The notes below the pieces were generated by a model. The model worked only from the letters and a program-made list of their open reading frames with translations. It made no database searches and had not been told where the DNA came from. This document shows, piece by piece, positions 1-64,000 of a stretch of DNA of 64,000 nucleotides. The position numbers were made by a program, and so were the translations under genes. The DNA is from an uncultured Clostridia bacterium (GTDB lineage Bacteria; Bacillota; Clostridia; TANB77; CAG-508). The DNA is taken from the NCBI GenBank assembly GCA_949948835.1, contig CATLHF010000005.1, forward strand, positions 30,245-94,244, in the 5' to 3' direction. The first letter of the stretch is position 1, and every line of letters begins with the position of its first letter.

Positions 1-11329: not shown

Positions 11330-13432
11330 TTAATTTTGTGTTTGGGTATATGGTGTTGCTGTTACATCTTCTGTTACTTGCTCCGCATTCATTCCAAAAT
11401 ATTGTGCCATAACATCACGGGCAGCTTCTGCTGTATATCCTCCATGTCCACCATTCTCTACTAAAATAACAACTGCAATTTCTGGATTATCGAATGGTGC
11501 AAATCCGATAAACCAAGCATGAGTAATTTCATTTCCTTGTTTGTCTTCTCCTGCTTGTGCAGAACCCGTTTTTCCTCCTACTTCGATATTGAAATTTCTA
11601 AAGTAAGAATATGCTGTTCCTCCTCTATCACTCGTAACGGATTTCATACCATTTAGAATAACTTTTAAATTATCTGGGTTAATGGTAATTCCGTCATTTT
11701 CTTCTTCTGTTATTCCTAATTTTTCATTAAAGTATGCTTCGTATTCTTGTTTTGGCACTTCTGTACCATCTACGTTTCTGATTTGTTTAATAATAGTTGG
11801 TTTAATGACATTTCCGCCATTTGTTAGCATACTTGTATATTTTGCCATTTGTATTGGTGTAAACAAATTGTTAATCTGTCCAATTGCTGCTTGGATGGTA
11901 TCTCCTGGGTTCCAAGTAACTCCTTCTTTTCTTTCATTTGTTCTTCCTTTTTCTTCCCCTGGAAGTTCAATTCCTGTTTTCTTTCCTAAACCAAAATGCT
12001 TGGTATATCTTGCTAAATTATCAATTCCTGCTAAACGTCCCGTTTCATAAAAGAAATAGTTACAAGAATGTTGTATTGCTGATGTTACATTCATTGGACC
12101 ATGTCCTCTACGATTCCAGCAATATGGTTGATAATCTTTATAATACGTATATCTTCCTACATCGTTAATTCTTGTGTTTTTGTTAATAACTCTTGTCTCT
12201 AATCCTGTTACTGCAGTAACCATTTTGTAAATAGAACCTGGTTGGTAAATCTCTTGAAGAGCACGATTACGTAATGGTTTATTGATTGCATCATTATAAA
12301 CATTCCATGTTGCTGAATCAATTCCAAATGTGAATTTAGAAGGCTCATAATCTGGATAACTTGCCATTGCTAAAACTTCTCCGGTTTTTACATCCATCAC
12401 TACCATCGCTCCACCTGTTGCATTAGATGTTTCACTAAAGCCACCGTTTCTTATTTTTTCAACATTATTTTTTAGTGCTTGCTCAGTGGCAGCTTGTAAA
12501 TTAGCATCAATTGTCAAAATAACATCTGCACCTTGTATGGCTTCTTTTTGTATATATTCATCAGTTACCGTTCCGTCTACCGCCATATCAATTTGTTTAA
12601 TACCATCCGCTCCTCTTAAATATTTTTCTGCTATTTTTTCAATTCCTGCTTGTCCATAAAAATCGTTCATTGTATAGCCATTTTCTTTTTCTTGCTTATA
12701 TTGTTCATCTGTAATTCTTGATGTATATCCTAAAATATGAGATGCCAACGTTCCTTTTGGATAGTATCGAATTGGTTGTGTTATGGTATTAATTCCTGGA
12801 AATGAATCCTTTTGTTCATTAAATATATTAAAGCTTTCTAAACTAATATTGTTGGCTATTGTAACCGATTTTGTCGCACTATAGCCTTCTACTGCTATAT
12901 GATATCTCATTGCAATTATTTTTCTTGTTTCTTCAATATTGTCATTTTCTATTTTATATTTTTCTTTAAATTTATAAAAAGTTTCTTCTGGCGACAAATT
13001 TTCATCTAACTTATTGCTTGTTTTCCACTTTTTTTGTCTTTGTTCATCTTGATAAGTAAATGCAAATGGGTTAATTGTTATTGGAAAATCATCAATATAT
13101 TTACTGTTATTTTGTTCTAATACATTTGCAATTTTAAGTAAGGTTTCATTTAAGGTGTTATTATCAATCTTACTTTTATAAATTTCTAAGCTAAAACTAG
13201 TAGTGGTTCCTACCATATCGGTTCCACTTCGATCTGTAATAGAGCCTCTTGCTGCTTTTAAAGTACTTTCTCTAGTTAATCTGGTATTGGAGGTTTGTCT
13301 ATATTCTTCCCCATGAATAATTTGGAGATTAAATAGTTGAACAAGCAAAATAATTCCAACCAAATAAACGCCAGTTATGACAATATTATAGCGAAATTTA
13401 TAGTTTGGTTTATTGGTTTTTGATACTTTCAC
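11330..13432 (-). CDS. Penicillin-binding protein 2 / peptidoglycan D,D-transpeptidase (MrdA/SpoVD family).
   Basis: 700 aa with an N-terminal TM anchor and a transpeptidase domain. Located between mreD and minC. Confidence 0.85.
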   Translation of the reverse strand: MKVSKTNKPNYKFRYNIVITGVYLVGIILLVQLFNLQIIHGEEYRQTSNTRLTRESTLKAARGSITDRSGTDMVGTTTSFSLEIYKSKIDNNTLNETLLKIANVLEQNNSKYIDDFPITINPFAFTYQDEQRQKKWKTSNKLDENLSPEETFYKFKEKYKIENDNIEETRKIIAMRYHIAVEGYSATKSVTIANNISLESFNIFNEQKDSFPGINTITQPIRYYPKGTLASHILGYTSRITDEQYKQEKENGYTMNDFYGQAGIEKIAEKYLRGADGIKQIDMAVDGTVTDEYIQKEAIQGADVILTIDANLQAATEQALKNNVEKIRNGGFSETSNATGGAMVVMDVKTGEVLAMASYPDYEPSKFTFGIDSATWNVYNDAINKPLRNRALQEIYQPGSIYKMVTAVTGLETRVINKNTRINDVGRYTYYKDYQPYCWNRRGHGPMNVTSAIQHSCNYFFYETGRLAGIDNLARYTKHFGLGKKTGIELPGEEKGRTNERKEGVTWNPGDTIQAAIGQINNLFTPIQMAKYTSMLTNGGNVIKPTIIKQIRNVDGTEVPKQEYEAYFNEKLGITEEENDGITINPDNLKVILNGMKSVTSDRGGTAYSYFRNFNIEVGGKTGSAQAGEDKQGNEITHAWFIGFAPFDNPEIAVVILVENGGHGGYTAEAARDVMAQYFGMNAEQVTEDVTATPYTQTQN

Positions 13433-13450
13433 TTGTATGCCCTCCTTCTT

Positions 13451-13984
13451 TTAAAAATATCTGGTTAAGATTTTCTTTTGACGAAATACTTCTTCTATAT
13501 AATATCCTGCTTTTTGTAGCAAAGAATAAAAGATAATGACAAGAAGTATATGATAAACAATTTCTATCATAATAATTTTTAAAAACGGTATTATTTCAAT
13601 AGTTGATGATAGGATGAAATGATTTAGTATATACATTCCAAATTCATAAACAAATGTAACCACTGCTGTCATTAAGATAATCGTCATTCTACTATCTTTG
13701 GAAAAGTTTTTATCTAGAATTCCTCCTAATCCCCCTATAACTCCTAGCATAATTGCAGATACTCCTATTTTTTTACTAATAAAAAAATCTAACATAAGTC
13801 CCATTAGTAATCCAAGTGGAATTCCAATTCTTTTACCACCAAATAGAGCTATAAATAAAACAAATATCACAAAAAGATTCGGAGAAATTCCTGCAATGGT
13901 AAACCAATTAAAAAAATTGATTTGTAAAAAATATAAGATTAAGAATAATAGAATGATTCCTATTACAATTAAGGTATTTTTCAT
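13451..13984 (-). CDS. mreD: Rod shape-determining protein MreD.
   Basis: 177-aa polytopic membrane protein immediately downstream of mreC. Confidence 0.75.
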   Translation of the reverse strand: MKNTLIVIGIILLFLILYFLQINFFNWFTIAGISPNLFVIFVLFIALFGGKRIGIPLGLLMGLMLDFFISKKIGVSAIMLGVIGGLGGILDKNFSKDSRMTIILMTAVVTFVYEFGMYILNHFILSSTIEIIPFLKIIMIEIVYHILLVIIFYSLLQKAGYYIEEVFRQKKILTRYF

Positions 13985-14053
13985 AACCGTCTCCTTGTAT
14001 ATATTTTCTATGTGTTATTTATTGGGTCGATAAAAGCGCCCGACCTCTACATT

Positions 14054-14866
14054 TTATTTGGTGATAACTAGTACAGTATCTACTTTGTCGAAATTAACGG
14101 CTGGTTCAATGATAGCATAACGGTCTGAGATGTTTTTGGTAGATACTACTTTTTTAACTGTTCCAATATGAATACCTTTTGGATAAATTCCACCCATTCC
14201 AGAGGTTTCTATTTTATCCCCTTGTACGATACTTGCTGTCGTTGGAACATAAGTTGCCCTTAGACTTCCACTTTCTTCTAATGTTCCTTTGCAAATTAAA
14301 TTATCTTTGGAAGAAGATAGTGTTGCACTTACTGTGCTTGCTGTATCAATAATGGTTTGTACTTTTGAGGTATGATCCGTTGTAGAAATGACATAACCTA
14401 CTAATCCTTTTTCTGAAATAACCGTCATATTTGGTTTTATTCCATCTTTTTGTCCTATATTAATAATAAAGATATTGCTATAGTTACTATAGTCTTTATT
14501 TATAATATAAGCAGCTTTTGTTTCGTAATTTCCATATTGTTCGGATAAGTTTAAGTATTCTTTTAATGTTGTGTTTTCATTTTTTACAATTTCAAGTTCT
14601 CGCAAATTTTTTTCTAATTCTGCATTCTTGCTTTTAAGTTCTTCATTTTCTTGTTGTAATTTATTAATATCCTCAAAAAATGTATGGTTTCTACTTATTT
14701 TGTTTTTTAAATATGTTAATCCATTTTGAATTGGCATAACTACCGCTGAAACTGCATTTTCAATATAGGATAAATTTTCTAGGTTCATGTTGGATATGAA
14801 TACTAACATAATTAATATGATAACAGTAATAATAATTCCTACAATTCCCGTCTTTTTTTTATTCAT
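14054..14866 (-). CDS. mreC: Rod shape-determining protein MreC.
   Basis: N-terminal TM segment, a coiled coil (LQQENEELKSKNAELEKNLRELE) and a C-terminal beta domain. Sits between mreB and mreD. Confidence 0.85.
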   Translation of the reverse strand: MNKKKTGIVGIIITVIILIMLVFISNMNLENLSYIENAVSAVVMPIQNGLTYLKNKISRNHTFFEDINKLQQENEELKSKNAELEKNLRELEIVKNENTTLKEYLNLSEQYGNYETKAAYIINKDYSNYSNIFIINIGQKDGIKPNMTVISEKGLVGYVISTTDHTSKVQTIIDTASTVSATLSSSKDNLICKGTLEESGSLRATYVPTTASIVQGDKIETSGMGGIYPKGIHIGTVKKVVSTKNISDRYAIIEPAVNFDKVDTVLVITK

Positions 14867-14893
14867 GTTTTCCTCCTAATTTTAGAGTGTTTT

Positions 14894-15976
14894 TTAGGTT
14901 CTTCTAGCATTTAATAAGACGTTCTTTAGCCTATCTAAATCTTCTAGCGTTTTTCCCGTTCCTTTTACAACGCAATCTAATGGGTCCTCTGCTATATAAA
15001 CTGGCATTCCCGTTTTCGTGCTTAATAATTTATCTAGGTTTTGAATTAGTGCTCCCCCTCCTGCAAGAACAATTCCTTTTTCCATAATGTCTGATGCTAA
15101 TTCCGGTGGTGTTTTTTCTAAAGTTGTTTTTACAATTTCTACAATTTCATTAATCGATTCTGCCATAGCATCTTGTATTTGTGAAGATGTAATTACTACA
15201 TTTTTTGGTAGTCCTGTTGTTAAATCTCTTCCTCTAATTTCTTTTGACATTTCGCTCATAAGTGGAAGAGCACATCCAATTTCTTTTTTAATTTCTTCTG
15301 CTGTTGTTTCTCCAATAGCTAAATTACATTCTCTTTTAATATAATTTACAATGTCTTCGTCTAATTCATCTCCTGCAACTCTTAGAGAATGGCTAACAAC
15401 AATTCCTCCTAATGATACAACTGCTACCTCTGTTGTTCCTCCACCAATATCTACAATAATGCTTCCACTTGGTTCTGCAACATCCAGATTAGCACCAATT
15501 GCTGCTGCCATTGGTTCTTCAATTAAATAAACCTCTCTTGCTCCTGCTTGAATAACAGATTCTTTTACAGCTCTTTCTTCTACTTCTGTAATACCAGATG
15601 GAACACCAACCACAACTCTTGGTTTTCCTGCATTATATTTTTTACAAACTTTTTCTAATATATTTCTTAACATTAATTGTGTTGCTGTAAAATCAGCAAT
15701 CACACCATCTTTTAATGGTCTTACTGCTTTAATTTGGTCTGGTGTTCTTCCTAACATTTCTTTTGCGTCCATTCCTGTTGCTACAATATTTCCTGTTCTT
15801 TTTTCAATCGCCACGACAGATGGCTCTTTTAAAACAATTCCCTTTCCTTTTAGTGTTACTAGCATATTCGCTGTTCCTAAATCGATTCCAATATCTTTAC
15901 TGCCAATTCCAAACAATTTCATCATATTTTTATCTTCCTTTCTTTTTAAATACGCTCTCAAAACAATTATCTCCAA
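14894..15976 (-). CDS. mreB: Rod shape-determining protein MreB (actin homolog). The true start is probably the internal MMKLFG near 15926.
   Basis: Actin-fold motifs [11 protein letters not shown] and [11 protein letters not shown], and the MreB C-terminus. Confidence 0.9.
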
Positions 15977-16626
15977 TAATAACGTGGTCTAATAGAGTAA
16001 TTCCCATTATATCTGCACATTCATAAATTCGGTCTGTTACTCTATAGTCTGCATCACTTGGTGATGGATCCCCACTTGGGTGATTATGCACCAAGATAAT
16101 TTTAGGTGCATTCATTTTGATAGGCTCTGCAAGAATATTTAATGGCTCAATACTTGCAAAGCTTGTACCACCGAAGTGTAATATTGATATTTTTTAGTAC
16201 TACGTTTTTGGAATTTAAGATTAAGAGTTTGACGATTTCTCTTTTTTCATATTTTAATTCGTCCATTAATAAGTCTGCTACATCTTTTGTCGTTTTAATC
16301 ACTGTTTTTAAGGAATGAATTGGTTTTGACATTCTTTTAGCAAGTTCACAAGTAGCTAAGATTTGTATTGCTTTTACTTTTCCGATTCCTTTGATTTTCA
16401 TTAGTTCTTCCATTGATATATCTTGTAGAAATCGTAGGTCTTTTGCTCCATTTGCGTTTTGTAAGTTTAGTATTTTTTGTGCAAGTCCAACAGAGGTATC
16501 CTCTTTTGTTCCGCATTTTATAATAATTGCTAATAATTCGGAATCGGATAACATCTCTGTTCCATACATTTGTGCCTTTTCATAGGGTCTTTCTGATTCT
16601 GGGAGTTCTTTCATTTTTAAACTCAT
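15930..16626 (-). pseudogene. radC: DNA repair protein RadC (JAB/MPN). Frame interrupted at an in-frame CGG (16171-16173, read on the minus strand as CUU-CGG-U).
   Basis: The N-terminal 159-aa ORF is HhH-like. The C-terminal 61-aa ORF carries HNHPSGDPSPS. Skipping the C gives ...NINITL-GGTSFASIEP..., matching the RadC consensus ISIGT..S.VHP. Confidence 0.75.
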
Positions 16627-16663
16627 ATAAGTTCATCCTTTCTTTACCCCCATATTTTATTTG

Positions 16664-16921
16664 TTAGACTTTTCGATAAATAAAAATTGCTATTGCAACT
16701 CCAATAATGCTCGCAATATTAATTTTTAATTGTAGCCCAAATGTTAGTTTTACGATACTTAAATCTAGTGTTAACGGACTAGTAAGTCCAAATTCTTGTC
16801 CATAGGATAACCACCATAAAAAGTCTACACTAGATGCTAATTGTCCTAATAATCCCCCTATTACTAATCCTGATAAGATAAATACCATTAATATCCATAT
16901 ATTTTTTTCTCTTGTTGCCAT
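16664..16921 (-). CDS. DUF4321-family small membrane protein.
   Basis: Likely start MATREKNIWILMVFILSGL, with an RBS AAGGAG 8 nt upstream. Two TM helices. DUF4321 is commonly next to radC/mreB in Firmicutes. Confidence 0.55.
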   Translation of the reverse strand: MATREKNIWILMVFILSGLVIGGLLGQLASSVDFLWWLSYGQEFGLTSPLTLDLSIVKLTFGLQLKINIASIIGVAIAIFIYRKV

Positions 16922-17232
16922 ATTTTTTCTCCTTTTATGTTTCAAAATTCCATTTTTTCCTATGTTTTTATCATCTTTTAGTATTATATATGCATATGGC
17001 ATTTTTTTCAAGTAATCGCTTCCATTTTTTTTATTTTTTTTAGCTTATTTTCTTTTCTTTTTTATTTTGTTATGCTATAGTATTAGTACCAATTTTAGTA
17101 TACGTTCATATCATATATTAATTGGAAATTTAAACTTTTTTATATTGATTTACCAAAAATTGTTTCTTTCAAATTAGTAAAATTCGTAGTATAATAGTAT
17201 TATAAGAAAATTTGGGAGGTATGTGAGGCTTT

Positions 17233-17862
17233 ATGAAAATTGAAAAGTTAAATGACGACAAGATTCGAATTACATTAAATATGGAAGATTTAAAAGAAAA
17301 CGATATTGATTTTCATTCTTTTATGTCTAACCCTATCCAGTCACAAGATTTATTTATGGATATGTTAGAAAAAGCAGAAAAGGAAGTTGGATTTGTTACA
17401 CAAGATTATCGTGTTATGATTGAAGCTCTTGCTATGTCAAATGGCAATTTTGTTTTAACGGTAACTCGTATTTGTCCTGAAAAATCCAAAAATACATATA
17501 AACCTAAAAGATTAAATATAAAGCGAAAGACACCAAATATTGATTCAAAGAAAGTAATTTATGCTTTTGAGAATTTTGATGAGTTTTTAGCTTATTGTGA
17601 ATTTTTAAAAAATGACATATTAAAATATATTGAAGATTTTACTTCTCATACTCGTTTATATGAATATGGTGATAACTATTATTTTGTTTTGGAAGATATT
17701 AAAATGAATGATCACTTGTTAAAATCATTTGCATCTTCTATTACAGAATTTGCACGTTTTATAGAAGATTCAGATTTATTTGAAAGCAAGTTGTTAGAAT
17801 ATGGAACTATCATTTTTAAAGACCATGCCATTCGTGAATGTTTAAAACATTTTATAAAATAA
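17233..17862 (+). CDS. mecA: Adaptor protein MecA (ClpC adaptor).
   Basis: N-terminus MKIEKLNDDKIRITLNMEDLKENDID and overall MecA architecture. RBS GGGAGG upstream. Confidence 0.8.
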   Translation: MKIEKLNDDKIRITLNMEDLKENDIDFHSFMSNPIQSQDLFMDMLEKAEKEVGFVTQDYRVMIEALAMSNGNFVLTVTRICPEKSKNTYKPKRLNIKRKTPNIDSKKVIYAFENFDEFLAYCEFLKNDILKYIEDFTSHTRLYEYGDNYYFVLEDIKMNDHLLKSFASSITEFARFIEDSDLFESKLLEYGTIIFKDHAIRECLKHFIK

Positions 17863-17872
17863 GTTTGTTATA

Positions 17873-17905
17873 GAACTAAAAAAGGAAGCGAAAGCTTCCT
17901 TTTTT
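17873..17905. terminator. Bidirectional terminator between mecA and the M23 peptidase gene.
   Basis: AAGGAAGC-gaaa-GCTTCCTT hairpin flanked by A/T runs on both strands. Confidence 0.6.
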
Positions 17906-18920
17906 AGTATAAATAATTTTGTGGGTTTTGTGCTACCCCATTTACTCTTATTTCTAAATGTAAGTGGTTTCCATAGGAACGTCCTGTGTTTCCAACAGCT
18001 CCTATTACTTGTCCTTGTGATACTTTTTGTCCTGGTTTTACATATAATGCACTGCAATGTCCATAGGCTGTTTCTACACCATTCCCATGTGAAACTACCA
18101 TATAGTTTCCATATCCTCCATTATATCCTGTACTTGCTGAAATAACTGTGCCAGATGCTGCTACTTTAATTGGTGTTCCTTTTGGTGCTCCAATATCAAT
18201 TCCTTTATGAGTTGAACCCCATCTTCCTCCAAATCTTGAAGTAACTGTTCCTGAAATTGGTCTTATTAAATTAACTCCTAACGCTATTTTTTGATTTGTA
18301 CTATTATATCCTGATGCATATTTTACGTAAGAAGATGATGAATTTGTTTTTACTTTTTTTGTTTCAACTTTTTCATATAATTTTGAAATAACTTCTTCTG
18401 AAGATACAATATCTTTTGGTTCTGCTTCATATTTTACTTCAATTGAAATAGTATCTTTATTTTTACTATTTTTATCTTTCAATCCTTGTACAGCTTTTTC
18501 TGCTTCTTCAAATGTTGCTACATATAATTTTGCTTCTTGGTTATCTAAAATTGCATAATATCTATAATATGCTTTTCCCGATTCTTTTACTGTGTTAAAA
18601 ATTTCGTCATCATTTGTTTGAATATCCTTTTTTAATAAGCATAAGCTATATTCTGGTAAATCATCCACTTGAACAAATGCGATATTTTCTCCATCACCAT
18701 TATCAATATAGTCATTAATTTTACTTTGCAATTCACTCTTATTTTTTGTGTATCCAATAAATTCATTGTTTAATGTTACACTATAAGTTGGTTTATAGAT
18801 AAAAGTAACACCTGCTATTATTAGCATACTTGCAATAAGTACTAGGGAAATCACTTTTACCCAAGATCTAATATGTATTAATAGCTTTTTCATAATGTTT
18901 GCTACTACACTCCTTTTCAT
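17904..18920 (-). CDS. M23 family metallopeptidase (LytM-like), membrane anchored.
   Basis: C-terminal HKGIDIGAPKGTPI...GNYMVVSHGNGVETAYGHC...GNTGRSYGNHLHLEI, with an N-terminal TM segment. Confidence 0.85.
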   Translation of the reverse strand: MKRSVVANIMKKLLIHIRSWVKVISLVLIASMLIIAGVTFIYKPTYSVTLNNEFIGYTKNKSELQSKINDYIDNGDGENIAFVQVDDLPEYSLCLLKKDIQTNDDEIFNTVKESGKAYYRYYAILDNQEAKLYVATFEEAEKAVQGLKDKNSKNKDTISIEVKYEAEPKDIVSSEEVISKLYEKVETKKVKTNSSSSYVKYASGYNSTNQKIALGVNLIRPISGTVTSRFGGRWGSTHKGIDIGAPKGTPIKVAASGTVISASTGYNGGYGNYMVVSHGNGVETAYGHCSALYVKPGQKVSQGQVIGAVGNTGRSYGNHLHLEIRVNGVAQNPQNYLY

Positions 18921-19196
18921 AAAAAATCCTTAAAAACACTCCTGTTTTCAAGCCTTTTTACATTCCACTTTTTTCTATGTTTTCTTTGTTAGTGTCATTT
19001 TATCGTAACTATTTTTTTTACACAATGACTTTGTGGCTCTGTATATGTTAATTATTTTATTTTATCTTCGATTAACTCGTTTTTACTCTTTCTATCTCTC
19101 TATATTTTATAATTGTAATCAAATTGTAATATTTTGTCGAAACATTAGGCTTTATAAGGATTAAAATTTTTTATTTTTTTATGTAAAAAAGGATTG

Positions 19197-19230
19197 CATT
19201 AAATGCAATCCAAAATTTATTTATTCATCT
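19197..19230 (-). terminator. Rho-independent terminator of pilin-like gene A.
   Basis: GGATTGCATT-taat-GCAATCC followed by TTTTTT on the minus strand. Confidence 0.6.
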
Positions 19231-20367
19231 ATAATTGTCCATGCTCCTTCTTCATTCTTTCCATTTGTTTTAACTGTTGGTTTTAAATAGACAACGGCTC
19301 TAGGAACCATCATCCAAGTATCATTTTCCCCAACTGTCGCCCACTGAGCCTCAGCAAGATTATATCCGTGCAATAATACCACCATAATTGCTAGATTGAA
19401 TAAAAGTTCCTAAATAGTATCGATTATTTTCAATATAACTAGTACGAGAAGCTATATAATACATTCCCCCTTGAAAAATCAAATCATGTAATGGATGGTC
19501 GGAACTTATGACATCTGTATGCTTATATGAGTAATTTTTACTTGTCGTAAGGGTAACATCTGCTGTTTGTTCACTTATACCTGTTTCAGTAGCGGTTGTA
19601 GGGAAACATGCATAACGGCTATCCCATGTTTCTTCTGTAGGGTTTGGTGTATATCCTAATGCTCTGTTAATATCTTCTATTGTAACACTTCTTGCACCAC
19701 TTCCTGTTATCGTTCCTGTTTTTAATATATCTCGTGGACCTCCTGTTTGATAAGTAAATGTTTTAGTAGTATCTGCTCCTTTTCCATAGCCATATATTGC
19801 ACATAATGAATGTAATTCTTGCTCTAGATATAGGTATCCAATCGTTCCTTGTATTTGAAAATAATTTGAAGTTACAGCTCCATTACTCATCAATACTACT
19901 TCTCCTGTTGTAGTATCTTTACTTAATACTCTCCATTTTGCATACGACGTTGGAGTAATAGTTTTTTCTTGATAACCATTCCCATGTGAACTTCCAGTTC
20001 CTTTTGGCGATGTATAACTTAGTTTAGATGGATCAGTTACTCCATCTGTTGGATCATATGCTACATAATCTCCTATATTTACTTTATCTGCTAACCTCCA
20101 TGGTCCTACTGGGTCTTCTGGTCCTTCTCCTTCTGAATTACTGTTTCCATTTTCACCTGGTATCATATTCTGTGCTTCGTTAAAGAAATTTCCTATTGCA
20201 CCTTGCTCATATTCTGCTGCATTTTGATAATTCTTTCCTGACTCTTTTGCCATGGTTAAGATTCCATGTTCACCTATTGTTAGGTTTATTGTAATCCCTG
20301 TCAAAATTAGTAATACAATAATTGTAATCACAAGCGCTATTAATGTAATACCTTTTCTACTTTTCAT
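19221..20367 (-). pseudogene. Pilin-like variable protein, paralog A. Frame interrupted at an in-frame CGG (19366-19368) and continues in +1 to 19221.
   Basis: N-terminus MKSRKGITLIALVITIIVLLILTGITI. Frame 0 stops 2 codons after GCA-CGG-A. Skipping the C yields ...MMVPRAVVYLKPTVKTNGKNEEGAWTIIDE, which matches the C-terminal motif of paralog B (GIRPVVHLKTG). Confidence 0.6.
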
Positions 20368-20475
20368 TTTCTTTTGTTCCTCCTATCTTAAATTTCCTAG
20401 TTTTGTATTTTACTACTTGTATGAATAGTATGCACAATTTAAAATAACTTCATACTTGTTTAACACTATGCTATC

Positions 20476-20504
20476 ATTTTATGGTTACTAATGATATTTG
20501 TCAA
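20476..20504 (-). promoter_or_regulatory. Sigma-A-type promoter of paralog A.
   Basis: Minus strand reads TTGACA, 17 nt, TAAAAT (plus-strand tgtcaa at 20499-20504 and atttta at 20476-20481). Confidence 0.5.
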
Positions 20505-20649
20505 GTGTTTTATTTATTTATTAAATTTTTATTAGTAAAGCAAAAGAGAACAGTAGTATTGCTTAGTATCCTCTTTTTAAAAAGTATATTGTAATTTTTT
20601 TAGTCTTTCTATTGTTGTTTTTAGCATTTCTTCATATTTTTCAAGTTTT

Positions 20650-20725
20650 CACTTTTCTTTTGTCTCCTTTTACTTTTTTGTTTTATTATACATTTGCGTT
20701 TAGGAGAACTCAATAAAATGAATAG
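20650..20725 (-). promoter_or_regulatory. Orphan copy of the conserved paralog promoter-5'UTR-start cassette. Its start codon is mutated to GTG and is followed by an immediate stop.
   Basis: About 75 bp nearly identical to the regions upstream of genes B and C (TTGAGT-17-TATAAT plus RBS AAAGGAGA), but GTG AAA ACT TGA follows. Confidence 0.55.
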
Positions 20726-20997
20726 AATTTAAGTATAATATTTTTACATAATCTCTTTGATTATCTTTGCAAATTCTTCACTAATTCCTTTTACTTCCAT
20801 TAACTCTTATGCGGACTAATGTCTTTTCGTTTACCTATCGTATAATAAATATCTGTCTTTGTATTAATATCTTTTTAACAATTTTCTTTCTATTTTTATT
20901 ACCTCTATTTTGGTCAAAGTATTAGAGTTTTTAAAGATTCAATTTTTTTAAAAAATTTTATAACAAAAGAAGGTATTTTATAAATACCTTCTCATTA

Positions 20998-22023
20998 TTA
21001 TTTAGATTGTAAATTCCACATATTAGTAGTTTCATTCCATTGTGCCATGATTCCAGTTTTTAAATGAACAACTGGGCGTATTCCAAACTTATTAAGGTTA
21101 ATAGACATCGAATTTAACCCATTCGTATATTGAACCGTACAAATTACATTTGGCTTATTTAACGTAGTGCCAGCACCGTGAGGTGTTGCTAAAACATATC
21201 CACAGTTAGTACCAACATAGTCTGTGTGTGGAAAATACAATTCATCACTCGTATCTATATTAATCAAAGGGGTATCAGGAGCGTTTTTAGAATAGGTAAC
21301 CCCGTAATCTGAAGCCCCTAATCTACCTAAATAATTTGTTCCGCTCTTTTCATCATAACTTGATGCAAACATTCTTACAGTTGGACCTCCAATAGCCAGG
21401 TCTGCATAATTAGTATTAACAAAAGAACCCCAATTATTTGTATTTAATAATGTTGATACTACTTTTGAGTTATCGTAATTACTTCTCAACTGAAAAGGTT
21501 GAATAAATAAATTGGCATTTGTTGACCAATTTGACTGAAATGTTGGAACTGTATTCCAATATACATTATAGTCCCCACTTGTTACACTTCCTGTTGAAGC
21601 AGTTGGTACTTTGGAAGCAGGTATACAATCTGAGGCTATTATAAACACCTCGCCATTTGCATCCTTATAAAATAGTTTCCAATCTTCAATTCCATTTGCA
21701 CTATAATTTACTCTATCTCCATAATAATTTGAAATTAATGTATCACCTAATTCAACTACACTAGTTGGTCTTCCCGTATCTCCTGGATTTGTTCCTGTTC
21801 CATTACCATTTCCACCTGCTATGATATTCTGTGCTTCGTTAAAGAAATTTCCTATTGCACCTTGCTCATATTCCGCTGCATTTTGATAATTCTTTCCTGC
21901 CTGTTTTGCCATGATTAAGATACCATGTTCTCCTATTGTTAGATTAATTGTAATTCCTGCTAAAATTAATAATACAATAATTGTGATAACTAATGCGATA
22001 AGTGTTATTCCCTTGTTTTTCAT
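20998..22023 (-). CDS. Pilin-like variable protein, paralog B (341 aa).
   Basis: Conserved N-terminal 65 aa MKNKGITLIALVITIIVLLILAGITINLTIGEHGIL...NFFNEAQNII. Divergent core. C-terminus has GIRPVVHLKTG. Confidence 0.7.
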   Translation of the reverse strand: MKNKGITLIALVITIIVLLILAGITINLTIGEHGILIMAKQAGKNYQNAAEYEQGAIGNFFNEAQNIIAGGNGNGTGTNPGDTGRPTSVVELGDTLISNYYGDRVNYSANGIEDWKLFYKDANGEVFIIASDCIPASKVPTASTGSVTSGDYNVYWNTVPTFQSNWSTNANLFIQPFQLRSNYDNSKVVSTLLNTNNWGSFVNTNYADLAIGGPTVRMFASSYDEKSGTNYLGRLGASDYGVTYSKNAPDTPLINIDTSDELYFPHTDYVGTNCGYVLATPHGAGTTLNKPNVICTVQYTNGLNSMSINLNKFGIRPVVHLKTGIMAQWNETTNMWNLQSK

Positions 22024-22055
22024 TTTTCTTTTGTCTCCTTTTACTTTTTTGTTTT

Positions 22056-22084
22056 ATTATACATTTACGTTTAGGAGAACTCAA
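22056..22084 (-). promoter_or_regulatory. Conserved sigma-A promoter (TTGAGT-17-TATAAT) of paralog B.
   Basis: Plus strand has actcaa at 22079-22084 and attata at 22056-22061. RBS AAAGGAGA sits 8 nt before the ATG. The same block is repeated at 23290-23318 and 20685-20713. Confidence 0.55.
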
Positions 22085-22296
22085 TAAAATGAATGGTTTT
22101 TGAATATTACTTTTTTACATAATTTTTTCTTTTTTGATTTCTAAGTTTTAGAATTTTTAAGAATACTTTTTGATTTTCTTTGATTTAATTTTTTGAATAA
22201 AACAATTGATATAAATATGCATTTATCATATTATGGCAAATAAAAATAGTCAATCCATTGTAACAATAAATGATTGACTATTTCTATTTCATTTTT

Positions 22297-23257
22297 TTAT
22301 TGCGCCACTAATTTAAATGGATTTGCTTGACTTCCATCTCCACCATTCGTCTTGAGCTCCGGAAACAGACTGATAACAGGTCTTACTCCCATCGTCATAG
22401 ATTTTCCGGCGGGCTGTATTTGGCACCACACTAGCTGACACTGTATATATTCGACACAAATACTCTCCATCCGTCATCGTTTCAACAACCATATTATACG
22501 AAGCATATGTAATTAGAAAAATAACATCAGTCCCACTATTGGGATCTTGCACCGCCCTACTAGCGTACCAATATTTTCCCCCTTTATTCTGAATGCCTCC
22601 TCCTTGACTTTTAGCATTACGCATCGCTTCGTCATCAGTATTCCACGTTGAAATTCCTACTTTACAACCAGAATCCTTACTTCCATTATAATTTGCTGAC
22701 AACATATAATGTTCTGTTGTATTATCATCTGGATTTAATGGATCACTTCCTACACACCTTCCAGAAATTGCATATTTATCATTCACATATTTTCTACAAT
22801 ATGTATTTAATTTTTCTACCCCTTGATTATAATCTTCTCTTGCTTCATTTACATTGTTGCTTCCGATTGTCATTTCACCTAGTATTTCATCACTTATTAT
22901 TTGTATTCCATATGTTTCATCATTATACAATACTCTCCACAAACCATTATAGCCGTTTCCTCCATTATATTCCACGTAGTCTCCTGGTTGTACTTTCGTT
23001 TTTAACGTCTCTATTTCTACTGGAACTATTGGTGTGTTTCCATTTCCACCTACAATTATATTTTGTGCTTCGTTAAAAAAGTCTCCTATTGCTTCTTGCT
23101 CATATTCTGCTGCATTCTGATAATTTTTTCCTGCTTCTTTTGCCATGGTTAAGATACCACGTTCTCCTATTGTTAGATTAATTGTAATTCCTGCTAAAAT
23201 TAATAGCACAATAATTGTGATAACCAATGCGATAAGTGTTATTCCCTTGTTTTTCAT
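22297..23257 (-). CDS. Pilin-like variable protein, paralog C. The track ORF is 22313..23257, but the family-conserved C-terminus lies in the +1 frame after an in-frame CGG at 22406-22408.
   Basis: Frame 0 after CGC-CGG gives KIYDDGSKTCYQ...KSI*. The +1 frame gives GKSMTMGVRPVISLFPELKTNGGDGSQANPFKLVAQ*, which carries the RPV(V/I)xLK...KTNG motif shared with paralogs A and B. Confidence 0.55.
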
Positions 23258-23289
23258 TTTTCTTTTGTCTCCTTTTACTTTTTTGTTTT

Positions 23290-23318
23290 ATTATACATTT
23301 ACGTTTAGGAAAACTCAA
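23290..23318 (-). promoter_or_regulatory. Conserved sigma-A promoter of paralog C.
   Basis: Same TTGAGT-17-TATAAT block as upstream of paralog B. Confidence 0.5.
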
Positions 23319-23382
23319 TAAAATCAATGCTTTTTGAGTATCACTATTTTACGTAAAAAAGTAGACTTTAAAGTCTACTTTT

Positions 23383-23628
23383 TTATGCTTGTAATTCTGT
23401 TTTAACACTATCTACTTCTGTAACGCTTGCTTTTGCAGCTGGTTTATAGTATCCTTTTGTTTCCGCAATTTTGAAAAGCTCATATTGGAAACTTTCGTCA
23501 TTGTTTCTAATTTGTTGTAGTGTTTGTCTTAATTGCATATTTTCGCATTCTGAAATTGCATTTTGATAGGTTGTTAAATCGGTTTTAACATTACCTAAAA
23601 TATCATTTACCATTGTTTTTTCGTCCAT
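23383..23628 (-). CDS. CotF-like spore coat protein (Coat_F domain).
   Basis: 81 aa. Motif ...AISECENMQLRQTLQQI resembles the CotF family. RBS GGAGG. Confidence 0.55.
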   Translation of the reverse strand: MDEKTMVNDILGNVKTDLTTYQNAISECENMQLRQTLQQIRNNDESFQYELFKIAETKGYYKPAAKASVTEVDSVKTELQA

Positions 23629-23637
23629 GATAACCTC

Positions 23638-23826
23638 CTAATTATTTAAAAATGACATCAATTTTTGTTTTGTGTTTAACGCATCTTGAGCTGATTTTGT
23701 AAAGATTTGTTTAATTTGTGGATCTACTGCTTGTGATGAATAGGTATTTAGTTTTTGATAAACTGTTTCATGTGCTCCAATTAAATGTCTTAAATTTTGT
23801 AGTTCTACTTGGTTTAAATCTGCCAT
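23638..23826 (-). CDS. Small CotF-like spore coat protein. Likely start is MADLNQ at 23824-23826.
   Basis: RBS AGGAAGGA 6 nt upstream of the internal ATG. Similar in size and composition to its neighbour. Confidence 0.45.
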   Translation of the reverse strand: MADLNQVELQNLRHLIGAHETVYQKLNTYSSQAVDPQIKQIFTKSAQDALNTKQKLMSFLNN

Positions 23827-23942
23827 AAAAATCCTTCCTTTCTGATTTTTTCTTTTATTAGTTTGTACGAATTTTTGGATTTTTATACACATCGAATGCT
23901 TTTAAATTTTCAAAAAGGGTTGCAGATTGTGCAACCCTTACG

Positions 23943-26900
23943 TTATATTATTTCTAATCCTGCAAATTTTGCCATTAGGCGTTTATGTCCTACTTTATCA
24001 AATGTAATGTCTACTTTTAGGTCATCTCCTTCTTGTTCCACATAGTTTATGATTCCTTCTCCAAATTTCTTGTGATATACTCGTTTTCCTGCTTCGTATT
24101 TTGATAGGTCTATTTCTTGTTTTGGTTGGTTTGATAAGTTGTTTAAGAAGCTTTCGGCTGTTCGAAAAGCAAATGTATTTGATTTATTAATAGAACTTTT
24201 TACATTTTCTGCTTTTGCACTGTCCATTTTATAAGATGTTATATTGCTTCTATTATTTCCATATTGCCATCCATATGGACTTTCATTTACCATATTTTCT
24301 TTATTGTTTTGTATTTCTTCTAATCCCTCTAAATATTCTTCTGGGATTTCTTCAACAAATCTTGACATTGCATTATAACTAGTTGAACCAAAAATAGTTC
24401 TATGTTTCGCACAAGTAAAGTATAGATTATTTTGTGCTCTCGTAATTCCTACATAACATAAACGTCTTTCTTCTTCTAATTCTTTTGGCTCACCAATGGA
24501 TTTATACCCTGGAAAGATTCCTTCTTCCATTCCCACTAAAAATACAACTGGGAATTCTAGCCCTTTTGCACTATGTAATGTCATAAGGGTAACACAATCT
24601 TCACTTTCTTCTAAATTATCGATATCACTAGATAATGTAATACTTTCTAAAAATTCAGCAAGTGTATTATCTGCTGATTGTTCTTCAAATTCAATCGCGA
24701 CAGTTAAAAATTCTTCTAAGTTTTCGATACGGTTTTCTGCTTCAATTGAATTTTCTAATTCTAATGCTTTTGTATATCCTGTTTTATTTAATGTTTCTTT
24801 AATTAATTCTGAAATTTCAATTTGTCCAGCAAGTCCTCTTAGTTCCTCAATTGTTTCAATAAATTCTCTTGAGTTTACAAAAACACGATTTAATCCGTAG
24901 CTTGCGGCATCTTTAATAATTTCATACATGGATTTCGAATTTTCTTCTGCTATTTTTTGAACTTGTTCTAAACTTGTCTTCCCTATTCCACGCTTTGGTT
25001 CATTAATGATACGCATTAAACTTAAGTTATCATTTGGATTAAAGATTAATCTTAAATATGCGATAATATCTTTAATTTCTTTTCTTTCGTAGAATTTTAA
25101 TCCCCCAATAATTTTATAAGGAATATCTTCTCTTACCAAAATTTCCTCAATGGCACGAGATTGTGTATTCATTCGGTAAAGTACTGCAAAATCTGAATAC
25201 TTATAGTATTCTTCCCTTTTTAGGTGATTAATTTGCTCCACAAGATATCGTGCTTCATCATATTCATCTTCTGCTTTATATACGATTGGTAAATTTCCTT
25301 TTTCATTTTCAGTCCATAGTTTTTTATCGTATTTTACTTCATTATTTTTAATAACAGCATTGGCAGCATTTAAGATATTTCCTGTACAACGGTAATTTTG
25401 TTCTAGTTTAATAATTTTGGTTCCTGGGAAGTCACGTTCAAAGTTTAATATGTTTGAAATATCTGATCCTCTAAATCCATATATACAATTATGCACACAA
25501 ATTCCGTTCGCAAAATATTGCCTATATTCAGGAATATCAATATCATATACAGTTCCATTGTAATCATATCGTTCTACTTTCTTTACAATGTCTTTTTTCA
25601 ATACTCCATTATCGTTTATTGCAACAATCATATTTTCTCTTATATGTCCCAATGGCATAAAATTAAAATACTCTTCTTTTAATAACTTTATTTTATTAGA
25701 AATAATAATCTCTTCATCTACATTACTAATTTCTTTTACTAATTTATATGCTTCATCATAATTCGCTCTTGTAGTTTCAATTCTCCATGTAGAAGCTTTT
25801 CCTTTCCTTGTTATAAATCCCTTTCTTTCTAATTTATTTTTTAATTCTTTACTAGATGAATTTATATAAATTCTATGACTACATGGTTTTGTCTTTTTTT
25901 CGTCTCCTCCTAATATAGCAAAATTTAAAATTTTCCTTTGTGTTCCTCCTCTTATAGACGCTTGGGGAACTGCTATAGGATATTCTTTATATAGTTGCAA
26001 ATCTTCCATTAATTTATTAACTCTTTCTTCTGTTGGAATATTATAATACAATTGGTTAATTTTCTCTTGCGTCCATTGCACCTCTCTTCCTTTCGGGTGA
26101 AAAACTAATGTTGGAATTCCATATGTAAATGCATAAAATGACTCATAGTATCTTGCTTCTTGTAAATTATCACATACTTTTAATAGCCACATTTTATCTG
26201 CTTTCTCTTGTCTCATTCTAACCTTTAGACCATTCTCAATCTCACTGTAGTCATTTTTTCTTACTCCACTTGTTTGTCCAATTCTATATCCTAGTCCCTC
26301 TTTATACATCAAATACACATAAAATTTATTATATTCTGGAACTAAATTTGCAAAAACAATATGGTTTCCTGTACCTTCAATAGAGTATCCCTTTTGTGTT
26401 GTAATTTTTATTATCTTTCCTTTATATTTCTTCTCTTTTTTTCTTTCTACAACACCTTTTTGAATTTTCCCATTACCAGACGCACTTAACACCACGTCAC
26501 CAATTTGTATTTCTCTAATTTCTTTATTTCCATTTTCTGTTGCAATTAATGTATCTCCTACAAGGCATTGGTCGTTATCACCAACAACAGTGATATTTCC
26601 ATATCTAGATGCTAGAAGTGATACTAACATAAATTGTGCTTTGTTGGTATCTTGGTATTCATCTACTAATACATATTGGAATTTCTCTGTATAATATTCT
26701 AATACATCTGGATTTTCGGTTAATATTTTAATGGTAAAATTAATAATATCATCAAAATCAACAGCATTATTTTCTTTTAATCGTTTTTGGTATAACGTGT
26801 ATACACTTGCTATTTTTTCTTTTCTAAAATCTCCATTTGCTCTTGCAAGATACGCATCTGGCTCTAACATTTCATTTTTTGCATTACTAATCTCAGATGC

Positions 26901-27320
26901 TACAATTCGATCTGTGAACATTTTGTCATCAATATTTAGGTCTTTTAAACAATTTTTAATCATCATTCTTTGGTCTGAAGTATCAAAAATAATAAAAGAT
27001 GACTCAAATCCAATTCTATCAATATATCTTCTTAAAATACGCACACAAATAGCATGAAATGTTCCAATCCACATATCACGTGCTACTTTCCCTACTAATT
27101 TTTCTACTCTTTCTTTCATTTCGTTTGCTGCTTTATTGGTAAAAGTAATGGCTAATATATTCCATGGTTTTATCCCTTTTTCTTGCATTAAATAAGCGAT
27201 TTTATGTGTTAATACTTTTGTTTTTCCACTACCCGCTCCTGCAATAACAAGGCTTGGTCCTTCGTAATTTACAACTGCTTCATATTGTTTATCATTTAAT
27301 CCTTCTAATATTTCCTTCAT
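23943..27320 (-). CDS. pcrA: ATP-dependent DNA helicase PcrA (UvrD family) carrying a 360-aa intein in motif III.
   Basis: N-terminus matches PcrA (GPSLVIAGAGSGKTKVLTHKIAYL, FTNKAANEM). The extein junction is VVGDNDQ | C...VHN | CIYGFRGSDI. Walker B DEYQDT. Total 1125 aa. Confidence 0.85.
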   Translation of the reverse strand: MKEILEGLNDKQYEAVVNYEGPSLVIAGAGSGKTKVLTHKIAYLMQEKGIKPWNILAITFTNKAANEMKERVEKLVGKVARDMWIGTFHAICVRILRRYIDRIGFESSFIIFDTSDQRMMIKNCLKDLNIDDKMFTDRIVASEISNAKNEMLEPDAYLARANGDFRKEKIASVYTLYQKRLKENNAVDFDDIINFTIKILTENPDVLEYYTEKFQYVLVDEYQDTNKAQFMLVSLLASRYGNITVVGDNDQCLVGDTLIATENGNKEIREIQIGDVVLSASGNGKIQKGVVERKKEKKYKGKIIKITTQKGYSIEGTGNHIVFANLVPEYNKFYVYLMYKEGLGYRIGQTSGVRKNDYSEIENGLKVRMRQEKADKMWLLKVCDNLQEARYYESFYAFTYGIPTLVFHPKGREVQWTQEKINQLYYNIPTEERVNKLMEDLQLYKEYPIAVPQASIRGGTQRKILNFAILGGDEKKTKPCSHRIYINSSSKELKNKLERKGFITRKGKASTWRIETTRANYDEAYKLVKEISNVDEEIIISNKIKLLKEEYFNFMPLGHIRENMIVAINDNGVLKKDIVKKVERYDYNGTVYDIDIPEYRQYFANGICVHNCIYGFRGSDISNILNFERDFPGTKIIKLEQNYRCTGNILNAANAVIKNNEVKYDKKLWTENEKGNLPIVYKAEDEYDEARYLVEQINHLKREEYYKYSDFAVLYRMNTQSRAIEEILVREDIPYKIIGGLKFYERKEIKDIIAYLRLIFNPNDNLSLMRIINEPKRGIGKTSLEQVQKIAEENSKSMYEIIKDAASYGLNRVFVNSREFIETIEELRGLAGQIEISELIKETLNKTGYTKALELENSIEAENRIENLEEFLTVAIEFEEQSADNTLAEFLESITLSSDIDNLEESEDCVTLMTLHSAKGLEFPVVFLVGMEEGIFPGYKSIGEPKELEEERRLCYVGITRAQNNLYFTCAKHRTIFGSTSYNAMSRFVEEIPEEYLEGLEEIQNNKENMVNESPYGWQYGNNRSNITSYKMDSAKAENVKSSINKSNTFAFRTAESFLNNLSNQPKQEIDLSKYEAGKRVYHKKFGEGIINYVEQEGDDLKVDITFDKVGHKRLMAKFAGLEII
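25488..26567 (-). mobile_element. Intein (about 360 aa, with an endonuclease-like middle region) inserted in PcrA.
   Basis: Starts with Cys (CLVGDTLIA, block A), has block B TGNHIVF, ends GICVHN followed by a +1 Cys. The host sequence flanking it is the continuous UvrD motif III GDxDQ-IYGFRG. Confidence 0.75.
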
Positions 27321-27408
27321 GTCTTTCTCCTTTTATTCTTTGGTTTGATGGCAAATTTTTGTTTGTGTTTATTGTATGATAGTTTTTTGATTTCGTCAAG
27401 CATTATTT

Positions 27409-28126
27409 TTATTTTTGTTCATAAAAATAGTTCATAATTCCTATGTAGATCCCCCACGCAATTCGATTTTGATATTCTTCTTGCAATAACTGCTTTTCCT
27501 CTTCTGGATTGGATAAAAACCCGCATTCTACAATACTAGTTGGTATCTCAACATTTTTGATAATATACACATTATCAATTTTTAATGGCACTCTTTTATT
27601 TTCTTTTCCAACCGATTCATTTAAACTATTTTGCATACAAGTTGCAAGGGATTTACTTTGTTCATTTCCGTCTTTGTAAAAAGTTTGCCAGCCATAATAC
27701 TGTGATTGTGGAATTTTATTTAAATGAATACTAACAAAAATATCGGCACTTGACGTATTTCCAATTTTTACTCGATTTTTAATATCCGATACTTTCTTTT
27801 GTCTTAATGTTTTTGTATCTAAATCATAAATAGCATTCTCATCGGAACGTGTTAAGATAACATTACATCCACTTTGTTCTAATAGTTTTTGTACTTTTAA
27901 TGTAATTTTTAAATTTGTCGCAGCTTCTGTTACTCCATTTTCTGACTGCGCCCCTTGGTCTTCTCCGTCCGTGTCCTGCATCTAAGACGACTGTTTTTCC
28001 ACTAACTGGATGACTTACTGTTTGAACCGTTTCATACATATGGTTTGAACCAAGTAAATAGCTAAATATTGAAATAAAAATTGCTCCTATGATAATCATT
28101 ATTCTTTTTCTTTGTAATAAAATCAT
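27409..28126 (-). pseudogene. cwlD: Germination-specific N-acetylmuramoyl-L-alanine amidase CwlD. Frame interrupted at an in-frame CGG (27965-27967) inside the catalytic DAGHGG motif.
   Basis: ORF 27863..28126 ends ...VVLDAGHG-RRRPRG. ORF 27409..27981 starts in the +1 frame. Skipping the C gives LDAGHGGEDQGAQSENGVTEA, the conserved amidase_3 motif. Confidence 0.75.
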
Positions 28127-28256
28127 ACTTCTCTCCTATTTTCCTATTTTTTATATGTATATGTTTTGTTTCTTTTTATTATGAATAATTGAATTTGTTT
28201 CTTATTTTATGATATAATAATGTCAATTTATATCATTTTAAGGAGGTTTCTTTATT

Positions 28257-28832
28257 TTGAAAGAGTTAGAAGATAGAATTAAGATAGATGGAATCGCACT
28301 AAGTAACGACATATTAAAAGTAGATTCCTTTTTGAACCACCAAGTTGACCCTAATTTAATGAAAAAAATAGGAGAAGATTTTGCAAATCATTTTCAAGAT
28401 AAAAATATCACAAAAGTAGTTACTATTGAAAGTTCTGGAATTGCCCCAGCTCTTATGTGTGCACAGGTTTTGGGTGTTCCTCTTATTATACTGAAAAAAG
28501 CGGCTTCGAAAATTTTAAGTAACGATTTATATACTACTGATGTTACTTCTTTTACAAAAGGCATTACTTATCCTTTAACATTATCTAAAAAGTATATTTC
28601 TAAAAATGATAATGTTTTAATTATTGATGATTTTCTTGCTAATGGTGAAGCAGCATCTGGTGCTATTCGTTTAATGAAACTGGCATGTGCCAATATCGCA
28701 GGAATTGGTATCGTAATTGAAAAATCATTTCAGCCTGGTAGAAATAAATTAGAACAACTGGGATTTGAAGTTTATTCTCTCGCAAGAATTTCGAAATTAG
28801 ATAAGAATTATATTGAATTTATAAAAAGATGA
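28257..28832 (+). CDS. xpt: Xanthine phosphoribosyltransferase.
   Basis: 191 aa with the PRTase fold motif [14 protein letters not shown] and an Xpt-like N-terminus. RBS AAGGAGG. Confidence 0.85.
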
Positions 28833-28838
28833 TTTTAG

Positions 28839-28898
28839 GGACGGGGTAAAAAATCACCTTCTTAGTTTGAAGGATGATTTTTTACCCCGTCCCTAAAA
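28839..28898. repeat. GC-rich palindromic intergenic repeat, copy 1 (the full inverted-repeat form).
   Basis: GATGATTTTAGGGACGGGGTAAAAAATCACC...GGTGATTTTTTACCCCGTCCCTAAAATCATC. Related copies sit at 44550-44592 and 57071-57103. Confidence 0.6.
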
Positions 28899-28907
28899 TC
28901 ATCTTTT

Positions 28908-29834
28908 TTATTCATTTCTTCTATTAATAATATAACTACTTCCTACCATTGTTTTGGTCATGTGTTTTACTTGTGCTCCAACTTCTCCTATTTCTAATGT
29001 GTTACTAAATCTGTCTTCATCTACTTCTACAACACCTATTGAAATAGAAGTTAATGGGAATTGTTCCATAATTCCTCTACGGTTTGCTACTTCCACATAT
29101 CCTCTTAAAGCATCTTCTTTTGTAAAATATTCTATTACTTTTTCATCAAATTCTTTAATAATATTTTTGCAAATTTCATCATAGTCTGTTTCTGATACAA
29201 TAGCAATAAAGTCATCTCCACCAATATGTCCTACAAAACTACTTTCAGAGTTGCAGTTATGAATATTTCTTGATATGGTTCTTGCTGTAAATTTAATCAT
29301 TTCGTCCCCTTTGGTGAATCCATATAAATCATTATAAGATTTAAAGTTATCCAAATCTAAATATAATACGGCAAATCGTTCTTTTTTCAGTAAGCGTTTT
29401 TTCATTTCCGTTTGAATTTGAACATTTCCTGGCAATCCTGTTAAAGGACTAATTCTTCTATTCATGTACATTAATCTTACTAAGTTCTTAATGGTATAGT
29501 ATAAATAATCTTGGTCTACTGGTTTTACAATGTAGTATTCCACATTTAAACTTAAAATGGAAATACGATGTTCTTTTTGTCTTGATTCACTAAGCACAAT
29601 AATTGGAGTAATGCTATTGTCTTCATTGTCTCTAATTTGCCTACACAATTCTAAAATTTCTTTTCCTGTACCATCTTCGTTAATAATAATTAGAGAAGGA
29701 ATGTTTTTTAAAGCAATATCAATGTCTTTTGTTTTTACACTTTTAAATGTATATTCTTCTTCTTTTTCAAACATTTGCTTTATACTTTGGATTAATTTGT
29801 TGTCATCATCAATAATATAAATTTCTTGTACCAT
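28908..29834 (-). CDS. Response regulator with REC and GGDEF domains (GGDDF variant).
   Basis: N-terminal receiver IYIIDDD...IIVLSE. C-terminal RISPLTGLPGN...HIGGDDFIAIV. Confidence 0.75.
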   Translation of the reverse strand: MVQEIYIIDDDNKLIQSIKQMFEKEEEYTFKSVKTKDIDIALKNIPSLIIINEDGTGKEILELCRQIRDNEDNSITPIIVLSESRQKEHRISILSLNVEYYIVKPVDQDYLYYTIKNLVRLMYMNRRISPLTGLPGNVQIQTEMKKRLLKKERFAVLYLDLDNFKSYNDLYGFTKGDEMIKFTARTISRNIHNCNSESSFVGHIGGDDFIAIVSETDYDEICKNIIKEFDEKVIEYFTKEDALRGYVEVANRRGIMEQFPLTSISIGVVEVDEDRFSNTLEIGEVGAQVKHMTKTMVGSSYIINRRNE

Positions 29835-29845
29835 ATATTTCTCCT

Positions 29846-30625
29846 TTAATCTTTTGGCTTTCTTATATTTTCTTTTTTCTCTTTTAGAAATTCATTTATT
29901 CTTTCAATCGCATCGGATTTTATGGTTGGGAATGCTTTTTTTAAATGATTGGTTTGTTTTATTAATTTTCTTTTTAATTTTGTTTGTTTATATTTTAATT
30001 CTTCAATAACAGCTTGTAAGCTTTCTTTGTTAACTTGTTTTTTCTCTAATTCTTCTATTTTCTCTTTTAAGCTTTCTGTTATTTCCTTTAGTTTCTCTAA
30101 TTTAGATTTAATATTACTTACTTTAACAGAACTAACAATCGTATCGGTTATCATGGCAAGTGAAATCATAATCACATTAAATGTTAGAATGTTTGCTGGA
30201 ATCCTATCAATCTTTTCTGCAATAAATGGATGCATATAATGAATGAATATGACTCCTAAAAATCCCCAAAATAAGGAGTTTAGTAAACACACTCTTCCTT
30301 TTATATTGAATTTATTCCCAGTATAGTCCCAATATTTGGTATGAAATATTTTTTCCAGTAACCATCCAACGATATATTCCCATAAAGATAAGCTAAAAAA
30401 TGCAATCACAAATAATAAAATGATATTATCTTTAAATCCTTGTAAAAATAAGAACATAAAGATGGCACCAAATCCATAAATTGGGCAAAAGGGGCCATAT
30501 AAAAATCCACTATTAACTGGCTTTTTTTGTAAATATGTTTTTAATACTGATTCCATTACCCATCCAAAAAAGGAATAGATAATAAAATAAGAAATTAGCT
30601 TTATGAGATATAGATAATTTTCCAT
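29846..30625 (-). CDS. Polytopic membrane protein with a C-terminal coiled coil (hypothetical).
   Basis: 259 aa with about 6 TM helices, then KLEKLKEITESLKEKIEELEKKQ. Confidence 0.4.
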   Translation of the reverse strand: MENYLYLIKLISYFIIYSFFGWVMESVLKTYLQKKPVNSGFLYGPFCPIYGFGAIFMFLFLQGFKDNIILLFVIAFFSLSLWEYIVGWLLEKIFHTKYWDYTGNKFNIKGRVCLLNSLFWGFLGVIFIHYMHPFIAEKIDRIPANILTFNVIMISLAMITDTIVSSVKVSNIKSKLEKLKEITESLKEKIEELEKKQVNKESLQAVIEELKYKQTKLKRKLIKQTNHLKKAFPTIKSDAIERINEFLKEKKENIRKPKD

Positions 30626-30685
30626 GTTTTTTCATCCTTTTTATTTTAAGCATAATAGAGAAGGATTTTTCACCTTCTCTTGCTC

Positions 30686-31603
30686 CTATTGTACAATACA
30701 GATACCGTTTTTTAATTCGGTAATTCCACCCTCTTCATTTTCTGCTGTTATATCGATTTTATTTTCTCCTTGCTTTAGTTCTTGTTTATGCAAAACTACT
30801 TTTCTACCTTCACAATTCATTTGATAATTTTGTCCATTTAATGTAAAGTAAATCACTTTCATAGCCACTTCATCTTCTGCTTGAATAACCAATGCATTTC
30901 CTTCTTGTCTTACCATAAGTTTTGGTCTTCTTACTCCTTTTACTTCAAGTTCTTTTGTTGTAATCATATTATCTGTATTTACTGCTTCTACTCTTAGTGT
31001 GTTTTGTCCTAGTGGAATTTCTACTAGTTCATCAATCAATTTTAAATCTTCTATATTAGCTTGTACTGTTACATAGTTTCCATTGTTCCAAGTATAGCGA
31101 ATATATTGTAGTCCTTTGGTGTCTTGTACTTTAATTCGTATTTTGTTTTCTTTGGTTACCAGTAGTTCAATAACTGGCTTTCCATCTCCATCTAATACAT
31201 ATTCTTTTACATAGTTTGATTCATTTCCATCTTTATCGATTACTGTTAAATACAATGTATTATTTCCAAATGGTAGTGAAATTTCTTCTGAAATACTTAA
31301 TCTATTATTTGTTTCAATTGTTTGGTCTGCTTCATTATTCCAATGATATGTTACTGTTGCAATTGATTTTGTATGTGTAATATTAATTAAAATGTTTTCT
31401 TCGGTTCTTTGAATATTGACATCTGGAACCACATTTTCTACTTTTGATTCACTTTTCTCTTTTGTTCCTGTAATCATGGCATATAAACCTTGTCCTACTA
31501 ATATAACACCTAAAATAATAATAGCAATGGCAAAAAACAGAACAATTTTATTGATTTCTACTGGACCATTTTTTTTATTTTCTGTTTGTAATATTTGATT
31601 CAT
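30686..31603 (-). CDS. Membrane-anchored protein with repeated beta-rich (Ig-like) domains (hypothetical).
   Basis: 305 aa with an N-terminal TM segment after a short cytoplasmic tail, then repeated beta-strand-like segments. Confidence 0.4.
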   Translation of the reverse strand: MNQILQTENKKNGPVEINKIVLFFAIAIIILGVILVGQGLYAMITGTKEKSESKVENVVPDVNIQRTEENILINITHTKSIATVTYHWNNEADQTIETNNRLSISEEISLPFGNNTLYLTVIDKDGNESNYVKEYVLDGDGKPVIELLVTKENKIRIKVQDTKGLQYIRYTWNNGNYVTVQANIEDLKLIDELVEIPLGQNTLRVEAVNTDNMITTKELEVKGVRRPKLMVRQEGNALVIQAEDEVAMKVIYFTLNGQNYQMNCEGRKVVLHKQELKQGENKIDITAENEEGGITELKNGICIVQ

Positions 31604-31709
31604 ATGGTTTTTACACCTCTTCTTTCATAAGGAATTATATCACACGCATTTTTTCTTGTAAATATGTTTACCAAAAAAGGACTCCCTTTTTAGGAAGTCC
31701 CTTTATTTA

Positions 31710-34700
31710 TTATAATACAAATTTCTTAATGAAGTAAATGCCACCTGCTAAGGTAATACATATAATTGCTGTTAGTGTAATATACATTCTTGCTTCACCT
31801 GTCTTAACTGCTAGGATAACTGGTGCATTGTCGATGTCATCTTCTCCTGGTTTGTTGTTATCTGGAGTTGAGTCAATATCTGGTGCATCATATTCGTTAT
31901 CGTCTTTACTAATTTCTGCCCAGTTTACTTTTAATCCTAGGTTTTTATCACTATTTTCCCAAGTAAGTAGAATTTCTACCGTTGTACTTTCTCCTGGTTT
32001 TAATAATTGGTCTTTTACTTGGTCAGTTGTTACTTCTCTTTCACCAACTTGTTTCCATAGTGGGTTATCTTTTGGATCAAATTTTAATCCAACTGGAATG
32101 TAATCTTTAATTTCTTTTACATATCCTTCGATTTCACCTTCGTTGGTTACTTTGATTTTGTATTTAAACTTAACAGTTACTTTCTTTAAGTCTTTTGCTT
32201 TTAAATCTACTTTTACAACTGGTTCTGGATTCTCTTCTCCTGTATGTCCAGTTTCAGTAATGGTCTGTTTTCCGTTTTCAATAACAATTGCTTGTGTTAC
32301 CCATTTTTTAAGTGCTAAGTCAAAATATTGTACTTTTACTTTATCAATATCAATATCATCTTCTCCTGGTTTATTATTTCCTGGAGTTGAATCTACATCA
32401 TCTACTGGTTTGCCATCTTCATCGGTATCTTCAGAAATTTCTGCTGTGTTTATTAAAATTCTATCTGATGTGTTTGGTTCTGTTACTTTAAATGCAATTT
32501 TTACATCTCTATGGTCTGGGTTTGTATCACTAAGTCCTGCTTCTACATCAAATGCCTTTAATAAATTTTCACCTGCTTGTTTTTCTTGTTCTTTTGATAA
32601 ATAATCGGTCGTTATTTTTACAGCACTTGCAACATCTGTTGTTTCTTTTCCGTCTTTATCAATCATTTTCCAACGGTACTCTACGTTTGTTTCATTTTCT
32701 GGTAAGAATAATAGTCCTTCTGGTAAATCATCTGTAATTTCAGACGCATAACCATTCATTGTTCCTTCGTTATAAATTCTTATGGTATATGTTACAATAT
32801 TTGTATTTGCTACTAATACTGGTTCTTTTGTATGAGTATATTTGATATTTCCATCTTCGCCCATACTTAATTGTGGATATCGATTGTTAATGTCTAAATT
32901 ATTTACTTTTGTAATAAATTTTCTTAAAGCTAAATCAAAGTATACAATTTTTACACTATCGAAATCGTCATCGTCCTCTTGTCCCGGAATGTATTTATCA
33001 CCACGATTAATTTCGTCATCTTTGTAATTTGGTAATTTTTCATCATCTGGTAATATTACATTATCTTCTTTAGAGTCAATATCTTTTATAGTATTTCCAT
33101 TTTCATCAGTAAAGTCTGTAATGTCTGCAATGTTTACAATTCGTTTACTGTATTTTGCATCTGCTGTTACTTTGCAATTTACACTAACTTCTTTATAAGA
33201 TAGGGTTTCTCCATCAAATGCTTTAATTAAATTCTTTTCGTTTGCTTCTTTTGATAAGTAATTTGTTTTGATGGTTCTATGTGTTTCGTCCGTTTCATCA
33301 TAACTCCATCCTTTTGCAATATTTTCCTTATCTTCTGGTAAAAATTCTAATTGTTCTGGTAGATGGTCTGTTATTTCTGATGCATATCCATCTTTTGGTC
33401 CTTCATTATAAACACGAATCGTATAAGTTACAATATCTCCTACTTTTACATCAAGTGGTGCTTTTGGATGATTGTAAATAGCAGTTGTTGCAGTTCCTGC
33501 TACTAGTCCAGATACATCTACAACTGGTTCTCTACTAATTTCTGGTACTTTTCCATTTACTGCTGTAATAAATTTTCTTAAAGCTAAATCAAAATATGTA
33601 ATTCTTACATTATCAAAATCATCGTCATCTTGCTGTCCTGGAATGTAGTTATCACCACGGTTAATTTCTTCTTCTTTATAATTTGGTAGATTTTCGTCAC
33701 TTGGTACTACTACATTGTTTTCTTGAGAGTCTCTATCAATTACAGTATTTCCGTTTTTATCTGTAAATCCAGTAATATCTGCAATATTTACAATTCTTTT
33801 ATCAAAGTTACGGTCTGCTACTACTTTACATTTAACTTTAACTTCTTTATAGTCTAATGTATTCCCACCATCATATGCTTTAATTAAGTTGTCACTATCT
33901 AAGTCTCCAGATAGGTGTGATGTTTTAATTGTTCTTAATGACATATCCGTTTCATCATATACCCATCCGTTTGCAATATTGTCTTCATCTTCTGGTAAAA
34001 ATTCTAGTTGTGATGGTAAATGGTCAGTTATTTCAGTTACATATCCATCTTTTTGTCCTTCATTGTAAACACGAATTGTGTATGTTACAATATCCCCTAT
34101 TTCTACTGCAATTGGTGCTTTTGGATGATTGTAAATAGCGGTTGTTGCAGTTCCTGCTTTTAATCCAGATACATCTACAACTGGTTCTCTACTAATAGCT
34201 GGTGCTTTTCCATTAACAGCACTTATAAATTTTCTTAAACTTAAGTCAAATGGTTTTGGTGCAATATAGATACTATCAAAATCGTCATCATCTTGTTGTC
34301 CTGGAATGTATTCATCTCCACGGTTAATTTCTTCTTTTTTATAATTTGGTAGATTTTCATCAGATGGTAATGTTACATTATCTGCTTGTGAATCTCTATC
34401 AACAACTGGGTTACCATTTTTATTGGTAAAGTCTGTAATATCTGCAATGTTTACAATTCGCTTTCCTTCTGGTGCTGTTTCTTTTAATTTACATCTTACT
34501 TCTATGTCTTTGTAGTCTAGTGTATTTCCACCATCATATGCTTTTAGTAAATTACTTTCTCCGTTTTCTTTTGATAAGTAATCGGTTTTGATTGTTCTTT
34601 TGGTAGTGTCGGTTTCATCATATTTCCATCCATATTCTATGTTTTTACTGTCATTTGGTAAAAACTCAAGTTCTGGTGGTAAATGATCAGTTATTTCTGA

Positions 34701-36263
34701 TGCATATCCATCTTTTTGTCCTTCATTGTAAACTCTTATTGTATAAGTAATAATATCTTTCTCTTTTACTTCAATTGGTGTTTTTGGATGTTTATAAGTA
34801 GCAGTTGTTGCGGTTCCTGCTTTTAATGCAGATACATCAACGATTGGTTCTCTACTAACTGATACTTTTACTCCATTTACTTCAGAAATAAATTTTCTTA
34901 AAGCTAAGTCAAATGGTTTTGGTGTTGGTATTGCTACTGTTACAGTATCTTCATAGTTAACTGGTACTTTTTCTACTAATACAACTGGTTGTTCGTTACG
35001 GTATGTTGCTTCGTCTGTTGTATAATAAGTAGCATTTGTTTTTTGATATGTAATACTAATATCAAATTTGATACTTGCAATTTCTGTAGTTTCTGGTATG
35101 CGGATATAAAAATCCTGTCCAAATAGGCTTTGTATATTGTTATTTGCCACTTGATTTTTGTTTGCATCTAATAATGTATAGTTAAATGCATTTCCTGCTT
35201 CATCTGCAAAACCTAATTTATTTATTGTATATGGTAAATCTGAATTTTGGTTAATACGGAATGGTCCAACAAGGTAGTTTTCATCATCTGCTACAATTGT
35301 TACTCTTGTTTTATCAAATGCTAAAGGAGAAACGACATCTTTTGATTCGTAAGTTCCTTTTGTTTTTGCATTTGTTAAGAAATAACGATATAACATTTCA
35401 CATTCTTGTTGACGAAATAACCCGTTATCTGCTTGTTCTGTGTTATATAAATCTTCGAATGTTTCGTATTTTTCATCTTTACCAGACCAGTTATTAAACG
35501 ATAGAACTGGTAATTCTTCATTATGATAATTACTGTTTTCTGGATTTGTAAAATACCAAAGCGCCATTTGTTGAACAACTTCAATATCATCGTCTGTTAT
35601 TTTTACATGCTCTATTGTATAGTTTGAGTCGATAATACCTGCAGCTGTTAATAATGCTACTTTTTCTGCTTGCGTACTTTGTTTTGGCAAATACATATTA
35701 TCTAAAATCCACATAACTTTATTGTATGAAGTCGCATCTGTTTTAAAAACATCAATTGCTTGTAATCTTGTTAATACTTCTTGTTTTTGAGATTTCATAT
35801 CAAATTTTTGATTATATGTTTTTTTAACAGTTGTTACATTGGTATTTCCATTATCCATCATAAAACCATGTTCTGCTTTTAAACAATAAAAAGCATTTGA
35901 GTAATCGATTTTTGTGCTACTGGTTGTTGGATAGGAAACAATTTTCCATACTTTTTTATTTGGCATACCATTACTTTTTATGCCAAGTCCATAAGCTCCT
36001 CCATTTTTTCCATTTTGTGCTTCTCTAACATTTGTAATTCCTAATACATAGTTAGCATTTGCTGCATATGTTGTTCCTTCACCTATTGCTAACATTGTGC
36101 AAAGGATCATCGTAACAGCCATAAACATTCCGATTAATTTTTTCAGATTCATATTTCTTACCTTCCTTATAAAAATTATAATGATACTATCATATATTTT
36201 ACTTTCATCTGTTTTGTTCGTCAATAGCAGGTTTTTCCAATTTCTTCGTTTTTCTTTTGGCAT
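31710..36263 (-). CDS. Giant surface protein (1517 aa). Signal peptide, four or more tandem DUF11-like repeats, Cna-B-like domains, C-terminal LAVKTGE-TM-KKFVL anchor.
   Basis: Near-identical repeats GDIVTYTIRVYNEGQKDGY(A/V)(S/T)EITDHLP...LEFLPEDxxNI. C-terminus VILAVKTGEARMYITLTAIICITLAGGIYFIKKFVL. Confidence 0.75.
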   Translation of the reverse strand: MPKEKRRNWKNLLLTNKTDESKIYDSIIIIFIRKVRNMNLKKLIGMFMAVTMILCTMLAIGEGTTYAANANYVLGITNVREAQNGKNGGAYGLGIKSNGMPNKKVWKIVSYPTTSSTKIDYSNAFYCLKAEHGFMMDNGNTNVTTVKKTYNQKFDMKSQKQEVLTRLQAIDVFKTDATSYNKVMWILDNMYLPKQSTQAEKVALLTAAGIIDSNYTIEHVKITDDDIEVVQQMALWYFTNPENSNYHNEELPVLSFNNWSGKDEKYETFEDLYNTEQADNGLFRQQECEMLYRYFLTNAKTKGTYESKDVVSPLAFDKTRVTIVADDENYLVGPFRINQNSDLPYTINKLGFADEAGNAFNYTLLDANKNQVANNNIQSLFGQDFYIRIPETTEIASIKFDISITYQKTNATYYTTDEATYRNEQPVVLVEKVPVNYEDTVTVAIPTPKPFDLALRKFISEVNGVKVSVSREPIVDVSALKAGTATTATYKHPKTPIEVKEKDIITYTIRVYNEGQKDGYASEITDHLPPELEFLPNDSKNIEYGWKYDETDTTKRTIKTDYLSKENGESNLLKAYDGGNTLDYKDIEVRCKLKETAPEGKRIVNIADITDFTNKNGNPVVDRDSQADNVTLPSDENLPNYKKEEINRGDEYIPGQQDDDDFDSIYIAPKPFDLSLRKFISAVNGKAPAISREPVVDVSGLKAGTATTAIYNHPKAPIAVEIGDIVTYTIRVYNEGQKDGYVTEITDHLPSQLEFLPEDEDNIANGWVYDETDMSLRTIKTSHLSGDLDSDNLIKAYDGGNTLDYKEVKVKCKVVADRNFDKRIVNIADITGFTDKNGNTVIDRDSQENNVVVPSDENLPNYKEEEINRGDNYIPGQQDDDDFDNVRITYFDLALRKFITAVNGKVPEISREPVVDVSGLVAGTATTAIYNHPKAPLDVKVGDIVTYTIRVYNEGPKDGYASEITDHLPEQLEFLPEDKENIAKGWSYDETDETHRTIKTNYLSKEANEKNLIKAFDGETLSYKEVSVNCKVTADAKYSKRIVNIADITDFTDENGNTIKDIDSKEDNVILPDDEKLPNYKDDEINRGDKYIPGQEDDDDFDSVKIVYFDLALRKFITKVNNLDINNRYPQLSMGEDGNIKYTHTKEPVLVANTNIVTYTIRIYNEGTMNGYASEITDDLPEGLLFLPENETNVEYRWKMIDKDGKETTDVASAVKITTDYLSKEQEKQAGENLLKAFDVEAGLSDTNPDHRDVKIAFKVTEPNTSDRILINTAEISEDTDEDGKPVDDVDSTPGNNKPGEDDIDIDKVKVQYFDLALKKWVTQAIVIENGKQTITETGHTGEENPEPVVKVDLKAKDLKKVTVKFKYKIKVTNEGEIEGYVKEIKDYIPVGLKFDPKDNPLWKQVGEREVTTDQVKDQLLKPGESTTVEILLTWENSDKNLGLKVNWAEISKDDNEYDAPDIDSTPDNNKPGEDDIDNAPVILAVKTGEARMYITLTAIICITLAGGIYFIKKFVL

Positions 36264-36631
36264 AAAAAAAACACTCTACGGAAGCTACTTTTTAAGTAGG
36301 CACCTTTTGAAAAAGCCCATATATTACAATTATATAACATTTTCGTAATATTTTCAACGCATTATGTAAAATTTGCTGTTTTTTCTTTCTATGCGTAAGT
36401 TTTTTAAATTTTAGTCATATTTTTTAGTAATTATGAATAAAATGAAATTAGTCTTGACTTAGTAATTTTTTGTAAAACTAGTCTTGACTTCTGGCTACTT
36501 TTTTGCTATTATAGTATTTGCTTTAGTTTATGCCAAAGTTTTACTAAGTGTAGACGAATCATGAGTCGTACAGTTAGTTGATGCGAAAGTTCTGTTAGCT
36601 GTTGAGGCTTTGTCGATTACAGATAACTTAT

Positions 36632-36707
36632 GCGAAAGTAGCTCATCTGGTAGAGCGTCGCCTTGCCAAGGCGAAGGTAGCGGGTTCGAGCCCCGTCTTT
36701 CGCTCCA
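36632..36707 (+). tRNA. tRNA-Gly (anticodon GCC).
   Basis: Cloverleaf: acceptor GCGAAAG/CTTTCGC, anticodon loop TTGCCAA, T-loop GCGGGTTCGAGCCCCGT, encoded CCA. Confidence 0.85.
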
Positions 36708-36723
36708 AAAATTATATATTTAT

Positions 36724-36797
36724 GGCGCCTTAGCCAAGCGGTAAGGCACGAGTCTGCAAAACTCTGATGATCGGTCCGACTCCGATAGGCGCCTCCA
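36724..36797 (+). tRNA. tRNA-Cys (anticodon GCA).
   Basis: Acceptor GGCGCCT/AGGCGCC, D-loop GCCAAGCGGTAAGGC typical of tRNA-Cys, anticodon loop CTGCAAA, CCA end. Confidence 0.75.
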
Positions 36798-36800
36798 AGG

Positions 36801-36848
36801 AAAAAGCGATAAAATGTTGAAATATCAGTATTTTATCGCTTTTTATGT
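36801..36848 (+). terminator. Terminator after the tRNA pair.
   Basis: AAAAAGCGATAAAAT...ATTTTATCGCTTTTT inverted repeat plus a T-run. Confidence 0.6.
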
Positions 36849-37185
36849 GTTTTTTAATTTAAAAGTAAGAATGCAGTGTTTTTAAAGGTTTTAGAGGTCG
36901 AAAAATTAAAAATTCAGACTAAATGTTATAAAATTGTTATAAAAAACGGGTAATAGATTTTGAAAGCTAGCTGTTAAGCTATATTTGAGGTCTGTCTTGC
37001 TGATTACAGCCTCCAAACTTGCTTGACAGCAAGAGATAAAATGAAAAGTGAATAGTTAAGGGTATCTATTAAACTTAAAGCTTATATAATAAGCAAGTTT
37101 GTACTTTTAACTATTCACTTTTCACTATATAAATTTTGAACCTTTTAACTATTGCAAAAATTAACATAATTTTTGCATTTTTGTC

Positions 37186-37214
37186 TTGACACATTACATA
37201 ATGTGTAGTATTAT
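37186..37214 (+). promoter_or_regulatory. Strong sigma-A promoter whose spacer contains a palindromic operator-like site.
   Basis: TTGACA-17-TATTAT. The spacer ACATTACATAATGTGTA is a near-perfect palindrome. Confidence 0.5.
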
Positions 37215-37363
37215 GTAATACGTAAGCAAATAATGTTTGTTTTGAAGCGCTAGTTATAGGCGCAGAAAGGAGTACTATGAAAGTAGTACGGAAAATAAAC
37301 CGAGGACCGCCTCATATTATTTTTTGTAACTGTTGACTTTGTTTTGAATAAGGAGGTTTTATT

Positions 37364-37510
37364 TTGGGATCAAGTGGAACTAACGTATTTTTAACTAATT
37401 CAATGATTATGAAAAGTGATGTGGCGGCAGCTACTGTTGGCACCAGAATGGGTGTAGCAGGGCAGCGGAGAAGTGGCGAAATAATCTTTGGTTTGATCTC
37501 ACAGTCATAA
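37364..37510 (+). CDS. Candidate small protein (48 aa, TTG start) in a short promoter-to-terminator unit convergent with the acyl-CoA ligase gene.
   Basis: RBS AAGGAGG 8 nt before the TTG. Unusually GC-rich coding segment for this genome. A terminator lies at 37565-37600. A 19-aa ORF (37277-37336) with its own RBS precedes it. Confidence 0.25.
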   Translation: MGSSGTNVFLTNSMIMKSDVAAATVGTRMGVAGQRRSGEIIFGLISQS

Positions 37511-37564
37511 TTGGCGACATGAATAGAACTTTTATGCTGTAGGAGATGTCAGTAGCTTATAAAA

Positions 37565-37600
37565 GCTACGAGGGATGCGTTAAAGTGCATCCCTCATTTT
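37565..37600. terminator. Bidirectional terminator shared by the small-ORF unit and the acyl-CoA ligase gene.
   Basis: GAGGGATGCGTTAAAGTGCATCCCTC followed by TTTTTTATTTTTT. Confidence 0.65.
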
Positions 37601-39493
37601 TTATTTTTTACTTTTATCTTTTTGCAATTCTGCAAAACGTTTGATTTTCATAGTCGTTGTTTTTTCAAATTCATCTTTTTTGATTTCTAAATTTTTAATT
37701 GCTTTATAAGATGTTAATTTTTTATTTACTTTTTTGATTTCTTCCCAAATAATTTTATGAATTTCTTCTTCTGTTAAATCTTTCCCATGTTTTTCTTCTA
37801 TTTTTTCGTAATCTGGTATTACTTTTACCGAAATCACAAGTTCTTTTGAATCCTCTTCTTCTTTTCCGTATACCATACACTCTTTTATTTCTTCAACATT
37901 TCCAAGTAATAGTTCAATTTCTTCTGGATAAATATTTTTACCATTTTGTGTGACAATCACATTTTTACTTCTTCCTGTAATATACAAAAATCCGTCTTCA
38001 TCTAAATAACCTACATCTCCAGAATTAAACCATCTTTCGCCATCAATGACATGTACCACTTCATTGGTTGCTTCTTCATCTTCATAATAACCAATCATTA
38101 AGGTTTCACTTTTAATAAAAACTTCTCCTTCTCCATTCTCATTTGGATTATGAATATTGAGTTCTGCACAAGTAACTGCTTTTCCAGCAGACCCTACTCT
38201 TGGGTCAAATTCTGGTGTTAATGCTGCAATTGGTGCTGTTTCGGTTAAACCATATCCTTGTAAAAATTGAATTCCAATATCTTGTACCCATTTCCCTACT
38301 TTAGCATCAATTGGTGCTGCTGCTGATACAATAATTCGAATATTTCCACCTAGGTTATCGTATATTTCTTTAAATACTTTTCGTTTTACATCAATATTAA
38401 CGCCTTTTAAAGCATTGGTTAGATGTATCATAGATTTTACTAATTTATCTTTTTTGCTTTTAACAATATTTGCATTAATCTTTTTATATAAGTTTTCTAC
38501 TAATAATGGTACAGCAAGCATTGCTGTTGGATGTGTTTCTTTTAGGTTTGGAACAATGTGTTTTAATCCTTCACAAATAGCAATGGATGCTCCTACTGAC
38601 ATTGGTAGTAAAAATCCAATACTAGATTCATATGTATGATGTAGCGGTAAAACAGAGAAAAATCTGTCATGTTCGTTTAAGTATACATAGGCTGCAACCA
38701 CATTTACGTTTTGTGCTAAATTTCGGTTATTAATCATAACACCTTTTGCTTTTGAGGTTGTTCCTGATGTAAAAATTAATACTTTAAATTCTTCTGGATC
38801 AATTTCGATTTCCATGAAACTATTATCACCAGATTCTACAATTCGATTTCCTTGTTCTATCACATAATTTGCACCAACATCTTGTCCAGAAATAGAGTCA
38901 TCTGAATTCATTTGGATAAAATATTCAACTTCTGGTAAGTTGTCTTTAATTTTTTTAATGACTTCTTTTTTCTTGGTTGAATAAATAACTGCACTTGCTT
39001 TGGCACGTTTTACTACATTTTCAATTTCATTTGCTGGTAGTTCTTTATCAACAGGAACTGCAATTCCTACTCCACATAGCATTGCCATATAAGATACATA
39101 CCAATGGTAAGTATTCTCTCCAATAATAACAACTCTTTTATCTTTTAAGTTTAATAATTTGGTTAATCCTGTTCCAAGTCCAATGACATCCTTTCGAAAT
39201 TGTGCATAAGGAATTTCAGTAAATGGTTCTTTATGATCAAATTTTTCTAACATAAAGACTTCATCTTTAAATTCTGTTGTAGATTTATGAAAAATTTCTT
39301 TTATGGTTTTATAGTCTTTGGCTCCATACTTAATCTCTTTTTTCTTTTGATTTGGTTGTTCTACCATTTCTTCATCTATTTCGGATATTCCTTCCATTTT
39401 TAACTTTGGAAATTTAAAATTTGGTACTTTAAAATCTTTTAATATTCTCAAATCTATCACTCCTCTTCCATTTCTTCTATTATTAAAGCACAT
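37601..39493 (-). CDS. Long-chain-fatty-acid--CoA ligase (AMP-dependent synthetase).
   Basis: AMP-binding motifs LIFTSGTTSKAKGVM, YGLTET and the GDVGYLDEDGFLYITGR hinge. Confidence 0.75.
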   Translation of the reverse strand: MCFNNRRNGRGVIDLRILKDFKVPNFKFPKLKMEGISEIDEEMVEQPNQKKKEIKYGAKDYKTIKEIFHKSTTEFKDEVFMLEKFDHKEPFTEIPYAQFRKDVIGLGTGLTKLLNLKDKRVVIIGENTYHWYVSYMAMLCGVGIAVPVDKELPANEIENVVKRAKASAVIYSTKKKEVIKKIKDNLPEVEYFIQMNSDDSISGQDVGANYVIEQGNRIVESGDNSFMEIEIDPEEFKVLIFTSGTTSKAKGVMINNRNLAQNVNVVAAYVYLNEHDRFFSVLPLHHTYESSIGFLLPMSVGASIAICEGLKHIVPNLKETHPTAMLAVPLLVENLYKKINANIVKSKKDKLVKSMIHLTNALKGVNIDVKRKVFKEIYDNLGGNIRIIVSAAAPIDAKVGKWVQDIGIQFLQGYGLTETAPIAALTPEFDPRVGSAGKAVTCAELNIHNPNENGEGEVFIKSETLMIGYYEDEEATNEVVHVIDGERWFNSGDVGYLDEDGFLYITGRSKNVIVTQNGKNIYPEEIELLLGNVEEIKECMVYGKEEEDSKELVISVKVIPDYEKIEEKHGKDLTEEEIHKIIWEEIKKVNKKLTSYKAIKNLEIKKDEFEKTTTMKIKRFAELQKDKSKK

Positions 39494-39534
39494 TATTTAG
39501 ATTTTGTAAATGTCTTAACTTATTATTTGAAAAT

Positions 39535-40278
39535 TTATACCATTGTTGCTAGTATTCCTAACATAAACCCTAAAATATTTCCAATACTGTTCATTCTTCC
39601 TTTATATAGTTTGTTGGATTCTGGAATTAGCTCTCCAGATACAATATATAACATTGCTCCTGCTGCAAAAGATAAGCATATTGCAATAATTTCTTGTGAG
39701 ATGGTTCCGACTAATGCTCCAAAAAAAGCTCCTACTCCAGTAGTAACACCAGATAAGATAACATAGAAGATTACTCTTGAAACCTTCATTCCTCCATTTT
39801 TCATGGGAACTGCCATAGACACTCCTTCTGGAATATCATGTAAAAGAATCGCAATTGCAAGAGAATAACCAAGTTTAATGGATGCTCCAAATCCAGAGCC
39901 AATGGCTAATCCCTCTGGAAAGTTATGTAGGGCCAAACCAATGCTTACAATAATTCCTGTTTTTAATAAGGTATTTGTATTTTTCGCATAATGTACATTC
40001 GTATTAAATTTTTTTTGTACTAATACATCACATGCAATCATAGCAATAACTCCAAATAGCATGCCTAACACAATTAATGGGATTCCTGCTATTTCTAGTC
40101 CTTCTGGAATTAAATCGAAACATACAATAGAAATCATTAGTCCTGATGCTAAGGATAAAATAAACCCTAAAAATTTATTCGATACATTCTTAAAAGCTAC
40201 TCCAATTAATCCACCAATGGTTGTTCCAAATGTTCCAAAAAATAACCCAATAATTGTCGTTCTGATGACATATTCCAT
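39535..40278 (-). CDS. ZIP family zinc/metal transporter (ZupT-like).
   Basis: 247 aa and 8 TM helices. Motifs HNFPEGLAIG and HDIPEGVSMAVP. Confidence 0.75.
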   Translation of the reverse strand: MEYVIRTTIIGLFFGTFGTTIGGLIGVAFKNVSNKFLGFILSLASGLMISIVCFDLIPEGLEIAGIPLIVLGMLFGVIAMIACDVLVQKKFNTNVHYAKNTNTLLKTGIIVSIGLALHNFPEGLAIGSGFGASIKLGYSLAIAILLHDIPEGVSMAVPMKNGGMKVSRVIFYVILSGVTTGVGAFFGALVGTISQEIIAICLSFAAGAMLYIVSGELIPESNKLYKGRMNSIGNILGFMLGILATMV

Positions 40279-40342
40279 AAAAAAACTCCTTTACCAAAAA
40301 CTAATACTAGCTTATGATAAAAGAGTTTTTTTTATTCACTTT

Positions 40343-41413
40343 TTATTGTTCTTCTCCTTTTAATCGTTCTGCACGGTCTGCTGCAATTAAGGAATCAATC
40401 ATTTCATCTAAATTTCCATTTAAGAAATCTTCCATTTGGTAAATGCTAAGCCCAATTCTGTGGTCTGTAATACGTCCTTGTGGATAGTTATAAGTTCTTA
40501 TTTTTTCAGAACGGTCTCCACTTCCTACTTGACTCTTTCTTTCGTTTGCAAGTTCGGAATCACGTTTTTGTTTTTCAATTTCGTATAATCTAGAACGTAA
40601 TAATCTCATAGCATATTCACGGTTTTGTAATTGAGAACGTTCGGTTTGACATTCTGCTACAATTCCTGTTGGTATATGAGTTAGACGAACAGCAGATGAT
40701 GTTTTATTTACGTGTTGTCCTCCTGCTCCTGATGCACGGTATACATCCATTTTAATATCCGATGGATTAATTTCAATTTCAACATCTTCTACAACAGGAA
40801 GTACTGCAACAGTTGAAGTAGATGTATGGATTCTTCCACTTGATTCGGTATCTGGTACTCTTTGTACACGGTGAACACCACTTTCGAATTTTAGTCTACT
40901 ATAAACACCTTTTCCTGTTACCATGAAAGATACTTCTTTATATCCTCCAAGCCCTGTTTCATTTTCATTTAGAATTTCTAATTTCCAATGTTTTCTTTCT
41001 GCATACATCGTATACATACGAAATAGGGTTCCAGCAAATAGAGCAGCTTCTTCTCCACCTGCTCCTCCACGGATTTCACAAATAACGTTTTTGTCATCAT
41101 CTGGGTCTTTTGGAATTAAAAGAAATTTCAATTCTTCTTCTAGTCCTGGAAGTTTTTCTTTTGCTTCTAACATTTCCATTTCTGCTAAATCTTTCATTTC
41201 TTTATCGGTTTCATTTTCCAACATTTCTCGTGCTTCTTTATAGTTCGCCTCTACTTTTTTATATTCTCTATATTTTTCTACAATTGGTGTCATATCAGAA
41301 TGTTCTTTCATTAGCTTTTGCCATTCACTGGTTCTTGCAATCACTTCTGGGTCACTAATTTGATTTGTTAATTCATCATAACGCTTTTCTACAGCATCTA
41401 ATTTTTGAAACAT
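40343..41413 (-). CDS. prfA: Peptide chain release factor 1.
   Basis: PxT-type domain and the GGQ motif in [25 protein letters not shown]. Confidence 0.9.
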
Positions 41414-41529
41414 AATTTAGTCTCTCCTTATTTTTAAATTCCTATGTATTATACACGATTTTTAGCAAATTAGCAACTGCTATTTCATTTTAATTTTAGC
41501 ATGAAAAATCTACATTTCTGATTCGTTTT

Positions 41530-43408
41530 TTATAATTCAATCTCATGATATGGAATATTTTTTTCTCGTAATATATCTTTTTCCCTATCTGTACAAGTTA
41601 GCATTAGAATTTGACGGTCTTTATATTCTGTATGTAAAAATTCTAGTATGTTTTCTAATCGTTCTTTATCGTAATAAGCAAATGCTTCGTCTAAGATAAT
41701 TGGTAATGGTTCATTTGAAATCTGTGTTCCTGCACCTAGTCTTAGCGATAAATATAATTGGTCTATGGTTCCAATACTTAAATAGTCTACTGGAATATAA
41801 TCTCCATTTTCAATTTCTACAATTAATCCATCTTTTTCATCTAACTTTATATTTGTATATTTTCCATTTGATATATTTTGCATAATTTCGGATAATTTAT
41901 TGGTAAATTTAGGGGTTACTTTTTTCTTCATTTGAACATATGCTTTTTCTAATTCCTGTTTTGCAAGTTCAATTGCTTCATTTTGAAGCATTAGCGCTTG
42001 ATATTCTTCCTCTAGTTTTGCATATTCTTCTTCTAAATTAGCAAGTGTTTCTAACTTTGGTAAGATATTACTTTTATCTAGTCCAATACTTTGAATTTTT
42101 AATTTGTTTTCACCTATTTTATTGTTTGCTACTTCTATTTCAATACTTGCTTGCCTTTTGGATAATAATTCATCTATTGTTTTGATTGGAATAATACCAA
42201 TATAGGCATTTCGAATTTTTTCGATTTCTTCTTTATAGCTTATTTCCGATTGTTTCGATAGTTCTTCTTGTTCTTTTTGTAGTGTTTTTATTGTTTCTTT
42301 CATAACTTCTATTTGTGCTACTACTTTTTGGTTATCTACACTTTGTGATTCTTTCTTACTATGAAATGCAACCTTTTTCTTGTATTGTGTATAACCTAGG
42401 TAAATCATGCTGAGCGTAGTAAGTACAATACTAATAGCACTTATGATATCATTTTTAATTACCATAACTGATAATATCGTAAATAACATTAGTACTATTA
42501 ATGTTATTAGTTGTATCATGTCATATTTACTATTTTTTTCTTCGTTTGAAGTATGTTTTTTTGAATAGGTCATTTCGTCTATTTTTCTTTTGTATTCTTT
42601 TACTGTGTTTTGGTTAATTTTTATTTTCTCTTGTTGTAATGAATATGTATCTTCCACTTTTTTAAGTTCTCTTAACACTTCAATATTCATTTGTTGTTGT
42701 TTAATTTCTTCTTCTAGTTGTTTCTTATTTTCCTCTATATCATATTTTTTCTCTACAAATTGGTTTAAATATTCTTTTTCTTCTGCAATTTCATTAAGTC
42801 TTTTTGAAACTAGATTAATAGGTCTATCTTGGCTTCTTCCGTGTTCCAACTTCTTCTAATTGTCTTTTATTTAGTTTGTTTACTATCTTTTGGTAAGATA
42901 GATTGTCTTCTCCTGTGCTTACTAGGTTCGATAATTTTTGTAACAATGATGTCTGTTCTTTTCCTTCTAATTTTGTTTCGTTTTGCAAAGATATAATAGT
43001 AGAAGTAAATAGTTCTTCTTCTACTCCTGTTTGGTCAGTAAAGAAACAATTTCCTATCGTTTTATCGATGGTAAAATTCTTTGATATTTCTTCTAAATTT
43101 TGGTTATAGATTTTAGGAGATTTCTTTTTAAATTCGCGAAATACTTCATATGTTTCTCCATTTTCTAATTGATAATTTATTTTTCCGGAGAAGTCGCCTT
43201 CCTGCCATGGGGTATATTTTTCGTAATCCGTATAGTTTTTTCCGTTTTTGTTTTTGGATAGGCCATAAAACATGGATAATATGAATTTAAGTAGAGTAGA
43301 TTTTCCACTCTCGTTTTTTCCGTAAATGATGTTTATGTGGTCTTTTAGCATAATTTCTCTATTTTTTAGTTTTCCAAATTGATTTATTTTTAGGGTTTTA
43401 AGTTTCAT
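41530..43408 (-). pseudogene. sbcC: SbcC/Rad50-like ATPase subunit of the SbcCD nuclease. Frame interrupted at an in-frame CGG (42839-42841).
   Basis: The N-terminal ORF carries Walker A GKNESGKST. The C-terminal ORF has a coiled coil and the signature/Walker B ILDEAFAYYD. Skipping the C joins ...EEVGT-GRSQDRPINLVSKRL... Confidence 0.7.
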
Positions 43409-43421
43409 GGTGACCTCCTTT

Positions 43422-44489
43422 CTACATAGCTTCTAGTCCAATTTCGATTGCTTTTAAAATTTGTGCTTCGTTTTCGGGTGTTTTTTGTTGTAACAAGTTT
43501 CTTACGAAAATGCCTTTTAAACTCTCTTCTTTTGCTACTTTTTCTAAATCTATTTTTAGTGTTGTTTGATCTTTTATTTTTATGATGTTTTTGATTGTTA
43601 CATATTTTAAAATTTCTAGTGGCTCGATTTCAAAGTTTCGTTTTCCAGTTAAGATGATTTTATAATAGCTACTTTCACTCCAATTTTGTGCATTGATTGT
43701 TTCAATTAGTTCTTCTTTTGATAGGATATTATCTACTTCTAAGCTTATTTCTTTAAATTCTTTTTTATCTACTGGAACAAATGCAATTTCTAGTTTTTTC
43801 GTTTCATCAATGTTTCCTACTATCATGCCATGGCTACCTAGTTCGTCAAACCCTAATGCTATGGTGGAACCTGGATAGATAATTTTTTGATTTTGTTCTT
43901 TATTAAAATATGGTTTATGAATATGTCCTAACGCAATATAATCAAATTCTAATTGTTTTAGTTCTTGTTCTTTCATTGGATTATATTCTCTTAATTCATC
44001 TGCCCCTCCATCCATGGAACCATGTGTTAATAGAATATTAATTTTATCTGGATTTTCAGTTTTTATTTCCTTTATTTTAGTATTCTTCATATAGAAATTA
44101 TCAAATCCATATCCATAAATATCAACATCTTCTTCTGAAATTTTTTGAATTTCAGTATCAAAGATAAAAACATTTTCATTCCAATTAAATTTTGCATAAT
44201 ATGAATTTTTTATTTTTGGATCATGATTTCCTGGAACGATATATATTTTTGTATTTGGAATTTCTTTAAAACCATTATTGATATATTCAATGGTACTTTG
44301 TCTTACATATTCATGTTCATATAAATCCCCACAAACAAAAAAATAATCAATTTCATTTTGTTTAATATATTCAATAATTTTATGAAATACTTCTCTTTGG
44401 TCTAATCTTCTTTGATTTCCTAAATCATGTTGGTTTAATACACTAAATGGTGCATCAAAATGCATATCGGCAATATGGACAAAATTCAT
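43422..44489 (-). CDS. sbcD: SbcD/Mre11-like nuclease subunit (calcineurin-like phosphoesterase).
   Basis: MNFVHIADMHFD, GDLYEH, GNHD, GHIH phosphoesterase motifs. Confidence 0.85.
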   Translation of the reverse strand: MNFVHIADMHFDAPFSVLNQHDLGNQRRLDQREVFHKIIEYIKQNEIDYFFVCGDLYEHEYVRQSTIEYINNGFKEIPNTKIYIVPGNHDPKIKNSYYAKFNWNENVFIFDTEIQKISEEDVDIYGYGFDNFYMKNTKIKEIKTENPDKINILLTHGSMDGGADELREYNPMKEQELKQLEFDYIALGHIHKPYFNKEQNQKIIYPGSTIALGFDELGSHGMIVGNIDETKKLEIAFVPVDKKEFKEISLEVDNILSKEELIETINAQNWSESSYYKIILTGKRNFEIEPLEILKYVTIKNIIKIKDQTTLKIDLEKVAKEESLKGIFVRNLLQQKTPENEAQILKAIEIGLEAM

Positions 44490-44549
44490 ATGTTTTCTCC
44501 TTTTTCTTGTTATTTCTTTGTTATTATATATTTTTTTCCAAAAAAAGTC

Positions 44550-44592
44550 AATTTAGGGACAGGGGTGATTTTTACCCCCGTCCCTAAAATCA
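44550..44592. repeat. GC-rich palindromic intergenic repeat, copy 2.
   Basis: TTAGGGACAGGGGT-gattttt-ACCCCCGTCCCTAAAATCATC directly after the T4CP stop codon. Confidence 0.55.
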
Positions 44593-44594
44593 TC

Positions 44595-46608
44595 TTAATT
44601 ATTATCATCTAATGGACCAAATAGTTCATCAAATTTTGCTTCTAGTTCTTTTTGTAAGTCGATGTCTAATTCGTCATCTTCGGATTCTTGTGGTAGAATT
44701 GGTGCTTGTTTTTCTTGTGTTAGTGGTTCTGTTTTTAATTCATTAAATCCATTTTCTTCTTTTTTGGTTTCTGGTTTTATTTCCTCTTGTGGCTCCTCAA
44801 ACAAGTCATCTAATGATTCTACTTTTAAGTTTTCTACTTGCTTTTTCTTGTCGTCTTCTTCTACATATGGATTATATGGATTGTATTTTCTCCATACTCC
44901 TCTATCAATTTCTGAAATATCATTATGAGAAATTGCATGGGTAGCTAATTTTTTAGCCATCATTGTTTCAAAATAGTAGAATTTTCTTTCTTGAATTGGT
45001 TTTACTCCCTTTTCAAAAATGATACATAAATCATTATTCATTCTACGAAGCTCGTCTGGTGTCATAAGCGCTCTTGCCATTACTTGATCTGATACACTTT
45101 GTCCTTGTCTCCAGTTATGCTTGTCTTTATTAACTGAAATGCTTTCTCTATCGATTGTTTTTTCTCCTAATGCTTTTGAAAAATATTCTACTGTTTTTTG
45201 TGAGTTACTTCCCAAGAATACATGGGTATCACAGTTTCCAATGATTGTTTCATAAGATTTTTCATATACTGCCTCTAGTTGGTCTAAATTTTGTAAGATA
45301 ACACTAAAAGATATTTTTCTACTTCTACTGGTTGAAATTTTTTTATCGAAATCTGGTATTTTACCAATGTTTGCAAACTCGTCTAAGATGAAGAAGGTTT
45401 GTACTGGTAAAGCTCCTCCATTTTTGTCTGCAAAATCATATAATTGTTGTATCATTTGTGAGAAGAATATGGTTAATAAGAAGTCATATGCTGTATGAGT
45501 ATCAGATGAGATAACATATAGTGCTGTCTTCTTTTTTGCAATTTCTTCAAAATCGATGGTATCAGTTGATGTTAGTTCTGCAATTTCTTTGGAATCAAAT
45601 TTACCTAATTTTGATTGTAGTGATGATAAAATTGATCCATAGGTTTTTTCTGGTGCAATTTCAATGGATTTGTAGTTTGTTCTTGCTGGGTGGTCATATG
45701 GAAGTTGGTTCATAAGTTCTGTTAATAAGTTACTTCCTCCATTAGCATTAGCAGCTCTTACTAATTCTGCACAGCTTGCTAAGTTTTGTTCTGCCTCTGG
45801 TCTTGTTGCAATTAGGTAATAGATTAATGCTTTTAATAGCATTTCTGCCATATCATCCCAGTATGGTTCTGCGCCTGCTCCACCTTCTGATTTTTGTCCT
45901 TTTACAATGGTGTTTGCAATAACATCAACATCTAATTCGCTTGAAATATGCATTAATGGGTTGTATCCATCACTTAAGTTTGGTCGTACTAAGTTTAATA
46001 CTTTAATTTCATATCCATTGTCTCGTAAGTATCCTGCTGTTTTATCATATAATTCCCCTTTTGGATCTGTAAAGATATAAGAACCTAATTGTTGATATGC
46101 ATTTGGTATTGAGTATGATGCACTCTTACCAGAACCTGATCCGTCCAACAACTAATACGTTTACGTTTCCTCTTTTATCTAATGGTAAGTAATTGTTCTG
46201 AGCTAATATAATTCCTTTTTTGTTACTTAAAACTCTATATTGTTCTCCATTTTTTGACCAGTCACTAGAACCATGTTCAATATCTGAAAATTCATGTTTT
46301 GGTGCTGTTTTAATTAATCCTACTAACACGAAAATCGCATACAAGATAGTAAATTTAAATAGTGTTGAACCATAAGTTCCAAGATATCCTGGGGTAAATG
46401 TTTTTCCAATAACTGTTCCTAAATTTGTAAAAGCATCTGCAATTCCTCCAATAAATTGATCAACCATAAATTGTCCGTTTATGGTTGCATTTGCAATTGC
46501 ATAACTAATAGGCATAACAAATACTATGGATAGGATAATCCATAGTATGATAAATATAATAAAATTATTTTTATTTCTTCTAATTGCACCTTCTACTTTA
46601 TAGTTCAT
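44595..46608 (-). pseudogene. VirD4/TraG-like type IV secretion coupling protein (conjugative T4CP). Frame interrupted at an in-frame CGG (46141-46143) in the Walker A region.
   Basis: The N-terminal ORF has TM helices and ends NVLVVG-R. The C-terminal ORF begins ...SGSGKSAS (P-loop) and has a T4CP-like body. Skipping the C gives VLVVGGSGSGKS. Confidence 0.6.
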
Positions 46609-46631
46609 AAGGTTTCACCTCTTCTTTGGTA

Positions 46632-46949
46632 TTATCGGTCCATCTCAGCAATCTTTTTAACAAATTCTGCTTCAGATATTTTTCTGCCTTGTTCTATTCT
46701 ACTATCTCTTGCAAGTTTCATGATGTCAAAATTTGCTTTTCCAGCTTTCCCATCATATTTTCTTCTTGCTATTTTCTTATCTTCATCAAATTCACAAGTA
46801 TGTACACTTGCATCTGTTATGTTTAAAGGATTTTTTAATACATCTCCCTCTCCCATAATTACTCCACATGCTAATTCTAAGTCTTTTGCTCCGCTAACAA
46901 TTATCATTGATGCTGGTCCTGGATTATTCTCTACATTTGTAGTATTCAT
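46632..46949 (-). CDS. Hypothetical small protein co-oriented with the T4CP (possible conjugative-element accessory protein).
   Basis: 105-aa ORF immediately upstream of the T4CP. Family not recognised. Confidence 0.35.
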   Translation of the reverse strand: MNTTNVENNPGPASMIIVSGAKDLELACGVIMGEGDVLKNPLNITDASVHTCEFDEDKKIARRKYDGKAGKANFDIMKLARDSRIEQGRKISEAEFVKKIAEMDR

Positions 46950-46967
46950 TAATTACCTCTCCCTTTT

Positions 46968-47492
46968 CTAATCTTCTTTCTTATCTCTTATTTCAAATGC
47001 AAAATATGGCTTATTTGCTTTTAATTTGCATTTTCCTTTTACTTCATTGGTTTCTTCATCAAGGTAAACAATTGGCTTGACTTCTTCTGTAGTTTCTGGA
47101 TCTATAATTGATATCGGTCTTTCTAAATTTGGTGTATATTTAAATTCTCTATATACCGATTCATCTTCCGAATAAATTGTGTCGAATTTTAGTGGCATTG
47201 GTTTTTTTGATATTGTTATTTTTGTTCCTTCTAATAAGGCCATATTAACTACTACTTTCTCTTTACCAAATGATAATATAACCAGTTGATCATAATCATC
47301 TGATGGATTATCCACAAAAAACGTCTTTTGTTTTAATTCTCCTCGTAGTTCTTCGGTAAAGTCTAATCTTTGAACTGTGTACTTCGGACAATCTTCTAAA
47401 AATTCTTTTCCTGTTTTATTAATTTGATAAATTACTGTGTTTACATTTTTTGGGTCTGTTATGCTAAAATGTTTTCCCTGCCATGTTTCCAT
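46968..47492 (-). CDS. Hypothetical protein (174 aa) co-oriented with the T4CP (possibly PcfB-like).
   Basis: ORF track only. Gene order resembles the accessory-T4CP modules of Firmicute conjugative elements. Confidence 0.35.
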   Translation of the reverse strand: METWQGKHFSITDPKNVNTVIYQINKTGKEFLEDCPKYTVQRLDFTEELRGELKQKTFFVDNPSDDYDQLVILSFGKEKVVVNMALLEGTKITISKKPMPLKFDTIYSEDESVYREFKYTPNLERPISIIDPETTEEVKPIVYLDEETNEVKGKCKLKANKPYFAFEIRDKKED

Positions 47493-47611
47493 ATATTACA
47501 CCCCTCTTTTTCCTTTTATCCTATGTATAGTAGTCCGTTTTTTATACCACTAAACATAATTATACCTTCTTTTATGCTAAATGTCAATACATTTGTGCCT
47601 AAATTTTATGT

Positions 47612-48526
47612 TTACTTATTTTTCGTTCTAGGATTAAAGTTTGATATTTCTTTTAGTTTTTCATATAGTTCTTTTTCTTCATCCGTTAACTGTTTTGGAA
47701 CCATAATTTTGATGGTAGCTGTTAAATCTCCTCTTCCGCCTTTTCCGTCTTTATACCCTTTTCCTGGTATACGTAGTTTTTCTCCACTTTCAATTCCTGC
47801 TGGTATGTATACTGAAACCGTATCATCGATTCCTTCTAAATTTACTCTTGTTCCAAGAGCTGCTTCCCATGGAGTTAAGTTTAAATGTGTATATAAATCA
47901 TATCCTACTAATTCGAACTTACTATTTGGTTCAATTTGAATTTTGATAAATAAATCTCCATTTTTTCCTCCAAATTGTCCTGCCTTTCCTTGTCCAATTA
48001 ATCGAATCTTTTCATTATTTCGTATTCCTGCTGGTACCTTAATATCAAAAGTTTTCATTTTTCCATCTACTGTTCTTAAGGATATTTTTTTATTTAATCC
48101 ATAAAAAGCTTCTTCGATTGAAATCGATATTGCAGTTTCTATATTTTCTCCTTTTATTGGAGGATTTTTTTTGCTTTTTTTAGTAGTAGACTCTTCTTCT
48201 TTATTTTCTTCCTCTCCAAAGAACATATGGAAAAAGTCACTAAATACATCATTTTTATTACGCTTACTTTCTTCATAAACTTGTTTTTTTCTTCTATTTC
48301 CAATACGGCTTACCCACATTCTATCATATTTTCTTCTTGCAGTAGCATCTGATAAAACACGGTACGCTTCGTTTATATCTTTAAATCTTTCTTCTGATAA
48401 TCTATTCCCAACATTCACATCCGGATGATATTTTTTGGCTTGTTCACGATAAGCTTGCTTAATTTCATCTGTTGTTATTTTATTGGTTTCTAGTCCTAAT
48501 ATTTTATAATAATCTTTAAAAATCAT
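47612..48526 (-). CDS. J-domain protein (DnaJ/CbpA-like, no zinc finger). The true start is probably MIFKDYYKILGL.
   Basis: J-domain DYYKILGL...YHPDVN with a DnaJ C-terminal domain. RBS GGGAGG 8 nt upstream of the internal ATG at 48524-48526. Confidence 0.7.
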   Translation of the reverse strand: MIFKDYYKILGLETNKITTDEIKQAYREQAKKYHPDVNVGNRLSEERFKDINEAYRVLSDATARRKYDRMWVSRIGNRRKKQVYEESKRNKNDVFSDFFHMFFGEEENKEEESTTKKSKKNPPIKGENIETAISISIEEAFYGLNKKISLRTVDGKMKTFDIKVPAGIRNNEKIRLIGQGKAGQFGGKNGDLFIKIQIEPNSKFELVGYDLYTHLNLTPWEAALGTRVNLEGIDDTVSVYIPAGIESGEKLRIPGKGYKDGKGGRGDLTATIKIMVPKQLTDEEKELYEKLKEISNFNPRTKNK

Positions 48527-48690
48527 TTCAACATCCTCCCATATAAATGGTAGGTTTATTATATCAAGATTGTCCTTATATTTCAATAGAAGAGTATGAA
48601 AAAGTGCAATTTGAAATTTTATATGAATTATGTTATAATGTTATTATCGCAAGAAAGCATCGTAATAAACAACTAAGGAGGACATTGCCA

Positions 48691-48888
48691 ATGAGCGAGA
48701 AAGAAGATTTAATAAAAATAGAACACGCTTTAGACGAAGCATTAGAGCACATTTTAGCAGGTGAGGCTATCGAGGATATTAATCGTTCTGATGAAGACGA
48801 AGAAGATTTTGATATAAAATTTCATTTTCATGATGAAAAAACCGAAGATGCCTTGATGCAAGAATTATTAAATCTCATTCCATTTTAA
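48691..48888 (+). CDS. Small acidic protein (66 aa, hypothetical).
   Basis: RBS AAGGAGG before MSEKEDLIKIEH. Highly acidic. A terminator follows. Confidence 0.4.
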   Translation: MSEKEDLIKIEHALDEALEHILAGEAIEDINRSDEDEEDFDIKFHFHDEKTEDALMQELLNLIPF

Positions 48889-48889
48889 A

Positions 48890-48925
48890 AAAGAACAATC
48901 AAACTGATTGTTCTTTTTCTTTATT
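48890..48925. terminator. Bidirectional terminator.
   Basis: AGAACAATCA-aac-TGATTGTTCT followed by TTTTTCTTT. Confidence 0.6.
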
Positions 48926-49304
48926 TTATTGTTATTTCAATTTCATTTTCATAGCTTTGGGTTTCTTCGATTGAAATTTCATATTTTAAATGAACTTTTT
49001 TTATTGTATCTTTTTCCTTTATCACTTCCATATAATTTGTTAAAATGCTCATATTCAAATTGCCATATTCCGTTTGAATCATACCTTTCGTGGTTTTCCC
49101 TAATTCGAATGTCATCGCTTGATTTTGATTTTTCATAAGGATTTTGTTTTCTAAAATTGTCATATGATATTGTAATGGTTCCTTTGGAATCCTCCACAAA
49201 AGAATCGTTCCTTTTTCATGTTTTTCAATCGTTACCATTCCCCTTTGTTTTATGCTTTCTTTTCTTCCATCCATCGTTTGTACTGATTTTATTTCTATTT
49301 CCAT
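48921..49304 (-). CDS. Hypothetical protein (127 aa, possibly a DUF1934-like beta-barrel).
   Basis: ORF track. The overlapping 72-aa ORF in another frame is judged spurious. Confidence 0.4.
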   Translation of the reverse strand: MEIEIKSVQTMDGRKESIKQRGMVTIEKHEKGTILLWRIPKEPLQYHMTILENKILMKNQNQAMTFELGKTTKGMIQTEYGNLNMSILTNYMEVIKEKDTIKKVHLKYEISIEETQSYENEIEITIK

Positions 49305-49317
49305 ATTTCTTTTCCTT

Positions 49318-50385
49318 TTATTTTTTCATTTCTAATTGTATTAATCTATCTAAAAGTTCTGGATAAGTAATTCCTATTTGTTCAAATAATTTTGGATACA
49401 TACTTATGGTTGTAAACCCTGGCAATGTGTTTATTTCATTAACGTATATTTTGTTTGTCTTATTTTCTACAAAGAAATCAACTCTAGATAATCCTTTTCC
49501 ATCAATTGCTTTAAATGCTTTTATTGCCAAATCTCGAATTTCATTTGAGATTTCTTTATCAATATCTGCTGGAATAACGGTTTTTGATTCTTGATTTGTA
49601 TATTTTGCATCAAAACTGTAAAAGTCTTCTGCTGATAACACTTCTCCTACTGGCGAAGAAATAACTTCATCATTTCCTAATACAGCACATTCCACTTCTC
49701 TTCCTAAAATGCCTTGTTCTACTAAAATTTTTGTATCAAATTTAGCAGCATATTGAATTGCCTCTTCTAATTCCTTTTGGTTCATTGCTTTTTTAACGCC
49801 AACACTAGAGCCAGAATTGGATGGTTTTACAAACATTGGATAACAAAGGGTTGCATCAATTTTTTCTACTATATTGGATAATCCCATTTTTTTCTCATCA
49901 AAGTTTGGCTCTACATAAGTATATTCGTTATTGTTTACTTTCAAGTATACATGTTTTGTTTGTGGAATTCCTGCTTTTTCAAAAATTATTTTAGCATATA
50001 CTTTATCCATTCCTACGCTAGATGCTAATATTCCACATCCAACATAAGGAAGATTTAACATTTTAAATAGCCCTTGAATACTTCCATCTTCTCCTCCTAA
50101 TCCATGTAGTACAGGAAATGCAATATCTACTTGTTTTAAGTATTCTATGATGTTATCTACTGGTTTTAATTCTTCTAATTTGGTTCCAATTGTAATTACT
50201 TTTATCTCTTCTACTGGTTTTGTATATACATACCATTCTCCATCTGTATGAATATAAGTTGGATAAATTTCATATTGATCCTTATTTAGCTTTTCGATAA
50301 CAGAGGTTCCAGATACAACCGATACATCGTGTTCTGTTGATATTCCTCCAAAAATAACAGCAACTTTTGTTTTGCTCATTTTCAT
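49318..50385 (-). CDS. ddl: D-alanine--D-alanine ligase.
   Basis: ATP-grasp motifs, N-terminus KVAVIFGGISTEHDVS, C-terminus EINTLPGFT. Confidence 0.9.
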   Translation of the reverse strand: MKMSKTKVAVIFGGISTEHDVSVVSGTSVIEKLNKDQYEIYPTYIHTDGEWYVYTKPVEEIKVITIGTKLEELKPVDNIIEYLKQVDIAFPVLHGLGGEDGSIQGLFKMLNLPYVGCGILASSVGMDKVYAKIIFEKAGIPQTKHVYLKVNNNEYTYVEPNFDEKKMGLSNIVEKIDATLCYPMFVKPSNSGSSVGVKKAMNQKELEEAIQYAAKFDTKILVEQGILGREVECAVLGNDEVISSPVGEVLSAEDFYSFDAKYTNQESKTVIPADIDKEISNEIRDLAIKAFKAIDGKGLSRVDFFVENKTNKIYVNEINTLPGFTTISMYPKLFEQIGITYPELLDRLIQLEMKK

Positions 50386-50445
50386 TCCTCCTTAATTTGG
50401 TTTGTATTTTTGAACAAATTGGTGAGAGCGTCCCCCCTACATTGG

Positions 50446-51831
50446 TTATTGGATTGCTTCTAGTATTTTTTTAAAGTTCATTCCATTAGATGCTTTTAAT
50501 AAAATAGCATCTCCTTTTTTTGATTGTTCTTTTATTAAATCAATTGCTTCTTCTACCATTTTTAATTCATAAATTTGATCTTTCCTCATTCCTTCTGCAA
50601 TTGCTTGTTTTACGATATATTTTGATTCTTCTCCAACAGTTACCAACATATCAATTTTATCTTTTGCAACTTCCATTCCTACTTTTTCGTGTAGTTCTTT
50701 TGAATATTCTCCTAATTCTAACATATCACCTAAAACAGCAATTTTTCGTCCCACATTCATTCTAGAAAGTGCTTCGATACTTGCTTTCATAGAGTCAAAA
50801 TTTGCATTATAGCAATCATTGATAATTTTTACTCCATTGGCATTTTCGATAATTTCCATTCTGCTTTTGGAAAGCTCAAATTTTTGAATTCCTTTTAAGA
50901 TGTTTTCCTTCGAAATGTTTAATGTTGTTCCAACGCAAATCGCACATAAGGCATTATAAACAAAATGAATTCCGCTTACTGGAACGTTTACTTCTGCTTT
51001 TTCATGATTTATATTGCTTACAAAAGTACTACCATATTCCTTTAAATTAATATCTCCTGCCATTTGCTTACTTTGATTTTCAATTCCAAAATCTAACACT
51101 TGGTAGGTCTTGTTTTTTTCTTTCCATTTATGTAATAAGTCGTTATCATTATTAAAGATAACCGTCCCGTTTTTAGATAGCCCCTCTAATATTTCTAGTT
51201 TTGCTTTTAAAATATTTTCTCTCGAGCCAAGATTCCCAATATGAGCAGTTCCCACATTGGTAATAACACATACTGTAGGTTTTGCAATATTGGTTAATAC
51301 GCTTAGTTCTCCAAAATGGTTCATTCCCATTTCTACGACTAATGCAGTATGGTCTTTTAAGCCTAATATGGTAAGCGGTACTCCAATATGGTTATTATAG
51401 TTTCCCTCTGTTTTTTGTACATGATAAGAGGTTGCTACAACACTTGCAATCATATCTTTTGTACTTGTTTTTCCAACACTACCAGTTATAGCAACCACTG
51501 GTATATTATATAAACTACGCTTATAGGCTGCTAGTTTTTGTAGTGCATGAACGGTATCTTTTACTGTTACAATTGTAATGTTTTCATATTTTTGATAAAT
51601 TTCTTCTTTTATTTCAACATCTTCTAATAAGCAAACACTAGCGCCTTGTTTTATTGCTTCTTCGTAAAAGAAACTTCCATCAAATTTGTCTCCTTTAATG
51701 CCAACATAGACGTCCCCTGATTTTAAGTATCTTGTATCTTTTGAAAAATTCTCACATATTTGTTCTTCATTTCCACAAATTAATGTTCCATTACAAATTT
51801 CTAATATATCTTTTACAGTTAATGGTTTCAT
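50446..51831 (-). CDS. murF: UDP-N-acetylmuramoyl-tripeptide--D-alanyl-D-alanine ligase.
   Basis: Mur ligase motifs AITGSVGKTSTKDM and DCYNAN. Confidence 0.85.
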   Translation of the reverse strand: MKPLTVKDILEICNGTLICGNEEQICENFSKDTRYLKSGDVYVGIKGDKFDGSFFYEEAIKQGASVCLLEDVEIKEEIYQKYENITIVTVKDTVHALQKLAAYKRSLYNIPVVAITGSVGKTSTKDMIASVVATSYHVQKTEGNYNNHIGVPLTILGLKDHTALVVEMGMNHFGELSVLTNIAKPTVCVITNVGTAHIGNLGSRENILKAKLEILEGLSKNGTVIFNNDNDLLHKWKEKNKTYQVLDFGIENQSKQMAGDINLKEYGSTFVSNINHEKAEVNVPVSGIHFVYNALCAICVGTTLNISKENILKGIQKFELSKSRMEIIENANGVKIINDCYNANFDSMKASIEALSRMNVGRKIAVLGDMLELGEYSKELHEKVGMEVAKDKIDMLVTVGEESKYIVKQAIAEGMRKDQIYELKMVEEAIDLIKEQSKKGDAILLKASNGMNFKKILEAIQ

Positions 51832-51854
51832 TTCTTCTCCTCTTCTATTTATAT

Positions 51855-52442
51855 TTAACTTTTTAACTTGCCATTCTTTTTTTTGCTAATTAACTGATTG
51901 ATTAGGTTAATCGTATCTGGATGAATCAAACTATCTTTCTTTAAGCTATACTCTGTCATAAATTTTGCTATATATAATATGCCTTCATCTAGATTATTGT
52001 TACTAATTTCTACTGCTTCTTTTCTATTGATAATGGTTCTTGTTTCGTCCGTTTTATCTGCCACATAAATGATTTTATCCATAGTATTCATATTCACATT
52101 TCCTGTTGTATGATATATAATTGCTTCTACCATATCAGGAGTAAAACCAAATTTTTTAACTGCAATATCAGCTCCTAACTTTGAATGCCATAATCCTGGT
52201 TCTTTTGCTTCTATTTCATCAAACACAATTCCATTTTCTTTTGCATATGTTAACGCCTCTTGTCTTGGCATTTCTTTTGCAATATCATGTACAATTCCGA
52301 TCTTTCTTGCTGTTTCTATATCTTCTCCATAAATACTAGCAAGTTCTACTGCACGTTTTGCGACTCCTTGGGAATGTCGAAAACGTTTTTCGGATATTGT
52401 ATTTTTAACAATTTCCTCAATTTCTTTGTAATTCATTATCAA
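51855..52442 (-). CDS. yqeK: HD-domain bis(5'-nucleosyl)-tetraphosphatase YqeK.
   Basis: HD motif RFRHSQGV...HDIAK...YHTTG. Confidence 0.7.
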   Translation of the reverse strand: MIMNYKEIEEIVKNTISEKRFRHSQGVAKRAVELASIYGEDIETARKIGIVHDIAKEMPRQEALTYAKENGIVFDEIEAKEPGLWHSKLGADIAVKKFGFTPDMVEAIIYHTTGNVNMNTMDKIIYVADKTDETRTIINRKEAVEISNNNLDEGILYIAKFMTEYSLKKDSLIHPDTINLINQLISKKKNGKLKS

Positions 52443-52568
52443 TCACCTTTTTAATTTTTCTTATAGTATATACTTATTTTTTGGATTCGTAAAGGTTTCT
52501 TTATTACTTTTTGTTATAGTATGAAAAAGAAAAGGACATAAATCCCTTTCTTGGTTGTTATATTATAA

Positions 52569-52600
52569 AACCCCGAGATTGTCTCGAGGTTTTATAATAC
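52569..52600 (-). terminator. Terminator after the SASP gene.
   Basis: AAAACCTCGAGACAATCTCGGGGTTTT stem-loop. Confidence 0.5.
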
Positions 52601-52637
52601 AATAAGAAGTGAAAATAATTTCAGTCCTTATTTTTTG

Positions 52638-64000: not shown

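Follow-up and report, generated by a model that had tools for sequence, protein, structure and literature searches.

A tandem array of three paralogous Clostridia genes joining a pilin-like N-terminal module to divergent DUF6273-like domains

The DNA analysed here is a stretch of 64,000 nucleotides from an uncultured Clostridia bacterium, referred to below as the window, which carries three neighbouring genes, A, B and C, on its minus strand. These genes and the elements associated with them are located as follows.

19360–20367, minus strand: main ORF of gene A (335 aa), with a pilin-like N-terminal module, a Gly/Asn linker and an A-type core
19221–19385, minus strand: +1-frame tail ORF of gene A, reading 'LLHGYNLAEAQ...VPRAVVYLKPTVKTNGKNEEGAWTIIDE' and aligning with the C-termini of intact homologues
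20998–22023, minus strand: gene B (341 aa), the sole intact copy of the three
22313–23257, minus strand: main ORF of gene C (314 aa)
22297–22470, minus strand: +1-frame tail ORF of gene C, reading '...AGKSMTMGVRPVISLFPELKTNGGDGSQANPFKLVAQ'
20476–20504, minus strand: promoter-like site of gene A, TTGACA-17-TAAAAT (11/12 matches)
22056–22084, minus strand: promoter-like site of gene B, TTGAGT-17-TATAAT
23290–23318, minus strand: promoter-like site of gene C, TTGAGT-17-TATAAT
20641–20778, minus strand: orphan cassette, consisting of a promoter/leader block (TTGAGT-17-TATAAT plus RBS) followed by GTG AAA ACT TGA, after which no coding body remains
19191–19211, minus strand: hairpin resembling an intrinsic terminator, 3' of gene A
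20967–20993, minus strand: terminator-like hairpin 3' of gene B
20506–23379, no strand assigned: extra block of about 2.9 kb comprising C, B and the orphan cassette, which a related lineage lacks at the syntenic locus

An Rfam search of the region matched no RNA family. The three genes begin with a direct repeat of 300 nt, which comprises the putative promoter, the leader and codons 1–73 and is 92% identical between B and C and 73% for A. The encoded residues 1–68 are 91–93% identical among the three proteins, bearing out the near-identical N-termini claimed in the original prediction. It had also described an upstream block shared by B and C, a third, orphaned copy of this block with ATG changed to GTG and an immediate stop, and a different promoter for gene A. 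All of these were recovered, with the hexamers of the common TTGAGT-17-TATAAT/RBS block at 22084–22056 (B), 23318–23290 (C) and 20713–20685 (orphan), the orphan start reading GTG AAA ACT TGA at 20652–20641, and TTGACA-17-TAAAAT at 20504–20476 in front of A. The site of gene A is kept 5' of its single orthologue in a related lineage (L096) and also stands 5' of an unlinked paralog (L100). Because promoter-like hexamers are no commoner in this AT-rich stretch than in shuffled sequences (27 observed vs. 22.4 ± 5 expected), the promoter calls rest on position and conservation rather than on the scan. Scanning metagenomes for exact copies of the promoter cassette gave no match. In our model, each gene of the array would be driven by its own sigma-70-like promoter and closed by its own terminator.

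The related lineage (L096–L099) carries gene A alone between cotF and the gene for an M23 peptidase, and BLASTN comparison with the window shows that the homology covering cotF stops at 23380 and restarts at 20505. The copy number at this locus therefore varies. Moreover, a near-identical N-terminus (98%) is found on a different core in another protein (P0016). Modularity and copy-number variation, two elements of the cassette-style diversification postulated before, are thus real, whereas the unrelated cores and the link to a pilus were not confirmed (see below). The flanking MecA and CotF proteins led to many further assemblies, which, wherever compared, match the window at 99.5–100%; their contigs break off either at the repeated N-terminal cassette (window position 20194) or at the palindrome that forms the cotF terminator (23355). 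We rejected these ends as strain polymorphisms and regard them as assembly breaks at the cassette and the palindrome. A pattern scan of genome contigs for strain variants yielded two distant loci only. The array has probably expanded, by recombination as well as duplication at the conserved promoter/N-terminal module, with gene A as the old resident and the C-B-orphan block as the extra.

The three proteins were also expected to share a C-terminal RPV(V/I)xLK...KTNG motif. This applies in frame to gene B alone (GIRPVVHLKTG), whereas the motif of gene C ('GVRPVISLFPELKTNG', ORF 22297–22470) and the degenerate one of gene A ('VPRAVVYLKPTVKTNG', ORF 19221–19385) sit in the +1 frame, and A and C are therefore frameshifted, a point missed in the original prediction. 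The main ORF of A shows a premature stop after '...NYGGIIARI', a point past which the A-type homologues (350–420 aa) run on, and its shift site lies within approximately 19360–19377. In gene C, the frame is lost at about 22406–22414, probably through one surplus C in GCCCGCCGG; intact C-type homologues (P0138–P0150) end with '...G[LV]RP[CV]I[ST]L...GGDG...'. Both frameshifts are real and inherited, as they recur in other assemblies: the split of A is also present in L096–L099 and in six assemblies that are 100% identical to the window where checked, and the frameshifted reading of C is found in an independent assembly (L115). A third paralog (P0052) is shifted in the opposite direction, by −1. 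When gene A was modelled in rejoined form, its tail provided confidently predicted core strands (pLDDT 83–97). Because the +1 frameshifts precede strands modelled in the domain core, A and C are most likely inactivated copies. The dN/dS of the gene A core is 0.44, compared to 0.01–0.13 in the flanking genes. The +1 tail, with a dN/dS of 0.55 (few sites), is open and fairly conserved between the lineages, which weakens the case for A as a pseudogene.

The conserved tail raises the question of regulated recoding or phase variation, in which the frameshifts of A and C would represent on/off switches or programmed +1 sites and the full-length proteins would be produced conditionally. We consider this highly improbable. 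The split of A is indeed kept between lineages differing by about 14% in nucleotide sequence, with an open +1 tail in both, but by a rough estimate an open tail of 51 codons survives such divergence by chance in 35–40% of cases. A rare CGG codon directly precedes the zero-frame stop of gene A, yet the position of this stop differs between the lineages, and neither site contains a slippery P-site codon or a long homopolymer. The similar dN/dS values of tail and core and the structurally integral position of the tail in the model would fit recoding, while the opposite direction of the shift in P0052 argues against it.

The intact gene B codes for a protein with a predicted transmembrane helix (residues 4–30), a second helix (35–68), a disordered stretch (70–79) and a DUF6273-like globular domain (90–341) ending with GIRPVVHLK. 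Its AF2 model (pLDDT 88) gave DUF6273 phage proteins as top BFVD matches (probability 1.00 and 0.97, E 2.3e-4 and 1.1e-3), and the best PDB match by Foldseek was an IgA peptidase (9qa6, E 0.028), the N-terminal domain of which is a DUF6273 domain (PMC12402451). DUF6273 has been reported to adopt a C-lectin-like fold with a DGR variable region at the C-terminal end (PMC10743442, PMC11792537); we take the C-lectin assignment from this literature, our own best PDB match reaching an E value of 0.028 only. Gene B scored below the cut-off of Pfam PF19789 (16.0 vs. 23.5 bits, E 0.011), which was matched by 21 of 65 B-type relatives at E ≤ 0.01 (best 6.4e-6), while the A-type and C-type cores matched no Pfam family and the gene A model returned nothing significant from the PDB with Foldseek. 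The cores of A, B and C show no relation at the BLASTP level (E > 0.1), and only to this extent are the central domains unrelated, as had been stated originally. Profile–profile comparison by hhalign reveals their homology, with 98.8% over 211 columns for A and C (E 7e-17), 95.9% over 73 C-terminal columns for A and B, and 96.0% over 41 columns for B and C. Judged by these profiles and by the model of B, the three cores have diverged within a single family of DUF6273-like domains. A phage origin of the family was rejected, since 2.9 million viral contigs yielded only 6 weak matches, mostly at contig ends.

Relatives of the L055 type show that hypermutation occurs in the family, at least in a part of it. 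L055 has the same N-terminus and is a DGR target, with a template repeat (TR) showing 18 of 18 mismatches at TR adenines and with genes for RVT_1 and bAvd. In two other loci (L052 and L057), the gene is virtually identical except for the last ~110 nt, which differ at about 17% of the positions. The targets of cellular DGRs are usually C-lectin proteins anchored in the membrane (PMC8144416). In all three proteins A, B and C, the segment preceding G-x-R-P-V-V might accordingly be, or have been, the variable region of a DGR located elsewhere in the genome, the frameshifts representing collateral damage or decay once the DGR was lost. Apart from L055, this would be consistent with close A- and C-type homologues differing mainly in this segment, which shows a pattern rich in Asn, Tyr, Ser, Gly and Asp, with its GC-enriched and A-depleted composition in A and C, and with all three frameshifts located in the clade (A, C and P0052) falling into it. 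Nevertheless, we judge a remote or former DGR quite unlikely: neither a template-like copy of any of the three 3' ends nor an RT or Avd gene is present anywhere in the 64-kb window, an RT lies close by in just one of the 33 long related loci, and the alignment of A with its L096 orthologue in this segment, inspected by eye and uncounted, shows no obvious adenine-only pattern.

The N-termini of A, B and C consist of a short basic leader, MK(S/N)(R/K)KG, which ends with Gly(−1) and is followed by ITLIALVITIIVLLIL(A/T)G, giving about 20 hydrophobic residues. Across 323 relatives (median leader 9 aa), position −1 is Gly in 91% and Ala in 8%, position −2 is Lys or Arg in 71%, and +1 to +3 are I-T-L at 97–100%, with T+2 and L+3 called invariant. 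Position +5 is Ala in 91%, as in A, B and C, and Ser in 7%, but never Glu. The family-wide variant of the prepilin signal is written as [KR]G-ITLIALVITIIVLLILAG, with Ala at +5. Pfam N_methyl (PF07963) matched A, B and C weakly, with 14.7–14.9 bits (cut-off 21.2), and 16 of 80 and 18 of 65 relatives at E ≤ 0.01, reaching 3.5e-5 to 9e-5; the NCBIfam pilin profiles (TIGR02532) gave no match to A, B and C at E ≤ 1. These data support the class III-like N-terminus with Ala instead of Glu at +5 that had been predicted, and the conserved Gly or Ala at −1 suggests processing by a prepilin peptidase, a point against the membrane-anchor reading given below, as a plain anchor would need no such step.

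From such a signal, the proteins might be regarded as minor or tip pilins, cleaved after Gly(−1) and built into a type IV pilus or competence pseudopilus as Glu5-less, lectin-headed tip subunits. Tip pseudopilins such as GspK also lack Glu5. The exclusive Gly or Ala at −1, the prevalent Lys or Arg at −2 and the invariant T+2 and L+3 would agree with this, as would the N_methyl matches, the NCBI name of a prepilin-type protein for one member, and the type IV pilins as the sole matches of the family profile among PDB sequences (E 0.04–0.15). Still, we regard incorporation into a pilus as unlikely. Besides the consistent lack of Glu5 and the scores of A, B and C below the pilin cut-offs, the AF2 models of A and B do not show a pilin alpha-beta roll packed on the helix; instead, the helix is broken at 31–34, a low-confidence helix follows at 35–68, and a disordered Gly/Asn linker (approx. 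69–84) leads to a separate, free-standing globular domain. A Pfam scan of the 40 window ORFs detected no PilB/C/D/T-like genes, including the prepilin peptidase or competence locus sought, and no Glu5 pilins occur in the window plus about 1 Mb of related loci (33 of which measure 15 kb or more), where the family genes are dispersed among sporulation and housekeeping genes. The original idea of a pilus apparatus with 'swappable tips' found no support.

We favour (with a probability of roughly 0.6) the interpretation of A, B and C as arrayed paralogs encoding lectin-like binders, which are anchored at the cell surface and belong to a very large family found in gut-type Clostridia; surface location and ligand binding are inferred here. 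The proteins would consist of four parts: a short basic leader with a pilin-derived hydrophobic helix ([KR]G-ITLIALVITIIVLLILAG) anchoring the N-terminus in the membrane, a helical stalk of ~35 residues, a flexible linker rich in Gly and Asn, and a divergent DUF6273-type domain with a variable surface directly before the conserved G-x-R-P-V-V-x-L strand. A further-reaching but doubtful proposal is that the invariant [KR]G-ITLIALVITIIVLLILAG module represents a class III-type signal in its own right, which lacks Glu5, serves for export and anchoring in gut Clostridia and delivers lectin-like, partly DGR-diversifiable heads to a pilus tip or an undescribed display pathway, with arrays containing frameshifted copies as a switchable binding repertoire.

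Taken by themselves, A, B and C are ordinary representatives of their family, which databases already contain in abundance. The N-terminal module is matched by 18,494 cluster representatives (E ≤ 1e-3, clusters at 50% identity), is fused in gut metagenomes to a wide variety of C-terminal domains, and occurs in further tandem arrays of 2–4 genes (L091, L017, L066, L032 and L061). The family appears concentrated in the human gut because most of the recovered metagenome contigs came from there. It joins two well-studied themes, a prepilin-type signal (without Glu5) and a DGR-diversified C-lectin-type domain, but full-text searches for the N-terminal peptide and for DGRs with prepilins found no paper, nor was experimental work on the family found in the literature searched. 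If proteins of the A/B/C type are adhesins or receptors, such arrays would lead to strain-level differences in what gut Clostridia bind, for which the presence or absence of copies, mosaic N-termini and inactivated copies are the relevant features.

Compared to known systems, gene B resembles the phage DUF6273 targets of DGRs in ending with a conserved G-x-R-P-V-V-x-L directly preceded by a variable segment (PMC11792537), and phage DUF6273 proteins are the closest fold matches of its model. In contrast to these, the A/B/C genes are chromosomal, a pilin-like membrane anchor replaces the tail-fibre or Ig domains, the locus lacks a DGR, and the Pfam model does not capture the A- and C-type cores. 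With type IV pilins and pseudopilins, the family shares the short basic leader ending in Gly, the T-L-I-x-L-(V/I)-I pattern, the hydrophobic helix of ~20 residues and weak profile matches, but it has Ala (or Ser) for the hallmark Glu5 and Ile for Phe1, no predicted pilin globular fold and no pilus operon around its genes. Of the cellular DGR variable proteins, TvpA and LdtA are lipoproteins and not pilin-anchored. While the window lacks TR, RT and Avd and two of its three copies are frameshifted, the array shares with the membrane-anchored cellular DGR variable proteins (Roux et al. 2021, PMC8144416) the combination of an N-terminal anchor or signal with a C-terminal C-lectin-type variable domain, and its relative L055 even shows the A-specific TR/VR mismatches together with RT and bAvd.

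The region covering the array (19221-23330) contains three adjacent genes, A, B and C, and an orphan promoter and leader block without a coding body, arranged in the order A, orphan, B, C:

19360-20367, minus strand: gene A, pilin-like N-terminal module and core
20641-20778: orphan cassette, fourth copy of the block
20998-22023, minus strand: gene B, pilin-like N-terminal module and core
22313-23257, minus strand: gene C, pilin-like N-terminal module and core

As originally predicted, the N-termini of the three genes are nearly identical, with 91–93% identity over residues 1-68. They form part of a 300 nt direct repeat comprising promoter, leader and codons 1-73 (92% identity of B vs. C, 73% of A vs. 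B), and the likeness stops at about codon 74, at a Gly/Asn-rich stretch. Alignment and promoter scan also bore out the block common to B, C and the orphan, which consists of TTGAGT-17-TATAAT, AAAGGAGAC and a start codon, as well as the separate promoter of gene A (TTGACA-17-TAAAAT). Of the roughly 70 positions upstream of the ATG, a single one distinguishes B from C, as counted by hand on the alignment, and the orphan has the codons GTG AAA ACT TGA. In this AT-rich stretch, the number of promoter-like hexamers does not exceed that in shuffled sequence (27 vs. 22.4 ± 5), so promoter function was inferred from position and conservation. One terminator-like hairpin each follows A and B; an AT-rich hairpin with a T-run behind C was recognised by eye and is absent from the terminator scan calls.

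The original prediction overlooked that only gene B has an intact reading frame. The C-terminal motif it assigned to all three genes is in frame in B, whereas it is found in the +1 frame in A ('VPRAVVYLKPTVKTNG...AWTIIDE', 19221-19385) and in C ('GVRPVISLFPELKTNGGDGSQANPFKLVAQ', 22297-22470). In intact homologues of the A type (P0070 and P0154-P0199) and the C type (P0138-P0150), the frame is continuous across the respective junctions. The shift site of C is GCCCGCCGG (about 22406-22414), where removing one C gives back '...VPNTAAGKSMTMGVRPV...', and that of A falls in the stretch from GGT GGT ATT ATT to the stop (19360-19377). Six Logan assemblies, all obtained from different samples, also show the split of A, three of which were aligned and are 100% identical to the window, and so do contigs L096-L099 from a lineage with 86–94% nucleotide identity; the frameshifted reading of C recurs in an ENA assembly with 99.5% identity (L115). 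Because both readings recur in other assemblies, the shifts are genuine and sequencing errors are excluded. Members of the clade often carry frameshifts in the variable segment, and it is very improbable that those of A and C represent recoding or phase switching. An unlinked paralog of a related organism, P0052, located downstream of uvrC (contig L100, 3357-4327), carries a -1 shift right before its conserved 'RLRPVFLVK...GGDG' end.

Searching with B retrieved more than 4,456 relatives. With the 68-residue N-terminal module alone, 18,494 cluster representatives matched at E <= 1e-3, of which 520 reached E <= 1e-10. The module is nearly invariant:

Residues at module positions in 323 relatives
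-2: K/R 71%
-1: G 91%, A 8%
+1: I 97%
+2: T 100%
+3: L 100%
+5: A 91%, S 7%, E never

After these positions come ...ILAG and a G-x-x-G-I-L-x-x-A motif. A, B and C match Pfam N_methyl weakly, with relatives reaching E 3.5e-5, and the PDB sequence matches of the family profile are exclusively type IV pilins (E 0.04–0.15). Judged by these features, the module is clearly pilin-derived, which agrees with the prepilin-like signal with Ala at +5 proposed before. It lacks Glu5, the hallmark of pilins, and the modules of A, B and C score below the thresholds of curated pilin profiles.

AF2 models of B and of rejoined A (pLDDT 88 and 86) have the same layout of a transmembrane helix, a break at residues 31-34 and a lower-confidence second helix up to residue 68, followed by a disordered Gly/Asn linker and a separate globular domain, so that a pilin fold is predicted to be absent from both. 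None of the 40 window ORFs scanned represents a pilus, competence-pilus or secretion gene. The window is chromosomal DNA from a Clostridia bacterium, with about 30% GC, and the array in it is flanked on the left by minC, PBP2, mreDCB, radC, DUF4321, mecA and an M23 peptidase gene and on the right by cotF-like genes and pcrA; relatives elsewhere occur singly or in short arrays amid unrelated housekeeping or sporulation genes, and seldom in viral contigs. We regard tip or minor pilins as unlikely: the strict Gly/Ala at -1 favours processing by a prepilin peptidase, but the missing Glu5, pilin fold and pilus gene context argue against incorporation into a filament.

Among the neighbouring genes, pcrA (PcrA/UvrD helicase, 23943-27320) contains an inserted intein that matches Intein_splicing and Hint (residues ~250-611 of 1125), and radC is apparently split into a 159-aa ORF with UPF0758_N and HhH only (16147-16626) and a remainder at about 15980-16140; in the near-identical contig L101, the JAB part is a separate 61-aa gene call. 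Further features of the window are listed below.

1-4359, minus strand: giant ORF of at least 1453 aa, running past the window edge
4338-9335, minus strand: 1665-aa ORF, adhesin-type domains DUF11/CLIPPER and SdrD_B
31710-36263, minus strand: 1517-aa ORF, the same adhesin-type domains plus a thioester domain
36632-36797: tRNA-Gly(GCC)/tRNA-Cys(GCA) pair
42824-44489: calcineurin-like phosphoesterase and AAA_23 ATPase ORFs, upstream of the next gene
44595-46151: VirD4/TraG-type type IV secretion coupling protein (518 aa) amid housekeeping genes, no further conjugation genes recognised nearby
59723-59819, minus strand: small SRP RNA (Rfam RF00169)
59958-60722: CRISPR array, ~11.6 units with a period of 66, repeat roughly GTTATAGTTCCCTACTAAGTTTTGATATGATATAAT
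60834-61166: cas2-sized ORF
61147-62049: cas1 (Pfam Cas_Cas1)
62053-63987: 644-aa ORF

The best structural matches of the globular domain of B are DUF6273 phage proteins (probability 1.0, E 2.3e-4). Its top PDB match, at a weak E of 0.028, is the IgA peptidase of T. ramosa, whose N-terminal domain is DUF6273 (PMC12402451), and 21 of 65 B-type relatives match PF19789. DUF6273 is described as C-type-lectin-like, with variable regions of diversity-generating retroelements (DGR) at its C-terminal end (PMC10743442, PMC11792537). The central domains had been taken as unrelated, and pairwise BLASTP indeed detects no similarity, but profile comparisons show that the cores are homologous (A-C: probability 98.8%, E 7e-17, 211 aligned columns; A-B: 95.9%, 73 columns; B-C: 96.0%, 41 columns). 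They share the frame [YW]-x-[IL]-A-[ST]-[RP] ... R-P-V-[VI]-x-L. We favour, with a probability of roughly 60%, an array of anchored, putative lectin-like surface binders from a huge, experimentally uncharacterised family of gut Clostridia, with one working and two inactivated copies.

The corresponding locus of L096-L099 runs from pcrA and cotF through a single A-type gene to M23 peptidase and mecA, the A-type gene having the same promoter type and frameshift as gene A. Relative to this locus, the window contains an extra 2.9 kb (20506-23379) comprising C, B and the orphan.

Substitution rates of window gene A (19360-20367) vs. its orthologue in L096 (2794-3807), and of flanking genes
A core: dS 0.175, dN/dS 0.44
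A N-terminal 70 codons: dS 1.11, dN/dS 0.108
A +1-frame tail: dS 0.235, dN/dS 0.55 (few sites)
Flanking genes: dS 0.45–0.54, dN/dS 0.01–0.13

Because dS is very uneven among core, N-terminal codons and flanking genes, gene A is a mosaic, and the pattern suggests that its core was recently exchanged and its N-terminal cassette swapped for the copy of another paralog. In another genome, P0016 has a different core behind a near-identical (98%) N-terminus, and the A-type promoter also precedes the uvrC-linked paralog of L100. The locus has thus indeed evolved in modules that meet where promoter and N-terminus join, and its variation in copy number is real; the proposed cassette-style diversification stands in these respects, but with homologous cores. 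Altogether, the original observation was confirmed in part and its interpretation supported in part. A bidirectional terminator hairpin with a perfect 16-bp stem follows cotF (23352-23387); because short-read unitig assemblies of the strain consistently break there and at the repeated N-terminal cassette (20194), public contigs seldom span the array.

The hypervariable part of the homologue sets lies between the two motifs framing the cores. In contigs L052 and L057, the gene is virtually identical except for the last ~110 nt, which differ at ~17% of positions. A human-gut metagenome contig, L055, contains a complete DGR cassette (9977-13741), adjoined by a MutS_I-domain ORF, with a 572-aa target carrying the same N-terminal module as A, B and C:

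11566-11692: variable repeat
11930-12056: template repeat, with 18 of 18 mismatches at its adenines
12300-13415, minus strand: reverse transcriptase gene (RVT_1)
13388-13741, minus strand: bAvd gene

Because of this cassette and the 3'-end divergence between L052 and L057, part of the superfamily is considered DGR-diversified. That A, B and C themselves are remote or former DGR targets seems quite unlikely: the window contains neither a template-like repeat of their 3' ends nor a reverse transcriptase or Avd gene, and a reverse transcriptase is nearby in only one of 33 long related loci. The DGR-diversified members of the superfamily agree with the membrane-anchored C-lectin proteins reported as cellular DGR targets (PMC8144416).
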